From Rhodospirillales bacterium (GTDB lineage: Bacteria; Pseudomonadota; Alphaproteobacteria; Rhodospirillales; JASLQF01), in assembly GCA_030744625.1 (NCBI GenBank), contig JASLQF010000044.1, forward strand, positions 66,506-130,505: a stretch of 64,000 nucleotides of DNA, in the 5' to 3' direction. How positions within the stretch are numbered: the stretch's first letter is position 1; the number at the start of each line of letters is the position of its first letter. This document shows, in pieces, positions 1 to 64,000 of this stretch. Made by a program: the position numbers and the translations under genes. Below the pieces are notes generated by a model. That model ran no database searches and was not told where the DNA came from. It saw nothing but the letters and a program-made list of their open reading frames with translations.

Positions 1-504
1 CACCCGGTCGGGGCGCATGAAGTCGTTGATGGCCGAGCCCTCGCGCAGGAACTCGGGGTTCGACACCACGTCGAATTCGGCGTCGGGGCGCGCCTCGCGG
101 ATGATCCTCTCCACTTCGTCGCCGGTACCGACGGGAACCGTCGACTTGGTGACGACCACCGTATAGCCGTTCATGGCGGCGGCGATCTCGGCGGCGGCGG
201 CGTAGACATAGGACAGATCGGCGTGGCCGTCACCGCAGCGGCTCGGCGTGCCGACGGCGATGAAAACCGCGTCGGCGCCGTCGACCGCCGCCGCCAGATC
301 GGTGGTGAACGAGAGGCGATCCGAATCCTCGTTGCTTTCGACGATATCCTCGAGCCCGGGCTCGAAGATCGGCAACTGGCCCTCGTTGAGGCGAGCGATC
401 TTGTCGGCGTCCTTGTCGACGCACACCACGTCCACCCCGAATTCCGAAAAGCAGGCGCCGGAAACCAGGCCGACGTAGCCGGTTCCGATCATCGCGATAC
501 GCAT
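1..504 (-). CDS. ugd: UDP-glucose 6-dehydrogenase, first 168 codons (gene runs off the left edge)
   Basis: My own reverse-strand translation from the ATG at 504 gives MRIAMIGTGYVGLVSGACFSEFG...VVTKSTVPVGTG...SNPEFLREGSAI. It has the Rossmann GxGxxG and typical UDPGDH motifs. It is absent from the ORF track because there is no stop inside the window. Confidence 0.85.
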   Translation of the reverse strand, partial: MRIAMIGTGYVGLVSGACFSEFGVDVVCVDKDADKIARLNEGQLPIFEPGLEDIVESNEDSDRLSFTTDLAAAVDGADAVFIAVGTPSRCGDGHADLSYVYAAAAEIAAAMNGYTVVVTKSTVPVGTGDEVERIIREARPDAEFDVVSNPEFLREGSAINDFMRPDRV

Positions 505-567
505 GTAGTCATCCTTTCTTAGTGTCCTCGGGTTCCCTCCGGCGCGGCGGCCAAGGGCGCCCGGGGA

Positions 568-1437
568 TCAACCGTATCCCTTCAAGAAATCACGCACCCC
601 CGGCGCCAAATCCTGGCGCTCCAGGGCGAATGCCAGATTGGCCTCGATGAAACCGAGCTTACCACCGCAGTCGAAGCGCCGGCCGGCGAAGCGCAATCCG
701 TGGAACGGCACGTCGCCGATGGTCGCCGCCATGGCGTCGGTGAGTTGAATCTCGCCCCCTGCCCCGCGCTCCTGCTTGTCGAGGTGCTCGAAGACATCGG
801 GCTGCAGGATATAGCGCCCGATGATCGACAGCGTCGAGGGTGCCTGGGCCGGATCGGGCTTCTCCACCAATCCCCTGGCGCGGGCCAGCCGGCCGTCGTC
901 CTCGACCACGTCGAGGATACCGTAACGGTTGGTGTGCTCCCGGGGCACGTCCTCGGTGGCGACCAGATTGCCGCCGAGGGCGGCGTAGACCTCCATCATC
1001 TGCCTGAGGCAGCCGGGGCGCGCCAGGATGAGGTCGTCGGGCAGGACCACGGCGAACGGCCCGCCGGCGGCGTATTGGCGGGCGCACCACACCGCGTGAC
1101 CGAGCCCCAGCGGTTCCTCCTGGCGCACGAAAGATAATTTTTGCGGCGCCGGCAAGTCCTCGCTCACGGCCACGATCTCGGCCTTCTTGCCGCGCTCGGC
1201 AAGGGCGCGCTCGAGTGCCGGGGCGCCCTTGAAATAATCCTCGGTCAGCGACTTGGCAGGGCCGATGACCAAAACAATTTCCTCGATACCGGCTTCCAGC
1301 GCTTCGGCCACGGCGTAGTGGATGAGCGGCTTGTCGACGACGGGCAGCATTTCCTTGGGCAGGACCTTGGTGGCCGGCAGGAAACGCGTGCCCAGGCCGG
1401 CCACCGGAAACACCGCCGTGCGAACAGGCTCTGCCAT
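568..1437 (-). CDS. galU: UTP-glucose-1-phosphate uridylyltransferase
   Basis: 289-aa ORF. The N-terminus AVFPVAGLGTRFLPATKVLPKEMLPVVDKPLI is the classic GalU signature. It sits next to ugd. Confidence 0.9.
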   Translation of the reverse strand: MAEPVRTAVFPVAGLGTRFLPATKVLPKEMLPVVDKPLIHYAVAEALEAGIEEIVLVIGPAKSLTEDYFKGAPALERALAERGKKAEIVAVSEDLPAPQKLSFVRQEEPLGLGHAVWCARQYAAGGPFAVVLPDDLILARPGCLRQMMEVYAALGGNLVATEDVPREHTNRYGILDVVEDDGRLARARGLVEKPDPAQAPSTLSIIGRYILQPDVFEHLDKQERGAGGEIQLTDAMAATIGDVPFHGLRFAGRRFDCGGKLGFIEANLAFALERQDLAPGVRDFLKGYG

Positions 1438-1532
1438 GGAATTTCCTCAAGAGGGGCTCACCGAAAGCGCGCCGGCAACGGCGCTGGCGCCGCTTTGTGC
1501 CACAGGCGCGCCGGGGCCGCAAGCGCCAGCCA

Positions 1533-2270
1533 CTAGTCCCCCAGCAGCACGTCCTTGGCCTGGTTGATCTTGGCCGCCAGGTAGGAGGAACCGCCGTGGT
1601 CGGGGTGCAAATTGGCGATGAGCCGGCGGTAGGCCTCCTTGATCTCGTCGGCGCCGGCGCCGGGTTCGAGGCCGAGCACCTCCAGGGCCTCGTGCTCGGT
1701 CATGGCGCCCTTGCCCGAAGCGCCCGCGCGGCCGGTTCCGGCGTCCCCGGTGCTGTATTGTTCGCGCCAGTCCTGGTGGTTGCGGTCGAGATAGGCCTCG
1801 AGGACCTGGGCCGAGCGCTCGTCCTCCACCCAGCAGGTCCGCAACAGGTCGACCAGTTCGCCGAGGGAGAGTTCCTCCAGCACCCGCCCGGCGTATTCCC
1901 CCTCCAACACCTCGCCCTCCATGGCGCCGCTGCCGTGATCGAGGGTGACGCGCAGGAAGCGGGTCTCGACCTTGGAGCCCTGACCGGCGCCGCCGCCACC
2001 GCCCATGCCCGCCGACATGCGCGAGAAGTTCTTGGCGGTGCGCGCCAAGGCACGAAAACGCATGAACCAGGGCAGGAGCACCGGCAACATCATCAGGGCC
2101 CAGCCCAATCGCCCGGTGACGGCGAAAAAGACGACGACCACGATGACCATGGCCAGACCGGTCCATTTGAAGACACCGATGATCGAGCGCGGCTCGGCCG
2201 TCATGAACCAGCGCCCGGCCAGGACCGCCCCGGCCAGCAAGGCGACACCGAGAATGAAATAGGGCAGCAC
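1533..2270 (-). CDS. Membrane-anchored protein with C-terminal J domain (DjlA-like)
   Basis: 245 aa with hydrophobic N-terminal helices. The C-terminus EALEVLGLEPGAGADEIKEAYRRLIANLHPDHGG carries the HPD J-domain motif. Confidence 0.75.
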   Translation of the reverse strand: MLPYFILGVALLAGAVLAGRWFMTAEPRSIIGVFKWTGLAMVIVVVVFFAVTGRLGWALMMLPVLLPWFMRFRALARTAKNFSRMSAGMGGGGGAGQGSKVETRFLRVTLDHGSGAMEGEVLEGEYAGRVLEELSLGELVDLLRTCWVEDERSAQVLEAYLDRNHQDWREQYSTGDAGTGRAGASGKGAMTEHEALEVLGLEPGAGADEIKEAYRRLIANLHPDHGGSSYLAAKINQAKDVLLGD

Positions 2271-2274
2271 GGGC

Positions 2275-3060
2275 TCAGCCCCGCTTGACCTGGTGGACCA
2301 GCCTCAGGGCCTCGCCGCCGCGGCGCTTGGCCAGATCCTCGAGGGCCGGCCGGCCGCCGGCCGCGAAAACGGCGACGGCGCTCAACAGATCGCGCAAGGT
2401 TTGCGCGCTACTCGAATCGAGTCGGCAATGGGCGCCGTTGGTAAGCCGCGCCACCTGCTCGAAGGCGAAGGAGGCGATGGGATCGACCCCCTCCTGGAAC
2501 ATGAAGGCGGGCACGCCCAGCAAGCCGAGCTCCCCGGCCACGTGACCGACCTCGTCGACGTCTTCCTCGAGGCAGTCGCCGACGAAAACCAGCGCGTTGA
2601 CCTTCTGTTTCCCGGTCTCGTTGATGGCGTGGCGCAGGACCTTTCGCAGCTGGGTCTCGCCGGCCAGGCAAAACACCGAGGTCATGCGCTCGAGGAGTTC
2701 CGCCGATTGCGCCGTCCAGGGGCTCACCCTGAACTCGCCGAAGCCCCGGTAGAAGGCGAGTTGGATTTCCAGACCGCCGAGGCTGGTCGTGGCCTCGAAC
2801 ATCTCGCCCTGGGTCTGGGAAGCGCGGTCCCAGGTGGGCTGGCGGCTGGCCGTGGCGTCGAGCGCGAAGATCAGCCGGCCGCGCTGGCCGGCCCGTTTGT
2901 TCACCGGCGTCGCCGCAACCTTGCTCAGGAAGGTGGCGACATCGGCGTTTGACAATTTTCTGCTCGGAAGCTTGGAGTCGCTCTCCGCCATCTCGAAGTC
3001 CATGATTTCCCGGGATGTGAAAGAGTGCCTCGCCAGGCACGCTTCCACCCGCCTATCCAC
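2275..3060 (-). CDS. VWA-domain protein
   Basis: The translation contains RLIFALDATASRQPTWD (MIDAS-like DxTxS) and a VWA-like alpha/beta pattern. The ORF maximum starts at a GTG at 3060; an ATG at 3003 (MDFEMAESD) is an equally plausible start. The stop lies 4 nt before the J-protein start. Confidence 0.6.
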   Translation of the reverse strand: MDRRVEACLARHSFTSREIMDFEMAESDSKLPSRKLSNADVATFLSKVAATPVNKRAGQRGRLIFALDATASRQPTWDRASQTQGEMFEATTSLGGLEIQLAFYRGFGEFRVSPWTAQSAELLERMTSVFCLAGETQLRKVLRHAINETGKQKVNALVFVGDCLEEDVDEVGHVAGELGLLGVPAFMFQEGVDPIASFAFEQVARLTNGAHCRLDSSSAQTLRDLLSAVAVFAAGGRPALEDLAKRRGGEALRLVHQVKRG

Positions 3061-3091
3061 TAGCTTAGCGCGTGGCCGGCTGGTGCGCCAG

Positions 3092-3922
3092 TCAGGGGAG
3101 GCCGAGGGCCTCGATGAGGGAGCGCACCTCCTGGCGCGCCGCCAGGTGGGAAACGGTGAGTTCCTGCGCGCCGCCGGCTTCGCGAAGGTCCATCATGGTG
3201 AGCCCCTGGAGGAATAGCTCGCGGTACACCACGCGCTCGCCGAAACCGGCAATGCTCCGGAAACCCACGCGCTCCGCCAACTCTTCGAGGAGATGCATCA
3301 TTTCGCGCTTGTTGCGGGCATCCAGGCTGCTCAGCCGGTTGCGCATGACGATCCAGTCGATGGAACCGCCGTCGCGCTGGGCGCGCCTCATCTTCTGTTC
3401 CCAGATCATCTCGGAATAGTGGCTGGGGCCGAGGATCTTCATCCTGGTCCCGTCGACGCGGGCCAGGACGTCGAGATCGACAAGGCTGTCGTTGAGGGGT
3501 GTGACCAACACATCGGCCAGGGAATGCGCCGTGCGGTTCAATGGGTTGTCGGCGCCCGGCGTGTCGATGACGACCACGTCGTGGCCGTCGAGCAGCCGCT
3601 CGACGGCGCCCTCCAACCGGTCTTCATCGGCGATCGCGGATTGCCCGCTATGGGTAGGGGCGGCGGCGAAGGCCTCGTGCTCGGGCACGGGCAGCGTCAG
3701 GCCGTGGGTGGCGGCGTAGGCCCGCCGGTTCTCCATGTAGCGCGTCAGGCTCCGCTGGCGCAGGTCGAGATCGAGGCTGGCCACCGAGCGACCGCTGCGC
3801 AAGAGCCCGATAGCCAGGTGCATGGCGGTCGTCGACTTGCCGCTGCCGCCCTTTTCGTTGCCGATGGTGACGACGCGGGCCCGTCTCTCGGCCACCATGG
3901 AATGACTAATTTCAACGGTCAT
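3092..3922 (-). CDS. mipZ: ParA/MinD-superfamily ATPase, MipZ-type division-plane positioning protein
   Basis: 276 aa. The deviant Walker A is VVTIGNEKGGSGKSTTAMHL. The sequence is collinear with my memory of Caulobacter MipZ (DLDLRQRS...ENRR..., MRNRL...ARNKR..., HLAARQE). Confidence 0.8.
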   Translation of the reverse strand: MTVEISHSMVAERRARVVTIGNEKGGSGKSTTAMHLAIGLLRSGRSVASLDLDLRQRSLTRYMENRRAYAATHGLTLPVPEHEAFAAAPTHSGQSAIADEDRLEGAVERLLDGHDVVVIDTPGADNPLNRTAHSLADVLVTPLNDSLVDLDVLARVDGTRMKILGPSHYSEMIWEQKMRRAQRDGGSIDWIVMRNRLSSLDARNKREMMHLLEELAERVGFRSIAGFGERVVYRELFLQGLTMMDLREAGGAQELTVSHLAARQEVRSLIEALGLP

Positions 3923-3962
3923 CGGTATTGATCACTTGTGACGGCGTTGCCAGGGGTCAATA

Positions 3963-6038
3963 TCAAGGACCGTTGGCAGAGGCCGCTCGCAGCCACACCG
4001 CGGTATCGTGAAACACCGCGCCGCCACGGGGCGGGCCGGGATCGGCGCTGACCAGGGTGTTGATACCGTTCCCCTCCTCGAAGGCGGCATTGGGCCAGAT
4101 GCTCTCGACGACCACGACGCCTCGTTGCAGACCGTCGAAGGGACGCGCGTGCACCACCACCGAGCCCAGGCGGTTACCGATACGTACCCGGTCGCCGTCG
4201 GCGAAACCGAGGTCCGCGCAGTCCACGGGGTGGACGAGCACGGTGGGCCGGCCTTCTTTCTTGCACGACGTCGGGGTCTCGGTGAAGCTGGAATTCAGGT
4301 AGTTGCGCGCTGGCGCCGCGACCAGGCGGAAGGGATGCTCGGCGTCGGCTTCGTCGATGATCGCCACATGGTCGGGAAGGATGGGCATGGGCCCGGGATT
4401 GCCGCCGACACGGGCCCAGTCCGCCTTGAAGTGGAAACGCTTGTCAGCGGTCTCGAACCCAGTGAGAAAGTGCGCGTCGTCGAAGGGCAGCGCGCAGTCA
4501 TGCCAGTGCGCCTGGTGGACGGTTTCCGCGTCGGGCAGGCCCGACGCCTTCAGCGTGGCGTCGACGATCTCCCAGGCGGTCATCCCGAAGCCCGGGTGCT
4601 CCGCGCCCAGACGCTTGGCCAGGGCGCGGAGCACTTCATGGTTTGAGCGGCATTCGGCGAGCGGCTCGATGACCTTGCGCACCACCGAAATAAAGGTGTG
4701 GCCGCCGCCCATATAGATGTCTTCGTGCTCGAGGAAGGTGGTTGCCGGCAGCACGATGTCGGCCATGGCCGCGGTCTCGGTCATGAACTGCTCGTGCACG
4801 CAGATGAACAGGTCGTCGCGGGAAAATCCCTCACGCACCCTGAGGCTTTCGGGGGCCACCACCATGGGGTTGGTGTTCTGGATGAACAGCGCGGCGACCG
4901 GCGGGCCGTCGCCGATGTCGCGTTCCTCGCCGCACAGGATGGGTCCGATGCGCGACTGGTCCAGCATCCGGACATCCTTGTCGAGCACGTCGAGACCCTG
5001 AATCAAGGTGGCGTCGATGGGGAACATGAACATGTTGGAATAAAGGGCGCCGCCGCCCTCGTGCCGCCAGGCGCCGGTCACTGCCGGCAGGCATGTCACG
5101 GCGTGCAGGTTGGCGGCGCCGTTGCGCGACCGTGAAAATCCGTAGCCGACGCGGATGTAGCTGCTCTTGGTCCGGCCATAGAGGCGGGCGAATTCGACGA
5201 TTTCCTCCGCATCCAGGCCGGTGATCTCGGCCGCCCATTCGGGCGTGCGCTGCGCCACGTGGGCCTCCAACTCGTCGGGCACGTCGGTGTACTCGGCCAT
5301 GTAGTCACGGTCGGCGTAGCCTTCGGCGAACAAGATGTGCAGCACCGCGCAGACCAACGCCGAATCGGTTCCAGGGCGCGGGCACAGGTGCATGTCGGCG
5401 ACCTCGGCGGTGGGCGTACGGTAGGGATCGACCACCACCAGCTTGGCGCCGCGCTCCTTGCGGGCGCGGCTGATGTGGGTCATTAGGTTGATCTGGGTGG
5501 AAACCGGGTTGCCACCCCACACCACGATGAGGTCGGAGACATCGATTTCGCGGGGATCGACGCCGCGCTTGGTGCCGGTCCCGGCCAGCCACCCGGCGTC
5601 GGCCAGCGCCGTGCAGTAGGTGCTCCACTGCCGCGAATACTTCAGCGCGTGGCGGAAACGCTCGATCCCGTCGCGCTGCACGAGGCCCATGGTCCCGGCG
5701 TAGTAGAACGGCCACACGGCCTCCGCGCCGTAACGCTCGGTGGCGCCGGCGAGCGCCCCGGCGACCTCGTCCAGCGCCGCCTCCCAGGACAACGGCTCGA
5801 AGGCCTCGATGCCCACGCCCTTGGCGCCCGTGCGGCGCAGCGGCGTGGTCAGGCGGCCGGGATGGTGCACGCGCTCGGCGTAGCGCGCCACCTTGGCGCA
5901 GATGACCCCCGCCGTATAGGGATTGTCCTTGGCGCCGCGCACGCGGCCGATGGTGTGGGCGTCGAGGCGCTCGACCTCGAGCGCGCAGGAACTCGGGCAA
6001 TCATGCGGACAGTTGGAGTGGGCGATTTCCGGCGGCAT
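3963..6038 (-). CDS. Molybdopterin (bis-MGD) oxidoreductase family protein
   Basis: 691 aa. It has an N-terminal 4Fe-4S motif CPHDCPSSCAL and typical MopB-family length and segments. There is no Tat signal, so it is probably cytoplasmic. Confidence 0.85.
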   Translation of the reverse strand: MPPEIAHSNCPHDCPSSCALEVERLDAHTIGRVRGAKDNPYTAGVICAKVARYAERVHHPGRLTTPLRRTGAKGVGIEAFEPLSWEAALDEVAGALAGATERYGAEAVWPFYYAGTMGLVQRDGIERFRHALKYSRQWSTYCTALADAGWLAGTGTKRGVDPREIDVSDLIVVWGGNPVSTQINLMTHISRARKERGAKLVVVDPYRTPTAEVADMHLCPRPGTDSALVCAVLHILFAEGYADRDYMAEYTDVPDELEAHVAQRTPEWAAEITGLDAEEIVEFARLYGRTKSSYIRVGYGFSRSRNGAANLHAVTCLPAVTGAWRHEGGGALYSNMFMFPIDATLIQGLDVLDKDVRMLDQSRIGPILCGEERDIGDGPPVAALFIQNTNPMVVAPESLRVREGFSRDDLFICVHEQFMTETAAMADIVLPATTFLEHEDIYMGGGHTFISVVRKVIEPLAECRSNHEVLRALAKRLGAEHPGFGMTAWEIVDATLKASGLPDAETVHQAHWHDCALPFDDAHFLTGFETADKRFHFKADWARVGGNPGPMPILPDHVAIIDEADAEHPFRLVAAPARNYLNSSFTETPTSCKKEGRPTVLVHPVDCADLGFADGDRVRIGNRLGSVVVHARPFDGLQRGVVVVESIWPNAAFEEGNGINTLVSADPGPPRGGAVFHDTAVWLRAASANGP

Positions 6039-6270
6039 CTTCCAAGGATTCCCGAAATTTCGCGGGCGCCAATTCTAGCCGCCGCGCCGGAGCCCGGCAA
6101 CAGGCGCGCAACTGATCATGACCGGCTGTCGGCGGCGGGACGTAACATCGTCCGGCGCAGGGCTCGGAACGGTCTGAATTCGACCAACTAAACAATGACG
6201 CGGATGCCGTCGCGAGGGATTCTGGTGCCGCCTCGGGCGTGGTGGTGTCAGATAGTCTTGTGAGGACTTC

Positions 6271-6555
6271 ATGGAGGAATATTCGAATCTAATTGGTCTC
6301 GGCATCATAGGTGCGGTGGTCCTTATTGTCGGCGCCATCGTCAGCTTCCTTCTGCGCAAGAAAGGGGGCAAGGAAAAAAGCGGCAAGGCGGTCAATTACA
6401 AGTCCCAAGCGTCGATGGCCATGGATGACGGGGCCGCAAGCTTCAAGGACGGCAACCTTTATGACATGAAGGAAGAGGAGGAAAGCGTCTACAAGGACAG
6501 CGAAAAGCAGAAGAAAGACGACGGCAAGATGGAAAGCTGGAAACAATACGAGTAG
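6271..6555 (+). CDS. Hypothetical small single-pass membrane protein with K/E-rich tail
   Basis: 94 aa with one hydrophobic helix (LIGLGIIGAVVLIVGAIVSFLL) followed by a charged tail. I recognised no homology. It is locally more AT-rich than its neighbours. Confidence 0.45.
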   Translation: MEEYSNLIGLGIIGAVVLIVGAIVSFLLRKKGGKEKSGKAVNYKSQASMAMDDGAASFKDGNLYDMKEEEESVYKDSEKQKKDDGKMESWKQYE

Positions 6556-6649
6556 CGATCCGAATGGCCGGCGGTTGGCTCGGGGATTGACCGAGCGCGC
6601 TTTCGGCCACCGCCCCGCAACGCCGCTTACTGGCGGACAACGCCGCCGC

Positions 6650-7735
<1,086 letters not shown>

Positions 7736-7845
7736 ATCATTTCCGCTTCAAATCTTGGTGATGGGCTTGTCCCGGCGCCGCCGCTTGACCCCCGCCGCCG
7801 CCGCCCCCAAACTCCGCCGCGGTTGCGCGGAAGGGCGGGCGGCGT

Positions 7846-8946
7846 ATGGCGGAGAGTACGGACTGCGTGGTGATCGGGGCGGGGGTGATCGGGCTCGCCG
7901 TGGCCCGGGCGTTGGCGCTGGCCGGGCGCGAGGTCGTCGTGCTGGAAGCGGCCGGCGCCATCGGCACGGTCATGAGCGCGCGCAACAGCGAGGTCATCCA
8001 CGCCGGCATCTATTACGAAAAGGACAGCCTCAAGGCGCGCCTTTGCGTCAAGGGCCGCGACATGCTTTACGCCTACTGCGCCGAGCGTGGCATCGCGCAC
8101 CGGCGCTGCGGCAAGCTCCTGGTCGCCACCGAGGCGACGGAGGTTGCCGCCCTCGAGGCGCTGCGGGTCCGCGCCGCGGCCAACGGCGTCGACGACCTGG
8201 AGTGGCTGGACGCCGACGCGGCGCGCACCCTAGAGCCGGCCCTCAAGGCACGCGCGGCGCTGCATTCGCCCTCGACCGGCATCGTCGACAGCCACGCCTA
8301 CATGCTGAGCCTGCAAGGCGACGCCGAGTCGCGGGGCGCCGTCGTCGCCCTGAACAGCCCGCTCAAGAGCGGGCGGGCCGCAAATGGCCGCATGACCGTC
8401 GAGGTGGGCGGCGCCGAGCCGACGACCCTGGCGTGCCGCGCCCTGGTCAACAGCACCGGAATCCGCGCCCAGCAACTGGCCGCAGCGCTCGAAGGCGTGC
8501 CAGCGCCGACCATCCCGCCCCTCTATCTGATCAAGGGCAACTATTTCTCCCTCGGCGGCAAGGCACCGTTCCGGCATCTCGTCTATCCGGTGCCGGGAGC
8601 GGCGGGCCTTGGTATCCACCTGACCCTGGACATGGCCGGGCAAGCCCGCTTCGGCCCCGACGTGGAACCCGTCGCCGAGGCAAACCACGACGTGGACGCG
8701 GGCCGCGCGCCGTCCTTCTACGAGGCCGTCCGCCGCTATTGGCCGGGGCTCGCGGACGGCTCGCTGCACCCCGATTACGCGGGCGTCCGCCCGCGCACGC
8801 GCCCCCCCGGCGAGCCCGCCGACTTCATCATCCAAGGCCCCCGGGAGCACGGCGTCGAAGGCCTGGTCAACCTGTACGGGATCGAATCGCCGGGCCTGAC
8901 CTCGTCATTGGCTATCGCCGAGGAAGTGGCCGATTTGCTATCATGA
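7846..8946 (+). CDS. FAD-dependent oxidoreductase (L-2-hydroxyglutarate oxidase-like)
   Basis: 366 aa. It has the dinucleotide fold [15 protein letters not shown] and then [14 protein letters not shown]...SLKARLCV, as in LhgO-type enzymes. Confidence 0.8.
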
Positions 8947-9002
8947 GCGCCCCATGACCCCATGCGACGTTTCCAGTAACGCGTGGTTAACGAATTGAGC
9001 CC

Positions 9003-10109
9003 ATGATGACGCCCATGTTCCGCGCCATTTTGACAGCTCTTGGCGCCGCCCTGCTTTTCGCCCTGCTGCCGGCCGTGGCGGAAGCCCAGCAACCGTCGGG
9101 GCGGGCCCGCATCCAGGGCCGCGACGAGTCGCGGCCGGAGGCTCCCGTCCTCGGCCCAACCTTGTCGCTCACCGAGCCCAAGCAGGAGATGCGCGACTTC
9201 GTCAAGAACATCCGAAAATTCGCCCGACGCCACCGGCGCAACTTCTCGATCGTTGTGCGCAACGGCCTCGATCTGCTGACCAAGGGCGACGTGGTCGACG
9301 AATCGATTATAGCCCCGGCGCTCGCCTACATACGATCCATCGACGGCATCCTCATCGACGGACTGAATATAGGCATCCCCGAAATCGACAAGCCGACGAT
9401 GCCTAAGGAACGCCGGGAGAAGAATCTCAAGATGGCCGAACTGGCCAAGGCCAACGGGCTCGCCGTGCTGGTGATGGACTACGCGACGACGCCCAAGACC
9501 GTCGACGACATTTATCGCCTCAACGCGTCGCGGGGTTTTATTTCATATGTCGCGCCCGTCCGCGGCTACGAGCTCAACATGCTGCCGCCCTACCCCAAGC
9601 GGCCCTTCGACGAGAACCCGAAGAGCGTGCTGTCCTTCGCCGACATAAGAAACTTCGTGTATCTGGCGGATACCTCGACCTTCGGCCAGGAGGACGAGTT
9701 CGCCCTGAAAATCCACCAAACCAACTACGACGCGGTGGTCGTGGACGTCTTTCACGGGCGTAACCCCCTGTCCAGGCGGGCCATAGAAACCTTGAAGTAC
9801 AAGAAGGTGGGAGGCAAACGCCTGGTATTGGCCTTCATGAACATCAGCGCCGCCGAGTCATACCGCTACTACTGGCAATCGCACTGGCAGGAAGGCTCGC
9901 CCCTTTGGATCAGCGCGCCTTTCCGGAAAAATCCGGACAAATACCACGTCGAATACTGGCGCCCCGAATGGCAGCGCATCATCACCGGCAACACCGAATC
10001 CTATCTCTATGGCATCATCGCCCAGGGCTTCGACGGGGTCATTCTCGACGGCATCCAGGGCTATCGTTTCTTCGAAGGCGGCGGCGAAACCGCCGATTTG
10101 GAGGAATAA
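9003..10109 (+). CDS. Secreted putative glycoside hydrolase (TM1410/MJ1477, GH114-like family)
   Basis: 368 aa with a signal peptide ending AVAEAQQ. The pattern FMNISAAESYRYYWQSHW...VEYWRPEWQRII...GFDGVILDGIQGY matches my memory of the family. Confidence 0.6.
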   Translation: MMTPMFRAILTALGAALLFALLPAVAEAQQPSGRARIQGRDESRPEAPVLGPTLSLTEPKQEMRDFVKNIRKFARRHRRNFSIVVRNGLDLLTKGDVVDESIIAPALAYIRSIDGILIDGLNIGIPEIDKPTMPKERREKNLKMAELAKANGLAVLVMDYATTPKTVDDIYRLNASRGFISYVAPVRGYELNMLPPYPKRPFDENPKSVLSFADIRNFVYLADTSTFGQEDEFALKIHQTNYDAVVVDVFHGRNPLSRRAIETLKYKKVGGKRLVLAFMNISAAESYRYYWQSHWQEGSPLWISAPFRKNPDKYHVEYWRPEWQRIITGNTESYLYGIIAQGFDGVILDGIQGYRFFEGGGETADLEE

Positions 10110-10110
10110 G

Positions 10111-10130
10111 GGCCGGCCTCCGGCCATTTC
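10111..10130 (+). terminator. Weak hairpin after the hydrolase gene
   Basis: GGCCGG-cct-CCGGCC followed by ATTTCT, 2 nt after the stop codon. Confidence 0.35.
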
Positions 10131-10170
10131 TCCCGAAATCGGCTTTTAGGGGTGTCGCGGGGAAAGGCTC

Positions 10171-11811
10171 ATGCTAACGCGGGCGCCAAGTTACGACGAG
10201 GTTTGCCGGGCGCTGCGGTGGCGCCTCCCCGAATTCTTCAACATGGGTGTCGACGTCTGCGACAAACACGCCGACGCCACGCCCCAGCGGACGGCGCTTA
10301 TCGTCGTCGACGAAGACGGCGACGTCACCGCCTACAGCTTCCTCGCCCTCAAGATGCTATCCAACAAACTGGCCAACCTGCTGGTCGCCAAGGGGCTGGC
10401 GCCCGGCGAGCGTATCGGCATCCTGCTGTCGCAGTCGGTGGAGACCGCCATCGCCCATATCGCCGCCTGGAAGGTGGGATGCGTCTCCATTCCGCTGTTT
10501 ACCCTGTTCGGCGAGGACGCGCTCGAGTACCGGCTGGCCAACAGCGGCGCCCGCGTCCTCGTCACCGACGCCGCCAATGCCGCCAAGGTAGACGCCATGC
10601 GCGATCGCCTGCCCCACCTGCAACACCTGCTGGTGACGGACGCCGCGAAGGAAGGCGGTGGCATCGTCGACTTGTGGCGCGCCCTTGAGGCCGCCTCCGA
10701 CGATTTTACGCCGGTCAGGACGCGCGCCGAGGATCCCGCCCTCATCATCTACACGTCGGGCACGACGGGCAATCCGAAGGGGGCGCTCCATGCCCACCGC
10801 GTGCTCCTCGGCCACCTTCCAGGGGTCGAGTTCCCTCACGAGTTCTTCCCCCGGGAAGGAGACCTCATGTGGACGCCGGCCGATTGGGCCTGGATCGGCG
10901 GCTTGATGAACGTCCTCATGTCGTCCTGGCACCACGGGGTCCCGGTGCTCGCCTACCGGGCCCGCAAGTACGACCCCGAGGACGCCCTCAGGCTGATGGC
11001 CGAGCATGGCGTGCGCAACACCTTCATGCCACCGACGGCGCTGCGCCTGATGCGCCAGGTGCCGGACATCGCCAAGCGTTTCACCCTCTCCCTGCGCACC
11101 GTGACCTGCGCCGGCGAACCCATGGGGGCGGAGCTTCTGGAGTGGGGACGCGAGACCTTCGGCATCACCCTCAACGAATACTACGGCCAGACCGAATGCA
11201 ACCTGGTGGTTGCCAACTGTGCCGCCCTGATGGAGGTCAGGCCCGGTTCCATGGGGCGCGCGGTGCCCGGACACCAGGTTGAGATCATCGACGAAGAGGG
11301 CGCCGTGATGGCCCCAAACGCCCTTGGCAGAATCGCCGTCAGGCGCCCCGACCCCGTAATGTTCCTGCAATACTGGGACGACGCCGATGCGACGCGCCGC
11401 AAGTTCATCGGCGATTGGCTGGTCACCGGAGACCAGGGCTGCAAGGACGAAGAAGGTTATCTGTGGTTCTTGGGACGCGACGACGACGTCATCACGTCGG
11501 CCGGCTACCGCATCGGACCCGGCGAGATCGAGGACTGCTTGGGCAAGCACCCGGCGGTGTCGATGGCCGCCGTGGTGGGCGTTCCCGACAGGCTGCGCAC
11601 CGAAGCCGTCAAGGCGTTCGTCCTGTTGCGGCCCGGCGTGGCGGCCGACGAGGCCCTGGAAAATGATATCCGTGCCTTCGTCAAGACCCGGCTTTCGTCC
11701 CACGAGTATCCGCGCCTGATCGAGTTCGTGGACTCCTTACCCATGACCACGACCGGAAAAATCCGCCGTCTCGACCTGAGAAACCGGGAACCCGCCGAGC
11801 CGGACGGGTGA
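10171..11811 (+). CDS. AMP-dependent acyl-CoA synthetase/ligase
   Basis: 546 aa with the AMP-binding motif IIYTSGTTGNPKGALH and a C-terminal TTGKIRR. Confidence 0.85.
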   Translation: MLTRAPSYDEVCRALRWRLPEFFNMGVDVCDKHADATPQRTALIVVDEDGDVTAYSFLALKMLSNKLANLLVAKGLAPGERIGILLSQSVETAIAHIAAWKVGCVSIPLFTLFGEDALEYRLANSGARVLVTDAANAAKVDAMRDRLPHLQHLLVTDAAKEGGGIVDLWRALEAASDDFTPVRTRAEDPALIIYTSGTTGNPKGALHAHRVLLGHLPGVEFPHEFFPREGDLMWTPADWAWIGGLMNVLMSSWHHGVPVLAYRARKYDPEDALRLMAEHGVRNTFMPPTALRLMRQVPDIAKRFTLSLRTVTCAGEPMGAELLEWGRETFGITLNEYYGQTECNLVVANCAALMEVRPGSMGRAVPGHQVEIIDEEGAVMAPNALGRIAVRRPDPVMFLQYWDDADATRRKFIGDWLVTGDQGCKDEEGYLWFLGRDDDVITSAGYRIGPGEIEDCLGKHPAVSMAAVVGVPDRLRTEAVKAFVLLRPGVAADEALENDIRAFVKTRLSSHEYPRLIEFVDSLPMTTTGKIRRLDLRNREPAEPDG

Positions 11812-11837
11812 AGGCCGGGCGCTCCAGGGTCCCGTCT

Positions 11838-12074
11838 CTAAACGCAGACCGGGTAAAGAGCCTCGATGACGAATCCGTCCTCGGGGGGGTAGCGCTCGCT
11901 GACCGTATTGCGCGCCTCGTCTTCGTCACGGGCCTCGACATCCTGAATGTGGACGTCGGCCCAATGATCGTCAAACAACGAGTGGCTCTGGTTTTCCTTT
12001 ACCAGCGCCCGAACCTCGCGGTTGTAGATGGCCGCCTCGAATGTTCTGTGCCCGTGCTTTGGCCAATGAAGCAT
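11838..12074 (-). CDS. Small hypothetical protein, paralog of 14389..14604
   Basis: The ATG at 12074 is preceded by AGAAAGG 8 nt upstream; the ORF-track TTG start at 12098 is less likely. 30 of 62 ungapped aligned residues are identical to the 71-aa ORF at 14389..14604. Confidence 0.55.
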   Translation of the reverse strand: MLHWPKHGHRTFEAAIYNREVRALVKENQSHSLFDDHWADVHIQDVEARDEDEARNTVSERYPPEDGFVIEALYPVCV

Positions 12075-12229
12075 CGTACAAGCCTTTCTGGTTGCCAATT
12101 CGGCGAGCCCGCCTCCAGCCGTAGCGTTGTTCCAATGGCACCGCCCGCGGGAAGCGCTATTTCGATGGTCGCGATTCCCGGATACCTTAACGGAGGATGG
12201 TTAATAAACTGTTTCGTGGCGATCGCCCT

Positions 12230-13681
12230 CTAACGTGGCGCCCTCAGGCGGTCGTCGGGCAGGCTCCAGCGGCGTTTTTCCACTTCCTCGCAGACGCTCG
12301 CGTAAGGATCGCCAGCCGAGCGGCCAAGCCCCATCTGCTCGACCGCGGCGAGCCCATTCAAGGCGGCCTCGCACTCGAACATCTGGACGAAGGCGGGACC
12401 GTGTCGCTTTTGGGGATCACTCCACATGGCGATCTCCTCCTCCATGGCACTCACCCGGGCGCGCAACCGCGCGCATTCCGCGCATTCCGGGCCAGCGCCG
12501 CCCCCCGGCAACCGGTCGAGCCGCGTCCGCGCCTCGGCAAGTTCCTCTCGCATGCGGAAGCTGCGCAGATGTTGCGCGGCGTGCGTCCCCTCGTGCACCA
12601 GGGAACGCGCCAGAATGGCCGGCGCGCCAGACAGTTTAAGGTTCTTGGGGATCAACACTACTCGCTCTTTTTCGGGATCGCCGCCAGGCAGATAGTAGGC
12701 GTTGCCGCTCGGATTCGAGCGTTTGAATTTCGACGGCGGATCGTAAACGATCCGGGTAATCAGGCTGACATAGCGGCGCAGATCACGGGAAAGTCCCTTG
12801 GCGATATCCAGCGCCATGGAGATCTGCTCGAAAAAAGGCGCGTTGTCGGCGTCCACGTAATCCGAACCTCGCAGGTTCACCCCCCGGTAACGCCTTTCGA
12901 GGGGGTCGGCGAACGCCACGCCACGGCTTCGGGCGTAGAGCAACTGGCGCACCCGCCGCAGCACCATGGATGCCACCTTGGACGGTTTGTCGTGCAACGC
13001 GTACTCGTCGGATATGGCCATGTGGGCATCGCCGCCCGAATCGATAATAATAACGCCGTCAACAAAATCCCTGACCCTGATCGACTTAATATATTGCAAA
13101 TAAATTAAATTAACCGGAGATTCTTTTACAGACGAATCAATTATATTTCTTACTCCATTGTTATACTTGTCTTCGCTGGAAAGAATGTAAACGCCCCTGT
13201 AGGTGATCACCGGTCTTCCCGCGTTCACGACGCGCCCGTCCACGTCGCCGAGGCTGGCCCGCAAGCAGTCGTCGAGCCGCGGCTTCCAATCCTCGACACT
13301 GGACAGGGCCGCTTGGCGTTGCTCCGGGGTGATCCTTTTGTCGAGATCGGCGAGGGCCAGGCGGGCGTGGAGTTCTCCGTCCGCGGAAGCGAGCCGCAAC
13401 AAAACGAACGCCCGCACCGGGTCCGCGCCAAGGCCGGCGCCGGACGCGTACATGCGGCCGAGTTGCGACTGGGCGGGACCGAAACCGCTGTCGGCAAGCG
13501 GCCTCCACGCGGCGGCGGCGGCGGCGAAATCGCCCGCCTCGAAGCTGTCGAGGCCGGACTCGTAGGCGCGCGCCATTCTTCCTCCGTCGCATTGAGCGGC
13601 CGCCCCGTCCCTAGGCCACGGAACCGTGAGTGTCGCGGTTACTAGGGCGACGGCGGCGAGGGCGACGTGGGGATATTGCAT
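12230..13681 (-). CDS. Secreted Sel1-repeat protein with C-terminal HExxH-containing domain
   Basis: 483 aa with a signal-like N-terminus. It has Sel1-type repeats (GPAQSQLGRMYASGAGLGADPVRAFVLLRLA) and then an uncharacterised ~330-aa region containing LVHEGTHAAQH. Confidence 0.65.
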   Translation of the reverse strand: MQYPHVALAAVALVTATLTVPWPRDGAAAQCDGGRMARAYESGLDSFEAGDFAAAAAAWRPLADSGFGPAQSQLGRMYASGAGLGADPVRAFVLLRLASADGELHARLALADLDKRITPEQRQAALSSVEDWKPRLDDCLRASLGDVDGRVVNAGRPVITYRGVYILSSEDKYNNGVRNIIDSSVKESPVNLIYLQYIKSIRVRDFVDGVIIIDSGGDAHMAISDEYALHDKPSKVASMVLRRVRQLLYARSRGVAFADPLERRYRGVNLRGSDYVDADNAPFFEQISMALDIAKGLSRDLRRYVSLITRIVYDPPSKFKRSNPSGNAYYLPGGDPEKERVVLIPKNLKLSGAPAILARSLVHEGTHAAQHLRSFRMREELAEARTRLDRLPGGGAGPECAECARLRARVSAMEEEIAMWSDPQKRHGPAFVQMFECEAALNGLAAVEQMGLGRSAGDPYASVCEEVEKRRWSLPDDRLRAPR

Positions 13682-13760
13682 ATTCGGGAATATTGCATCT
13701 TGACGGTCGGGTTGGCGCCGTCATCATAGCGCGCGAAGCGTTCCGACAGAAAGAGATAGC

Positions 13761-14360
13761 ATGGACAAGGCCATCGATTACTACTACTCGCTCATCTCGC
13801 CGTGGACGTACATGGGAGGGCCTCGTCTCGAGGAGATCGCGGCGCGACACGGCGCCACCATTGCCTACAAGCCGATAAAGCTGTCCGAGATATTTCCGGC
13901 CAGCGGAGGACTGCCGCTGGCCAAGCGCGCCCCCGCCCGCCAAGCGTACAGGTTGGCCGAGTTGGAGCGTTGGCGCACCTTCCTGGACATGCCCTTGAAC
14001 ATGCACCCCAAACACTTTCCGACTCCCGAATGGCCGGCCGCCGGCATGGTCATCGCGGCCCACCACCCGGGGCCCGAGCGCGGACGCTTGACCAACGCCC
14101 TCCTGCGGGCCGTATGGGTGGAAGAGCGCGACATCTCGGACAGGGAAACGTTGCAAGTCATCGCCGGGGAAAACAGCATGGACGGTAACGCCCTGCTCGC
14201 CCATGCCGAAGGGGGCGCCGCGAACGAGGAATATCAAGCCAACACGGCCGAGGCAATGGCGCTTGGGGTCTTCGGCGCGCCGACCTACGTCTACGGCGGC
14301 GAACTGTTCTGGGGGCAGGATCGTCTGGACTTCCTGGACAGGGCGCTGGCGCGCCCATAG
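13761..14360 (+). CDS. 2-hydroxychromene-2-carboxylate isomerase / DsbA-like thioredoxin-fold protein
   Basis: 199 aa. IDYYYSLISPWTYMG and VFGAPTYVYGGELFWGQDRLDFL are typical of the HCCA isomerase family. Confidence 0.8.
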   Translation: MDKAIDYYYSLISPWTYMGGPRLEEIAARHGATIAYKPIKLSEIFPASGGLPLAKRAPARQAYRLAELERWRTFLDMPLNMHPKHFPTPEWPAAGMVIAAHHPGPERGRLTNALLRAVWVEERDISDRETLQVIAGENSMDGNALLAHAEGGAANEEYQANTAEAMALGVFGAPTYVYGGELFWGQDRLDFLDRALARP

Positions 14361-14362
14361 CG

Positions 14363-14387
14363 GCCGCCGCTTCGGATTTTCGGCGGC
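14363..14387. terminator. Hairpin between convergent genes
   Basis: GCCGCCG-cttcggatttt-CGGCGGC lies between the stop at 14360 (+) and the stop at 14389 (-). Confidence 0.4.
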
Positions 14388-14388
14388 G

Positions 14389-14604
14389 TCACTCCTCCTG
14401 GACCTCCGAAACGCCCTGGATGACGAAACCCTTGGAAGACGGGTACTTGATCTCGATTTTATCACGCGCCGCCTGCTCGTCCCCGGCATTGACCTCGACA
14501 TAGTGGACATCCGCCCAGTCGTCGGTGAACTCCCGGTGCCGTTCGTCCTCTTTCACGCATCGCCGCACTTCCTCGTTGTGCAGCGCCACCTCGAACTTAG
14601 CCAT
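14389..14604 (-). CDS. Small hypothetical protein, paralog of 11838..12074
   Basis: 71 aa with an ATG start and an AGGGGTGG-like SD upstream. It shares the core FE.A..N.EVR..VKE...H..F.D.WADVH...V.A.DE..AR......YP...GFVI with the other copy. Confidence 0.6.
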   Translation of the reverse strand: MAKFEVALHNEEVRRCVKEDERHREFTDDWADVHYVEVNAGDEQAARDKIEIKYPSSKGFVIQGVSEVQEE

Positions 14605-14855
14605 TGGATTCGACCACCCCTATCTTCCGGTTCGACGACCGATTATGACCCATTTGTCCGCGCCAAGCCACCACATCGGTAACAACCGGGAAAATGAAAA
14701 ATACCCCAACATTGGAACGTGTTAACAGAATTTAAGTACTCTTGCAAAATAACCATGGTGTCCGGCTGCCGCCTTCGGCGTCTTTTGGCGCAAAAGGCCG
14801 GGTCATCGGGCCGACAATTGGCGCTGACATTTTATACGGATGCGGGTGAAGAATC

Positions 14856-15125
14856 ATGAGCGAACTGGCAAGAGCACCTTCTGTCTCCGACGAAGCCAAG
14901 AGAAGGCTTGAGCAGGCCAAGAGAAATCTTGAGCAGATCAAGAAGGAGGAAGAATCCCGCAAGCGCAGGATTGCCATGCGCAAAGACCGCGAGGAGCTCA
15001 TGGGGCGCCGGCGTCAACGGGGCTCGGCTTGGTGGATCAAGCCCCTGCTTACGTTCTCCATAATTTGCGCGGCGCTGATATGGATCGCCTGGAAATGGCC
15101 CACCTTGAAAGAAATTCTCACCTAG
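14856..15125 (+). CDS. Hypothetical tail-anchored protein (charged coiled-coil N-terminus, C-terminal TM helix)
   Basis: 89 aa: EAKRRLEQAKRNLEQIKKEEESRKRR... followed by WWIKPLLTFSIICAALIWIAWKW. I recognised no homology. Confidence 0.4.
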   Translation: MSELARAPSVSDEAKRRLEQAKRNLEQIKKEEESRKRRIAMRKDREELMGRRRQRGSAWWIKPLLTFSIICAALIWIAWKWPTLKEILT

Positions 15126-15156
15126 AAGATCGGATGGGTCTTTACCGTTACTGCGA

Positions 15157-15786
15157 TTACTCCGATCGGACGATTCGCCCCGACACGTTGCGCAGGCGTC
15201 CGGCCCGCGTCATGGAAACGATGACACAGCGGTCCCCGGCCTGCGTAACGATGGGAGCGTAGTTGCTCAGCCCCACCGAGAAGCCCTCGATGAGGTCAAG
15301 CTTGGTGAGTTTCCTGCCGATAATCCCGTACGCGACCTGACTATTTGCCAAGTCCGCCGCGGTCGGCCGGATCACCAGGTTTCCGGCATCCCTCAAGACG
15401 AACTCGAACCCCTCGCACACCACGAAGTTGTCTTGCTGCGGTGTACTGTTGGGCCATCCTCCCATCAGCTTCACGGCAGGCAGGAGCTCCTTGCACCGGG
15501 CCCTCATTTCCCTATCGCTGGCATCGCTGGAGAGACCCAAGATCTCGGCCACCGGTGGGTCGCTTTCCAGCCCTTCGTAGTAGCGGCGGAACAAGTCGCA
15601 GTGAAAAGTCTGCCAGGTCGCCGATTCCTCTTCCAGCTCGGCCTGTTTTACCTTTGCCTTGGCAATCTGATCGGGGGTCAATTCCACGACCTCCGGCTCG
15701 GGCTCGGGAGTCTTGTCCATGAGGGTCGGGACGACGATGGCGAGCCACGCCCCCACGGCGACCAGAAGCCCCGCTATGCAGCCCAA
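15157..15786 (-). CDS. Hypothetical single-pass membrane protein; the annotated start is a TTG and may be extended upstream by a frameshift
   Basis: 209 aa. The N-terminal TM segment is GCIAGLLVAVGAWLAIVVPTLM. The reading frame stays open upstream (KGNKKTKTKKEKKKTSSFLVKVVL) but contains no ATG or GTG. Confidence 0.55.
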   Translation of the reverse strand: MGCIAGLLVAVGAWLAIVVPTLMDKTPEPEPEVVELTPDQIAKAKVKQAELEEESATWQTFHCDLFRRYYEGLESDPPVAEILGLSSDASDREMRARCKELLPAVKLMGGWPNSTPQQDNFVVCEGFEFVLRDAGNLVIRPTAADLANSQVAYGIIGRKLTKLDLIEGFSVGLSNYAPIVTQAGDRCVIVSMTRAGRLRNVSGRIVRSE

Positions 15787-15914
15787 AACAACCTTAACAA
15801 GGAAACTCGATGTTTTCTTTTTTTCTTTTTTTGTTTTGGTTTTTTTGTTTCCTTTTCAGGCTTTGCACCGCCCTTGATCTTTTTCTTCTCTTTTTTGTCT
15901 GGTTTCTTGGCCAT
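15774..15914 (-). CDS. Lys-rich 46-codon ORF overlapping the start of the 209-aa gene (possible true N-terminus via -1 frameshift)
   Basis: My own translation is MAKKPDKKEKKKIKGGAKPEKETKKPKQKKKKRKHRVSLLRLFWAA*. It has an ATG start with AAGGGG 11 nt upstream. It is too short to appear in the ORF track. Confidence 0.3.
   Translation of the reverse strand: MAKKPDKKEKKKIKGGAKPEKETKKPKQKKKKRKHRVSLLRLFWAA
15825..15831 (-). other. A_AAA_AAG heptamer in the zero frame of the Lys-rich ORF (candidate -1 slippery site)
   Basis: In the ATG frame the codons read CA[A AAA AAG]. A -1 slip enters the frame of the 209-aa ORF. Confidence 0.3.
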
Positions 15915-16002
15915 TGTTCTTGGCACCCCTTACGTGCTTCCAGGTGAGCCGCTACACTCCCACCGTCCCCCGTTCGCGCCAGTATTAACGGTCATAAACC
16001 CC

Positions 16003-16596
16003 TCAACCGCCACCGAAGAGGCTTTTGAAGAAGGCTTTGATACGGTCCCGGATCATCGCCCACAAGAGGGACCCGGCATCGATCTGCGCGGCCGCCTCGC
16101 CCATCTTGGCCGGAGCGTCCGCATCCGCCGCTTCACCGCCCTGGGCGGCGTCCAGCTTGGCCTGGAGATTGGCGGCGAATTGCTTGGTCAGACGACCCGC
16201 CAGGTCGTTCACCAGACCGGGGCGGTTGAACTGGGCGAGCGCGCCCGCCAGGGTGAACTCGACAACGATATCGACGCGCGTCGACGCGCCCCCATTTTCC
16301 TCGACCAGTTTGTAACGCACCTCGCCCTTGGCACGTGAGCCGCTGCGGTTGTCCCGGCCGCCGCCCCGGATGACGCCTGCGAGCGCCTGGTCGTCGCGCT
16401 CGATGTCGCCCTCGCCCGCGAAATTGGCGCCGATCGGCCCCAACTTGACGCTGATGTTTCCTTCGACGTGCCGGCCGTCGGAGGGCGCCGTCAGCGAGGC
16501 CCCCGGCATGCACGTCACCACCTCGTCGATGTTCCCGAAAAAATTCCAAACCTGCCGGGGCGGGTGGTTTACATCGAAGCCCTGAGTCAATTCCAT
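16003..16596 (-). CDS. CoxG-family SRPBCC protein
   Basis: Starting from the internal ATG at 16596: MELTQGFDVNHPPRQVWNFFGNIDEVVTCMPGA..., a typical CoxG N-terminus. It lies downstream of the CoxS/M/L-type genes. The upstream part of the 246-aa track ORF overlaps the 2Fe-2S gene. Confidence 0.8.
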   Translation of the reverse strand: MELTQGFDVNHPPRQVWNFFGNIDEVVTCMPGASLTAPSDGRHVEGNISVKLGPIGANFAGEGDIERDDQALAGVIRGGGRDNRSGSRAKGEVRYKLVEENGGASTRVDIVVEFTLAGALAQFNRPGLVNDLAGRLTKQFAANLQAKLDAAQGGEAADADAPAKMGEAAAQIDAGSLLWAMIRDRIKAFFKSLFGGG

Positions 16597-16618
16597 TTCG
16601 TTATTCCATCGTTGGCGG

Positions 16619-17101
16619 CTAGACGCTCGCCACCTCCTTGCGCTCGGCGAGCACGCGCCTGATAGCCCGCACGATGCCGACGTAGCCCGTACATCGGCAG
16701 AGGTTTCCGCTGAGTTCCAGACGGATGCGGGACTCGTCGGCATCGGGTAGCCGGGCGATGATGTCGCGGGCCATGATCAGCATGCCCGGCGTGCAGTAGC
16801 CGCACTGCAGGCCATGCTCCTCGGTGAAGGCCTGTCTGAGGTGCGCCATCAGCTCATCGTCGTCGAAGTCCTCGATGGTACGCACGTCCGTGCCGTCGCA
16901 GGCCACCGCGAAGTTTATGCACGAACGCACGGGCTCTCCGTCCATGATCACCGTGCACGCGCCGCAAACCCCGTGCTCGCAACCCAGGTGCGTGCCGGTG
17001 AGCCTTTGGTCGTCGCGCAGAAAATCGGCTAGGTGCGTGCGCGGCTCGACCTCCGCCGTCACGGAGCGTCCGTTGATGGTTAGATTGACCGTCTTTTTCA
17101 T
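16619..17101 (-). CDS. (2Fe-2S)-binding small subunit of xanthine-dehydrogenase-family molybdoenzyme
   Basis: 160 aa with GCEHGVCGACTV and CGYCTPG cluster motifs. It overlaps the upstream gene by 4 nt. Confidence 0.9.
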   Translation of the reverse strand: MKKTVNLTINGRSVTAEVEPRTHLADFLRDDQRLTGTHLGCEHGVCGACTVIMDGEPVRSCINFAVACDGTDVRTIEDFDDDELMAHLRQAFTEEHGLQCGYCTPGMLIMARDIIARLPDADESRIRLELSGNLCRCTGYVGIVRAIRRVLAERKEVASV

Positions 17102-17934
17102 TTTGCCACCTGTTCAACGGCGCGCTTCAGAGCCACCGCGTGGATGTGCCGCTCCATGTCATCGAGATTGGTGTCGGCGCCGTCGACCAGGCGGCGCGCC
17201 GCGTCGAGATCGAAGGACGCCCCCGGGACACCGTTTCCGCCGAGCACCTCGGCGGCGTCGGCGATGGTGACCGGCGCCGCGTTGGTGGCGCCGATAACCA
17301 GGCGGTGCACCGAATGCTCGGCATCGACGAGCACCGCGCCGATGGCGTCGGCGAACTCGCCGGGCTTGCGGCATACCTTGTAGTAGCCCCACCGCGCATC
17401 CGCCGACAGCTTGGGGATACGGATTGCCTCGAGGATCTCGTCCTCCCCCATCACGGTCTCGAAAACACCGACGATGAATTCCGATACCGGAACCGTGCGG
17501 CTCCCCGATGGGCCGCGCACCACAGCCTCGGCGCCCAGCGCCGATAGCGCCGTCGGCCAATCGGCGGCGGGGTCGGCATGCGCCACGCTGCCCCCGATGG
17601 TGCCGCGGTTGCGCACCCCCCGGTAGGCGATGGCGCCGGCCACCGACGGCAGTGCCCCGCCGGTCACGTCGGGAACCTTGCCGTCCTCGATCATGGCGTG
17701 GGTCACGCAGGCGCCGAGCACCAGCGCCTCGCCGTCGTCCTCGACCCGGGTCAGTTCCGGGATCCGGGTGACGTCGACGAGCAGGCCGGGCTGCGCCAGG
17801 CGCAAGTTGAGCATCGGCCCCAGCGACTGGCCACCGGCCAGGACCTTGGCATAGACGTCGCCGCCGCCCCCGAGAAGCCGCAGGGCCCCGTCGAGATCGG
17901 CGGGGCGTTCGTAATCGAATTTTGCCGCTTTCAT
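17098..17934 (-). CDS. FAD-binding medium subunit (CoxM/XdhB-like)
   Basis: 278 aa: FDYERPADLDGAL...LAGGQSL..., with GTIGGSVAHADPAAD typical of the FAD-binding molybdopterin dehydrogenase subunit. Confidence 0.85.
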   Translation of the reverse strand: MKAAKFDYERPADLDGALRLLGGGGDVYAKVLAGGQSLGPMLNLRLAQPGLLVDVTRIPELTRVEDDGEALVLGACVTHAMIEDGKVPDVTGGALPSVAGAIAYRGVRNRGTIGGSVAHADPAADWPTALSALGAEAVVRGPSGSRTVPVSEFIVGVFETVMGEDEILEAIRIPKLSADARWGYYKVCRKPGEFADAIGAVLVDAEHSVHRLVIGATNAAPVTIADAAEVLGGNGVPGASFDLDAARRLVDGADTNLDDMERHIHAVALKRAVEQVAK

Positions 17935-17960
17935 AGACTCATTGCTCCAATTCCCAGGGA

Positions 17961-20300
17961 CTACTCGGCGGCCTTGCGCGCGCCCGCCAGAGCCGCCAGC
18001 ACGCGCCGCGGCGACATTGGCGTCTCATTGATTTCCGCCCCCAGGCCCCTGAGGGCGTCGTTGACCGCGTTGGCGATGGCCGCCGCCGGCGCAATGGCCG
18101 CCGTCTCTCCCGCCCCCTTGATGCCGTGATCAGTATAGGGCGAGGGCGTTTCCATGTGCACCATTCGAATATCGGGAACCTCGGTGGCGCCCGGCATGAT
18201 GTAATCCATGAATGTGGAAGCAAGCGGCTGGCCGTTGTCGTCGTAGGGGCTTTCCTCGTAAAGCCCCGTGCCGATGCCCTGCGCCGTCCCGCCGAAGGTC
18301 TGGCCCTCGACGACCAGGGGATTGATCATGGTTCCGCAGTCCTCCACGACCACGTAGTCGAGAAGCTCCACCGCACCGATCTCCACGTCCACGGCGACCA
18401 CCGCGGCGTGCGCCGAATAGGTGAAAGAGCCCGTATCGACCTTGGGCTTGTAGCCCCCCGTCGCCTCGAGGCCGCCGGGATCGGCGTCGTCGGGAAGCTG
18501 ATCGGGGTTCAGGTACCATATTTTGGCGACGTCGGCGATGCTGACCTCGCCCCGCGGCCCCACCACCTTGCCGTCCCTGACCTCTACCTCATGGTGGCCG
18601 CATTGCAGGAGATGAGCGCCGATGATGCCCAGGCGTTCGGCCAGAACCTTGCAGGTCCGGGAAATGGCGCCGCCGGCCATGACCGCGGCGCGCGAAGCGT
18701 AGCTGCCCGTCGAGTAGGGGGAGCTTCCGGTATCGCCGTGGACGACGGTGATGAGGTCGGGGTCGATGCCGAGAATCTCGTTGGCGACCTGGGCCATGGT
18801 GGTCTCCATGCCCTGACCGTGGGAGTGCACGCCGATATAAATCTCGAGGCCGCCGTCCGGCGTCACCCGGCACTTGGCTTGCTCGAAGCCCGGGATCAAG
18901 GGAATACCGAAACCTGAAAAAACCGAGGTGCCGTGTGCCGTCTGTTCGGTGAACATTCCGATGCCGACACCGACCATCCGGCCGTCCTCCTCTCCCTTCG
19001 CCTGACGCTCGCGCACCGCCTCGAGACCGATGCCGTCCACGGCGCGGCGCAGGCACTCGGGATAATCGCCTGAATCGAGGTGTTTGTTGAGGATATTGGT
19101 GTAGGGCATCATGTCGGGGGTGACGAGGTTCTCAAACCGCACCTCATGCGGTTCGCGGCCGATTTCGCGGGCAATGGCGTCGACGGTGAGCTCGGTGGCA
19201 AAGCACACACCGGCCCGGGCAACGCCGCGATAGGGGATGAACGGCGGCTTGTTGGTGGCCACCGAAAAGGTTTTGTAACGGCACACCTCCAGCCCGTAGG
19301 GGCCGGCCAGGTTGCCGCCGGCCATCGACGCCTCGAGGACGGCCGTGAACGGCCACACGGAATAGGCGCCGACGTCGACGGTGACCTCGACATCGGTGGC
19401 CAGGATCCTGCCCTTTTCATCGGCATAGGCCGTCACCTGATAATGATGCTGGCGGCTGTTTGCGCAGGCCACCAGATGCTCGCGCCGGTCCTGCACCCAG
19501 CGCACGGGATGGCCGAGCTTGATCGCCAGCCATGCCACGGCAAGCTCCTCGGGCTGCATGATGCACTTGTATCCGAAGCCGCCGCCGACATCGGGCGCGA
19601 TGACCCGCACCTGGCGCTGCTCGAGCTCCAAATGCTCGGCGAGGCCGGTGCGAATGAGGTGGGGCGCCTGGGTCGACGAGTACAGGACGAGCTGGCCCAT
19701 GCGTTCGTCCCAGTAGGCGAGACACCCGGCGCCTTCCATGGGATTCATGGTCTGGCGCGCCATGTCGTAGGTGCGCGTCACCTTGACAGGCGCCGTCTTG
19801 GCCACGGCATCGATATCGTCGTCACGCGACGTGACCACGAAGACGTTGTCTCCCCACTCCTCGTGAATCAGCGTCGCGCCGGGTTTCTGGGCGTCAACGA
19901 TGTTGGCGAGGACGGGCAACTCGTCGAAATCGACGATGATCTGTTCCACCAGGTCCTCGGCCTCGGCCCGGGTGTCGGCGACGCAGGCGGCGATCATCTC
20001 GCCCACGTAGCGCACCTTGTCCGCGGCAAGGGCCGGAAAATCCGACTGTTTGAACCCGGGAAGGCTGGCCGCCGGGCGCATGGGGCGCACGCCCTTCATG
20101 TCGGCGTTGTGGAAGACCCGGGCGCGAATGGCGTCGGGAATCTCAATCCCCTCGATCTTGGCGTGGGCCACCGGACTGCGCAGGAACGCCACCTCCTTGA
20201 GGCCCGACATCGCCATGTCGCCGACGAAATTGCCGCGTCCGCGCATGTAGCGGCCGTCCTCCTTGCGCGTCAGGCGCGCACCGATTCCCTTGGTGCTCAT
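17961..20300 (-). CDS. Molybdopterin-binding large subunit (CoxL/XDH family; not a form-I CO dehydrogenase)
   Basis: 779 aa. The N-terminus GARLTRKEDGRYMRGRGNFVGD is typical of the family. The active-site loop reads PYRGVARAG, not AYxCSFR. Confidence 0.9.
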   Translation of the reverse strand: MSTKGIGARLTRKEDGRYMRGRGNFVGDMAMSGLKEVAFLRSPVAHAKIEGIEIPDAIRARVFHNADMKGVRPMRPAASLPGFKQSDFPALAADKVRYVGEMIAACVADTRAEAEDLVEQIIVDFDELPVLANIVDAQKPGATLIHEEWGDNVFVVTSRDDDIDAVAKTAPVKVTRTYDMARQTMNPMEGAGCLAYWDERMGQLVLYSSTQAPHLIRTGLAEHLELEQRQVRVIAPDVGGGFGYKCIMQPEELAVAWLAIKLGHPVRWVQDRREHLVACANSRQHHYQVTAYADEKGRILATDVEVTVDVGAYSVWPFTAVLEASMAGGNLAGPYGLEVCRYKTFSVATNKPPFIPYRGVARAGVCFATELTVDAIAREIGREPHEVRFENLVTPDMMPYTNILNKHLDSGDYPECLRRAVDGIGLEAVRERQAKGEEDGRMVGVGIGMFTEQTAHGTSVFSGFGIPLIPGFEQAKCRVTPDGGLEIYIGVHSHGQGMETTMAQVANEILGIDPDLITVVHGDTGSSPYSTGSYASRAAVMAGGAISRTCKVLAERLGIIGAHLLQCGHHEVEVRDGKVVGPRGEVSIADVAKIWYLNPDQLPDDADPGGLEATGGYKPKVDTGSFTYSAHAAVVAVDVEIGAVELLDYVVVEDCGTMINPLVVEGQTFGGTAQGIGTGLYEESPYDDNGQPLASTFMDYIMPGATEVPDIRMVHMETPSPYTDHGIKGAGETAAIAPAAAIANAVNDALRGLGAEINETPMSPRRVLAALAGARKAAE

Positions 20301-20354
20301 TCTTCCCTCTCGGCCCTCACGTTTCTGTGATCATAGCGGCGATAAATTCAAGGC

Positions 20355-21878
20355 TCAACGAATGCCTGGGCGGCGCTCCGCCCACGGCCGTGCCTGCTCC
20401 AACGCGGCGGCGGCGGCAAGCACGCCGGCATCGTCCCGCCAGCGGCCGACGATTTGCAGGCCGACGGGAAGACCGCCCGCCGTCCAGCCACAGGGCACGC
20501 TGACGGCAGGGTGGCCGGTGAGGTTGAATATGTTGAGGTAGGAGACCCACGCGGCACGTATGTCGCCGGCCTCGACGCCCTCGATGTCGATGGGCTCCGA
20601 TGCCTTGTGGTCTGCCTTCAGGGGCGGCCGGCTCAGGGTCGGCGTGACGATGAGGTCGAATTCGTCGAACCACGCCTGCGTGGATCGGAAAATCCGGGTG
20701 CGCTTGTACATCGCCTGTTGCAGTTGCGTTGCGGAATACTTGCCTCCCTCGCGGATGCCGGCCACGAAGCCCGGGTCCATGCGCTTTTCGTTGGCATCGA
20801 CGTCCTTGCCGAAGCGGGCCGCCCAGTTGGACTGTTGAAGGACGCGCCACGTGGGCTCGGCGTTCTCCACCGGATCGTCGATGGCCTCGACCTCGGCGCC
20901 GAGGCCGCCGAGGGTCTCTATCGCGTGTTCGCAAAGGGTCCGCACTTCGCCGTCGAGCGCCTCGTTGCCGAGCAGCGCCCGCCACGCCAGCCGCTTGCCA
21001 CGGATGGAATTGAGGGCATCGCCGTTTACCGTCCAGCCCTCGGACCCGCCCGATGCCGAGGCCAGGGAGAACGGATCGGAGCCGTCGGGGCCGGCCATGA
21101 CACCGAGCATGAGCGCCGCGTCGGCGACGGTGCGCGCCATGACGCCGAGGTGGATGAAGTTGGCGAATCCGTCGGGCACCTGATTGTGAGGCAACCGGCC
21201 GAGCGTCGGCTTCATGCCGACGATGCCGCAGCACGCCGCCGGCTGGCGCGTCGAGGCGCCGGCGTCAGTGGCCAGCGACAGCGGCCCCAACCCCGCCGCA
21301 ACCGCCGCTGCCGAGCCGCCGCTGGAGCCGCCCGGCGTGTAGTCCGGGTTCCAGGGGTTGCGGGTCGTCCCGAACAGGGGCGCGTCGGTCAGGAGCTTGT
21401 GGGCGAACTCGGGCGTCGTGGTCTTGCCGACGACGATGGCGCCGGCCGCCTTGAGGCGCGCCACGGCGACGGCATCGGCGCCGGGTACGTTGTCCTCCAT
21501 CAGGCGCGAGCCGAATGTGGTACGCACGCCGGCGGTGTTGATGATGTCCTTCACGGAAACCGGCACGCCGTGCAGGGGGCCCAGGTCCTCTCCCCTGGCC
21601 GCGGAGTCGTCGGCGCGAGCCGCGGCGGCGCGAGCGTCGTCGGCGCACACCGTGATGAAGGCGTTGAGCGAGGATTGCGAGGCCTCGACGCGGGCCAGCA
21701 GGTCGTCCACCACCTCGACCGAAGAGACGTCGCCCGAGCGCATCCCGGCGGCCAGTTGGCCGGCCGCTACGAAAGCCAGTTCAGAGTTTGGCGTGGTCAC
21801 AATCTTCCCCAGGTGTTGGTCTCGATCGCCGGTTCGGTCGGCATCGAGACCGATGGCCCCAATCTTCTTTTCAACCAT
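20355..21878 (-). CDS. Amidase-signature (AS) family amidase
   Basis: It contains GGSSGGSAAAVAAGL and the KD..N/GTD pattern. I chose the start at the ATG at 21878 (MVEKKIG...); the 542-aa track ORF extends into the divergent MarR gene. Confidence 0.85.
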   Translation of the reverse strand: MVEKKIGAIGLDADRTGDRDQHLGKIVTTPNSELAFVAAGQLAAGMRSGDVSSVEVVDDLLARVEASQSSLNAFITVCADDARAAAARADDSAARGEDLGPLHGVPVSVKDIINTAGVRTTFGSRLMEDNVPGADAVAVARLKAAGAIVVGKTTTPEFAHKLLTDAPLFGTTRNPWNPDYTPGGSSGGSAAAVAAGLGPLSLATDAGASTRQPAACCGIVGMKPTLGRLPHNQVPDGFANFIHLGVMARTVADAALMLGVMAGPDGSDPFSLASASGGSEGWTVNGDALNSIRGKRLAWRALLGNEALDGEVRTLCEHAIETLGGLGAEVEAIDDPVENAEPTWRVLQQSNWAARFGKDVDANEKRMDPGFVAGIREGGKYSATQLQQAMYKRTRIFRSTQAWFDEFDLIVTPTLSRPPLKADHKASEPIDIEGVEAGDIRAAWVSYLNIFNLTGHPAVSVPCGWTAGGLPVGLQIVGRWRDDAGVLAAAAALEQARPWAERRPGIR

Positions 21879-21982
21879 CCGAATGTGCAGTATACTGACG
21901 ACTGTAAACGGGACGCCCCAAAGGGTCAATGACAATGGGGGGGCGTGAGCCATCCCGTCAGTGGGAATTCGAGGCCTGTCCA

Positions 21983-22489
21983 ATGTCGTCGCGCGCCAAG
22001 CTGAAATCCGGCCAAAGCCCGCACGCCGAACCTGCCGGGGCCGCCTTGTGGTCGCGCCCCGGCTTCCTGGTCCGCAGGCTCCATCAGATCCACGCCGCCA
22101 TGTTCGCCGAAGAGTGCGGCGCCTTCAACATCACGCCCGTGCAGTATGGGCTGATGACAATCCTCTTGGAGCAGCCGGGACTCGATCAGATCTCCCTGGG
22201 CAGCGAACTGGGCATCGACCGCACCAACGTCGCCGACGTTCTGGTGCGCCTCGAGGTTCGCGGCTTGGTGCGGCGCCAGGTGAGCCGCGCCGACCGCCGC
22301 ATGAAGCTGGCTTCCCTCACCAACGAGGGCGAGACCCTGACGCGCCGGATGGAATCCCACATGAAGCGCGCCCAGGAGCGCCTCATGACCCCCCTCGGCG
22401 AAAGCGACCGCGCCACCTTCCTCAAGCTCCTGGGCCGCCTGGTCGACGCCAACAACGAATGGAGCCGGGCGCCCCTGCGCATGGACTGA
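21983..22489 (+). CDS. MarR-family transcriptional regulator
   Basis: It has a winged-helix segment ITPVQYGLMTILLEQPGLDQISLGSELGIDRTNVADVLVRLEVRGLVRR. Starting at the ATG at 21983 gives 168 aa; an in-frame ATG at 21929 is also possible. Confidence 0.85.
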   Translation: MSSRAKLKSGQSPHAEPAGAALWSRPGFLVRRLHQIHAAMFAEECGAFNITPVQYGLMTILLEQPGLDQISLGSELGIDRTNVADVLVRLEVRGLVRRQVSRADRRMKLASLTNEGETLTRRMESHMKRAQERLMTPLGESDRATFLKLLGRLVDANNEWSRAPLRMD

Positions 22490-22519
22490 GGAGCAGGCCG
22501 CAGCGGACTCCAGCCCTTC

Positions 22520-23041
22520 TCACACCGGAAAGATCATCGAGTTGGGGATGATCAGGGAATCGTAGACGCAGTCGCGCTTTTTCAGGAGCAGCCGGCCGTC
22601 CTGGCGCACGAAGGTGTCGAGGTAGCGGCCCGCCTGGAAGATTCGCGTCTTGTCCTCGACCAGGGTCTCGAGGACCATGTAGTTGGATTGCGCGTGGATG
22701 GCCTCGTCGGCGCCGACCTGGGTGACGCGCGCGTTGGAGTTCATGTGCAGGAGATAGCGCGGCGCGAAGGTGGTGGTCTCGAGGACGGCGAAGGCGCGGT
22801 CCTTGAGCATCGGCTTGCCTTCGCAATAGATGAGACCGACCGGCAGACCGGCCTCGAAATTCTCGCGCCCCGTGACGCGGTAGAAGGCGTCCTCGGTGAA
22901 GAAGTCCTCGGCCCAGCGCACGAGATCGAATTCGTCGAGGACGCGGGCGTATTCGACGTTGAATTCCTCGATCTCCAGTCTGAACTCGCGGAGCGCCGCG
23001 GTATTGGGCTGAACCGCTCCGGCGTTCTCGGGCGCCATCAT
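22520..23041 (-). CDS. Aromatic-ring-hydroxylating dioxygenase beta subunit
   Basis: 173 aa with an NTF2-like beta-subunit pattern (FFTEDAFYRV...GRY.D.F). Its start overlaps the alpha-subunit stop (ATGA). Confidence 0.85.
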   Translation of the reverse strand: MMAPENAGAVQPNTAALREFRLEIEEFNVEYARVLDEFDLVRWAEDFFTEDAFYRVTGRENFEAGLPVGLIYCEGKPMLKDRAFAVLETTTFAPRYLLHMNSNARVTQVGADEAIHAQSNYMVLETLVEDKTRIFQAGRYLDTFVRQDGRLLLKKRDCVYDSLIIPNSMIFPV

Positions 23042-24315
23042 CGGAGCCCCATCACTTCGCTGTAGTAGCGATACATCGAACGCAACGCCGATTCCGATAT
23101 GGGCGAGGTCGACGTGCCCTCCTCGGTCCCACCCAGCCCGATAAAGGCTTGAGATGGCAGCGAGTGGCGGAGGCCATCCTGGACGAATTGCAGCGCCTCG
23201 CCATCCTCGGCGCCGAGGAAGCCGGACGGCCCCATCAGGTTTCCCTGGCGCAAACGGTGGCGCGTCATCTCGTCGTCGTCGGCGGCGTAGCCGAACATGG
23301 TCCAGTGGAGGTCGAAGGCGTGCGGGCCCTTGGGCACGATCCGGCGGGTACCAAGGGTGTTGAGCTCGCGCTGCACGATAAAGTTGGGCCAGATCGTCTG
23401 CATGGTCACGGTCCAGGGCCCTTCGAACTCGTCTACCAGATCCATGATCCGCCCGTCCTGGAGAACCATGTCCTCGCGGAACGCCTTCAGTTCCCTGGTT
23501 TCGGCCTTGATCTCCGGCTCGTCGCCACGGGCCGACGCGATGACGCCGTGGCGGCCCACCTCGTCGACGATCATCGCCGAGCGCTGGCCGGCCCGGAACA
23601 GCCCGAAGGTGACGAGATAGGCGTGCAGCAGGGTGGCGTGGTACGGGTCCTTCAGGTTCTCGTGATAGGACTTCCAGTTGGACGGGATGGTGTTGCGGTA
23701 ATAACCGAGGATTCTGATCTCGCGCCCGTCGAAGGTCTGGTCGAAGGTCTCGATCATCTCGGCGCCCAGGTAATCCTCGAGGGGCTCCACCGCGTCGGAA
23801 TAGGATGCGAAGACGACACCGTTGCGCGTCGTCACCTGGAGCTTCCGCAGGCCGTGTTCCTCGTTCCTGAAGTCGTCCGTCATGCCGCCCTCGCCATCGA
23901 GGCCGCGGCGAAACGGCACACCGATGAGGTTACCGGCCAGGTCGTAGGTCCATTGGTGGTACGGGCACATGAACTCCTTGACTGAGCCCGAGAGGGGGCG
24001 GCACAGCTCGGCGCCGCGGTGGGCGCAACGGTTCTCGACGACGCGGACGGCGCCGTCCGCGTCGCGCACCATGACGACGGGACGGGCGCCGGCGTGGGTG
24101 CGCCGGAAGTCCCCCGGGTTGGGGATTTCGGCCTCCAGGCCGACGAAGTTCCAGGTCGGTCCCTCGAAGATCAGCTCGAGTTCGCGGGCGTAGATCTCGT
24201 CGCTGGTGTAGACCCAGTCGGGGATGACGGTGAAGCCTTCGTCGGGCCATTTGTAGCCGGTTCCGCCATTGCCGGGCGCGGCGCCCTTGCTGGCCGGGGA
24301 TTTCTTCTTCGCCAT
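23038..24315 (-). CDS. Rieske non-heme iron oxygenase alpha subunit
   Basis: 425 aa with the Rieske motif CAHRGAELC...CPYHQWTY and a downstream catalytic-domain His/Asp pattern. Confidence 0.9.
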   Translation of the reverse strand: MAKKKSPASKGAAPGNGGTGYKWPDEGFTVIPDWVYTSDEIYARELELIFEGPTWNFVGLEAEIPNPGDFRRTHAGARPVVMVRDADGAVRVVENRCAHRGAELCRPLSGSVKEFMCPYHQWTYDLAGNLIGVPFRRGLDGEGGMTDDFRNEEHGLRKLQVTTRNGVVFASYSDAVEPLEDYLGAEMIETFDQTFDGREIRILGYYRNTIPSNWKSYHENLKDPYHATLLHAYLVTFGLFRAGQRSAMIVDEVGRHGVIASARGDEPEIKAETRELKAFREDMVLQDGRIMDLVDEFEGPWTVTMQTIWPNFIVQRELNTLGTRRIVPKGPHAFDLHWTMFGYAADDDEMTRHRLRQGNLMGPSGFLGAEDGEALQFVQDGLRHSLPSQAFIGLGGTEEGTSTSPISESALRSMYRYYSEVMGLR

Positions 24316-24354
24316 GGTTCCTCTCCCTCTCCGCCGCGCCGGGGATATGCCGGC

Positions 24355-25611
24355 TCAGCCGGCCGCCGCCGCCGTGGACACCGTTTGGCGCACCAAGTCC
24401 TTGAGCTTGACGTCCGGGTTTTTCAAGGTTTCCGCATCCACCGCCGCCCGCGCCTCGATGAGCTTGCGCCCGAAGCGCACGTCGGGCGCCGCGTTGAACC
24501 CGGTAACGCCGACGACGCGCCCCTCCAGCAGATAGAAGGCGGAGAACGCGCCCGTCCCCGGGTCGCCCCGGAAAACGATATCGTCCCAACGCTCCGGAAC
24601 CCCGGCCAGTTGAATGTTTACGCCGTACTGGTCCGACCAGAACCACGGCACCTCGTTGTAGGGCACCGGCGCGCCGCACATGGCGCGGGCGGCGGCGATG
24701 GCTTGGTTCTGGGCGTTCTGCCAGGATTCCAAACGCAGGGTGCGCCCCAGGAAGCCGTTGGGGTGGTTGGCCACGTCGCCGGCGGCATAGATTCCGGGAA
24801 CCGTGGTCTCGCCGAATTCGTCGACGACGATGCCGTCGCCAACTTCGCAGCCGGCGGCTTCCGCCAATTCGGTGTTGGGAATGATGCCGATCGAGACAAC
24901 AACGGCGTCGGCGGCGAGCACCGTGCCGTCGGCGAGGCGGACGCCGGACACCCTCCCCTCGCCCTCGATGGCGGCGACGTCGGCCCCGGTCATGACGCGG
25001 GTGCCGTGGCGCGCGTGCAGGTCGCCGACGACGCGGCCGATCTCGGGCGCCGCCACACGGTCGAGCAGGTTCGCCTCGCGCTCCACCACCGTTACCTCGA
25101 GGCCCATGACGCGCGCCGCCGCCGCCGCCTCGAGGCCCAGGTAGCCGCCGCCGACGGCGACGACGCTCCGCGCCCCGGCCAGGGCCGCCCGCAAGGCCAG
25201 GCTGTCGTCGATGGTGTGCACGTAGAAGACGCCGGCAAGCGCCGCGCCGGGAACGGCAAGCCGGCGCACCCGGCCACCGGTGGCCAGCAGGAGCTTGTCG
25301 AATACCACCTCGGCGCCCGACGACAGCCCGAGGCGCCGCGCCTCCACGTCGAGGCTTTCGGCGCGGACTCCGGCCATGAACTCGATGTCGCCGTCGGCAT
25401 AGAATTCGACCGGGTTGAGGTAGGTCGTCTCCACCTCGACCTCCCCGGTCAGGAGCTTCTTCGAGAGCGGCGGGCGCTCATAGGGCGGGTACGCCTCCTC
25501 GCCGATGAGCGCGACGCGGCCATTGAACCCGGCCGCCCGCATGGCTTCGACGGCGCGGCCGCCGGCCTGCCCGGCACCGACCACCACGTATGTCGATAGC
25601 GATTTCGTCAC
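24355..25611 (-). CDS. Ferredoxin-NAD(P)+ reductase (pyridine nucleotide-disulfide oxidoreductase)
   Basis: 418 aa with two GxGxxG folds (VVVGAGQAGG, VAVGGGYLGLE), and AAGDVA. Confidence 0.9.
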   Translation of the reverse strand: MTKSLSTYVVVGAGQAGGRAVEAMRAAGFNGRVALIGEEAYPPYERPPLSKKLLTGEVEVETTYLNPVEFYADGDIEFMAGVRAESLDVEARRLGLSSGAEVVFDKLLLATGGRVRRLAVPGAALAGVFYVHTIDDSLALRAALAGARSVVAVGGGYLGLEAAAAARVMGLEVTVVEREANLLDRVAAPEIGRVVGDLHARHGTRVMTGADVAAIEGEGRVSGVRLADGTVLAADAVVVSIGIIPNTELAEAAGCEVGDGIVVDEFGETTVPGIYAAGDVANHPNGFLGRTLRLESWQNAQNQAIAAARAMCGAPVPYNEVPWFWSDQYGVNIQLAGVPERWDDIVFRGDPGTGAFSAFYLLEGRVVGVTGFNAAPDVRFGRKLIEARAAVDAETLKNPDVKLKDLVRQTVSTAAAAG

Positions 25612-25638
25612 ACCCCTACACCCGATTCCGGCCCCCGG

Positions 25639-25953
25639 TCACTTGTCCGGAACGTCGACCAGGATTTCCCCGTCCTCCTCCTTCACCGGATAGGTCGGGA
25701 TATCCTCGGTGACCGGCGCGCCCTGCGCCTTGCCCGTGGGGATATGGAAATAGCCCTGGTGGAGCGGGCACTCGATGCGGTCGCCCTCGATATAGCCGTC
25801 AGACAGGCAGGCGTATTCATGGGTACAGATGTTATGGGTCGCGTAATACACGCCGCCGAGCTTGTAGACCGCGATCTCCTTGCCGTCGACCTCGACCCCG
25901 ATGACCTCGTCGTCGTCCAGGTCGGCGCTTTTCGCCACACTATGCCAAGCCAT
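25639..25953 (-). CDS. Rieske-type [2Fe-2S] ferredoxin
   Basis: 104 aa with CTHEYACLSDG...CPLHQGYF. Confidence 0.9.
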   Translation of the reverse strand: MAWHSVAKSADLDDDEVIGVEVDGKEIAVYKLGGVYYATHNICTHEYACLSDGYIEGDRIECPLHQGYFHIPTGKAQGAPVTEDIPTYPVKEEDGEILVDVPDK

Positions 25954-26183
25954 TCCGTGGTCTTTCCCCGTCCGTAAGTTCCTTTGTTTCAGAAGTCAGC
26001 ATGCCCTTTTGTTTTGAGAGCATCGAGTTTCGATGCGCGTATTCTATACGCGCTGGAGGAAACGGAGGAAAGGAAAGCTTGAACATGGATGGCATGCGCC
26101 GTCTTGCGCGGCGCCCGACGACGGTGCACTGTGGTCGATGCGGCGCGACCCAAGAGTGCCGTCATTGACAGGGGAGAACTGAC

Positions 26184-26558
26184 ATGGCGCTTGTAGCCTT
26201 GGCCAAGAAGGGAAACTTCTTTCACGTCTATGATTTCCGTGTGAAGCAGGGCACCGCGGACGAGTTCATCCGGCTCTTCGACGAATTCGACTACTCCGAC
26301 GACAACCCTATGCACAAGTCGACGGCGCAGGCAAAGGACGGGGTCCTGTGCCAGGACACCGAAGACCCGGAGCACTTCTACCTGATCGGCGAATGGCGCG
26401 ATATCGTGGAGCATGCGGCCATCCGCAAGGTCCTCGCCGAGGAGATCAAGCCGCAGTTCGTTTCGCTTATCGAGGGCGGCAAGTTCGTGCCGACTTACGC
26501 CGAAATCGTCTCTAGCACGCCGCAGGAGTTCCTCGACAGGGCGTCCGGCGACGCCTGA
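26184..26558 (+). CDS. Small ABM-like (antibiotic biosynthesis monooxygenase fold) protein
   Basis: 124 aa with strong GC3 coding bias. The segment HFYLIGEWRDIVEHAAIRK resembles the ABM-domain core. This is a weak family call. Confidence 0.5.
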   Translation: MALVALAKKGNFFHVYDFRVKQGTADEFIRLFDEFDYSDDNPMHKSTAQAKDGVLCQDTEDPEHFYLIGEWRDIVEHAAIRKVLAEEIKPQFVSLIEGGKFVPTYAEIVSSTPQEFLDRASGDA

Positions 26559-26584
26559 ACGTCGCGGCGTCCGGCGACGCCTGA
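26540..26584 (+). repeat. 19-bp direct repeat GGCGTCCGGCGACGCCTGA x2 (period 26 bp), each copy an internal hairpin
   Basis: Read directly from the sequence. Copy 1 (26540..26558) includes the last codons and the TGA of the ABM-like gene. Copy 2 is at 26566..26584. Each copy contains GGCGTC-cggc-GACGCC. Confidence 0.75.
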
Positions 26585-26611
26585 TGCCCTCCCCAACTTC
26601 GGGAGCAAGCC

Positions 26612-27253
26612 ATGATCAAGCTTTACTCTTATTTCCGCTCGTCCACGTCCTTCCGGCTGCGCATCGCGCTCAACCTCAAGGGCCTGGAGTACGAACACCA
26701 CTCGGTCAACCTGCCCGGCTCGGAGCACCGCACGCCTGAGTTCCTCAAGATCAACCCGCAAGGGTTGGTGCCGGCGCTTGTCAACGGGGACACGGTCGTG
26801 ATCCAGTCGATGGCGATGATCGAGTATCTCGACGAGACCCGCCCCGAGCCGCCGCTTCTACCCAAGGAGCCGGAAAGGCGCGCCTACGTGCGCGCCCTCT
26901 CCCAGGTCATCGGCTGCGAGATGCACCCCCTCAACAACGTGCGCGTCCTCAAACATGTGACCGACACCCTGGGACACGACAAGGAAACCATGCAGGAGTG
27001 GTACGAGCATTGGATCGCCGAAGGCTTCGAGGGCTTCGAATCCTTCCTCCACAAGAACCCGTTCCGCGGAAAATTCTGCGACGGCGACGCGGTGACCATG
27101 GCCGACATCTGCCTGGTGCCCCAGGTGTTCAACGCCCAGCGCTTCCACTGCCGGCTCGACGACTATCCCACCACCATGCGCATCTTCGACGCCTGCATGG
27201 AACTCGACGCCTTCCAGCGTGCCGAGCCGAGCCGCCAACCGGACGCCGTTTGA
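26612..27253 (+). CDS. maiA: Maleylacetoacetate/maleylpyruvate isomerase (zeta-class GST)
   Basis: 213 aa. The N-terminus is MIKLYSYFRSSTSFRLRIALNLKGLEYE...INPQGLVPAL, which includes the zeta-GST SSxxxRxRIAL signature. Confidence 0.85.
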   Translation: MIKLYSYFRSSTSFRLRIALNLKGLEYEHHSVNLPGSEHRTPEFLKINPQGLVPALVNGDTVVIQSMAMIEYLDETRPEPPLLPKEPERRAYVRALSQVIGCEMHPLNNVRVLKHVTDTLGHDKETMQEWYEHWIAEGFEGFESFLHKNPFRGKFCDGDAVTMADICLVPQVFNAQRFHCRLDDYPTTMRIFDACMELDAFQRAEPSRQPDAV

Positions 27254-27267
27254 GGGCACCCTATCCC

Positions 27268-28455
27268 ATGCAAGACGACTTTGGCGCCTTCTGCCGTCAT
27301 GCCGAGGTAAACGTCCCCGGCGCGCCCGAGGGCCCACTCGCCGGGCTGACCTTCGGCGCCAAGGACCTGTTCGACGTCGCCGGGTTCGTCACCGGCGCCG
27401 GCAGCCCCGAATGGCTGCGCACCCACGGCGAGGCCGAAACCACCGCCCCCGCCGTCCAGGCCTTGATCGACGCCGGCGCCGAACTCGTCGGCAAGACCGC
27501 CGTCGACGAACTCGCCTTCAGCATCACCGGGGTGAACCCCCATTACGGGACTCCCGTCAATCCGCGCTGCCCGGACCGCCTGCCCGGCGGCTCGTCGTCG
27601 GGCTCCGGCGTGGCGGCTGCGGCCGGGCTCGTCGACTTCACGCTGGGCTCGGACACGGCGGGCTCGGTGCGCATCCCGGCCAGCTACAACGGCGTCTTCG
27701 GCATCCGCCCGACCCATGGCCGCCTTCCCCTCGAAGGCGTGGTGGCGCTGTCGCCCTCTTTCGACGCCGCCGGCTGGTTGGCCCGCGACGCGGCGCTTCT
27801 CGACGACATCGGCCAGGTCTATTTCACCGACGCGCCGGGGGCCTGGGGACCCTTCGATATGGTCATCGTCGAGGATGCCTTCGCCCAGGCCCTGCCGGCG
27901 GCCGGCGCGGCACTGGCCCCGGCGTTGGAGCGCCTGTCGGGGCTGGCGTCGAGCGTCGAACGCGCCGTGCTGGCGCCGCAGGGACTGCAAGCATGGTTCG
28001 AGGCTTTCCGCACCATCGAGTTCGCCGAGGCCTGGGCCACCCACGCCACCTGGATCGGGCAAGCGGGGCCCGCCCTCAAGCCCGACATCCGGGGGCGTTT
28101 CGAAGAGGGATCGCGCATCACAGCAGACGAGGTGGCCGCCGCCACCGCGGCGCGGCGCGCCATCGTGGACCGGCTCGAAGGCGTCGTCGGCGGCGGGGGC
28201 GTGCTCGTCCTGCCCACCGCCCCCGGCGCCGCGCCGCCCAAGGACGCCCCGGCCGCCGAGTTGCAGGACCGCCGCGAGCGCACCATGCGGATCACGTGTA
28301 TCGCCGGGCTCGGCGGCCTGCCCGAGATATCGATTCCGGCGGCCACCGTGGAGGGATGCCCGCTCGGACTTTCCATCGCCGCCGCCCGGGGAAGCGACTC
28401 GCGCCTCCTCTCCCTGGCGCGGCGGCTGGCCCCCGAAATCGTCGCCGTGGGCTGA
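27268..28455 (+). CDS. AS-family amidase (AMI1-like)
   Basis: From the ATG at 27268: MQDDFGAF...GLTFGAKDLFDVAGFVTGAGSPEW...GGSSSGSGVAAAAG...GSDTAGSVRIPAS. The upstream part of the 485-aa track ORF overlaps maiA. Confidence 0.85.
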   Translation: MQDDFGAFCRHAEVNVPGAPEGPLAGLTFGAKDLFDVAGFVTGAGSPEWLRTHGEAETTAPAVQALIDAGAELVGKTAVDELAFSITGVNPHYGTPVNPRCPDRLPGGSSSGSGVAAAAGLVDFTLGSDTAGSVRIPASYNGVFGIRPTHGRLPLEGVVALSPSFDAAGWLARDAALLDDIGQVYFTDAPGAWGPFDMVIVEDAFAQALPAAGAALAPALERLSGLASSVERAVLAPQGLQAWFEAFRTIEFAEAWATHATWIGQAGPALKPDIRGRFEEGSRITADEVAAATAARRAIVDRLEGVVGGGGVLVLPTAPGAAPPKDAPAAELQDRRERTMRITCIAGLGGLPEISIPAATVEGCPLGLSIAAARGSDSRLLSLARRLAPEIVAVG

Positions 28456-28477
28456 TAACCCCGGGACGTTCAGGCCT

Positions 28478-29245
28478 TCACACGCGGAACGATGCCTCGG
28501 CTCGCGCGTCGTCGGCCTGGTTCGGCGCGTAGCTCTCCCACTTGTCCCTGTAGTAGCGCGCCCTCATGTCCCCGTCCGATTGCCTGTTGAAGGTCAGGAA
28601 GATATTGCGCCGGCTCCTGTCGCCGGTATTGGGGGGGGACCCGTGGGGCACATAGGCGTCGAAGAAGATGACGTCCCCGGGGTCGGCTTCGAGCAGCACG
28701 TATTCGTCCGCCGGCGAATAGGGGGGGTCGTCCTCGCTGAGGGGCTGCCACTCCGGCGTCATCAGCCCGCGTTCGTAGTTTCCCGACATCATGAAGCTGA
28801 GGGCCGCGTTGTCCAATCTGTTGGCGTCGACGACGGTGCCCATGGTGATGAAGAAGTCGGAATAAGGGTCCCAGCCGGCGGCCTGATCCTGATGCAGCTT
28901 GTCGGCCCGGCAGCCGGGGAGCTTGTAGTTGATCTTCTCCTTGAAGAGAACGGGGGGCTCGCCAAGAAGCTGGGTCAGGCATTCGATGGCCTCCGGCGAA
29001 AGAAGAAGCCCGGAGAGTTCCGGGTTGAGATCGCCCAGCACGTTCTCGATGCGCACCAGGATGCTCTCGCCGGTGATCGAGCTCTTCTCGTAATACTTCG
29101 CCTCCTCGCCCGCCGCAGGTTGCTTTTCGCGCAGCTCGTCCAGCAGTGCCGAGACCCTGCCCATTACTTTGGCGTCGAAGAAGCCCTTTACGACGACGAA
29201 GCCCTTGTCCTTGAATACCTTGGTTTGTTCTTCGGTCAGGAACAT
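28478..29245 (-). CDS. Phytanoyl-CoA dioxygenase (PhyH) family Fe(II)/2-oxoglutarate oxygenase
   Basis: It shows FLTEEQ..F.DKGFVVVKGFF, an HQD iron ligand motif and a distal H (VPHGS). The ATG at 29245 has a strong SD (AGGGAGGA) 8 nt upstream, so I prefer it over the ATG at 29305. Confidence 0.8.
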   Translation of the reverse strand: MFLTEEQTKVFKDKGFVVVKGFFDAKVMGRVSALLDELREKQPAAGEEAKYYEKSSITGESILVRIENVLGDLNPELSGLLLSPEAIECLTQLLGEPPVLFKEKINYKLPGCRADKLHQDQAAGWDPYSDFFITMGTVVDANRLDNAALSFMMSGNYERGLMTPEWQPLSEDDPPYSPADEYVLLEADPGDVIFFDAYVPHGSPPNTGDRSRRNIFLTFNRQSDGDMRARYYRDKWESYAPNQADDARAEASFRV

Positions 29246-29425
29246 CTCACCTATCCTCCCTTTCAAAACGAGCGATTCCTTAACGGAAGTGCGGCGGCCG
29301 TTCATTGATCAGAGTCAATTTATGGGCGAACATTCCGCGTCCCTGTGCAAAATTTGACTTTGACCGTCGCTTCCCAGGGACAAGTATCGAGAACGTGGAG
29401 GCGACACATTGGGGGATGAAAGGCC

Positions 29426-30124
29426 ATGCCGAGAGGAGGAACCAGTACCGGGGTGGTTCGGCGTCTGTCCGATCCGAATTTTCTCAACCGCTATTTCGTC
29501 GGCAACGGGATCGATATCGGCGGCAGGGTCGATCCCCTCGTCGCCTACCGGGAAATGTTCCCGAGGATGGCCGAGGTGCGCACCTGGGACCTGAACGACG
29601 GCGACGCCCAGTTCATGGAAGGGGTCGAGGACGAAACCTACCACTTCGTCTATTCGAGCCACTGCCTGGAGCACCTGAACGACGCGCAAGAAGGCTTGAG
29701 GAATTGGTTCAGAATCCTCAAGCCCGGCGGACACATGGTGGTCGTCGTGCCCGACGAGGACCTTTACGAGCAAGGCACCTTCCCGAGCACCTTCAACCGT
29801 GACCACAAAGTCACTTTTACGATCTGGAAAAACAGGTCCTGGAGCGACACGTCGATCAGCGTCCTCGGCTTGGTCCAAACCCTTGGAGACGAGGCGGACG
29901 TCGTGAAGATCCAGTTACTGGATTCCACCTTCCGCTATCAGCTGCCGAGGATGGACCAGACCCTGACCCCCATCGCGGAAAGCGCCATCGAGTTCGTCGT
30001 CCGCAAGCGCCCCAACGAGGAAGTGGAAAAAGGCGGACGCCTGCCGACGCAGACGGCCGAGTTGTCGGATGAGGCGTACTGGGTGCTGACCGGTATCGAC
30101 CGGCGCAAATCAAAGCCCGAATGA
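29426..30124 (+). CDS. Class I SAM-dependent methyltransferase
   Basis: 232 aa with motif I GIDIGG, followed by FVYSSHCLEHL...RILKPGGHMVVVVPD. Confidence 0.75.
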   Translation: MPRGGTSTGVVRRLSDPNFLNRYFVGNGIDIGGRVDPLVAYREMFPRMAEVRTWDLNDGDAQFMEGVEDETYHFVYSSHCLEHLNDAQEGLRNWFRILKPGGHMVVVVPDEDLYEQGTFPSTFNRDHKVTFTIWKNRSWSDTSISVLGLVQTLGDEADVVKIQLLDSTFRYQLPRMDQTLTPIAESAIEFVVRKRPNEEVEKGGRLPTQTAELSDEAYWVLTGIDRRKSKPE

Positions 30125-30408
30125 TGTGTTCGCACGACGCCGGAGGGTCACTTGCAGGACACGTTTCCGTGGCGTTTTTTGGGGCCTCGGATCAAAAAAA
30201 GGCTGAAATCGTCGGCCGCAATCTCAATATCTGTGTACAATGAGTGGAATCCCTAACTCAAGGAGAGGATGTCCGATGCTCCGCTAGCGCACCGGAGCCT
30301 CCTGCACCCACGGAATTGGAGCGTATTTCGAACTCAAGTCTTGGTCGGCCGGTTCGCCGAATAGCCGCCCATCCGTGAAACCATCTTAGGGCTTGGAGGA
30401 TCGCTCGA

Positions 30409-31209
30409 ATGGATTTCGCTACCCTTTCCGGTCTGATCATCGGGGTCACGGTCGTCACCCTGGCGATCATGACGGGATCGGACCTCAATATCTTCCTCAA
30501 TCTTCCGGGGATTCTCATCGTCGTCGGCGGCACCTTCGCCGCCACCATGATCAAGTTCCCGCTGTCCGGCGTGTTCATCTCCTTGCCCGTCGGCGTAATG
30601 GCCGCCTTCACCAACGAGAAGGAAAAGCCGGGAGACTTCATCAAAATCGCAATCCGGCTCAGCAAGCAGGCGCGCAAGGCCGGCCTGGTCAGCCTGGAAA
30701 AAGTCAAGGTCAAGAATCCCTTCTTCCGCAAGGGGGTCCAGCTGTGCGCCGACGGCCGCGACCTGGATTACATCCGCAAGGTGCTGACCCAGGAAATGGC
30801 GCTGTCAATCCAACGCGAGGAAGTGGGCGCGCGGGTGTTCCTGGCGATCGGGGAAGCGGCGCCCGCGTTCGGCATGTTCGGCACCCTGGTTGGACTGGTG
30901 CAAATGCTGAGCAACATGAAGGACCCGACCACCATCGGCGGGGCCATGGCGGTGGCACTTCTGACCACCCTTTACGGCGTTTTGATCGCCAACCTCATCG
31001 CGCTGCCCATCGCCGACAAGCTGCAAGCCAAGAGCGCCAAGGAAAGAGAACACCGCTCGCTGATCATCGAATGCGTGTTCCAGATCCAACAGCTACAGAA
31101 CCCCACCTCCATGCGCGATATTCTCGAGCCCTACCTGCCCGAAAAGCAACGCCAGGTCGGCGCCAAGGATTCCTATACGGGTGGCGGTGAACGGAAAGCG
31201 ATTAATTAA
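30409..31209 (+). CDS. motA: Flagellar-type stator protein MotA/PomA family
   Basis: 266 aa with four TM helices. The conserved C-terminal half reads AAPAFGMFGTLVGLVQML...GGAMAVALLTTLYGVLIANLI.LP. Confidence 0.85.
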   Translation: MDFATLSGLIIGVTVVTLAIMTGSDLNIFLNLPGILIVVGGTFAATMIKFPLSGVFISLPVGVMAAFTNEKEKPGDFIKIAIRLSKQARKAGLVSLEKVKVKNPFFRKGVQLCADGRDLDYIRKVLTQEMALSIQREEVGARVFLAIGEAAPAFGMFGTLVGLVQMLSNMKDPTTIGGAMAVALLTTLYGVLIANLIALPIADKLQAKSAKEREHRSLIIECVFQIQQLQNPTSMRDILEPYLPEKQRQVGAKDSYTGGGERKAIN

Positions 31210-31211
31210 GG

Positions 31212-31970
31212 ATGGACACCGGCGCGACCAAAATCGTCAATCCGGCCGGCGCGCCGCGCTGGATGGTGACCTTCGCCGATCTCATGGCGCTGCTGTTTGC
31301 GCTGTTCGTTCTGCTGCTGTCGTTTTCCGACATCGACAGCGATAGCTTCAAGAAAAACGCCGGACCCATCAGCGAGGCCTTCAACGCCAAGCCGACGGCC
31401 CTGCCAACGGCCATACCAAAGACGGAAACCGGCACGCCCTCGCCGACGGCGAGCCTTCGCCTCGACCTGGAACCGTCGGAAGAGGAAGTCGAACCGGAAC
31501 AACTCCGCACCCAGGCCAAAGTCTACTTGATCGATCAACTGCGATCGGCCCTGGCCGAGGAAATCGCCAGCAAACAAGTCGAGCTGGTCATCCAGGACAA
31601 TTATGTCGTCATCCGCTTCCCCAGCAAGTTCGCCTTCACATCGGGCGCCGAGGGACTGACCGATGCAATAAAGCCGACCATCGACAGTATCTCCAGGGTT
31701 CTGGCGCGAACACCCGGAAAGATCTTGATCGCCGGCCATACGGACGACACGCCCATTTCGACGGCCAGGTTCCGGTCCAATTGGGAGCTGTCCTCGGCGC
31801 GGGCGGTCTCGGTGGTCCACCGGCTGATCGCCAACAAGAGAATCGACCCCAGGCGCATCACCTCCCAGGGTTTCGCCGAACACCGTCCTCTCGCGTCCAA
31901 TGAATCGCCCGAGAAGCGCGCCAAGAACCGCCGCGTCGAGATATCCGTCGAAGTCCCCGTCGCCAAGTAG
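31212..31970 (+). CDS. motB: MotB/PomB family stator protein with OmpA-like peptidoglycan-binding domain
   Basis: 252 aa. The TM plug segment WMVTFADLMALLFALFVLL carries the essential Asp. The OmpA-like part reads GHTDD.P......SNWELSSARA. It begins 2 nt after motA. Confidence 0.85.
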   Translation: MDTGATKIVNPAGAPRWMVTFADLMALLFALFVLLLSFSDIDSDSFKKNAGPISEAFNAKPTALPTAIPKTETGTPSPTASLRLDLEPSEEEVEPEQLRTQAKVYLIDQLRSALAEEIASKQVELVIQDNYVVIRFPSKFAFTSGAEGLTDAIKPTIDSISRVLARTPGKILIAGHTDDTPISTARFRSNWELSSARAVSVVHRLIANKRIDPRRITSQGFAEHRPLASNESPEKRAKNRRVEISVEVPVAK

Positions 31971-32018
31971 CCATCCCCGCCGGCACCCGCCCGCGGCGAG
32001 GTCGCGAGACGCCGCCGG

Positions 32019-32055
32019 CCGCCCCCATCCGGCCGGCCATGGGGGCGGTTTCGAT
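32019..32055 (+). terminator. Rho-independent terminator candidate after motB
   Basis: A 10-bp perfect stem CCGCCCCCAT / ATGGGGGCGG with a 10-nt loop, followed by TTTCGATCTT. Confidence 0.5.
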
Positions 32056-32202
32056 CTTATGCGCTGCACGGCATTTCGAAATTCTTGCGCCCCCGCCGAC
32101 GGGTTCAGGTCAAACTTAAAGCGTGATACGGTTCGCGAGGCGGGTCAGCTCGCGAGAACAAATTTGGTTGACCAATAAAGAAGAGCTGGCACGGAGAACA
32201 CA

Positions 32203-35200
32203 TTGGCATCATTGAGATTGGGCGTCGATATCGGCGGCACCTTCACCGATCTGGTGGCGCAAAAGAGCGATGGCTCGCTTAGCGTCCTTAAAGTGGCAAC
32301 GACACCTGAAAATCCGGGAGACGCCGTCGTCACCGGGCTCTTGCGGCTGCTCGACGATATTGGCGCCGATATGTCGGAGGTCACCGAAATCGTTCACGGA
32401 ACGACCGTGGGCTCCAACATCATCTTGCAGAAAGCGGGGGCTCGCACCGGTCTTCTGACGACCAAGGGGTTCCGTGACGTCCTTGAAATCGGTCGGATCC
32501 GCACCCCGGTCATGTTCGATCTTACCTGGGAAAAACCCCAACCCTTGTCGCCGCGCCGCTATCGCCGGGAGGTTGGCGAGCGCATCGGGGCAAACGCGGA
32601 AATCATCCATCCGCTGGACGAGGACGATGTTCGCGACGCGGCGGCGTTCTTGCAGGAGGAAGGTGTCGAGGCGGTTGCCGTTTGTTTCTTGAACAGTTTT
32701 GTCAACGACGCGCACGAACGGCGGGCCCGCGAAATTCTTGAACGCGAGTTTCCACGACTGCTGGTCACCGCGTCCTTCGACGTTCTCCCAGAGATCAAGG
32801 AATACGAGCGCACCAGCACCACGGTGGTCAACGCATACCTGTTGAAGGAAATGCGACGATATCTGGAGGAACTGACGGGGCGCTTGAGCGACGCTGGATT
32901 GCGCGCGCCGCTTCGAGTGGTGACCTCGCAAGGGGGCATGATCACGGCGTCCGCGGCCGCCGACAAACCGGTTTTTGTGGTCGGATCGGGCCCGGCCGGG
33001 GGCGTTATCGGTGCGGCTCGCCTGGGCACGGCGCTGGGCAAAGAAGACACCATCGTCTTCGACATGGGCGGAACGACGGCCAAGGCGTCCGTCGTCGAAT
33101 CAGGCAAGCCCACGGTGACCACCGAGTATGAGTTCCGCGAGGGGATGAGCACTTCCAGCCGGTTTCTCAAAGGGGGAGGCTACATGCTCAAGGTGCCGGC
33201 AATCGATATTGCCGAAGTCGGCGCCGGTGGCGGATCCATCGCCTGGATCGATGAGGGTGGCCTCTTGCGCGTCGGACCGCGCTCCGCCGGGGCCGACCCC
33301 GGACCCGCCTGTTACGGGCGGAGCAACGAGAAACCGACGGTGACGGACGCCGATGTTTATCTCGGCTATTTGAACCCTCGCGGGCTTGCCGGAGGCAGCT
33401 TGGCGATCAATCCGGAGCTTTCCGAAACAGCCATTCGAACCTGCGTGGCCGAGCCGCTTGGCATCTCCGTGCTGGAAGCGGCACAAGGAATCCGCAGGAT
33501 CGCCAACCTCGAAATGGCCCGCGCCATTCGTTCCGTGACCGTCGAACGCGGGCAGGACGCCCGCGATATGACCTTGATGGCGGCGGGCGGCGGAGGCCCC
33601 GCCCATGCCGGCGAGGTGGCCGAGATCCTGGGCATCAAGAAAGTGGTCGTGACCCCGCTGTCCGGCGTCTTCTGTTCCCTCGGCATGTTGAGCGCGGACG
33701 TCGAGTACAGCTTCGTGCGAACCGTATTGACGCCCCTCGATGACCTCGATCCGGGACTGCTCCACGACAACGCCCGGGACCTGAGGAGCGAGGCAAACGA
33801 GCGCATGATGGAAGAGGGCTTTCCGGCGGACGCGGTCATTCATGAATACTCGGTGGACGTGCGTTACGTCGGGCAATCATCCGAGGTGATGCTGGACTAT
33901 GGCCTCGAAATGTCGGCGCAAGACATTCGGCGAAGCTTTCTCGAGGCTTATATGCGCCTCTACGACCACACCACCGAAGAGCCTGTTGAAATTTGCAACC
34001 TCCGCCTCGTGGCCCGGGGTCGCCACGATAATGTTTTCGACTTCAAGGGTCTGCGGGTCGACGAAGCACCCGTTTCCGGGACGGTCGGGGAACGCTCCGC
34101 CTTCTTCCCATCCACCGAGGCGTTCGCGCCGACCGCCGTCCATCAGCGCTCCTGTCTCGGCACGGCGCCGGTCCAAGGCCCGGCAATCATCGAGGCGTAC
34201 GACACCACGATTGTCGTGCCGCCGGGCGCCACCGCCACGGCGGACCGCACCGGAAGCATCGTCATGGAAATCGAAAATGGGGCCGGGAAAGTCACAAACG
34301 AAGGGATCGATCCCATAACCTTGGCGGTCATCAAGAACGCCTTGGATTCGATCGTCGACGAAGTCGCTTACACGATCTTGAGGACGGCGCGATCGGAGAT
34401 CGTCAAGGACGTGATGGACTATTCGGCGGCCCTTTGCGACGTCAACGGGGAAATGATCGCGCAAGCGAAAACCGTCGCCTTGCATCTCGGTGCCGTGCCC
34501 GAAGCGATGAAAGTGGTCATCGAGCGCTATGGAGACGATCTTCGGCCCAATGATGCCGTTATCTTGAATGACCCCTATCAAGGCGGCATGCATCTGCCCG
34601 ATATTTTCATGTTCCTGCCGATCTTTTTCGAGGACCAGCTACAAGGTTTCAGCGTGGTGATTTGTCACCATACCGATGTCGGTGGGCGCGTTGCCGGCTC
34701 AAACGCCAGCGATTCGACGGAGATTTTCCAGGAGGGTTTGCGAATTCCGGCGCTCAAGCTTTACGAGGGCGGTGTCATGAACCCGGTGTTGAGCGCGCTT
34801 ATCGAGACCAACGTACGCCTCCCCGATCTTGTGCTCGGTGACTTGAAAGCCCAGTACACGTCCTGCCAGGTGGGTGCCCGGGAGGTTCGAAAGCTGTTCG
34901 GGAAATACGGTGTTGCCACGGCAAGGACTTATTTTGCCGAACTCCTCGACTATGCGGAGCGCATGACGCGCGGCGAGATTTCCGCGTGGCCGGACGGCAC
35001 TTACGGCTTTACGGACTACATCGACGACACCGGCCTCAGCGAGGAGCCCCTGCCAATTCAGGTCGCCATCACGGTCGATGGTGACCGGCTGTTCGTCGAC
35101 TACGAGGGATCCTCGCCCCAGGTCGACGCGGCGCTCAACGCCACCAAGTCCTACACCAATTCCTGCTCCTACCTCAGCGTGCGTTCGGTTCTGGAGGGGG

Positions 35201-35994
35201 ATATTCCGAACAACGCCGGCGTCTTCCGCTGCATCGAAGTCAAGGCGCCCGAAGCGTCTATACTCAATCCCGTCATGCCGGCGCCCTGCGCGGCGCGGGC
35301 GCTGACCGGGTATCGGGTCTTCGACACCATGCTGGGCGCCTTGAGCCAGATCGTTCCCCATCGTGTACCGGCCGCCGGGGAGGGTGGCAACACGGTCGTC
35401 TGTATCGGCGGCTATCGGCCCGACAAGACCCCCTTCATCGTTGTCGACATGATCTGCGGCGCGTGGGGCGCCAGACCGGACCGGGACGGCATAGAGGCCA
35501 TCACCAACCCGTCTCAAAATCTGTCCAATACGCCGATCGAGACGATGGAAGCGCGCCAACCGATTCGGATCGAGGAATACGCGCTAATTCCCGACAGTTG
35601 CGGTGCCGGGAAGTGGCGAGGCGGCCTCGGGGTCACGCGATCCTATCGCCTGCTGAGCGACAACGCGATCCTGCAATTGCGCGCCGACCGCATACGGTTC
35701 AAACCTTATGGCCTGAGCGGTGGCGAGCCGGCCACCGGATGCGCCAACAAGATCTTCCGCGACGGGCGGTGGGAGACGTTGCCCGGCAAGATCACCAGCA
35801 AGATCCAAAAAGGCGACCTCGTTCGTCACGAACAGGCGGGCGGCGGCGGGTTCGGCGATCCCCTCGAACGTGATCCGGACCTTGTCGCCGAGGACGTGTG
35901 GAACGAAAAGATATCCCTCGAATTCGCCCTCAAGCATCACGGCGTGGACGTGGATGGGGAGACATTCGAAGCCAACGACCCCAAGAAGGGATGA
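32203..35994 (+). CDS. Fused hydantoinase A/B (HyuA-HyuB) ATP-dependent N-methylhydantoinase / 5-oxoprolinase family protein
   Basis: 1263 aa. The N-terminal half (LGVDIGGTFTDLV...) is HyuA-like and the C-terminal half (DPITLAVIKNALDSIVDEVAYTILRTARS...) is HyuB-like. It apparently starts at a TTG at 32203. Confidence 0.9.
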   Translation: MASLRLGVDIGGTFTDLVAQKSDGSLSVLKVATTPENPGDAVVTGLLRLLDDIGADMSEVTEIVHGTTVGSNIILQKAGARTGLLTTKGFRDVLEIGRIRTPVMFDLTWEKPQPLSPRRYRREVGERIGANAEIIHPLDEDDVRDAAAFLQEEGVEAVAVCFLNSFVNDAHERRAREILEREFPRLLVTASFDVLPEIKEYERTSTTVVNAYLLKEMRRYLEELTGRLSDAGLRAPLRVVTSQGGMITASAAADKPVFVVGSGPAGGVIGAARLGTALGKEDTIVFDMGGTTAKASVVESGKPTVTTEYEFREGMSTSSRFLKGGGYMLKVPAIDIAEVGAGGGSIAWIDEGGLLRVGPRSAGADPGPACYGRSNEKPTVTDADVYLGYLNPRGLAGGSLAINPELSETAIRTCVAEPLGISVLEAAQGIRRIANLEMARAIRSVTVERGQDARDMTLMAAGGGGPAHAGEVAEILGIKKVVVTPLSGVFCSLGMLSADVEYSFVRTVLTPLDDLDPGLLHDNARDLRSEANERMMEEGFPADAVIHEYSVDVRYVGQSSEVMLDYGLEMSAQDIRRSFLEAYMRLYDHTTEEPVEICNLRLVARGRHDNVFDFKGLRVDEAPVSGTVGERSAFFPSTEAFAPTAVHQRSCLGTAPVQGPAIIEAYDTTIVVPPGATATADRTGSIVMEIENGAGKVTNEGIDPITLAVIKNALDSIVDEVAYTILRTARSEIVKDVMDYSAALCDVNGEMIAQAKTVALHLGAVPEAMKVVIERYGDDLRPNDAVILNDPYQGGMHLPDIFMFLPIFFEDQLQGFSVVICHHTDVGGRVAGSNASDSTEIFQEGLRIPALKLYEGGVMNPVLSALIETNVRLPDLVLGDLKAQYTSCQVGAREVRKLFGKYGVATARTYFAELLDYAERMTRGEISAWPDGTYGFTDYIDDTGLSEEPLPIQVAITVDGDRLFVDYEGSSPQVDAALNATKSYTNSCSYLSVRSVLEGDIPNNAGVFRCIEVKAPEASILNPVMPAPCAARALTGYRVFDTMLGALSQIVPHRVPAAGEGGNTVVCIGGYRPDKTPFIVVDMICGAWGARPDRDGIEAITNPSQNLSNTPIETMEARQPIRIEEYALIPDSCGAGKWRGGLGVTRSYRLLSDNAILQLRADRIRFKPYGLSGGEPATGCANKIFRDGRWETLPGKITSKIQKGDLVRHEQAGGGGFGDPLERDPDLVAEDVWNEKISLEFALKHHGVDVDGETFEANDPKKG

Positions 35995-36040
35995 GCCGCC
36001 CCCGGTTCGGTGTTTGCGCGTCGACGTTGAGTCCCGTGAC

Positions 36041-36655
36041 CTAGGGCTCCGTCCGCAATCCCTTCTTGACGGCGGGGCGCGCCTCGATGGCATCAACCCA
36101 GCGCCTGACGGCGGGGAACCTGGCCAGCAGTTCGTCGTCGCGCCGGGGGCCGCCCATGAACGGGAACGCCGCGATGTCGGCAATGGAAAAATCGCCGAGC
36201 AGAAATTGGCGATCGGCGAGGCGGTCGTTCATGTACGCGAGATAGCGCTCGATCTCGCCTTGGAAGACATCGATGGCATATTCGTCCTGTTCGGGCAGCA
36301 GGAACTTGAAGCGGTTGCGGCCGTTGAAGGCCATGCCGATGTCGGAAAGCGCGAACATGGTCCATTCCAGGGCCTCGGCCCGCTCCGCGCCAAGCGTGGG
36401 CATGAGCTTGCCGGTCTTCTCGGCGAGGTAGAAGAGGATGGCCGGCGAGCCGTAGACCTTGGCCGCGTCCCCTTCCCCTTCGCCATCGACGATGGCCGGC
36501 ACCTTGCCGATGGGGGAGATGGCCCGGAACTCGGGCGTCTTCTGCGCGCCCTCGCGGATGTTGATCCAGTGGGCGGTGTAGGGCAGTTCCATCTCCTCGA
36601 GGGCGATGGAGGCCCTCCAGCAGTTGGGCGTAGCAAACATGTAAAGGCCGATCAT
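36041..36655 (-). CDS. Glutathione S-transferase
   Basis: From the ATG at 36655: MIGLYMFATPNCWRASIALEEMELPY...GKVPAIVD..., a GST N- plus C-domain pattern. The upstream part of the 275-aa track ORF overlaps the ligase gene. Confidence 0.85.
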   Translation of the reverse strand: MIGLYMFATPNCWRASIALEEMELPYTAHWINIREGAQKTPEFRAISPIGKVPAIVDGEGEGDAAKVYGSPAILFYLAEKTGKLMPTLGAERAEALEWTMFALSDIGMAFNGRNRFKFLLPEQDEYAIDVFQGEIERYLAYMNDRLADRQFLLGDFSIADIAAFPFMGGPRRDDELLARFPAVRRWVDAIEARPAVKKGLRTEP

Positions 36656-36668
36656 TGGTGTCTTCCCT

Positions 36669-38273
36669 TCAGGCGTTTTCCGTTTTGAGGGCGCGGCGCA
36701 GGATCTTGCCCACCGGGTTCTTGGGAATTTCCTCCAGGAATTCAAGTGTCTTGGGAATCTTGTAGGGAGCCAGTTGGTCCCGGGCGAAGTCCAGGACCTC
36801 GGCGCCGAGGGCGTCCGACGGTGCCGTCCCTTCCGCCGGCACCACGTAGGCGCAGATGCGGTTTCCATAGCGCTCGTCGGGAAGGCCGATGACGGCGGCT
36901 TCCTTGATGCCGGGGTGTTTGATGAGGGCGTTTTCCACTTCCTGGGGCGAGATGAAGTAACCGCGACTCTTGAACAGATCGTCCTGGCGTCCCTGGAAGA
37001 ACAGGAAACCCTCTTCGTCGGCGATCATGACGTCGCCGGTATCGTACCAATCGCCCTTGAAGGCGTTGCGCCATTTCTCCGGCTGCTTGTGGTAGGTGAG
37101 GAAAAATCCGGGGTCCGAGCGGTGGATCATGAAGCGGCCTGGCTCCCCCACCGGCACGCGTTCGAGCGCCTCGTCGAGGAGCGCCACCCTGAAGCCCGGC
37201 ATCGGCCGGCCGATCGATCCCTTGACCTGTTTCCACGCCCTGAGATTGCCGATGCACGTCTGCACCTCGCCTACCCCGTAGACCTCGTAGATGGGGACGT
37301 CGAAGCGCTTGGCCCACAGTTCGGGGATGGCCGAGCCCATGTGCTCGCCCGAGCTGATGATGAACTCCAGGCTGGACAGGTCGATGCCCTCCTCGCATCC
37401 CTCTTCCGATAGAATTCTGCGATAAAGGGTGGGTACGCTGAAGAACTTGGTCACCTTGTGGCGTTCGATGGCCTCCAGGATTCCGCGTGGCGACACCCGT
37501 TCATGGTAGGCGACCATGGTGACGCCGGAATAAAGGGCGGCGATGTACCCCTGCCCGATCGAGCCCATGAAGCTGAACTCGCCCGGGGCCAGCATGACGT
37601 CGCCCGGCGCGAACTCCATGTGGAGCTTGATGACGTCGCCGAGCGTGATCACCCAGCGGTGCGCGTGCAGGATCCCCTTGGGGTTGCCGGTGGTGCCCGA
37701 CGAATAGCACATGAAGGCGGGGTCGAGGGCGTCCGTGTCCACGGTGTCCACGGTGGCGACGGTGTCTGTGGCCCCGCCCGACGATTCCTTCAAGGCCTCG
37801 TAGGAAAGCTCCCCGGCGGCTGATCCGGCGGCGGCGTCCAGAATCACCAGGTGATCTAGGCGACCCGCCTTCAAAAAATCGCGCAGCGGCGCCGCCACGT
37901 CCTCCATGGCAAGGGCGACGCGCGCCTCGCAGTTGCCAAGCACGTAGTCCACCTCCTCGGGCCGCAGGAGCGAGTTGGACAACACGGAAACCGCGCCCAG
38001 CTTCCAGCAGGCCAGCGCGCCGACGCAGTAATGGGGATGGTTGCGGCTTCTCAACAACACCATGTCGCCGCGCTTCACACCGAGTCGCTTGAGGCCCGCC
38101 GCCACGCGGTTGACCTCGGCCTCGAGCTCCTTGTAGGTGAAGGCGCCGCCGTCCCAGACCATGGCGCGGGCATCGCCAAGCTCGGAAGCGGCATGGCGCT
38201 CCACGGCATGGTGAAAGATGTTCACCTTGGGCGGATACACCCGATAGCCGGGCTCGACGACGACTTCCGCCAT
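36669..38273 (-). CDS. AMP-dependent acyl-CoA synthetase/ligase
   Basis: 534 aa with YSSGTTGNPKGILHAH, YGVGE and a C-terminal NPVGKILRR. Confidence 0.85.
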   Translation of the reverse strand: MAEVVVEPGYRVYPPKVNIFHHAVERHAASELGDARAMVWDGGAFTYKELEAEVNRVAAGLKRLGVKRGDMVLLRSRNHPHYCVGALACWKLGAVSVLSNSLLRPEEVDYVLGNCEARVALAMEDVAAPLRDFLKAGRLDHLVILDAAAGSAAGELSYEALKESSGGATDTVATVDTVDTDALDPAFMCYSSGTTGNPKGILHAHRWVITLGDVIKLHMEFAPGDVMLAPGEFSFMGSIGQGYIAALYSGVTMVAYHERVSPRGILEAIERHKVTKFFSVPTLYRRILSEEGCEEGIDLSSLEFIISSGEHMGSAIPELWAKRFDVPIYEVYGVGEVQTCIGNLRAWKQVKGSIGRPMPGFRVALLDEALERVPVGEPGRFMIHRSDPGFFLTYHKQPEKWRNAFKGDWYDTGDVMIADEEGFLFFQGRQDDLFKSRGYFISPQEVENALIKHPGIKEAAVIGLPDERYGNRICAYVVPAEGTAPSDALGAEVLDFARDQLAPYKIPKTLEFLEEIPKNPVGKILRRALKTENA

Positions 38274-38446
38274 GGTTTTTTCCTATTTCCTTTTTTGCCG
38301 CGCCCGGTTGTTTCACCGTGCGCCGCGATGATAGCCCCATTCCCCGATCATGGCACAAGCCTCCATTTCGACGCCTGACACAAAAAACTCGAAAGCGTTC
38401 TTCCGTCCGGGTATGTAGAGGAACCAGACGACGAGGAAGGTTCGAC

Positions 38447-38614
38447 ATGGACGTCAACGAGTTCCTCGAATCCGATGTCAGAGTCGTCAACATCGGCCTC
38501 GAAAGTTTCGCCCGCGAACTCGGCGAGCGCGGCGTGCCCACCGTGCACGTGGTGTGGGCGCCGCGGGCGGCGAACGCCCGCATCCGCGACCTCCTCGCCA
38601 AGCTCGGTTCCTGA
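38447..38614 (+). CDS. 55-aa protein resembling the extreme C-terminus of E. coli-type FdrA (AllF)
   Basis: MDVNEFLESDVRVVNIGLESFARELGERGVPTVHVVWAPRAANARIRDLLAKLGS. It has a GAGGAAGG SD upstream, high GC3, and a stop overlapping the next start (TGATG). Confidence 0.6.
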   Translation: MDVNEFLESDVRVVNIGLESFARELGERGVPTVHVVWAPRAANARIRDLLAKLGS

Positions 38615-39885
38615 TGGGGCCAAGAGACGCCATGCGGGAAAGAATCGAAAAGGCCAACCAACAGGCCCTGGAAAGGATGTTCGCCGCCGAGCCCGTGCTC
38701 GTCGACGTGCGCCCCGCCGGCGAGGCCATGGCCGGCCTCGAGGACCGCATGGTGCTGCACGCCGGCCCCCCCATCGCCTGGGAGCGCATGTGCGGCCCCT
38801 TGCGCGGCGCCATCGCCGGGGCCGCCGTCTTCGAGGGCTGGGCCGACGACCTGGAAGCCGCCGCCGACCTGGCCGCGTCCGGCGCCATCGCCTTTCACCC
38901 CAACCACCACTTCGACGCCGTCGGCCCGATGACCGGGATCACCACCAGGAGCATGCCGGTGATGGTGGTCGAGAACCGGACCTTCGGGAACCGGGCGTAC
39001 TGCACCCTCAACGAGGGACTGGGCAAGGTCATGCGCTTCGGCGGCAACGACACCGAGGTGCTGGACCGCCTGCGCTGGCTGGCCGACGCGCTGGGCCCGG
39101 CGCTGGCCAAGGCCCTGGCGGTTGCCGGCGGTTTGCCCCTCAAGGGCATCGTCGCCCGCGGCTTGTCGATGGGCGACGAGATGCACCAACGCAACGTCGC
39201 CTGCACCAGCCTCTTCCTGCGCGAGATTTCCCCCGCCCTGGCGCGCGCCGCCGGCGATCCCAAGTCCCTGGCCTCGGTCCTCGAGTTCATCGCCGACAAC
39301 GACCAGTTCTTCCTCAACATCGCCATGGCCCTGGGCAAGGCCATCACCGACCCGGTGCGCGGCATCGAGGGCTCGACCATCGTCACCGCCATGTCGCGCA
39401 ACGGCACCGACTTCGGCATCCGCGTCAGCGGCACCGGCGACGATTGGTTCACCGCGCCCGTGGAAATGCCCAACGGCCTCTACTTCCCCGGCTACACGGA
39501 GGAAGACGCCAACCCCGACATGGGGGATTCGACCATCGTCGAGACCGTCGGTCTCGGCGGCTTCGCCATGGCGGCGGCGCCGGCGGTGGCCGGCTTCGTC
39601 GGCGCCGGCTCGGCCGCCGACGCCGCCAACTACACGCATACCATGTACGAGATCACGGCCGGGCGGAACCCGGACTGGACGTTGCCCTCCCTCGACTTCG
39701 CCGGCGCGCCGACGGGCATCGACATCCGCAAGGTGCTGGAGACCGGGATCGCCCCCACCATCAACACCGGCATCGCCCACCGCGAGCCCGGCGTCGGGCA
39801 GGTTGGGGCTGGCATCGTCAAAGCGCCCATGGCCTGCTTCGTCCGGGCCCTTGAGGCCTTTGCCGCCGCCATGGGTGTGACATGA
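38614..39885 (+). CDS. ylbE: DUF1116 protein (YlbE/AllG-like subunit of oxamate carbamoyltransferase)
   Basis: From the ATG at 38614 (MGPRDAMRERIEKAN...). It is collinear with my memory of E. coli YlbE: HAGPPI.W..M.GP..GA, NEGLGKVMRFG, DQFFLN.AMA, NPDMGDS.I.ET.G.GG, INTGIAH.E.G.GQ.GAG. Confidence 0.85.
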   Translation: MGPRDAMRERIEKANQQALERMFAAEPVLVDVRPAGEAMAGLEDRMVLHAGPPIAWERMCGPLRGAIAGAAVFEGWADDLEAAADLAASGAIAFHPNHHFDAVGPMTGITTRSMPVMVVENRTFGNRAYCTLNEGLGKVMRFGGNDTEVLDRLRWLADALGPALAKALAVAGGLPLKGIVARGLSMGDEMHQRNVACTSLFLREISPALARAAGDPKSLASVLEFIADNDQFFLNIAMALGKAITDPVRGIEGSTIVTAMSRNGTDFGIRVSGTGDDWFTAPVEMPNGLYFPGYTEEDANPDMGDSTIVETVGLGGFAMAAAPAVAGFVGAGSAADAANYTHTMYEITAGRNPDWTLPSLDFAGAPTGIDIRKVLETGIAPTINTGIAHREPGVGQVGAGIVKAPMACFVRALEAFAAAMGVT

Positions 39886-41396
39886 GCGAGGCCGCCGTCC
39901 TCAACCGGGTGCGGCCGGGCTTCTACCTGGATTCGGTGGCCCTCATGCGCCATTCGCAGGCCGTCGCGGCGCTTCCCGGCGTCGAGACGGCGGCCATGAT
40001 GATCGGCTCCGAATCCAACAAGGGGATCATGGAGGACGCCGGCCTCCTCGCCGACGAGGGTCGCGGCGCGGAGCCCAACGACCTCATCATCGCGGTGCGG
40101 GCGGAGAGCGCCGAGACCGGCGAAGCGGCCCTCACGGAAGCCGAGGCCCTTCTCGACCGCCCGGCGGCGGCGGGCGGCGAAGCGGGCGCCTGGAACCCGA
40201 AGAGCCTGGAGACGGCGCTCGAAACCCTGGCCGGCGCCAACCTGGCGCTTATCTCCGTGCCCGGGGAATTCGCCGCCGACGAGGCGCGCAAGGCGCTGGC
40301 CAAGGGCCTCCACGTGATGATCTTCAGCGACAACGTGACCATCGAGGACGAGCGCGCCCTCAAGGAGGAAGCGCGGCGCCGAGGCCTTCTGGTCATGGGG
40401 CCGGACTGCGGCACGGCGATTATCGGCGGCGTGCCGTTGGCCTTCGCCAACGAGGTGCCGCGCGGCGCCATCGGTTTGGTGTCGGCTTCGGGGACCGGTC
40501 TTCAGGAGGTTTCGTGCCTTATCGCGCGCGGCGGCAAGGGCGTGTCTCACGGCATCGGGGTGGGCGGACGCGACCTCGGCGACAAGGTCGGCGGGCTGAT
40601 GACGCTGATGGCCATCGATGCCCTCGACGCGGACGCGCGGACTAAGCACATCGTCGTCATTTCCAAACCGCCTTCCGACGCCGTGGCCAAGACCGTGCTG
40701 GCGCGTGTCGCCGAAAGCCCCAAGACCTTCACCATATGTTTTCTCGGCCTGGACACCATCGACCTGCCCGAAAACGCGGTCCTGGCGCCGACCCTGGAAG
40801 CCGCCGCCGCCGAGGCGCTGGGCAATCCTCTCTCCGAGCTTTCACCCGACGAGGAAGCCAAGGCCGCCGAGAAGGCCAAGGGGATGGACGTGGGCAGGCG
40901 CTGGATTCGCGCCCTTTTCGCCGGCGGCACCATGTGCGCCGAGACCCAGGTCATCTTCCGCGCCGCCGGCCAGAATATTCTATCCAACGTCCCCATTCCC
41001 GGCGCCCTGCCGCTTGGCGATGCCATCGCCGGACACAGCGCCATCGACCTCGGCGCCGACGAGTACACCGTCGGCCGGCCCCACCCGATGATCGAGCCGG
41101 CGGTGCGCAACGACGAGCTCGAGGTTGCGTTGGCCGAGCCCGACGCCGCCGTGATCCTGCTCGACATGGTGATCGGCCATGGCGCCCACGCCGACCCGGC
41201 CGGCGATCTGGCCGACGTGCTGAAGGGAGCCAAGAGCGGCGGCCCCGTTGTCATCGCCTCGGTCACCGGCACCGAAGACGACCCCCAGGTCTATTCCGAG
41301 CAGATCGTGAAATTGCGCATGGCCGGGGTCATGGTGGCGCCGTCCAACGCCCGCGCCACCGCCCTGGCCTTGGCCATCGTCGGGCACCTGGCGTAA
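39882..41396 (+). CDS. fdrA: FdrA/AllF-like protein (succinyl-CoA-synthetase-alpha-like fold), lacking the E. coli C-terminal ~50 aa
   Basis: 504 aa with LALISVPGEFAA, MIFSDNV..EDE..LK, GLLVMGPDCGT, GASGTG.QE and DLG.DEYTVGRPHPMI. Its start overlaps the upstream stop (ATGA). Confidence 0.85.
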   Translation: MSEAAVLNRVRPGFYLDSVALMRHSQAVAALPGVETAAMMIGSESNKGIMEDAGLLADEGRGAEPNDLIIAVRAESAETGEAALTEAEALLDRPAAAGGEAGAWNPKSLETALETLAGANLALISVPGEFAADEARKALAKGLHVMIFSDNVTIEDERALKEEARRRGLLVMGPDCGTAIIGGVPLAFANEVPRGAIGLVSASGTGLQEVSCLIARGGKGVSHGIGVGGRDLGDKVGGLMTLMAIDALDADARTKHIVVISKPPSDAVAKTVLARVAESPKTFTICFLGLDTIDLPENAVLAPTLEAAAAEALGNPLSELSPDEEAKAAEKAKGMDVGRRWIRALFAGGTMCAETQVIFRAAGQNILSNVPIPGALPLGDAIAGHSAIDLGADEYTVGRPHPMIEPAVRNDELEVALAEPDAAVILLDMVIGHGAHADPAGDLADVLKGAKSGGPVVIASVTGTEDDPQVYSEQIVKLRMAGVMVAPSNARATALALAIVGHLA

Positions 41397-41417
41397 TACA
41401 TAGCGTAATTCCGGCGC

Positions 41418-42401
41418 TCAATTTTCCTGAAAGCTTTGCTGGCAGCCAAGTGCCGCCACTGCCGCCACGGCGCCGGCCAGCGCGTCCCACCCCGAGGTGT
41501 GGCCGATGGCGTCGATGGCGTCGAGGTGGGCGGCGAGGCCGGGCGCGCCGGGCGTGCCGAGCGCGGCCAGGGCTTCGTGCAGGGCGGCGGCGCCCTCTCC
41601 TTGGGCAGCGCAAGCCAAGTGCGCATAGCTGATGGCGCCGGTTTGCGCGCGGGCCAGCGGCAGCGCCCACGCCGCCAGCCGGTCCGCCGCGCCGCTTTGG
41701 TCGAAGGTACGGAGCGCGATCATGGCGCCACCCACGAAGTCGTCTCCCGATGGCGTGAGCCCCGGGCCGAGGCCGATGAGGCCGGCCGCCCCGCGCAGCC
41801 GCTGGGCGTCTTCTCCCTCTCCCCACCGATCATCTCCGAGCACCGATTCCAGCCAGGCGCGCAGCGCCGCCACCCCCGCCGAGGCGGCGCACAGGAAAGG
41901 CGAAGCGGCGAAATCTCCTTCCCCGGCGGCGCCTTCCCGGCCCGCCAGCCCGGGGATCAGGGGGCCCAGGCAGTCGGCCGGCGCTACTAGCCGCGCCCGC
42001 GTCGCCAGGGTGTCGAGTCCGCGCCCAAGATCCGCCGCCGTCCATGACATGGCGGGCGGCCCCGGCCGCCACGCCGGCGCCCCGGCGAGGGGGAAGGCGA
42101 AACGCCCGTCCACCACCAGCGCCTCACCGCCGCGCCGCGCCCGGGCCCCGGCGACGAGGCCGCTGGCCTGCCAATCGATGCCGTCGGGCAGCGCCGCGAT
42201 GGCGTTGAGTGGCCCGCCACCGAGGGACGGCGGCCCCAGGCAGGCGAGCCCGCCGCTCTTGCTTTCCACATAGAAGCTGCGCCGGAAGACCGCCATCACT
42301 CGGCCGTCCAGGCCGGATGCCAGCGCCCGTTCGGCGCCGGCCCCGAGCAGCGTTACCGGAAACGTGAAAGGCGCGGCGCGCGAGACGCCGGGCTCAGCCA
42401 T
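41418..42401 (-). CDS. ylbF: DUF2877 protein (YlbF/AllH-like)
   Basis: 327 aa with GLGPGLTPSGDDFVGGAMIAL, which I recall as the DUF2877 hallmark. It overlaps the carbamate kinase gene by 8 nt. Confidence 0.7.
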   Translation of the reverse strand: MAEPGVSRAAPFTFPVTLLGAGAERALASGLDGRVMAVFRRSFYVESKSGGLACLGPPSLGGGPLNAIAALPDGIDWQASGLVAGARARRGGEALVVDGRFAFPLAGAPAWRPGPPAMSWTAADLGRGLDTLATRARLVAPADCLGPLIPGLAGREGAAGEGDFAASPFLCAASAGVAALRAWLESVLGDDRWGEGEDAQRLRGAAGLIGLGPGLTPSGDDFVGGAMIALRTFDQSGAADRLAAWALPLARAQTGAISYAHLACAAQGEGAAALHEALAALGTPGAPGLAAHLDAIDAIGHTSGWDALAGAVAAVAALGCQQSFQEN

Positions 42402-43362
42402 CGCCGGCGACGACGTGGGTGCCGGTCTCTCCGCGCAAGGCCGGCATGGCCTCCTCGAGGTTGCCGATGATCACCCGCTTGCCGCCGCCCTCGAGGAAGC
42501 GGATCGCCGCCTCCACCTTGGGGCCCATGCTGCCCGCCGGAAACTGCCCTTCGGCGTGATAGGCGCGCATCTCGGCGAGCGACACTTCGCCGAGCTGGCG
42601 CTCCTCGGGCGTGCCGAAGTCGATGGCGATGCGGGGCACGGCGGTGAGGATCATCATCACCTCGATGTCCAGCACGTTGGCCATGAGGGCCGACGTCAGG
42701 TCCTTGTCGATGACCGCCTCGATCCCGTGGCGGGCGCCCTTCGGGCCACGGGTGACGGGGATGCCGCCGCCGCCGGCGGCGATGGCGATGGCGCCGCTTT
42801 TCGCCACCGTGTCGATGAGGGAAATATCGCAGACGTGCTTGGGCAGGGGTGAGGCCACGACCTGGCGCCAGCCGCGCCCGGCGTCCTCGATCATGGTCCA
42901 GCCCAGCCTTTCTTCCAGGTCGCGGGCCTGTTCCTCGGTATAGAAGTATCCGATCGGCTTGCTGGGGATCTTGAAGGCGGGGTCGTCGGCGTCGACCTCC
43001 ACCTGGGTCAGCAGGCACACCGCGTGGCGCTGGTTGCCGGCCTCGCGGAGCGCATTCTCCAGGGCCTGCATGAGCAGGTAGGCGATGCCGCCCTGGCTGT
43101 GCGCCACGCAGATGTCGAGGGTCATGGGCACGACCTCTTTTCGGGCCAGCACCTGGCGCATGAGGATCTTCCCCACCACCGGACCGTTGCCGTGGGTGAT
43201 GATCAACTCGTTGTCCATTTCCATGATGGGCAGCAGCGAGTCGCCGGTGTGGGCGGCGATGTCGACCTGCTGCTCGACCGTGCCCTCGATGTCTCCCGGG
43301 TGGAAGGCGTTGCCGCCGATGGCGACGAGAAGGCGCTTGGGAGTATCCAGGTGGTCGCTCAT
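42394..43362 (-). CDS. arcC: Carbamate kinase
   Basis: 322 aa with LLVAIGGNAF...ITHGNGPVVG... and AAGGGGIPV, the classic carbamate kinase motifs. Confidence 0.9.
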   Translation of the reverse strand: MSDHLDTPKRLLVAIGGNAFHPGDIEGTVEQQVDIAAHTGDSLLPIMEMDNELIITHGNGPVVGKILMRQVLARKEVVPMTLDICVAHSQGGIAYLLMQALENALREAGNQRHAVCLLTQVEVDADDPAFKIPSKPIGYFYTEEQARDLEERLGWTMIEDAGRGWRQVVASPLPKHVCDISLIDTVAKSGAIAIAAGGGGIPVTRGPKGARHGIEAVIDKDLTSALMANVLDIEVMMILTAVPRIAIDFGTPEERQLGEVSLAEMRAYHAEGQFPAGSMGPKVEAAIRFLEGGGKRVIIGNLEEAMPALRGETGTHVVAGDG

Positions 43363-43612
43363 GCGGTTCGGTCCTTCACTCGATCGTCCAAAGGAAGAAC
43401 GGAAACTTGCCCACCGCGCCGCCCAGCCCAGTGTTCATAAACGGCGGCAGCCACTGATAAAGTCACTATACATGACCGGCCATTCAAAATAGGCTGGTGC
43501 CTTCGGGGAGGCAAGGAATTGCCTTAGAGAACAACGAGATCAAGCCTGAGTCCAAGCCTTGGCGCCTGGAGCCGGGCTTGTGTTTGACGACAAACGAAAA
43601 AGGGAGGACGCA

Positions 43613-44620
43613 ATGAAAGCATTATGGAAATCCGGAGCGGCCTGGCTTTGCCTGGCGTTCCTTTTGGGCCTTGCGGCGACCGCGGTTCCGCAACTCTCGG
43701 CGCAGGCGGCGTGGGAGCCCAAGAAGCCCGTCGAGTTCGTCATCATGGCCGGCAAGGGCGGCGGCGCCGACCGGCTTGCCCGCTTCATCCAGGGCATCAT
43801 CGAGAAGCACAAGCTGTCGTCGAAGCCCTTCGTGCCCATCAACAAGGGCGGCGGATCGGGCGCCGAGGCGTTGCGTTACCTGAAGGACAACAAGGGCAAC
43901 CCCCACGTCATCATGGCGACGCTCAACAGCTACTACACGACCCCCCTGCGCCAGCCCGGGCTTGGCGTCGATATCGAGAAGTTCACTCCGATCACGCGCC
44001 TGGCCGAAGACACCTTCCAGCTTTGGGTCCATTCCGACACCAACATCAATTCGGTCGACGACTACGTCAAGGCCGTCAAAGCAGCGGGCGGCGCCAACTG
44101 GAAGATGGGTGGTACCGGCAAGGGCCAGGAAGACTCGCTGGTCACCGGGATGCTGGAGAAGAAGTTCGGCATTAAGGTGACCTACGTTCCCTTCAAGGGC
44201 GGCGGAACGGTGGCCAAGCAGCTCATCGGCAAGCACCTCAACTCGACCGTCAACAACCCGTCCGAGCAGGCCGGTTTCTGGGAGGCCGGCAAGTCGCGGC
44301 CGCTCGCCAGCTTCACGCCCAAGGGCAAGCTGAAGGGCCGCTTCGGCAAAATCCCGACCTTCGAGGAACTGGGCTACGGCGCAGAAATGGTCTACTACAT
44401 GCAGCGTAGCGTCATCGCCCCCGAAGGCATCGACAAGAACGTACAGGCCTTCTACGTCAGCGTCTTCGACAAGGTCTACAAGTCCAAAGAGTGGCAGGAC
44501 TACCTCGGTAAGAAGGGCTTGATTCCGGGTTGGCTGACAGGCGGCGAACTCACCAGGTACTTCGTCAAGGAGCGCGAGGCCCATCGCGCCATGCTCAAGG
44601 CGGCGGGCGAAATAAAGTAG
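43613..44620 (+). CDS. tctC: Tripartite tricarboxylate transporter substrate-binding protein (TctC/Bug family)
   Basis: From the ATG at 43613, with AGGGAGGA upstream. It has a signal peptide MKALWKSGAAWLCLAFLLGLAATAV, then PVEFVIMAGKGGGAD...VPFKGGG. Confidence 0.85.
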   Translation: MKALWKSGAAWLCLAFLLGLAATAVPQLSAQAAWEPKKPVEFVIMAGKGGGADRLARFIQGIIEKHKLSSKPFVPINKGGGSGAEALRYLKDNKGNPHVIMATLNSYYTTPLRQPGLGVDIEKFTPITRLAEDTFQLWVHSDTNINSVDDYVKAVKAAGGANWKMGGTGKGQEDSLVTGMLEKKFGIKVTYVPFKGGGTVAKQLIGKHLNSTVNNPSEQAGFWEAGKSRPLASFTPKGKLKGRFGKIPTFEELGYGAEMVYYMQRSVIAPEGIDKNVQAFYVSVFDKVYKSKEWQDYLGKKGLIPGWLTGGELTRYFVKEREAHRAMLKAAGEIK

Positions 44621-44669
44621 CCGCGCCGCGATAGCGGACATCGGGGGAAACGGGAGGAAAAACACCGTC

Positions 44670-45167
44670 ATGCGCGTTGCCGAGCTCGTCATGGCCATCG
44701 CCATGGCGGTGTTCTCCCTTTTGCTGATGTGGAAAAGCACGGAACTCCCCATCGGCTGGATACCCGGAGAGGGTCCAGGCGGTGGGGCGTTTCCGTTCTG
44801 GCTGTCGGCGGCGATGCTGCTCTGCTGCATCGCCATCATCGTCCGCTGGGTGCTCAGGGCCAGCCCTCCGTCGCGTTCCACGGAAGCCTACATGGACCCC
44901 CAAGCGCTCAAGCTGTTCGCCCTGGTGGCCGGCTCGCTGACGGTGATGGTCGGTCTCATCCACATCATTGGCGTCTATATCTCGCTGCCGCTCTTTATGA
45001 TTTTCTACATGCGTGTCCTCGGCGGGCACTCATGGAAGACCGTCGGCGGCATTGCCACCGCCACCCCCGTCGTCTCGTTCTTTTTCTTCGAGATCGCCCT
45101 GAAGATCGAGCTGCCCAAGGGCATGACGGAACCGCTGTTCTATCCCCTCTACGACATCTTTATGTGA
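44670..45167 (+). CDS. tctB: TctB-family small membrane subunit
   Basis: 165 aa with four hydrophobic helices, positioned between tctC and tctA. Confidence 0.7.
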   Translation: MRVAELVMAIAMAVFSLLLMWKSTELPIGWIPGEGPGGGAFPFWLSAAMLLCCIAIIVRWVLRASPPSRSTEAYMDPQALKLFALVAGSLTVMVGLIHIIGVYISLPLFMIFYMRVLGGHSWKTVGGIATATPVVSFFFFEIALKIELPKGMTEPLFYPLYDIFM

Positions 45168-45197
45168 TCGGCCGACAATGCGGCCGAGTTAGCAAGC

Positions 45198-46718
45198 ATG
45201 GAAATTTTCGCCCACCTCGCCGATGGTTTCCTGATCGCCTTCGAGCCTCTCAACCTGGGGCTCGTGGTCTTCGGATGCGCGGTTGGGCTGTTCATCGGCG
45301 CCATGCCGGGCCTGGGCTCGGTCAACGGGGTCGCCATTCTGCTGCCCATGACGTTCCTGGTGCCGCCGACCTCGGCCATCATTTTCCTCGGCGCAATCTA
45401 TTACGGCGCCATGTACGGGGGCGCCATCAGCTCGATCATGCTGGGCATCCCCGGCGCCTCGACGGCGGTGGCCACCACCTTCGACGGCCGCCCCATGGCC
45501 ATGCAGGGCAGGGCGGACGAAGCCCTGATCGCGGCGGCGGTCGCGTCGTTCGTCGGCGGTTCCATTTCGATCGTGCTTTTCACCCTGTTCGCGCCGCCCC
45601 TCGCCGAGGTGGCGCTCGCCTTCGGCCCGCCCGAGGAATTCGCCTTGATGGTCCTCGCCTTCGCCACCTTCATCGGGCTCGGCGGCGACGACATCCCGAA
45701 GACCTTCTTCTCCATCTGCATCGGACTGGTGATGAGCGCCGTCGGCCTCGACATCGTCAGCGGCGAGCCACGGCTGATCTTCGGCGACCTGCCCGGCTTC
45801 TTTCATGGAATAAATTTCCTGGTGCTGGCCATCGGCATCTACGGCATCGGCGAGATGCTGTGGACGGTGGAGATCAGCAAGGGCGAAGTCATGGTGTCGC
45901 AGGCGACGGTGACCTTGGCGCGCGTCGTCGCCGGGCTGAAGAACCTCAAAGGCACCATCAAGACCATGTTGATGGGGTCGTTCCTGGGCTATTTCGTGGG
46001 CATCCTGCCGGCCGCCGGGGCGACGCCCGGGTCCTTGATGGCCTACGGCATCGCCAAGACCATCAGCAAGGACCCGGACAGCTTCGGCAAGGGCAACGTG
46101 GATGGCGTGGTGGCCCCCGAATCAGCCAACAACGCGGCCTCGACGGGCTCCATGCTGCCCATGCTGACCCTCGGCATTCCGGGCTCGCCGACCACCGCCA
46201 TCCTGCTTGGCGGCATGGTCATCTGGGGGCTCGAGCCGGGGCCGCTTCTGTTCGTCAATCACGCCGACTTCGTATGGGGGCTGATCGCCAGCCTGTATGC
46301 CGCCAACCTCTTCGCACTGCTCATCAATATCGGCTTCATCCCGGTCTTCATCTGGGTGCTGAGACTGCCATTCACCATCCTGGCGCCGTTGATCTTCGGG
46401 CTGTGCGTGATCGGCGGGTACGCTCCCACCCGAAGCATGCACGACCTCTGGCTAATGCTGATTTTCGGTGTCGTCGGATATCTGATGCGCAAGCTCGATT
46501 ACCCAATGGCGCCGGCCGTCCTCGCCATCGTGCTCGGCCCGCTCGCCGAGCGCTCCATGCGCCAGACCCTGATCGGCTCGCACGGCGACATCACGGAGTT
46601 CTTCGTGCGCCCCATCTCGGGCACCATCATGGTCGTCGCCCTCATCCTTATTTTCCTGCCGCTAGTCAACGTCTTGCGCAACATGGTGCGCCACCGAATC
46701 TCCAAAACGCCACTCTAG
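45198..46718 (+). CDS. tctA: TctA-family large permease subunit
   Basis: 506 aa, polytopic, with GAMPGLG..NGVA.LLP and PESANNAA..G...P.L.LGIPGS motifs. Confidence 0.9.
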   Translation: MEIFAHLADGFLIAFEPLNLGLVVFGCAVGLFIGAMPGLGSVNGVAILLPMTFLVPPTSAIIFLGAIYYGAMYGGAISSIMLGIPGASTAVATTFDGRPMAMQGRADEALIAAAVASFVGGSISIVLFTLFAPPLAEVALAFGPPEEFALMVLAFATFIGLGGDDIPKTFFSICIGLVMSAVGLDIVSGEPRLIFGDLPGFFHGINFLVLAIGIYGIGEMLWTVEISKGEVMVSQATVTLARVVAGLKNLKGTIKTMLMGSFLGYFVGILPAAGATPGSLMAYGIAKTISKDPDSFGKGNVDGVVAPESANNAASTGSMLPMLTLGIPGSPTTAILLGGMVIWGLEPGPLLFVNHADFVWGLIASLYAANLFALLINIGFIPVFIWVLRLPFTILAPLIFGLCVIGGYAPTRSMHDLWLMLIFGVVGYLMRKLDYPMAPAVLAIVLGPLAERSMRQTLIGSHGDITEFFVRPISGTIMVVALILIFLPLVNVLRNMVRHRISKTPL

Positions 46719-46736
46719 CGCGCTTTTTTCCTGTTG

Positions 46737-46785
46737 CATCGGCCGCTGTATTTGGTATATTGCATACCAGATTCAGCGGCCGATG
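46737..46785. promoter_or_regulatory. Nested inverted repeat upstream of gntR (candidate GntR operator and/or tctA terminator)
   Basis: CATCGGCCGCTG-tatt-TGGTAT-attgc-ATACCA-gatt-CAGCGGCCGATG. The outer arms are 12 bp and perfect. The inner core fits the loose GntR GT...AC operator pattern. It lies 38 nt before the gntR ATG. Confidence 0.4.
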
Positions 46786-46822
46786 GCCGAACCATCGATC
46801 GAAAGACGGATCTCCTCCGACC

Positions 46823-47533
46823 ATGGCCGACGTAGAAGCCCTCATTCGGCCCATACAGGTCGATGCCAGCCTCACCAACAAGGCGTACGATGCCCTCAAG
46901 GGGGCGATCGCGTCGATGAACATCTACCAGGACGGCGCCGAACAGCGCCTCGACGAGCGCCAGCTCTCGGAGGCGCTCGGCGTCAGCCGGACGCCCATCC
47001 GCGAGGCCCTCGTCCGCCTCGAGCAGGAAGGGCTGGTGCGCATCGTCCCCCGCAGGGGAGCCTTCGTCGTCCGCAAGTCGCAACGCCAAGTGGTCGAGAT
47101 GATCGTCGTGTGGGCGGCGCTGGAGAGCATGGCGGCCCGCCTCGTCACCGAAAACGCCACGGACGCCGAGATCGCCAGCCTGCGCCGCATGTTCGCCACC
47201 TTCGAGAACGACCAGGTGGAAGCCAAGATCGACGAATATTCGGAGACCAACATCCGCTTTCACCAAGCCTTGCTCAAGATGAGCGGCAACGACCTGATCG
47301 CCCAGATGACCGAAAACCTTTTCATCCACATGGGCGCCATCCGCATGCGGACGATCGCCGAGGACAACCGGGCGAGCCGTTCGATCATCGACCACATGAA
47401 CATCATCGAGGCGCTGGAGGCACGCGACACCGAGCTCGCCGAGCGCCTCGCCCGGCAACACACATTGGATCTGGCGGCGCACGTCGAAAAGAACACGCGC
47501 TACTTGGACCGAGGTCCCCAACAGGACCCCTGA
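46823..47533 (+). CDS. GntR-family (FadR/FCD subfamily) transcriptional regulator
   Basis: From the ATG at 46823: ...LDERQLSEALGVSRTPIREALVRLEQEGLVRIVPRRGAFV, followed by a helical FCD-type domain. The 934-aa track ORF upstream of this point is an alternate-frame artefact. Confidence 0.85.
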   Translation: MADVEALIRPIQVDASLTNKAYDALKGAIASMNIYQDGAEQRLDERQLSEALGVSRTPIREALVRLEQEGLVRIVPRRGAFVVRKSQRQVVEMIVVWAALESMAARLVTENATDAEIASLRRMFATFENDQVEAKIDEYSETNIRFHQALLKMSGNDLIAQMTENLFIHMGAIRMRTIAEDNRASRSIIDHMNIIEALEARDTELAERLARQHTLDLAAHVEKNTRYLDRGPQQDP

Positions 47534-47556
47534 ACACCCGAGGAGGAAGGGCCAAA

Positions 47557-49278
47557 ATGGCTGAAGTAGTTGAAAAGATTAAAAAACCCGATGTAGGCGG
47601 AGAGCGCATCTCCGGCGGCCACCTAGTCGCCAAGGCGCTGAAGGCGGAAGGCGTCGATACCATCTTCACGCTCTGCGGCGGCCACATCATCGACATCTAC
47701 GACGGCTGCCTCGACGAAGGCATTCGCATCATCGACGTGCGCCACGAGCAGGTCGCCGCCCACGCCGCCGACGGCTACGCGCGCCAGACCGGCAAGACCG
47801 GCTGCGTGGTGACGACGGCGGGACCCGGCTGCACCAACGCCATGACCGGCATCGCCAACGCCTTCCGCGCCGAAAGCCCGATCCTGCACATCGGCGGCCA
47901 GGGTTCGTTGACGCAGCACAAGATGGGTTCGCTCCAGGACCTGCCCCATGTCGACATGATGGCGCCGATCACCAAATTCTCCGCCTCCGTGCCCTCCACC
48001 GAGCGCATCGCCGACATGGTCTCGATGGCCTTCCGCGAATGCCACAACGGGGCTCCCGGGCCGTCCTATCTGGAGATCCCGCGCGACGTACTGGACGCCG
48101 AGGTGGACCTGTCGGCGGCGCGCCTGCCCGCGCCCGGCCAATACCGCGCCTCCACCCGCTCCATCGGCGACCCCGCCGATATCGAGAGGCTGGCCGACAT
48201 CCTGGTCAAGTCGGAGCGGCCCTGTATCCTGCTCGGCACCCAGGTCGCCACCTGCCGCGCCTATGACGACGCCATCGGACTGGTGCGCGCCCTCAACATC
48301 CCGGCCTACATGAACGGCGCCGGGCGCGGCACCCTGCCGCCGGGCGATCCCCACCACTTCCACCGCACGCGGCGCATGGCGTTCGACAAGGCCGACGTCA
48401 TCGTCATCGTCGGCACGCCGTTCGATTTCCGCATGGGCTACGGCAAGCGTCTGAGGGCCGAGGCCACCGTCGTGCAGATCGACATGGACTACCGCACCGT
48501 GGGCAAGAACCGCGATATCTCGCTGGGTCTCGCCGGCGACGTGGGCGCCATCCTGGGCGCGGTGGCCGACGCAGCCACCGGGCGCGCCGATAACGGCGCC
48601 GAGGGCCGCCAGGGGTGGCTCGACGAGCTGCGCGCCGCCGAAGCGGTGGCCTCCGAAAAGCTGATGGGGATGTTCAAATCGGACAACACACCGATCAATC
48701 CCTACCGCGTCGCCTGGGAACTCAACGAGTTCTTAACCGACGACACCATCTACATCGGCGACGGCGGCGACGTGGTGACCATCACGGCGCAGGCCGTGCA
48801 GCCGCGCTCGCCCGGCCATTGGATGGACCCGGGGCCGCTGGGCACGCTGGGCGTCGGCACCGCGTTCTCCCTGGCGTCCAAGCTCGCCCATCCCGAGAAA
48901 GAGGTGCTCTGCTATTACGGCGACGGCGCCTTCGCCATGACCGGCTTCGACATGGAGACCGCCAACCGCTTCGACGCGCCGTTCATCGGCGTCATCGGCA
49001 ACAACTCGGCGATGAACCAGATCCGCTGTGGCCAGATCATCAAGTACGGCGAACAGCGCGGCAACGTCGGCAACAAGCTGGGCGACGTGGATTTCGAGAA
49101 GTTCGGCCAAATGCTGGGCGGTCACGGCGAGGCCGTGCGCGACCCGGCCGACATCGCCCCGGCGCTGGTCCGCGCCCGCCAGGCCGTCGCCTCCACGGGC
49201 AAGTGCGCCGTCGTCAACATCTGGGTCGATCCGGACGAGTACGCGCCGGGCACCAGGAACCAGACCATGTACAAGTAA
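47557..49278 (+). CDS. oxc: ThDP-dependent oxalyl-CoA decarboxylase family enzyme
   Basis: 573 aa from the ATG at 47557, with AGGAGGAAGG upstream. It has ThDP-enzyme architecture ([19 protein letters not shown]...NN motif). Adjacency to frc supports an Oxc or 2-hydroxyacyl-CoA-lyase-type function. Confidence 0.75.
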
Positions 49279-49330
49279 CCACCCGCCCCGGCCGTTCCAC
49301 CACTCACCTGATTCCGCGACGAGGAAGATT

Positions 49331-50578
49331 ATGGGAAAAGCTCTCGAGGGTATCCGCATACTAGACATGACCCACGTTCAATCGGGTCCCACGGCCACGC
49401 AAATCCTCGCCTGGTTCGGCGCCGACTGCATCAAGGTCGAGCGCCCCGGCGCCGGCGACGCGACGCGCGGCCAACTGCGCGACCTGGAAGACGTGGACAG
49501 CCTTTATTTCACCATGCTGAACCACAACAAACGCAGCATTACCCTCAACCCCAAGACCGAAACGGGGAACAAGATCTTCGCCAAACTGATCGAGGAATGC
49601 GATGTGATGGTGGAGAATTTCGCCCCCGGCGCCATCGACCGCATGGGCTTTCCCTGGGAGAAGATCCAGGAGATCAACCCGCGCATGATCTATGCCTCGG
49701 TCAAGGGCTTCGGCCCCGGCCCCTACGAGGACTGCAAGGTCTATGAGAACGTCGCCCAATGCACGGGCGGCTCGGCCTCGACCACCGGCGAGATTGGCAG
49801 GGTGCCGCTGGTCACCGGCGCCCAGATCGGGGATTCGGGAACCGGCATCCACCTGGTCGCCGGCATCCTGGCCGCCCTCCTCCACCGCGAGCGCTCGGGC
49901 CGCGGGCAACGCGTCGAGTGCGCCATGCAGGACTCCGTGCTCAATCTCTGCCGGGTCAAGTTGCGCGACCAGCAGCGTATCGTCCACGGGCCCCTGACCG
50001 AATATCCCCAGTACCCCAACGGCACGTTCGGCGAGGCGGTACCGCGCGCCGGCAACGCCTCGGGCGGCGGCCAGCCCGGCTGGATCGTCAAATGCAAGGG
50101 GTGGGAGGACGATCCGGACTCCTACATCTACGTCATCACCCAGGCCGCCGCGTTCCACGCCTTCGCCAAGGCCATCGGCCGCGAGGACTGGCTCGACGAC
50201 CCGGAATGGAATACGCCCGCGGCGCGCCTGCCCAAGCTCGACCAGGTGTTCGCCGAGATCGAAAAATGGACCATGACCAAGACCAAGTTCGAGGTCATGG
50301 ACATCCTCAACCCGCTCAACGTTCCGTGCGGGCCGATCCTGTCCATGAAGGAGCTGGCGGAGGAGCCCTCGCTGCGTGCCACCGGGACCATCGTCGAGGT
50401 AGATCACCCGACGCGCGGCAAGTACCTGACGGTGGGCAACCCGATCAAGCTATCCGACTCGCCAAGCGAGGTGGTGGCATCTCCGCTCCTGGGCGAGCAC
50501 ACCGAGGAAATCCTCAAGGACATCATCGGCTTCGGCGACGAGGAAATCGAAAAGGCGCGCACCGAGGGCGCCATCTAG
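49331..50578 (+). CDS. frc: Formyl-CoA:oxalate CoA-transferase
   Basis: 415 aa. It matches my memory of O. formigenes Frc closely: [72 protein letters not shown]. Confidence 0.93.
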
Positions 50579-50658
50579 AAGCAACCGGCTGTTTGCCAAG
50601 GTGGCCAAGAACCACCGGGCGCTCTATACAAGCAACTCGATTTTGGGAGGTGCAGACC

Positions 50659-51573
50659 ATGCGCATCATCGTCAACGGGCAGCAGGCTTTCGGCAAGGCC
50701 GTGCTCGACGCCCTGTTGGAACGCGGCGAGGACGTCATCGCCGTCTATTGCGCCCCGGAACAGGAAGGCCGGCGCGCCGATCCCTTGCGCGAGGCGGCCG
50801 AGGAAAGGGGCCTGCCCCTCTTCCAGCCGCCGTCCTACAAGAAGCCCGAGGTGTGGGAACAGCTCAAGGAACTCAAGCCCGACCTCGGCGTGATGGCCTT
50901 CGTCACCCTGTTCGTGGTCGAGGAGTTCCTCGACACGCCGACCCACGGCACCATCCAGTACCACCCGTCGCTGCTGCCCCTGCACCGGGGCCCGAGTTCC
51001 ATCAACTGGCCGATCATCCAGGGCGCCAAGAAGACCGGCTTGTCCATTTTCTGGCCCGACAACGGCCTCGATACCGGCCCCATCCTTCTCCAGAAGGAGG
51101 TCGAGATCACCGCCGACGATACGCTTGGCACCGTCTACTTCGAAAAGCTTTTCCAGCTCGGCGTCGACGCCATGGTGGAAAGCGTCGACCTTGTCAAGGC
51201 CGGCAAGGCGCCGAAAATCGTCCAGGACGAGACCAACGCCACCTACGAGAGCTGGTGCAAAAAGGAAGACGCCGAAATCGACTGGAGCAAACCCGCCCCG
51301 GACGTCTACAACCTGATCCGCGGCACAAACCCGGCGCCCGGCGCCTGGACCACCCACGCCGGCAAGACACTGCAGATCTTCGATAGCGCCAGGCTCGACG
51401 AGGCCTCCGGCGCGCCCGGCGAAGTGCTCGACGTGTCGGCCGACGGCATCGCCGTCGCCGCGGCGGGCGGCGGCATCCTGGTCAAGCGGGTGCGCGCCGA
51501 GGGCGGCCAGAAAGTCCCGGCCGCTGAATTCACCACCGAAGCCGGTCTCGCCAAGGGCGAGCGGCTGGGCTGA
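50659..51573 (+). CDS. Formyltransferase-fold protein, stand-alone homolog of the N-terminal domain of 10-formyl-THF dehydrogenase
   Basis: 304 aa from the ATG at 50659, with GGGAGG upstream. It contains [50 protein letters not shown] plus a C-terminal Fmt-type beta-barrel domain. It has no carrier or ALDH domain. Confidence 0.8.
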
Positions 51574-51634
51574 CAACGCGGACCGGCCAGCGCGCCGGTG
51601 CCGGGAAAAACATTCGATAAGAAGGAAACGGTCG

Positions 51635-53323
51635 ATGGCAACGAGCAGAAAACCGAAGAGCGACATTGAAATCGCCCGCGTGGCGAAGATGAAACCCGTC
51701 ACCGAGATCGCCGAGCGTATCGGCATTCCCTCCCAGCACATCCACCTCTATGGACCGAACAAGGGCAAGGTCACCCTCGACTTCATCGATTCCCTCAAGA
51801 ACCGGCGCAACGGCAAGCTGATCCTGGTCACCGCCATCACGCCGACGCCGGCCGGCGAGGGCAAGACGACGACGTCGGTGGGCCTCGTCGACGGCCTCAA
51901 CCGCATCGGCAAGAACGCCATGATCTGCCTGCGCGAGCCAAGCCTCGGCCCATGCTTCGGCATGAAGGGCGGCGCCGCCGGCGGCGGCTACGCCCAGGTG
52001 GTGCCCATGGAGGACATCAACCTCCACTTCACCGGCGACATGCACGCCATCGGCACCGCCCACAACCTGCTCTCGGCGATGACCGACAACCACATCTACT
52101 GGGGTGCGGAGCCGGCCGTCGATGCCCGTCGGGTCAGCTGGCGCCGCGTCGTCGACATGAACGACCGGGCGCTGCGCGACGTGGTGGTATCGCTCGGCGG
52201 CGTTGCCAACGGCTTTGCGCGCCAGTCCGGATTCGACATCACGGTGGCCTCCGAAATCATGGCCATCTTCTGTCTTTCGCAGAACCTGGCCGACTTGCAG
52301 CGCCGCCTCGGCAACATCATCGTCGGCCAGACGCGGAGCCGGCAATCGGTGACCGCCAAGGACATAAAGGCCGACGGCTCGATGACGGCGCTCCTGCGCG
52401 ACGCCCTCATGCCCAACCTGGTGCAGACCCTGGAGAACAACCCCGCCTTCATACACGGCGGTCCCTTCGCCAACATCGCGCACGGCTGCAACACCCTGAT
52501 CGCCACCAAGACTGCCTTGAAGCTCTCCGACTACGTGGTTACCGAGGCCGGCTTCGGCGCTGACCTGGGGGCCGAGAAGTTCTTCGACATCAAGTGCCGC
52601 AAGGGTGGCCTGAAGCCCGACGCGGTGGTCCTCGTCGCCACCGTGCGGGCGCTCAAGATGCACGGCGGCGTGGCGCGCCAGGACTTGGCCAAGGAGAACG
52701 TCAAGGCCGTCAAGGCCGGGCTCGAGAACCTGGGCCGCCACCTGAAAAACCTGAAGCGCTTCGGCGTTCCCGCCATCGTCGGCATCAACCAGTTCAGCGC
52801 CGACAGCAAGGCCGAGATGGCGGCCATCCGCGCCTATTGCAAAAAACTGAACGTGCCCGCTTTCGAGAACAGTCACTGGGCCGACGGCGGCGCCGGCACC
52901 GAGGCAATGGCGCGGAAGGTCGTCGAGGTGGCGGATTCGGGCAAGGCCAGGTTCAAGCCCATCTACCCCGACAAGATGCCGTTGATGGAGAAGATCCGCA
53001 CCGTCGCCAAGACCATCTACGGGGCCAAGGACATCGCCGTCGACAAGAGCGTCGAGGACCAGATCAAGCGGGCCGAGGCGGAAGGTTTCGGCCGCTTCCC
53101 CGTGTGCATGGCCAAGACCCAGTACAGCTTCTCGTCGGACCCCGATCTCAAGGGGGCGCCCTCGGGCTTCACCGTGCCCATCCGCGAGGTGCGGCTGTCG
53201 GGCGGGGCCGAGTTCATTGTCGCCATCTGCGGCCAGATCATGACCATGCCGGGCCTGCCCCGGGTGCCGGCGGCCAACAGCATTTTCGTCAACGACGCCG
53301 GCCAGATCGAGGGGCTGTTCTAG
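51635..53323 (+). CDS. fhs: Formate-tetrahydrofolate ligase
   Basis: 562 aa with [44 protein letters not shown] and [12 protein letters not shown], which are unmistakable Fhs motifs. Confidence 0.95.
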
Positions 53324-53432
53324 GGCACCGCGAACCATCGCCCCCCACAAATTGGGTTGACGGGGTTGTGAGAGGGTTCCACAGTCGCCTTCCGAGTCGA
53401 AGCGCCGCGTCCCGACCCTGGCTCGGCGCCCA

Positions 53433-54656
53433 ATGGACACACGAATGAGCAGCGTCGAATTTAACGAGATGAGGGTCCTGGTCATCGATGATCATGCCTT
53501 CGTTCGCCACACCATTGGCCGCATGCTCTCGGCCCTGGGGGTGAGGGAGGTTGTCGATTCCGCCGACGGTGTCGAGGCGATGATCCGGCTGAAGGACGAT
53601 CCCGATCCCTTCGACGTCATATTTTGCGACCTGCAGCTCCCGGGACGCGATGGCATCGAAATTCTGCGTGATCTATCCCAACTCGGATCGAGCGCCGGCA
53701 TCGTTCTCATCAGTGGCGAAGACGAGAGCGTCCTCAAGGCCGCCCGAAACCTTGCTACCGAGCAGGGCCTGCGCGTGCTGGGAAGCCTGTCCAAGCCGAT
53801 AGGCGCCGACCAGGTCAAGGCAGTCATGGAACGCGTCAAGGAGGAACGATCGGATACGGTCCACGGCCCACAGCTTTCGATCGAGGCCGACGACCTGCGG
53901 CGCGCCATAGATCAGCGCGAAATCTATCCCCACTTCCAACCGAAGGTCCGGCTCGCCACCCACGAACTCGAGAGCGTCGAGGCGCTGGCGCGCTGGAACC
54001 ATCCGCAACACGGCCACGTCAGCCCGGGCGTATTCATTCCCCTGGCCGAGGAGCACGGGCTGATCGACGCCTTGACCAACGTCATGTTGGAGCAGGCGGT
54101 CAAGCAGTGCGATGAATGGCGCGAAAGTGGCTTGAACATACAGTTGGCCGTCAATTTATCGGTCGACTCGCTGGGCCGTCTCGACCTTCCGGAATATATT
54201 TCGGGCGTCGCCGAGCGTTTCGGGATCGAGACGTCGCAGATGGTTCTCGAAGTGACCGAGAGCCGGATATCGGACAATCCGACGGCGCTTCTGGACATCA
54301 CCACCCGTCTGCGGCTCAAGCGGTTCGAGCTGTCGATCGACGATTTCGGTACCGGGTATTCCAGCTTGCAGCAGCTTCAACGCCTGCCCTTCACGGAGCT
54401 GAAAATCGACGGCGCCTTCGTTACCGGCGCCAGCCAGGACGCGACGGCGCGCTCGATCCTGGAGTCGAGCATCGACCTGGCCCAGAGGCTCGGCATGAAG
54501 ATCGTCGTGGAAGGCGTGGAAACACGCGCCGATTGGGACCTCGTCAAATCACTGGGCTGCGATTTGGCGCAAGGTTATTTCATCGCCAGACCGATGCCGG
54601 GCGACGAGCTTGAAGCGTGGCTTGAAGCGTGGGAACGCCAAGTGCCGCCGGCGTGA
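53433..54656 (+). CDS. Response regulator with EAL (c-di-GMP phosphodiesterase) domain
   Basis: 407 aa. The REC domain reads MRVLVIDD...DVIFCDLQLPGRDG. The EAL domain has EALARW, EVTES, DDFGTGYSSL, KIDGAFV, EGVET and QGYF, so the catalytic residues appear intact. Confidence 0.85.
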   Translation: MDTRMSSVEFNEMRVLVIDDHAFVRHTIGRMLSALGVREVVDSADGVEAMIRLKDDPDPFDVIFCDLQLPGRDGIEILRDLSQLGSSAGIVLISGEDESVLKAARNLATEQGLRVLGSLSKPIGADQVKAVMERVKEERSDTVHGPQLSIEADDLRRAIDQREIYPHFQPKVRLATHELESVEALARWNHPQHGHVSPGVFIPLAEEHGLIDALTNVMLEQAVKQCDEWRESGLNIQLAVNLSVDSLGRLDLPEYISGVAERFGIETSQMVLEVTESRISDNPTALLDITTRLRLKRFELSIDDFGTGYSSLQQLQRLPFTELKIDGAFVTGASQDATARSILESSIDLAQRLGMKIVVEGVETRADWDLVKSLGCDLAQGYFIARPMPGDELEAWLEAWERQVPPA

Positions 54657-54664
54657 ATAAAACC

Positions 54665-57600
54665 CTAGGTCAGACGACGGATAAAAGTCTCCACGTCCGC
54701 GAACTCCTTATAAATCTTCGGCAAAAGCAAGCTTATCGAAGACCAGTCGTCGGCGGCGGCCGCGTTCTCCAGGTTCTGCAGCAATTCGGTAAGCCGCGGC
54801 GCCGCCGCCGATGCGGCGGCGCCCTTGGCGCTGTGCGCCGCCTCGCGCAGCGCCACCGCGTCCTTGGATCGGACAAACCGCCTCAGGTCGTCCGGCGTTT
54901 CCATCATGGTTTCCACGAAGAAACTCAGCGTATCCATCAAGAACTCGTCGGCATCGCTGCCCAGGAGCCGCGCCAGTTCCACCATGTCGATGGGCGCCTC
55001 CGCGGACGCCGGCCGGTCACCGCGGTGCGTCTCCGGCAAACCGGCGTCGGCCGCTACGGCATCGCCGGAAAGGGCACCCGGCATCCATCGGGACACGACC
55101 TTTCCGAGCTGCTCCAATTCGACCGGCTTGGCGAGATAATCGTCCATGCCCGCCGCCAGGCACCGTTCCGCTTCCCCCTCCAGGGCGTTGGCGGTGATCG
55201 CGATGATGGGGACGCGGGACTTCGTTTCCGTTTCCGATTGGCGGATGGCGCCGGTCAGTTGGAACCCGTCCATCCGGGGCATGTGGCAATCGGTGAGGAC
55301 GATTCCGAATTTCCTGGAATTCCACAATTCGATGGCCGCTTCGCCGTCGGCCACGAATTCCGCGGCGTAGCCAAGCCGATCGAGATGAAGCCGCATGACC
55401 CGCTGATTGATGGCGTTGTCTTCCGCCACCAGGATGAGCTGCCCCTTTGCCTCGGCTTCCTCGATCGGCGGTGCGACGGCGGCACCGATATCGACCATCT
55501 CCTCGACTTGCCTGATCTCGGGACTCCGGCGGCCGGCGGCGACAGCCACAGCGGTCAAAAAGCTGGACCGGCGGACCGGCCTGCCGACATACACGCTGTC
55601 ACTTGGTCTCGTGTCGTTCGCCCCCATGGGGTCGTTGGTCAAGAGAACATAGCGCACCTCCGAAAGCGCCGCCTCGTTTCTAAGGAAATCACGGTCGGCG
55701 GCCTGACGCTCGCTTGACCATTCCCCGCTGATAACAACGACACCGAACGGCGTCCCCTCGGCCCCGGCCTCGGCGGCGCGCCGCGATGCTTCTTCAATAT
55801 CGTTTGTGGTCTCGACGTCCGCCTTCCAGTAACCCAGATAGGTGGGAATGATATTGCTGACGTCCGGGTCCTTGGCGATCACCAGAACGCGCACACCCTC
55901 CAGATTATCGGTCGTTTCCTCGACGGCCGGTTGCTCGGCGGCCTCGAAGGGCAGCGTCACGGTAAAGGTCGATCCGGCACCGGGCTCGCTCTCGACCGCG
56001 ATGCTTCCGCCCATCAGATCGGCCAGACGCGCGCAAATGGAAAGCCCCAGTCCCGTGCCACCGAACTGGCGCGTCGTCGAGCCTTCCGCCTGGGTGAACG
56101 ATTCGAACAGCTTGTCTTGCGCCTCCGTTGGAATCCCGATTCCCGTATCGATGATCGTGAAGCGCACGGTGATTTTCTTTTTCGAGCGCGATGGCACGCG
56201 CTCGGCCCGCACGAAGACCTTTCCGACCATGGTGAACTTGACCGCGTTACCGACGAGATTGAACAGGATTTGCCGCAGGCGCACTTGATCGCCCTGCATG
56301 ATCTCGGGGATGGTCGGATCGACGAAGACAGGTAGGGCGAGGCCCTTTTCCCGGGCCCCGGGCACCAGGCTTTCGACCACGCCTTCGACGACATGGCAAA
56401 CGGAAAACGGTATTCGCTCGAGACGCAGCTTGCCGGCTTCGATCTTCGAGAAATCCAGAATGTCGTCGATGATTTGCAGCAGCAAGAACGAGGACTGGCG
56501 CACGGTGTCGAGCATTCCGCGTTGCTCGGTATCGAGCTTCGAGCGCACCAACAGATCGAGCATTCCGACGACGCCGTTCATGGGCGTGCGGATTTCGTGG
56601 CTCATGGTCGCCAGAAAGGTCGATTTGGCGCGTGCCGCCGCTTCCGCCTGGTCCCGGGCCTTCTCCAATTCCTCGGCGGCCCGCTTTCGGTCGGTGATGT
56701 CATTGAAGATGCAGACGATTCCGCCGTCGGCGGTGGGCGTCCGAAGGCCCTCGATGAAGCGGCCGCTGGGAACCGTGTCCTCGATCCTGCGGACCTTGCC
56801 GCTACGGTACCCTTCGAGACGTTGCTCGACGAGTTCATCGGCGTCACCGGGTCCATAGTCGCCGCGCTCGGCCCGGGTCTGCAGGATACCGCGAAGCGAC
56901 ACGCCGGTCGCAACGACGTGTTCCGGCATGTCGTAGTATTCGCGGAACCTGTCGTTGATGACTTGCAGAGTCAGGTCCTTGTCGACCATGAAGATCGCGC
57001 CCGACATGTTGTCAAGGGCGCTGCGCAACTGCGCCTCCTTTGCCGTCAAGGCCTCTTCGGCCCGCTTGCGATCGGTGATGTCGGCGTGAATGCTGACCGT
57101 GCCGCCCGCCGACGTCCGGCGGTCGCGGATCTGCACGTAGCGGCCGTCGGCAAGATGATCCTCGAAAGTCTCCTCGGCCTTGCCAAAGATTTCCATACGG
57201 CGGCGCAGCACCTCCTGGGCACCCGAGCCCTTGACCGTGCCGCGATCAGAATCCATTTGAAGCAATTGAGCGAACGAGACGCCGGGTTTCACGTTCGCAT
57301 CACTGTAACCGTACAATTCCTTGTACTTGCCGTTGCACAGCACCAGCCTGTCGTCGGCGTCGAAAAGGGAAAAGCCCTCGGAAACGCTCTCGATGGCGTC
57401 CATCATTCGGGCCTCGGCTTCCGCCGCGGCATCTTTGGCTAGGCGCAAGGCCTCCTCGGCCCGTTTGCGCTCGGTGATGTCGGCGTGAATGCTGACCGTG
57501 CCGCCCGCCGACGTCCGGCGGTCGCGGATCTGTACCCAGCGGCCGTCGGCAAGCGGCTCCTCGAAAGTCTCCTCGGTCTTGCCAAAGAAATGCGTACGAC

Positions 57601-59863
57601 GGCGCAGCATCTTCTTGGCGCCTGAATCCCTGACCGTGCCGCGATCAAAATCCATTTGGATCAATTGAGCGAGCGTGACTCCGGGTTCCACGTCGGTATC
57701 GCTGTAACCGTACAGTTCCTTGTATTTGCCGTTGTACAGCAAGAGCCGGTTGTCGGCATCGAAGAGGGCGAAGCCTTCGGAGATGTTCTCGATGGCGTCC
57801 ATCATTCGGGCTTCGGCTTCCGCCGCGGCGTCCTTCGCGGCAAGCAGTTCCTCTTCGGCCCGCTTGCGCTGGGTGATGTTGAGCAGCAGGCCGTCCCAGA
57901 TCACGTCGCCATTCTCGGCCTTGCGCACGCTGGCCCTGCCGCTGATCCATTTCTCCATGCCGCTTTCGGTGACGACCCGGAACTCCAGGTTCCAGGGCTT
58001 GAGCTTTGCCGCCGATTCCTTCATGGACGAGAAGAACCGCTCGCCATCATCGGGGTGGACAAGGGACATCATTCGCTTCGAGTTCCCGGTCACCTCCTCG
58101 GGCTCCAGTTCCAGGAGGTCGCGGACGCCGGGGCTAACGTATGGGAAGGAGAGACTGCCGTCCGGGTGAAGTGCTCTGCGATAGACCACCCCGGGGACAT
58201 TGGCCGTGATGGTTTCGTAGCTCGCCTCGCTTTCGCGCAAGGCGCCCTCGACCCGCTTGATATTGGTAATGTCGGTGATCCAGCTGACGTAGCTCGTTTC
58301 ACCCTGGTATACGATCGGATCGATCGACAAGAGGGCCCAAATATATGAGTTGTCCCGACGTTTGATCCGCACTTCGGCATTCCGCACCAAACCTTCGTCC
58401 TTCATCATTCTCGAAATCGCCTGGTGATCGGTACCGTCGAAGTAGGCGTCGGCGGCTTTCATTTGAAGAAGTTCCCGCTCCGAAAAATTGGTCAGTTCGG
58501 AAGTGCGCGAGTTGACGTAACTAAAACGCCCCCCTTCATCCGTTATCGTCACGCAGATCGGGCTGGTCTCCAGGATGGCGCGGAGTTCGGCCTCCTTCGT
58601 TGCCAGGGCTTCTTCGTTGCGCTTGCGCTCGGTAATGTTGGCAGTGGAACCGATCATGCGGACGGCCCGATCGTCCGGTCCGCGTTGGACGATGCCCCGC
58701 TGGTGGATCCAAAGCCAGTTGCCGTCGTCATCCCTGAGCCGGTATTCGGCGGAGTATCGCTCGTCCTCGCCCTTCAGGGCGGCAACGAAGCGGGCGCGCA
58801 CATCTTCCTGGTCATCGGGGTGGATTCGCTCCGCCCAAGCCGCCGCCGAACCGTCCCAATCGCGGAGCCCATATTCGGTCTTGAAATCCGTTGGATAGTA
58901 GACCTGGTCCATCTCCAGGTCCCAGTCGTAGAGGGCATCCCGGGTCGCCCGGGTGGCCAGCGCGTAGCGTTCCTCGGAGACACGGAGCGCCTCTTCAACC
59001 CGCTTGCGCTCGGTGATGTCCGTATGGGTGGACAGGAAACCTCCGCCCGGTATCGGTTTCCCGCGAACTTCGATGACCGTTCCATCGGGCCGCGTGCGTT
59101 CGAAAACGTGAGGTTCGAACTTGCGCGCCAGTTCCATTCGTTCGCGGACCTGTTCTTCCACGTCGCCGGGTCCGTAATCGCCACGCTCGGCGTTGAAGCG
59201 AAACGCCTCTTCCAACGTACTCCCGACCTTGAACTTGTCGGTCGGAAGCCCGAGGATATCCAGGCACTTGGTATTGACAGCGACCAAATTGAGTTCGCCG
59301 TCGAACATGGAAACGCCTTGATCCATGTTTTCCAGGGTCGCTTCGAGAACGGCCTTCTGGCTGGCCAGTTGTTCCTGGGCTTCCTTGAGTTCCGTCACGT
59401 TGGTGTGAATGCCGACAAAGCCGCCGGCCCTGGCGCGCCTCTCCTTCGTCTGGATCCAGCGGCCATCGTTCAAATGTTGAAGGAAACTCTCGCCCGATGG
59501 GTTGACATGCTTCGCCATGCGCTCCTTTTTCCATTTGTCCACTTCGTCGGGACTGCCGGTCAACTGGCCTCGCTCCTCCGCCGCGTCGAGGATCTCGGAG
59601 AACGTGATGCCGGCGACCATCTTGTACGCGATCAGCGGGAACATGTTCTTGTACTGGTCGTTGCACATGACCAGCCGGTCCTCGGCATCGAAGTAGGCGA
59701 AGCCTTCCGACATGGTGGCGATGGCGTCGGGGAATCGTTCCTCGGCATCCACGGCACTCTCTTCGCGGTCTTGTATTAGCCCCCGCAGGGCCATCACCTC
59801 GTCGACGAGCTCGGCCTTGGTGCGCCGCATGAGCGCCGCCGCGGAATTCGTTGATGACGTCAT
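54665..59863 (-). CDS. Cytoplasmic multi-PAS (about 8) hybrid sensor histidine kinase with pseudo-receiver, receiver and C-terminal Hpt domain
   Basis: The preferred start is the ATG at 59863, with GGGAGG 5-6 nt upstream; the track ORF extends to 59908. There are repeated PAS modules, each ending in ..DIT.RKR.EEAL. The H-box is SHEIRTPMNG, followed by a HATPase domain (GGTGLGLSI), a REC domain (LVAEDN...TDCHMPRMDG...KP) and an Hpt domain (HSAKGAAAS). There are no TM segments. Confidence 0.9.
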   Translation of the reverse strand: MTSSTNSAAALMRRTKAELVDEVMALRGLIQDREESAVDAEERFPDAIATMSEGFAYFDAEDRLVMCNDQYKNMFPLIAYKMVAGITFSEILDAAEERGQLTGSPDEVDKWKKERMAKHVNPSGESFLQHLNDGRWIQTKERRARAGGFVGIHTNVTELKEAQEQLASQKAVLEATLENMDQGVSMFDGELNLVAVNTKCLDILGLPTDKFKVGSTLEEAFRFNAERGDYGPGDVEEQVRERMELARKFEPHVFERTRPDGTVIEVRGKPIPGGGFLSTHTDITERKRVEEALRVSEERYALATRATRDALYDWDLEMDQVYYPTDFKTEYGLRDWDGSAAAWAERIHPDDQEDVRARFVAALKGEDERYSAEYRLRDDDGNWLWIHQRGIVQRGPDDRAVRMIGSTANITERKRNEEALATKEAELRAILETSPICVTITDEGGRFSYVNSRTSELTNFSERELLQMKAADAYFDGTDHQAISRMMKDEGLVRNAEVRIKRRDNSYIWALLSIDPIVYQGETSYVSWITDITNIKRVEGALRESEASYETITANVPGVVYRRALHPDGSLSFPYVSPGVRDLLELEPEEVTGNSKRMMSLVHPDDGERFFSSMKESAAKLKPWNLEFRVVTESGMEKWISGRASVRKAENGDVIWDGLLLNITQRKRAEEELLAAKDAAAEAEARMMDAIENISEGFALFDADNRLLLYNGKYKELYGYSDTDVEPGVTLAQLIQMDFDRGTVRDSGAKKMLRRRTHFFGKTEETFEEPLADGRWVQIRDRRTSAGGTVSIHADITERKRAEEALRLAKDAAAEAEARMMDAIESVSEGFSLFDADDRLVLCNGKYKELYGYSDANVKPGVSFAQLLQMDSDRGTVKGSGAQEVLRRRMEIFGKAEETFEDHLADGRYVQIRDRRTSAGGTVSIHADITDRKRAEEALTAKEAQLRSALDNMSGAIFMVDKDLTLQVINDRFREYYDMPEHVVATGVSLRGILQTRAERGDYGPGDADELVEQRLEGYRSGKVRRIEDTVPSGRFIEGLRTPTADGGIVCIFNDITDRKRAAEELEKARDQAEAAARAKSTFLATMSHEIRTPMNGVVGMLDLLVRSKLDTEQRGMLDTVRQSSFLLLQIIDDILDFSKIEAGKLRLERIPFSVCHVVEGVVESLVPGAREKGLALPVFVDPTIPEIMQGDQVRLRQILFNLVGNAVKFTMVGKVFVRAERVPSRSKKKITVRFTIIDTGIGIPTEAQDKLFESFTQAEGSTTRQFGGTGLGLSICARLADLMGGSIAVESEPGAGSTFTVTLPFEAAEQPAVEETTDNLEGVRVLVIAKDPDVSNIIPTYLGYWKADVETTNDIEEASRRAAEAGAEGTPFGVVVISGEWSSERQAADRDFLRNEAALSEVRYVLLTNDPMGANDTRPSDSVYVGRPVRRSSFLTAVAVAAGRRSPEIRQVEEMVDIGAAVAPPIEEAEAKGQLILVAEDNAINQRVMRLHLDRLGYAAEFVADGEAAIELWNSRKFGIVLTDCHMPRMDGFQLTGAIRQSETETKSRVPIIAITANALEGEAERCLAAGMDDYLAKPVELEQLGKVVSRWMPGALSGDAVAADAGLPETHRGDRPASAEAPIDMVELARLLGSDADEFLMDTLSFFVETMMETPDDLRRFVRSKDAVALREAAHSAKGAAASAAAPRLTELLQNLENAAAADDWSSISLLLPKIYKEFADVETFIRRLT
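57050..57847 (-). repeat. Tandem duplication of a 399-bp (133-codon) PAS module inside the kinase gene
   Basis: Units 57050..57448 and 57449..57847 align without gaps and include a 62-nt identical run (TCGGTGATGTCGGCGTGAATGCTGACCGTGCCGCCCGCCGACGTCCGGCGGTCGCGGATCTG). The protein units are about three-quarters identical by eye. Confidence 0.85.
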
Positions 59864-60011
59864 TTTCGCCTCCCACCGTTCGTGGCCGACAGACAAAGCC
59901 TGGGGCAAACTGAAGGTAAGGACAAGAGGGGGGAAAGATTCAGCAGGCCGAGCGCGCCGCCGGCGAGCGCGCCAAGGGAAAGACGTCGACGCGCCGGCTT
60001 CCAGGTTGCGT

Positions 60012-60857
60012 TCAGTCGCCCGCCTTGTTGACGGCCATCTGCAATCCCTCGATCAGGATATTCCCGTCAAATCCCGTTGCGCCCTCCAACCGTCCGGCAA
60101 GGATGGCCTGAATCGCCTCGACATGCAGCTTTATGACCTCGATCTGCATGGCGTTCGGTTGCAATATGGCGTCAATGAATTCGCTGAGTTGGTCGGTGAT
60201 GGCCTTGATCAGTTTTTCGTGTTCGCCGCCCAGGGCCTCGACGGCCTTCGCGCTATCGAGAAGCTCCTTCATGTTCTCTTCCCGATTTTCAGCGTTGAAC
60301 AAGACCCGCTCGATAGCGCCCTCGAACTGGTTCACGGGTTTGTTTACCGCCAGCTCCTCGTCGTCTCCCACCTCCTCCACCAGCGATTCGATCTGCTCCA
60401 GCACATCCAAGTACACGACATCGTCTTCGTCGACCTGGTCGCCTCCACGGGCCAAACGCCTTCGGATGGCCACGATGATCTTGTGGCGCAGGCCATCCAG
60501 GGAGAACGGTTTGACCAAATAGGCGTCGACCCCGACTTTGCGCGCCTCCGCCACATGTTCGACCGTGTCGTTGACGGTCAGCATGATGAAGGGGACGCCC
60601 GGCCAGCGTTCGCGGGAGGCCTTCAGGAGCTCGAGCCCATTGAGATTGGGCATGTTCCAGTCGGAAACGATGAGGTTGATGTGTTCGAAATGTTCGAGGG
60701 TCTCGTAGGCCTCTTTGCCATCCCTGGCGACGATAACCGTTTTGAACCCCAGTTCCTGGAGGCCCAGTTTCTCCAGGTTGAGCGCGAATTCGCTGTCCTC
60801 GACGAGGAGGACGCGAAAATTGGAAAAATCGATGCCGAACTTCTCGAAAAGTGACAT
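60012..60857 (-). CDS. Response regulator: CheY-like receiver plus uncharacterised helical C-terminal domain
   Basis: From the ATG at 60857: FRVLLVEDSEF...LIVSDWNMPNLNG...VDAYLVKPF. A ~150-aa acidic helical tail follows, with no motif I recognise. Confidence 0.8.
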   Translation of the reverse strand: MSLFEKFGIDFSNFRVLLVEDSEFALNLEKLGLQELGFKTVIVARDGKEAYETLEHFEHINLIVSDWNMPNLNGLELLKASRERWPGVPFIMLTVNDTVEHVAEARKVGVDAYLVKPFSLDGLRHKIIVAIRRRLARGGDQVDEDDVVYLDVLEQIESLVEEVGDDEELAVNKPVNQFEGAIERVLFNAENREENMKELLDSAKAVEALGGEHEKLIKAITDQLSEFIDAILQPNAMQIEVIKLHVEAIQAILAGRLEGATGFDGNILIEGLQMAVNKAGD

Positions 60858-60920
60858 TTTGACTGTTGTCCGATTACATGGGCCCAACTTCAATGCGCCA
60901 GGAGGTTGCGCCGGGCGAGG

Positions 60921-61271
60921 TTACTCGACGGAGCCTTCCTTTTCCAGCGCCGCCACGGATTCCAGGAAGCACGCATCCAATTCCCGGGTCATCCGCAACG
61001 CGTCGGCGTGCCGCCCGTCGGTACAGGCCGCTTCGATTTCCTGGCACAGCCCGGCGAGGCGCTCAAGCCCCATGGTGCGGGCGCCCCCCCTGAGCTCATG
61101 GGCGGTCTCATTCAATTCCGCCGCATCGCCGTCGGCTGCCGCCTGGTTGAGCCTCTTGCCCAATTCCGTGCCTGTTCTGGCGAAGTCCGCGACCAGTTCC
61201 CCGGTAACGTCCTCGCCGTAATCCGACCTCAGAGTCGCCAGCCTGGATGCGTCGATGACCGGTAGCGGCAT
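60921..61271 (-). CDS. Stand-alone Hpt (histidine phosphotransfer) protein
   Basis: 116 aa from the ATG at 61271, with ETAHELRGGARTMGLERLAGLCQEIE (HxxxG Hpt signature). Confidence 0.75.
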   Translation of the reverse strand: MPLPVIDASRLATLRSDYGEDVTGELVADFARTGTELGKRLNQAAADGDAAELNETAHELRGGARTMGLERLAGLCQEIEAACTDGRHADALRMTRELDACFLESVAALEKEGSVE

Positions 61272-61364
61272 GGCTTCTTCCACTCTATTCGTTTCCGCGA
61301 AAACTTTGCTAATATATCACTTCCCATGGCCGCCTGGCCCAGACGATCCGTCCACATTCCGTGA

Positions 61365-61892
61365 TCATTCGTTTGGGGCCCGATGCCGGGCCGGCCCCGG
61401 CCACGCCGTGAGCCGGGGGATCAGGCGCGGCACGTTCGCCTTGTAGGTGCGGTAATCGTCGCCGAAGCGTTTTTCCAGGCCCCTCTCCTCGACGACGGGA
61501 ATGTAGATGGCGTTGGCGGCGAAAAAGAAGGCCAGCCACGCCGCCAGCGGCCACGACTGCAGCACCAGCGCCTCCGCCCCCAGCATGAGCACGACGCCGC
61601 TGATCATCGGGTTGCGCACGTGCCGGTAGGGACCGCGCACGACCAGTTTCGCCGGCGGCTCCCATGGCGCCGGGGTGCCGTCGCCGTACGTAGCGAACAG
61701 GCGCACCGTCCAGACGGCGAGCCATAGCCCTACGGTGGCGGCCACGACGGCAAGCCACGGGGCGGCCTCGCCCGCTCCCGCCACCGACGCCTGCGCCGAT
61801 GTCCCGTGGCTGAGCCATAGAACAACCGCCGGCACGAAGACGAGAACCGTCCCCGGCAAGACGACGATGGCGCGGACCAGGCCCCAATCCAT
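61365..61892 (-). CDS. Membrane methyltransferase of the ICMT/PEMT-like family
   Basis: From the ATG at 61892. It has several TM helices and a C-terminal VVRGPYRHVRNPMISGVVL...EERGLEKRFGDDYRTYKANVPRLIP, typical of isoprenylcysteine carboxyl methyltransferase-like proteins. Confidence 0.65.
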   Translation of the reverse strand: MDWGLVRAIVVLPGTVLVFVPAVVLWLSHGTSAQASVAGAGEAAPWLAVVAATVGLWLAVWTVRLFATYGDGTPAPWEPPAKLVVRGPYRHVRNPMISGVVLMLGAEALVLQSWPLAAWLAFFFAANAIYIPVVEERGLEKRFGDDYRTYKANVPRLIPRLTAWPGPARHRAPNE

Positions 61893-61987
61893 GGTTCTCC
61901 TTTCAGCCACGCCGGAGCGCGGCGGCCGGGCGCCGGTGGCCGATCCGTGGTAGGGTGGCGCCAACGGACCGAGGATGGTAATCGAAC

Positions 61988-62596
61988 ATGGCGGCCAAGC
62001 CAAAAAAGAGACCCCGCCCGCCACGCGGCCTGCCCGCCCGCATCGTGGACGCGGCCGTCGCCATGGCCGATGAGACGGGGTGGAGCGCTGTGCGCCTGCG
62101 CCGGGTGGCGGACCATCTCGGCGTCCCGCTGTCCGAGGTGCGCCGCCATTTTCGCGATCTCGACGCGGTCGCCGACGCCTGGTTCGAGCGCGCCAACCAG
62201 GCCATGCTGTCCCCCACCGGGCGCACTTTCGCCGACCTGCCGGCGCGCCAACGCCTCCATGCGCTGCTGTTGCGCTGGTTCGATGCCCTGGCCGCGCATC
62301 GCCGGGTTACCGGCGCCATGATCGCCGCCAAGCTGCAACCGTCCCACCCCCACCATTGGGTGCCCTTGATCTTCAATCTTTCGCGAACCATCCACTGGCT
62401 GCGCGACGCAGCCGGCCTCGACGCCGCCGGCCGGCGGCGCCAGATCGAGGAGATCGGGCTCAGCGCCCTGTTTCTGGCGACCCTCGCCGTCTGGGCGCGC
62501 GATGGCACGGCGGACCAGGAGCGCACCCGCGCGTTCCTCGATCGAGCCCTCGCCCGCGCCGACGGCGCCATGGCGCGGCTCTTCCGAAACAGTTAG
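61988..62596 (+). CDS. TetR/AcrR-family transcriptional regulator
   Basis: 202 aa with an N-terminal HTH ARIVDAAVAMADETGWSAVRLRRVADHLGVPLSEVRRHF. It is divergent from the methyltransferase gene, with a 95-bp spacer. Confidence 0.8.
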   Translation: MAAKPKKRPRPPRGLPARIVDAAVAMADETGWSAVRLRRVADHLGVPLSEVRRHFRDLDAVADAWFERANQAMLSPTGRTFADLPARQRLHALLLRWFDALAAHRRVTGAMIAAKLQPSHPHHWVPLIFNLSRTIHWLRDAAGLDAAGRRRQIEEIGLSALFLATLAVWARDGTADQERTRAFLDRALARADGAMARLFRNS

Positions 62597-62671
62597 GCCG
62601 TTTGACCGGCGATACCGCCCTTTTGACCGGTGCGGGCTGGGAATCTGGCACCAAAGGCACTAGAGTGCGAT

Positions 62672-62698
62672 CGTTTCAAATTGAATCAATTTGAAACG
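62672..62698. promoter_or_regulatory. 27-bp perfect AT-rich palindrome centred on a GANTC site
   Basis: CGTTTCAAATTGA-A-TCAATTTGAAACG, read directly from the sequence. The centre GAATC is at 62683..62687. It lies between the TetR stop and the next gene. Confidence 0.4.
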
Positions 62699-62809
62699 TG
62701 AATCGCCCTCTATGTCATTCTTAGGGGCTTTTTCACGTCCTGGAACGTTTCGATCCAGGACGATAGGACCCTAGGGTTGGGCACACGCCAACAAGAAAAG
62801 AGAACCTCG

Positions 62810-63205
62810 ATGAGCGAAGAATTGGACCGAGATAACCTGATCGGGCTGCTTGATAAACTGGGCGCCGAGCGCGACGAGGACGTGCTGTCGGCGGCACGCG
62901 CCATCGGCGCTCAGGTCGCCGCTTCAGGCCAAACGTGGGACCAGTTGCTGACCGAACCCGAGATGCCGGAAGCGGATTGGGACGCGCCCGATGAGGAGGA
63001 GGAGGAGGCATCCCCCGGGGAAGCGGCCGCCGGAGACCGCGAGGCCCTTTCACTGATTGCCAAGCTGCTCGCCAAGCCCGGCCTCTACGAAGGGACCCGC
63101 CACGAGCTGGAGGGCTACAAGGAAGACATCGCTGAGGGCGAGTTTACCGGCGCCGACCGCAAGTATCTTCGCTCCCTGAACGCGCGTATGGCGAAGAGCA
63201 AATAA
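62810..63205 (+). CDS. Hypothetical acidic protein
   Basis: 131 aa from the ATG at 62810; the track ORF starts at a TTG at 62777. It has an acidic EEEEE stretch and a helical C-terminus. I recognised no family. Confidence 0.5.
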   Translation: MSEELDRDNLIGLLDKLGAERDEDVLSAARAIGAQVAASGQTWDQLLTEPEMPEADWDAPDEEEEEASPGEAAAGDREALSLIAKLLAKPGLYEGTRHELEGYKEDIAEGEFTGADRKYLRSLNARMAKSK

Positions 63206-63401
63206 AAAAAGCTCCACCGAAAGCGAAACACCGTCGTCGTTATTCAACAAACGGCAGCGCAGACAAAACTTCTTTATCTAAATGCTTTCTTAATTCTTAC
63301 GCTCCATAAGCCCCCGTCGGGAATGATTGCGCGCGCCCGCACCCGCCGCCGATGCGGGGTCGGCCGCGATGATGCGGCACGCGTGCATTGGGAGCAAGAA
63401 A

Positions 63402-64000
63402 ATGGCCAATTTCGCGGGTCGACAGGATAAAACGGGCGTTCGGACGCGACGCGCAATCCCACCCTTAAACCCCGGGATATTAGCCCTTTTCTTTCCGCTG
63501 CTCCTTGGTGCCTGCAGCCTGCCGCCAGCGCTACAGATTGCCAGTTGGGTTACAAACGCCTTCAGTTACCTGACGACCAGCAAGTCGGTATCCGATCACG
63601 GTATTTCCATGGTCTCGGGCCGCGATTGCGCCCTCCACCGCGGTCTCGCCGGAGACGATGTGTGCCGCGGGGCCGATGCGGACAGCGAGGCCATGGTCGC
63701 CTCCCTCGACAGCGTCAACGATGCCTCCCGCGACTCCTGGGAAGCGGTCGTCGAAATCGCCGGCGTGACGGAACAGAAGGCCGGCAACGCCGCACCATCG
63801 ACGGACGTCGACGTGGCCGCCGAGCCCATGGAAGCGAATTCCGTATCGCCCGCCCCCATGCCGACCCCCGCGCCCCACAAGCGCGACGAGCCCGTCGCGA
63901 TGCTGGCGTCCCTGGACTTGGCCCCGGCGACGCGAGAACCCATATCGGCCGGGCCCGGGTCCGCCGCCGGGGAACTGCTCGAGGTGAATTATATTGGCGA
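63402..64000 (+). CDS. Putative lipoprotein, N-terminal part (runs off the right edge)
   Basis: My own translation is open from the ATG at 63402 to the window end: MANFAGRQDKTGVRTRRAIPPLNPGILALFFPLLLGACSLPP... It has a lipobox LLGAC. Confidence 0.55.
   Translation, partial: MANFAGRQDKTGVRTRRAIPPLNPGILALFFPLLLGACSLPPALQIASWVTNAFSYLTTSKSVSDHGISMVSGRDCALHRGLAGDDVCRGADADSEAMVASLDSVNDASRDSWEAVVEIAGVTEQKAGNAAPSTDVDVAAEPMEANSVSPAPMPTPAPHKRDEPVAMLASLDLAPATREPISAGPGSAAGELLEVNYIG

Follow-up and report, generated by a model that had tools for sequence, protein, structure and literature searches.

A fixed homopolymer frameshift lesion splits an orphan membrane-protein gene in a marine Rhodospirillales population

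Two overlapping open reading frames (ORFs) on the minus strand of a 64-kb stretch of Rhodospirillales DNA (the window) are the halves of one ancestral gene, which coded for an orphan membrane protein and was interrupted by an ordinary frameshift lesion in a homopolymer. The lesion is real, and it is fixed in a widespread, near-clonal marine Rhodospirillales population. A first-pass annotation of the window had regarded the upstream Lys-rich ORF and the downstream 209-aa ORF as parts of a single gene, which was borne out by the single-frame proteins P0002, P0003 and P0004 and by the position of the break in the A-runs. It had also proposed that both halves are joined by dnaX-type programmed -1 frameshifting. 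This second proposal is not supported, given that the orthologs are single-frame, the slippery heptamer is ancestral and of chance-level occurrence, stimulators are absent and a sister species carries a TAG codon in the same segment.

Layout of the locus and its single-frame relatives

The features of the locus are collected in Table 1. Translation of the ATG frame gives MAKKPDKKEKKKIKGGAKPEKETKKPKQKKKKRKHRVSLLRLFWAA, which corresponds to the ancestral Lys-rich cytoplasmic head until about codon 30 and continues past the lesion, out of frame, as KKRKHRVSLLRLFWAA up to the stop. The 46 codons, the TAG and the AAGGGG motif, with 10 nt between motif and ATG, were confirmed as first described. In the DNA comparison this Shine-Dalgarno (SD)-like motif was kept as AAGGG or AAAGGG in every close relative. 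A GTG codon is also present in frame upstream of the ATG, at position 15926.

The 209-aa ORF lies in the -1 frame relative to the ATG frame, and its TTG start, together with the AAGG placed 5 nt before it, was likewise confirmed in the sequence. Starting at this TTG cuts the first 6 residues off the transmembrane (TM) helix. The downstream frame is open from 15855, that is, for 23 codons upstream of the TTG instead of the 26 initially counted, the limit being set by a TGA. The head ORF and the 209-aa ORF overlap by 13 nt, with the stop of the former located 10 nt past the TTG, and the productive overlap of the two frames spans 80 nt, in which two in-phase slippery heptamers and three A7 runs are found. 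As stated in the first-pass annotation, A_AAA_AAG is in the correct phase, and a -1 slip at 15831-15825 would result in a 252-aa product in which ...KPKQKK is joined to EKKKTSSFLVKVVLGC...

Table 1. Features of the split gene (window coordinates)
Feature	Position	Strand	Remark
SD-like AAGGGG	15925..15930	-	10 nt separate it from the ancestral ATG
ATG start of head ORF	15914-15912	-	read from the sequence
Remnant head ORF, 46 codons plus TAG (15776-15774)	15774..15914	-	homologous to the heads of P0002, P0003 and P0004
TGA closing the downstream frame on its 5' side	15856..15858	-	productive shift possible only between this TGA and 15774
First A7 run, in-phase A_AAA_AAA heptamer	15840..15846	-	within the productive overlap
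In-phase A_AAA_AAG heptamer (CAA AAA AAG, coding QKK)	15825..15831	-	X_XXY_YYZ phase of the ATG frame
Lesion site, second and third A7 runs (15832-15826 and 15824-15818)	15818..15832	-	from DNA alignment with relatives
TM helix FLVKVVLGCIAGLLVAVGAWLAIVV	15730..15804	-	in the downstream frame
SD-like AAGG	15792..15795	-	5 nt before TTG 15786
209-aa ORF, TTG start	15157..15786	-	most of the TM helix and a domain of about 185 aa with four conserved Cys

When the hypothetical fused protein was used as query against 5.8 billion protein clusters, 14 relatives were found. Three of these, P0002 (257 aa), P0003 (255 aa) and P0004 (261 aa), share 73-80% identity with the fused protein and have the Lys-rich head encoded in frame with the TM helix and the domain (e.g., MAKKPDKK...KPKQKKK...FVVKVVLGC), the respective DNA (loci L005, L004 and L006) being uninterrupted through all three parts. 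The existence of these single-frame relatives of 255-261 aa makes the two ORFs the halves of one ancestral gene. The first-pass annotation had allowed for orthologs devoid of the Lys-rich ORF; in these three proteins the head is present. Homology of the window to the intact heads follows the ATG frame as far as ..KPKQKK and resumes at KKKTSSF.. in the -1 frame, which points to the second A7 run, or the third, as the site of the net 1-nt loss; compared to the intact locus L004, the window has lost 1 nt (plus one codon) between 15832 and 15818, and the alignment cannot assign the lost base to one run or the other. Most simply, replication slippage would have removed one A from an A8 run, leaving A7. 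One distant locus was added by the scan of species-representative genomes and six by that of metagenome contigs, all of them single-frame, with different neighbour genes and uninformative on function.

The family is tiny (21 representatives among 1.84 billion). Searches of the fused protein against Pfam and NCBIfam returned noise only (Form_Nir_trans and CrgA with E of about 0.1; PknB_PASTA with 17 bits for a cut-off of 450). The family presents the invariant motifs MGGWP and DN.VVC and four conserved Cys, two invariant and two nearly so. In the AlphaFold2 model of the fused protein (pLDDT 75), residues 1-35 (the head) are disordered and residues 37-66 form the TM helix, followed by more helices and a beta-rich domain. 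No match to the model with E <= 0.001 was found by Foldseek in the PDB, the best being Dcp1-like chains (E = 0.04, TM-score 0.12). The ancestral protein is predicted to be small and bitopic, its cytoplasmic head Lys-rich and disordered, with a single TM helix between this head and an alpha/beta domain of about 185 aa. Within the close clade, a coxL/M/S/G-like cluster lies ahead of the gene and a DsbA-like gene after it; the distant homologues have other neighbours.

A lesion shared by independent assemblies

In exact-sequence look-ups across independent samples, at least 15 contigs matched the 46-aa remnant peptide and at least 19 the 209-aa protein; these contigs originate from Tara Oceans, JGI, Logan and ENA samples and were built with several assemblers. 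Over the 161 nt of the head region, 17 complete loci and the partial locus L023 show no difference from the window. The only variant of the 19 assemblies is L024, in which one further A is missing, and this is contradicted by L014, the same run assembled differently. With 5 variant sites in 2.8 kb across the 19 assemblies, the split lineage is near-clonal; an analysis of within-population pN/pS was dropped for this reason. A near-identical member of the cluster is deposited at NCBI as a hypothetical protein of a Rhodospirillales MAG (MDP6573803.1), and a repaired 252-aa allele was found neither among the 5.8 billion protein clusters nor among the members of cluster 1.

That the break is a sequencing or assembly indel confined to this window has a next to negligible probability. 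Such an error in an A7 run had been put forward as an alternative in the first-pass annotation, in which single-frame orthologs were to be read as its signature. Homopolymers are indeed the classic site of indel errors, and the pair formed by L024 and L014 illustrates that assemblers can disagree at an A-run. However, the same lesion is found in the 17 complete loci and the partial one, which come from different studies, sequencing centres and assemblers, and a shared systematic error at an A8 on every platform is implausible for short-read data. The identity of the head in independent assemblies therefore leads to the rejection of an assembly error. The locus combines single-frame orthologs, a break at a homopolymer and reproducibility in independent data, as does a true homopolymer lesion, and it indicates that single-frame orthologs need not imply an assembly error, since exact look-ups across assemblies revealed a fixed allele.

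The A-tracts could also be seen as the switch of a phase-variable contingency locus, where changes in tract length toggle the long form ON and OFF within populations. The position of the homopolymers in the 5' coding region would suit such a function, and A-run lengths do vary between relatives (L039 has A6 where L002 has A7, and L003 and L024 also differ). Nevertheless, phase variation is very improbable here and finds no support at the level of consensus assemblies: the OFF tract is identical in 18 of the 19 assemblies, a count of consensus sequences in which minority variants within samples would be hidden, the protein collection contains no ON allele, and the sole variant (L024) is the one contradicted by a second assembly of its own run. 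Furthermore, A7 is short for an A/T switch tract.

The head was independently lost in two other lineages. The sister species (P0003 cluster) is polymorphic, the head being intact on L004, L040 (14x), L041 (an NCBI assembly) and L042 (Logan), and cut by an AAG to TAG change on L033-L036, with coverage up to 19x. Over the stretch of 175 nt compared around the head, two SNPs distinguish the alleles, and the first in-frame start after the TAG is the same TTG, followed by an intact remainder of 207 aa. In the lineage of L002 and L038 (two samples) an A was lost at codon 4, and the stop of the remnant ORF and the ATG of a 217-aa ORF overlap as ATGA. Two further loci, L003 (2.96x coverage) and L037 (whose DsbA-like neighbour is also truncated), were excluded as possibly error-rich and were not counted as independent lesions. 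A nonsense codon is beyond rescue by frameshifting and in its presence the TM helix and the domain were kept, which argues that the head is dispensable; the three independent lesions restricted to the head suggest the same for the Lys-rich tail of this orphan family. Their clustering in this segment is no more than suggestive, A-runs and Lys codons being prone to mutation.

Slippery heptamers and the question of recoding

The head is a compositional outlier in a window of 64.6% GC. Its A7 runs (15846-40, 15832-26 and 15824-18) account for three of the five A/T runs of at least 7 nt across the 64 kb, its GC3 is 0.41 as opposed to 0.80 in the rest of the gene, and AAA is used in 10 of its 19 Lys codons, compared to 21% in 30 long ORFs of the window (p = 0.002). 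The A-richness of the head is beyond chance, whereas the A_AAA_AAG heptamer is not: upon synonymous resampling of the Lys codons, A_AAA_AAG appeared in phase in the productive zone in 36-63% of the trials. The heptamer is a by-product of coding KQKK.

The slippery motifs are, in addition, older than the split. A_AAA_AAG occurs in phase at the homologous CAA AAA AAG of the intact loci L004 and L005, and A_AAA_AAA is in phase in the intact L004, L005 and L006; a slip on these heptamers in the intact lineages would abort the protein after 6-11 codons. The heptamer thus predates the lesion and is there at chance level. With the heptamer present in unsplit orthologs and expected by chance about half the time, the locus can serve mainly as a control for genome scans: an in-phase heptamer between overlapping ORFs is no evidence of recoding when the upstream ORF is Lys-rich. 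The comparison of orthologs that the first-pass annotation had proposed gave the outcome that it had itself listed as refuting the frameshift, since the frames are fused in the intact relatives. The heptamer is found there as well, and the two-frame layout is not conserved. The gene is in a single frame in L004, L005, L006 and L040-L042, and in the other split lineages the break lies elsewhere or consists of a stop codon.

In the window, both A_AAA_AAG and A_AAA_AAA are in phase and the -1 frame is open throughout the 80-nt overlap. No stimulatory structure was detected in the 80 nt after the heptamer, whose folding energy (-18.1 kcal/mol) compares with a shuffle mean of -20.2 (z = +0.77), with 158 of 200 shuffles folding at least as well and the first 15 nt after the heptamer left unpaired. 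In dnaX-type stimulation the internal SD is spaced 10-14 nt from the heptamer. No SD was present at this spacing in the window; the closest upstream sequence resembling an SD, AAGGA (15853-15849), lies about 18 nt from 15831 and 2 nt from 15846. As for transcriptional slippage, no A/T run of 9 or more is found in the head, the longest being the three A7 runs. Slippage of this kind is documented as efficient from a run length of 9 upwards (PMC5009743), its frequency climbing exponentially with run length (PMC5574713).

Among the known systems of -1 frameshifting, the identical A_AAA_AAG is used in E. coli dnaX in the same phase, where an internal SD precedes it by 10 nt and a stem-loop follows it after about 6 nt. 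Both stimulators are absent here, the shift would extend the product whereas that of dnaX truncates it, and the layout is not conserved, with the heptamer also in unsplit orthologs. The locus equally resembles the OrfA-OrfB fusions of IS3 and IS1 (A6G/A7) in its overlapping ORFs, of which the second is in -1 relative to the first, and in the A-rich slippery motif within the overlap, but there is no mobile element and no downstream pseudoknot or hairpin, and the fused form represents the ancestral unsplit gene and not a regulated minor product.

Another parallel is offered by genes split by frameshifts in homopolymers, such as the poly(A) genes of endosymbionts, tssM1 of Citrobacter rodentium (PMC4256274) and those subjected to "corrective" frameshifting (PMC5009743). 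Shared traits are a 1-nt indel in an A-run of an ancestral single ORF, a correction that requires +1 A in the mRNA or -1 by the ribosome, and fixation of the lesion. It could be conceived that the lesion is compensated, the functional product still being the 252-aa full-length protein, of which a useful fraction would be restored by a -1 ribosomal slip at 15831-15825 or 15846-15840, or by insertion of an extra A during transcription of an A7 run by RNA polymerase; the first-pass proposal corresponds to this view in its "programmed" or "corrective" form. The two in-phase heptamers and three A7 runs concentrated in the 80-nt overlap would provide the means, and the resulting product matches the architecture of the orthologs. 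The change needed (-1 for the ribosome, +1 A for the mRNA) coincides, in the case of transcription, with the favoured direction of slippage, which in A/T runs is single-base insertion (PMC5574713). Precedents for the rescue of interrupted genes exist in tssM, where slippage reaches about 20% at an A11 run (PMC4256274), in pDEST17, where C_AAA_AAA promotes 25-60% of -1 shifting in over-expressed E. coli constructs (PMC1851650), and in "corrective" frameshifting (PMC5009743). The population in which the lesion is fixed is, moreover, a successful one, and no further damage is seen in the head ORF.

In spite of these points, such compensation seems rather unlikely. The two-frame layout is not conserved and three intact lineages carry the same heptamers, the downstream structure and an SD at stimulatory distance are missing, and the runs are of A7, below the documented 9 or more (PMC5009743) and shorter than the 9-11 of the other split genes. 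The shiftiness of A_AAA_AAG in E. coli rests on a single tRNA-Lys (PMC5009743), in contrast with the situation suggested for this bacterium, in which the preference for AAG (79% of the Lys codons in 30 long ORFs of the window) points to a probable tRNA-Lys(CUU) in the genome; no tRNA genes lie within the 64-kb window. Unlike in the genes known to be rescued, there is no evidence here that both forms are needed, an independent downstream start is plausible, and other lineages have dropped the same segment by a nonsense codon, the sister species retaining the downstream ORF. Should slippage prove substantial, the locus would exemplify how A7 runs can rescue a gene, in the absence of stimulators, in a high-GC bacterium of free-living habit.

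Probable expression of the split gene

The explanation that fits the evidence best is one that had been listed third among the alternatives of the first-pass annotation, namely a 46-aa remnant accompanied by a TTG-initiated protein. After the loss of one base from an A-run and its fixation in this lineage, ribosomes would continue to enter at the ancestral SD and ATG, read the 46 codons of the remnant and stop at its TAG. The TTG at 15786 would then be used, by direct initiation or by termination-reinitiation, to produce a head-less, signal-anchored protein of 209 aa, a step deduced from the sequence. Ribosomes terminating 10 nt past the TTG would assist this synthesis through translational coupling. 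Unprogrammed slippage, either ribosomal at A_AAA_AAG or A_AAA_AAA or by RNA polymerase at an A7 run, may yield a small fraction of full-length protein as a by-product, with no evolved recoding signal behind it. The probability of this whole scheme, in which the lesion splits the gene, the head-less protein is made from the TTG in coupling with the remnant ORF, and slippage is a minor by-product, is put at just above even. The A8 to A7 event, the use of the TTG, the coupling and a function of the short form are its putative elements. In its favour, very short heads do occur in some family members, for example P0036 (MLKT..) and P0039 (MRHV..); P0011 was for a time considered a natural head-less form and then dropped as evidence, as its loci L026-L028 have an in-frame upstream ATG and a short charged head. 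The predicted trans-frame peptide is ..KPKQKKEKKKTSSF.. or ..KQKKKKKKTSSF.., and the predicted N-terminus of the short form is fMGCIAGLL.

The arrangement required for coupled ORFs is present, as the upstream stop is near the downstream start and an SD-like AAGG precedes the latter with a 5-nt spacer. This AAGG is kept in the window, L002, L003, L004 and L005, and is AAAG in L006. The position of the stop 10 nt past the start, with AAGG ahead of the start, is shared with systems of termination-reinitiation coupling, and the L002 lineage has the classic ATGA overlap; the difference is that the putative coupling would be here an accidental product of the lesion instead of operon design. The scan for promoters and terminators returned nothing, leaving an internal promoter in the A/T-rich head without support, and the sole Rfam match in the region 15000-16300 was a sub-threshold anti-hemB inside the coxG-like gene. 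The following considerations, among others, weaken the scheme. The head-less protein would have a TM anchor deprived of a positive N-terminal flank, so that its insertion or topology could be impaired; and the share of slippage could be above a trace, judging from the substantial -1 shifting that C_AAA_AAA and A_AAA_AAG can undergo in E. coli without designed stimulators (PMC1851650).

It might be argued, on the other hand, that neither half is functional, the gene being an early pseudogene whose downstream ORF is open only for lack of time. The dN/dS values of the TM helix and domain range from 0.22 to 0.38 when the window is one member of the pair and from 0.27 to 0.35 when both lineages are intact, so that this part gives no sign of relaxed constraint. 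However, since a dN/dS of about 0.3 is moderate and reflects mostly the history before the lesion, these values leave room for a recent pseudogene. The orphan nature of the family, the recurrence of lesions in relatives (L002/L038, L033-36 and L003), the degraded appearance of L037 and the weak, putative TTG start would all agree with gene decay. Against it, the well-supported lesions are all confined to the head (about 18% of the gene) while the remainder of 207-217 codons is untouched in three lineages, dN/dS is not raised in the pairs including the window, and in each split lineage a start with an SD-like motif or an overlap is found at the TM helix (TTG with AAGG; ATG with ATGA). An early pseudogene is for these reasons considered unlikely, and synthesis of the head-less protein from the TTG is the preferred reading.

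A more speculative and quite doubtful view would take the A-rich, Lys-coding head as a recurrent switch between long and short isoforms, which lineages toggle by mutation (an indel in the window's lineage, a nonsense codon in the sister species, a different indel in the L002/L038 lineage) and in which the split of the window is partly read through by slippage on its two heptamers and three A7 runs. If true, a single locus would set the ratio of head-less to full-length protein in a manner akin to tssM1 or dnaX, with short runs and no classical stimulators.

Clonality of the window's lineage and reliability of the A-runs

The 19 assemblies of the window's own lineage (L001 and L007-L024) show at least 99.9% identity over 2.8 kb (window 14300-17100), with five variant sites in all. 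The assemblies differ in ocean, study and assembler. This population is strikingly clonal, with a wide distribution. One sequencing run (ERR868353) gave MEGAHIT and Logan assemblies (L024 vs L014) that differ by one A in an A5 run of the Lys-rich N-terminal segment (the head). At A-runs, single assemblies are not fully reliable, and only the agreement of many assemblies is.

State of the head in related lineages

In the sister species, the head occurs in two allelic forms that are two SNPs apart across the 175 nt compared, the part comprising the TM helix and domain being almost the same in both (dS 0.007). In the intact allele (L004, L040-L042) the canonical ATG is replaced by ACG, the start being taken from an ATG that immediately adjoins an SD-like AAGGG. 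In the cut allele (L033-L036) the canonical ATG is restored and is followed, 11 codons further on, by an AAG to TAG change.

In the third lineage, L002 and L038, identical in sequence over the head region, carry GCCGAAAACCGG with A4 where their relative L003 has A5, and the frame is consequently shifted at codon 4. The remnant ORF terminates in CAATGAGT, an ATGA stop-start overlap with a 217-aa ORF. L039 encodes the same protein as L002, yet presents A6 instead of A7 in another run.

L037 (P0007 lineage) has a Lys-rich head that looks intact, followed by a 1-nt insertion within the TM helix and, ahead of the domain, by some 100 nt of unrelated sequence. The neighbouring DsbA-like gene is truncated too. 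Either this locus is decaying or the contig comes from long reads and is rich in errors.

Protein family and neighbouring genes

The membrane protein belongs to an orphan family with 21 representatives among 1.84 billion, for which no match was found in Pfam or NCBIfam and no fold match in the PDB. The motifs MGGWP and DN.VVC are invariant in the family alignment, in which four Cys positions (HC, RC, VC and DRC) are also conserved, a pattern consistent with a disulfide-bonded domain outside the cytoplasm.

The membrane-protein gene has a DsbA-like gene at a distance of two genes. The product of the 89-aa ORF, without a match in NCBIfam, looks tail-anchored, because its highly charged N-terminal part (Arg/Lys/Glu-rich) is combined with a C-terminal hydrophobic helix. 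The 71-aa ORF, which matched no family, is present in almost every close locus. Directly downstream of the membrane-protein gene, the sister species has transposase genes (IS1595-type, or DDE_Tnp_1/DDE_Tnp_1_4) at the site occupied in the window's lineage by the 71-aa and DsbA-like genes, and these insertions vary from locus to locus.

Antisense to the coxG-like gene and within it, Rfam returned a sub-threshold anti-hemB match (21 bits vs a gathering score of 49.5, E = 0.027), probably by chance.

Positions of the features in the window and in homologous loci
Feature	Sequence	Position	Strand	Remark
Membrane-protein ORF	Window	15157-15786	-	
89-aa ORF	Window	14856-15125	+	Convergent with membrane-protein gene; syntenic in most related loci
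71-aa acidic ORF	Window	14389-14604	-	Conserved; between 89-aa ORF and DsbA-like gene
anti-hemB match	Window	16124-16185	+	
Head A5 run, compared segment	L024	402-529		
Head alleles, sister species	L004, L040-L042; L033-L036	~1355-1500		
Head region, third lineage	L002	2886-3005		
Head and TM helix	L037	1100-1560		
Transposase region, sister species	L032/L040	~2475-3640		
Transposase region, sister species	L033-L036	~2626-3624

Follow-up and report, generated by a model that had tools for sequence, protein, structure and literature searches.

Bacteria carry activated formate in two forms, formyl-CoA and 10-formyl-THF. The N-terminal domain of 10-formyl-THF dehydrogenase (FDH/ALDH1L1) passes the formyl group of 10-formyl-THF to a pantetheine thiol, a thiol being needed even for hydrolysis, and the isolated domain acts in vitro as a 10-formyl-THF hydrolase with a thiol. 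Formyl transfer from 10-formyl-THF to CoA, yielding formyl-CoA, is catalyzed by the N-domain of HypX in CO-ligand synthesis for O2-tolerant [NiFe] hydrogenase (PDB 6j0p) and, as reported in 2025, in vitro by LctF from the lactacystin biosynthesis of Streptomyces lactacystinicus (PMC11730586). The oxalate operon of E. coli encodes YfdE, an acetyl-CoA:oxalate CoA-transferase that is a dedicated primer of the Frc/Oxc cycle, and the half-life of formyl-CoA is 1.9 h vs 29 h for oxalyl-CoA (PMC3720670). C. necator ApbA2/PanE2 belong to a linear route from glyoxylate through oxalyl-CoA to formyl-CoA, in which formyl-CoA is a net product. The Frc/Oxc cycle itself regenerates exactly one formyl-CoA per oxalate, and this is needed to activate the next oxalate. 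To our knowledge, no primary-metabolic enzyme joins formyl-CoA and 10-formyl-THF, the reaction having been demonstrated only for LctF and HypX.

We analyzed a 64,000-nucleotide stretch of DNA from a Rhodospirillales bacterium (hereafter, the window; contig JASLQF010000044.1), in which a gene for a stand-alone formyltransferase (hereafter, X) lies between frc and fhs:

38632..43362, mixed strands: allG-allF (+ strand) and allH-carbamate kinase (- strand), encoding oxamate carbamoyltransferase subunits and carbamate kinase
43613..46718, + strand: tctC-tctB-tctA, tripartite carboxylate transporter, upstream in 15–22 of 80 related loci, depending on the subunit
46823..47533, + strand: GntR/FCD-family regulator, heading the operon
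47557..49278, + strand: ThDP (TPP) enzyme of the HACL/OXC group ('oxc'), with a score under the cutoff for canonical Oxc
49331..50578, + strand: frc, formyl-CoA:oxalate CoA-transferase (TIGR03253 681 bits, cutoff 504), ending 80 bp before X
50645..50650, + strand: Shine-Dalgarno sequence GGGAGG, 8 nt 5' of the X ATG
50659..51573, + strand: X, stand-alone FDH-Nt-like formyltransferase, 304 aa (Formyl_trans_N 2-173, Formyl_trans_C 201-293)
51635..53323, + strand: fhs, formate-tetrahydrofolate ligase (PRK13505 905 bits, cutoff 652), starting 61 bp past X

An earlier reading made from the sequence alone (hereafter, the sequence-only reading) had described this string as gntR-oxc-frc-X-fhs. Its gene order, common strand, and gaps of 80 and 61 bp hold, but the product of the 'oxc' gene is not a canonical Oxc: its 234 bits fall short of the canonical cutoff of 557, and its nearest solved relatives are 2-hydroxyacyl-CoA lyases. 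Because canonical Oxc fills the same operon slot in 11 sister operons, the ThDP enzyme is presumed to be the formyl-CoA-producing step. The window scan revealed no + strand terminator-like site between frc, X, and fhs, which is the one informative result of the promoter and terminator scan, whose counts are otherwise at chance level. Outside the operon, the allGFH and carbamate kinase genes provide context: they probably supply oxamate internally, and through it oxalate. The window contains no PanE-like reductase, GGT/HpxW-like amidohydrolase, FdsB-like or SucC-like gene, and no second formyltransferase; two AMP-forming ligases are present, neither of which matched a specific family above cutoff.

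The reading frame at 50659-51573 starts with ATG and encodes a two-domain, 304-aa product that contains both protein strings quoted in the sequence-only reading, [50 protein letters not shown] and [18 protein letters not shown]...IDWSKPA..VYNLIRG. Since a protein identical to X is called on 11 public contigs, X is a real gene. All database annotations of X read "methionyl-tRNA formyltransferase". Pfam matches cover Formyl_trans_N (E 5e-32) and Formyl_trans_C (E 7.5e-24), and the same search over all 304 aa found no carrier, ALDH, ACT, or other regulatory domain. The protein carries the catalytic residues His102, Ser104, and Asp138, together with Gln100 where Fmt and PurN have Asn, Tyr196, and the pair Trp199-Cys200. 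Its AF2 model (pLDDT 93.6) has the expected fold. Foldseek TM-scores of the model are 0.91–0.94 to Fmt structures, and Fmt and ArnA equal or exceed FDH-Nt; thus, the fold is silent on the acceptor.

By sequence comparison, the FDH/ALDH1L1 N-domains are the nearest characterized relatives of X, ahead of Fmt. They provide its closest PDB sequence matches (4qpd: E 4e-68, 233 bits), followed by Fmt (1e-47, 166 bits), ArnA (~1e-30), PurN (~1e-12), and HypX (3e-11). Residues 1-292 of X align to FDH-Nt 1-307 (4qpd) with 39-41% identity, collinear over ~300 residues, which bears out the collinearity described in the sequence-only reading. Based on the key residues of FDH in zebrafish numbering (PMC4388273), Phe89, His106, Ser108, Arg114, Asp142, and Tyr200 correspond to Phe85, His102, Ser104, Arg110, Asp138, and Tyr196 of X. 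The equivalents of His106, Ser108, Asp142, and Tyr200 are invariant in all 81 orthologs of X, whereas at the position of Arg114 there are 69 Arg and 12 Lys, and Phe89 is matched by Phe in 57. Like X, FDH-Nt (PDB 4qpd, 1s3i, 2bw0) has a short loop in place of the Fmt tRNA loop and lacks the catalytic Asn while keeping the His/Ser/Arg/Asp/Tyr/Phe set. There are also differences: position 100 is Gln or Cys in the X group and Ile in FDH, the 5-residue insertion of FDH after residue 62 is absent from X, and Trp199-Cys200 is missing from the FDH fusions, even though Cys200 is conserved across the stand-alone group.

The relationship to Fmt was evaluated by model scores, residues, and phylogeny. X shares with Fmt the two-domain fold and the His/Ser/Asp core, and TIGR00460 (Fmt equivalog) is still its top NCBIfam match, although the score of 182.5 bits lies below the cutoff of 201.5. 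The initiator-tRNA loop PDRPxGRG, which is five residues longer and located in the Rossmann domain, occurs in all displayed Fmt representatives, whereas it is absent from X, from the displayed stand-alone non-Fmt representatives, and from the FDH fusions. The Asn of N-x-H is present in 33 of 34 Fmt representatives; among 81 orthologs of X it is replaced by Gln in 70 and by Cys in 11. In the tree, Def-Fmt (deformylase-Fmt) fusions anchor the Fmt clade, and X falls outside this clade in 99 of 100 NJ bootstraps. Net charge of the C-terminal region (linker plus C-terminal domain) is -4 in X, -3 +/- 4 in its orthologs, and +2.5 +/- 2.8 in Fmt, with overlapping ranges. Score, tRNA loop, catalytic Asn, and tree thus rule out Fmt, to which the charge contributes weakly. 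PurU (NCBIfam 20.6 bits vs a cutoff of 286; no ACT domain), PurN (54 vs 150), and ArnA (139 vs 777) were likewise rejected. These results agree with the sequence-only reading, in which X resembled Fmt, PurN, and PurU less than FDH and lacked carrier and ALDH domains.

Neighborhoods of orthologs, covering +/-8-10 kb, show that linkage of X to frc and fhs far exceeds chance, with operon-like gaps. Of 72 orthologous loci, 34 have frc immediately upstream of X and on the same strand, with a HACL/OXC-type gene ahead of frc. The fhs gene follows directly downstream in 20 of 29 frc-linked loci, and the median gaps in linked loci are 37 nt (frc-X) and 72 nt (X-fhs). Linkage of frc and X spans Alpha- and Gammaproteobacteria, SAR324, and others. 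The neighborhood conservation called for by the sequence-only reading is real but partial, which counts in part against its proposal, because about half of the X orthologs (62-73% identical) are adjacent to neither frc nor fhs, including the copy in SYSU D60014, the one cultured isolate found. In the tree, orthologs with and without this linkage are intermixed, so that linkage recurs rather than being limited to one subclade, which rules out a separate functional clade of frc-linked orthologs; Cys100 was found only in frc-linked copies, and one unlinked clade has Ile85/Thr201. Further partners include a PanE/ApbA-family reductase gene after fhs in six sister loci, NAD-formate-dehydrogenase-like genes after fhs in four loci, and an alpha/beta-hydrolase gene paired with X on the same strand in ~8-10 loci (the genes overlap in locus L006). 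In three loci the neighbors of X are AllG and an amidase, and in the window the distance to allGFH is 7 kb. Our literature search found no report of an X gene in oxalate operons.

Because X stands alone, its acceptor thiol must belong to a free molecule or to a different protein. From gene context we infer that this may be CoA: the flanking genes make or use exactly the two formyl carriers, which supports a CoA/THF role. We regard it as about evenly probable that X is a reversible 10-formyl-THF:CoA formyltransferase (formyl-CoA + THF <-> 10-formyl-THF + CoA). This direct exchange, already suggested in the sequence-only reading, is consistent with the thiol chemistry of the nearest characterized relative and with the gene coupling, whereas no CoA-binding determinant was identified for X and the precedents run opposite to the direction suggested there. 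The His102/Ser104/Asp138 machinery, common with FDH-Nt, would act with the free CoA thiol in place of the tethered 4'-phosphopantetheine of FDH, and X would join the formyl-CoA of the Frc/decarboxylase cycle to the pool of 10-formyl-THF that Fhs produces. As the physiological direction, we modestly favor the one towards formyl-CoA. Fhs would convert formate + ATP + THF to 10-formyl-THF, X would convert 10-formyl-THF + CoA to formyl-CoA + THF, and Frc would convert formyl-CoA + oxalate to oxalyl-CoA + formate, so that together the three steps would activate oxalate with formation of ADP, formate serving as a catalytic carrier. Such a route would start the cycle, replace hydrolyzed formyl-CoA, and supply net oxalyl-CoA where it is withdrawn; at a surplus of formyl-CoA, X would reverse and pass C1 units to THF. 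The need for priming is established by the lability of formyl-CoA (1.9 h) and by the presence of YfdE in the E. coli oxalate operon. The PanE/ApbA family includes the oxalyl-CoA reductase PanE2, and the gene of this family after fhs in sister loci, if it encodes such a reductase, would constitute a drain that needs net oxalyl-CoA.

A main flux in the opposite direction (formyl-CoA + THF -> 10-formyl-THF + CoA), which would deliver C1 units without ATP or, with Fhs reversed, yield ATP, appears improbable to us; its probability is the smaller share, somewhat under half, of that given to the CoA transferase reading and not an addition to it. The same linkage to frc and fhs would suit this flux, as would the C. 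necator glyoxylate route with its net formyl-CoA and the PanE-family and NAD-formate-dehydrogenase-like genes that follow fhs in sister loci. By rough textbook values it is also the downhill direction, formation of formyl-CoA being uphill by ~10 kJ/mol. Nevertheless, a net drain of formyl-CoA would halt the cycle unless oxalate could be activated in some other way, for which one ATP or more would be spent, leaving no net saving. In addition, a PanE-like gene is missing from the window, neither of the two AMP-forming ligases there matched a specific family above cutoff, and every characterized precedent runs from 10-formyl-THF to a thiol. The ATP-free C1 feed or ATP yield claimed in the sequence-only reading cannot hold in cyclic oxalate mode, because turnover of the Frc/Oxc cycle gives no net gain of formyl-CoA and, by its known stoichiometry, draining formyl-CoA would stop oxalate activation. 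Either could hold only where oxalyl-CoA arises from glyoxylate oxidation, and the PanE-type gene required for this is absent from the window.

Other readings abandon CoA as the acceptor. X could be a stand-alone FDH hydrolase domain, analogous to PurU, that releases formate + THF from 10-formyl-THF, possibly via a transient formyl thioester of a small thiol, with the frc/fhs link reflecting formate/C1 housekeeping. The activity of the isolated FDH N-domain with thiol, the retention of all key residues in X, the half of orthologs outside oxalate operons, and the alpha/beta-hydrolase partner, which could hydrolyze a formyl thioester, fit this role. We consider it unlikely because an unregulated hydrolase co-transcribed with Fhs would create an ATP-wasting loop, X having no regulatory domain, and because its recurrent, specific place between frc and fhs would be left unexplained; PurU models also score X far below their cutoff. 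Slightly less probable still is formylation of a different acceptor, such as the phosphopantetheine of a carrier protein, glutathione or pantetheine, or an amine of the ureide/oxamate pathway. The superfamily is versatile (tRNA, sugar-nucleotide, GAR, and carrier-protein acceptors), AllG and amidase genes adjoin X in three loci, with allGFH nearby in the window, and Cys200 distinguishes the stand-alone group from the FDH fusions. However, neither a carrier protein nor an enzyme that might produce the amine is consistently found next to X, Gln or Cys replaces the Asn used for amine formylation, and X is paired with frc and fhs far more often than with any other gene. A (second) methionyl-tRNA formyltransferase, as suggested by the source annotations, the high TM-scores to Fmt, and the top rank of TIGR00460, is extremely improbable given the sub-cutoff score, the missing PDRPxGRG loop, the substituted Asn, the position outside the Fmt clade, and a C-terminal region that is acidic, unlike that of Fmt, albeit with overlapping ranges.

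If X is the proposed formyltransferase between CoA and THF, it would be a direct bridge between the two formate carriers in primary metabolism, and its conserved presence in the oxalate operons of marine Proteobacteria, which are abundant, would account for the start-up and maintenance of the Frc/Oxc cycle despite labile formyl-CoA. A widely distributed family now labeled "methionyl-tRNA formyltransferase" would receive a corrected annotation, and synthetic C1 or formyl-CoA-elongation designs would gain a natural ADP-forming route from formate to formyl-CoA.

The formyl-CoA/THF reaction, for which the sequence-only reading named no characterized enzyme, is not uncharacterized: LctF and the HypX N-domain both catalyze 10-formyl-THF + CoA -> formyl-CoA. 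LctF (LC830955) is, like X, a stand-alone protein of the Fmt superfamily, and its reaction is the one proposed for X in that reading, reversed; unlike X, it is encoded in a secondary-metabolite cluster and feeds a PKS acyltransferase. LctF is described only as 32% identical to Fmt. The HypX N-domain has an Fmt-type fold and binds THF, but it resembles X only remotely (E 3e-11, 18% identity, TM 0.67), is fused to an enoyl-CoA-hydratase-like decarbonylase, holds CoA as a bound prosthetic group, and has a modified catalytic triad in which Asp80 replaces Ser. Under the favored direction towards formyl-CoA, YfdE would be the functional analogue of X, being likewise encoded in the operon and dedicated to providing the CoA thioester with which the cycle starts, even though it belongs to an unrelated family (class III CoA-transferases) and uses acetyl-CoA instead of ATP via Fhs and 10-formyl-THF. 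FDH is fused to 4'-phosphopantetheine carrier and aldehyde dehydrogenase domains, neither of which occurs in X, and the tree places the eukaryotic FDH fusions among bacterial stand-alone proteins. Tentatively, then, frc-X-fhs may represent a previously unrecognized module of three enzymes, in which oxalate (and formate) would be converted to CoA thioesters for one ATP -> ADP, with THF as a formyl relay, and the stand-alone X clade may be the bacterial stock from which animal ALDH1L1 arose by tethering the pantetheine thiol that X would take from free CoA. Such an origin would provide a rationale for the thiol dependence of the ALDH1L1 N-domain.

X, the formyltransferase-like protein encoded between frc (formyl-CoA:oxalate CoA-transferase) and fhs (formate-tetrahydrofolate ligase), is specified as follows.

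50659-51573, + strand: X, an ATG-initiated ORF of 304 codons
8 nt 5' of the X ATG: Shine-Dalgarno sequence GGGAGG

The product carries the Pfam domains Formyl_trans_N (residues 2-173, E 5e-32) and Formyl_trans_C (201-293, E 7.5e-24), and no further Pfam domain was found over the full 304 aa. Both peptide strings quoted in the sequence-only reading are present in the translation and its gene distances hold (frc-X: 80 bp; X-fhs: 61 bp), confirming what it observed of the ORF, domain likeness, and gene gaps. Marine metagenomes and a Rhodospirillales MAG supply 11 public contigs that encode the identical protein.

Among all PDB sequences, the top matches of X were the N-terminal domains of 10-formyl-THF dehydrogenase (FDH/ALDH1L1; E 4e-68 to 2e-65, 225-233 bits; X residues 1-292), followed by methionyl-tRNA formyltransferase (Fmt; 1e-47), ArnA (~1e-30), PurN (~1e-12), and HypX (3e-11), a ranking that bears out the earlier claim of closer likeness to FDH than to Fmt or PurN. 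Key residues of the zebrafish FDH hydrolase domain (PMC4388273), scored in 81 orthologs, are largely kept: the equivalents of His106, Ser108, Asp142, and Tyr200 are invariant (81/81), that of Arg114 is Arg in 69 and Lys in 12, and that of Phe89 is Phe in 57. Trp199-Cys200 of X (window 51253-51258) is conserved in 78-79 of the 81 orthologs and in many remoter stand-alone relatives, whereas FDH fusions lack it. X groups in the tree with stand-alone bacterial proteins, and eukaryotic FDH fusions fall among the same group (deeper branching order unresolved). The AlphaFold model is confident (pLDDT 93.6), and the predicted fold settles superfamily membership but is silent on the acceptor, because Foldseek TM values are as high or higher for Fmt and ArnA (0.91-0.94) than for the FDH N-terminal domain (0.84-0.89).

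Every database labels X as Fmt, an identity that is effectively excluded and to which we give only a minute probability. The TIGR00460 score (182.5 bits) lies under the 201.5 cutoff, and in a tree built from representatives at 50% identity, where deformylase-Fmt fusions marked true Fmt and ALDH fusions marked true FDH, X did not nest inside the Fmt clade but fell outside it in 99/100 bootstraps. The longer PDRPxGRG loop of Fmt, which reads the initiator tRNA, is missing from X, the displayed stand-alone relatives, and FDH. In the catalytic N-x-H motif, the Asn found in 33/34 Fmt representatives is replaced in the X orthologs by Gln (70) or Cys (11), and by Ile in FDH; in X this is position 100 (window 50956-50958), and all 11 Cys orthologs are frc-linked. 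The linker and C-terminal region is acidic in X (net -4) and basic in Fmt, with overlapping ranges. The new element is a distinct clade of stand-alone FDH-like proteins, located in oxalate-catabolic operons and universally misnamed Fmt.

Scanning one genome per species gave 80 loci whose orthologs are 62-73% identical; they span Alpha- and Gammaproteobacteria, SAR324, Entotheonella, and other groups. Where flanking sequence sufficed, frc lay directly upstream on the same strand in 34/72 loci and fhs directly downstream in 20/29 frc-linked loci (median gaps: frc-X 37 nt, X-fhs 72 nt), usually behind a GntR/FCD regulator and a TctCBA transporter. This neighbourhood is thus conserved in part, with about half of the orthologs lying away from frc. 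Linked and unlinked copies interleave in the ortholog tree, which makes the X orthologs a single orthologous group in which linkage recurs and not a specialised subclade. Unlinked contexts are heterogeneous and include a CoA-ester-rich neighbourhood and a clade in which X has a same-strand partner, a 247-aa alpha/beta-hydrolase (its gene overlaps the X end in L006, 8869-9612; equivalents in L010, L012, L013, L018, L031, L035, and L078) that could be a formyl-thioester hydrolase, giving a two-step formyl-THF deformylase. A single ortholog was found in a cultured isolate, Rhodospirillaceae bacterium SYSU D60014 (L086, JAJYFV010000002.1; 72% identity). It is solitary, with a formamidase (FmdA_AmdA) and a peptide-type ABC transporter upstream on the opposite strand; this strain is a useful protein source, not one for operon genetics.

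Accessory genes recur in linked loci. A PanE/ApbA-family reductase (NF005089, 455 bits) lies 3' of fhs in six (L038, L042, L061, L062, L069, and L079), often behind a universal-stress-protein gene, and is a candidate PanE2-type enzyme; PanE2/ApbA2 are CoA-acylating glyoxylate dehydrogenases, alias oxalyl-CoA reductases. No PanE-like gene was found in the 64-kb window. Gamma-glutamyltransferase-family genes, possibly encoding oxamate amidohydrolase, adjoin fhs in six loci (L030, L032, L038, L046, L047, and L052), and seven loci carry a SucC-like ATP-grasp protein. Four (L022, L027, L075, and L076) have, downstream of or near fhs, a NuoF-like gene, which we take to fit the FdsB subunit of NAD-formate dehydrogenase, and a gene of cluster c77, presumably the large molybdopterin subunit; the pair is consistent with an NAD-dependent formate dehydrogenase and with formate oxidation as the pathway outlet.

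The gene previously named oxc needs a more careful assignment.

47557-49278, + strand: ThDP enzyme, failing canonical Oxc models
Loci with canonical Oxc (TIGR03254): L002, L017, L021, L022, L029, L030, L047, L056, L068, L075, L076

It occupies the Oxc slot of sister operons, but scores 234 bits against canonical oxalyl-CoA decarboxylase models (cutoff 557), and the solved structures nearest to it are 2-hydroxyacyl-CoA lyases (256 bits; Oxc structures 164-181 bits). The window's HACL-like type fills the slot in ~21 loci and canonical Oxc in 11 (1032 bits), so the operon is an oxalate module, more precisely an oxalyl-CoA to formyl-CoA module. The window enzyme looks like a paralogous replacement, and may be an oxalyl-CoA decarboxylase of a type not recognised before, or else a lyase acting on a different substrate.

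We infer that X transfers formyl between CoA and THF, chiefly from its position, across phyla, between a formyl-CoA gene and a 10-formyl-THF-making gene, and we put the case for CoA/formyl-CoA as co-substrate at about even. A thiol-dependent 10-formyl-THF hydrolase would account for the solitary copies and the alpha/beta-hydrolase pairing, but would run an unregulated ATP-wasting loop with co-transcribed Fhs and fails to explain the place of X between frc and fhs; we consider it unlikely, and rate transfer of formyl to some other acceptor a little lower still.

If formyl exchange with CoA is correct, stoichiometry bears on its direction. Frc converts formyl-CoA and oxalate to oxalyl-CoA and formate, and the decarboxylase converts oxalyl-CoA to formyl-CoA and CO2; the thioester pool is constant in this cycle, which therefore offers zero net formyl-CoA to THF. 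If formyl-CoA were drained, oxalate activation would stop in the absence of a second activation reaction at a price of one ATP or more, a price that cancels the ATP from reverse Fhs; the earlier proposal of an ATP-free feed into THF, or an ATP yield, fails on this count. Such a drain would pay only with oxalyl-CoA from glyoxylate oxidation, the gene for which is absent from the window. The formyl-CoA-forming direction would answer a real need: among these thioesters formyl-CoA is the least stable (half-life 1.9 h; oxalyl-CoA 29 h), and in E. coli the oxalate operon encodes YfdE, an enzyme dedicated to priming (PMC3720670). With 10-formyl-THF + CoA giving formyl-CoA, Fhs, X, and Frc would sum to oxalate + ATP + CoA -> oxalyl-CoA + ADP + Pi, formate and THF being catalytic. 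This route could start the cycle, make good hydrolytic losses, and yield a net supply of oxalyl-CoA wherever a PanE-type reductase consumes it. Rough textbook figures put the X step toward formyl-CoA ~10 kJ/mol uphill, and downstream decarboxylation would pull it. LctF, a stand-alone Fmt-like protein of lactacystin biosynthesis, gave detectable formyl-CoA from millimolar substrates (PMC11730586). We therefore modestly favour priming and anaplerosis, rather than the drain, as the main role here of a reversible enzyme.

Other window genes suggest where the substrate comes from.

38632-43362, immediately 5' of the transporter genes: allG-allF and allH-carbamate kinase (oxamate carbamoyltransferase subunits and carbamate kinase)

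Because these lie beside the operon, and AllG and an amidase adjoin X in three unlinked loci (L019, L037, and L043), the gene contents implicate the route oxalurate -> oxamate -> oxalate in providing the substrate, and suggest that ureide/oxalurate catabolism supplies oxamate-derived oxalate to the X pathway. A response-regulator-EAL protein directly follows fhs (53433-54656, +), next to a 1747-aa PAS-rich hybrid histidine kinase (54665-59908, -); both are kept on all three contigs with identical X (L081-L083) and may indicate c-di-GMP-linked regulation of, or by, the operon. Rieske oxygenase components, two amidases, a MarR regulator, and a molybdenum hydroxylase (17961-20300) with FAD and 2Fe-2S subunits (~12000-25600), together with a hydantoinase/oxoprolinase (32203-35994), look like N-heterocycle or amide catabolism.

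These findings hint at a formyl-THF/formyl-CoA bridge in primary metabolism, a hypothesis drawn from genomic context that is directly testable and bears on oxalotrophy, synthetic formyl-CoA pathways, and the origin of ALDH1L1. The sequence-only reading knew of no characterised enzyme for this exchange, yet two exist: LctF, for which formyl-CoA formation from 10-formyl-THF and CoA was seen by LC-MS (PMC11730586), and the N-domain of the hydrogenase maturase HypX. The FDH N-domain hands formyl to a 4'-phosphopantetheine arm tethered to the same enzyme, and in vitro it requires a thiol even as a hydrolase (PMC4388273). These three establish thiol formylation as within the reach of the superfamily, and all known cases run from 10-formyl-THF to the thiol. 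A literature search found no paper on an enzyme of the LctF/HypX reaction type in oxalate or other primary metabolism. The family and the reaction type are known already; the X clade in oxalate-catabolic operons is new.
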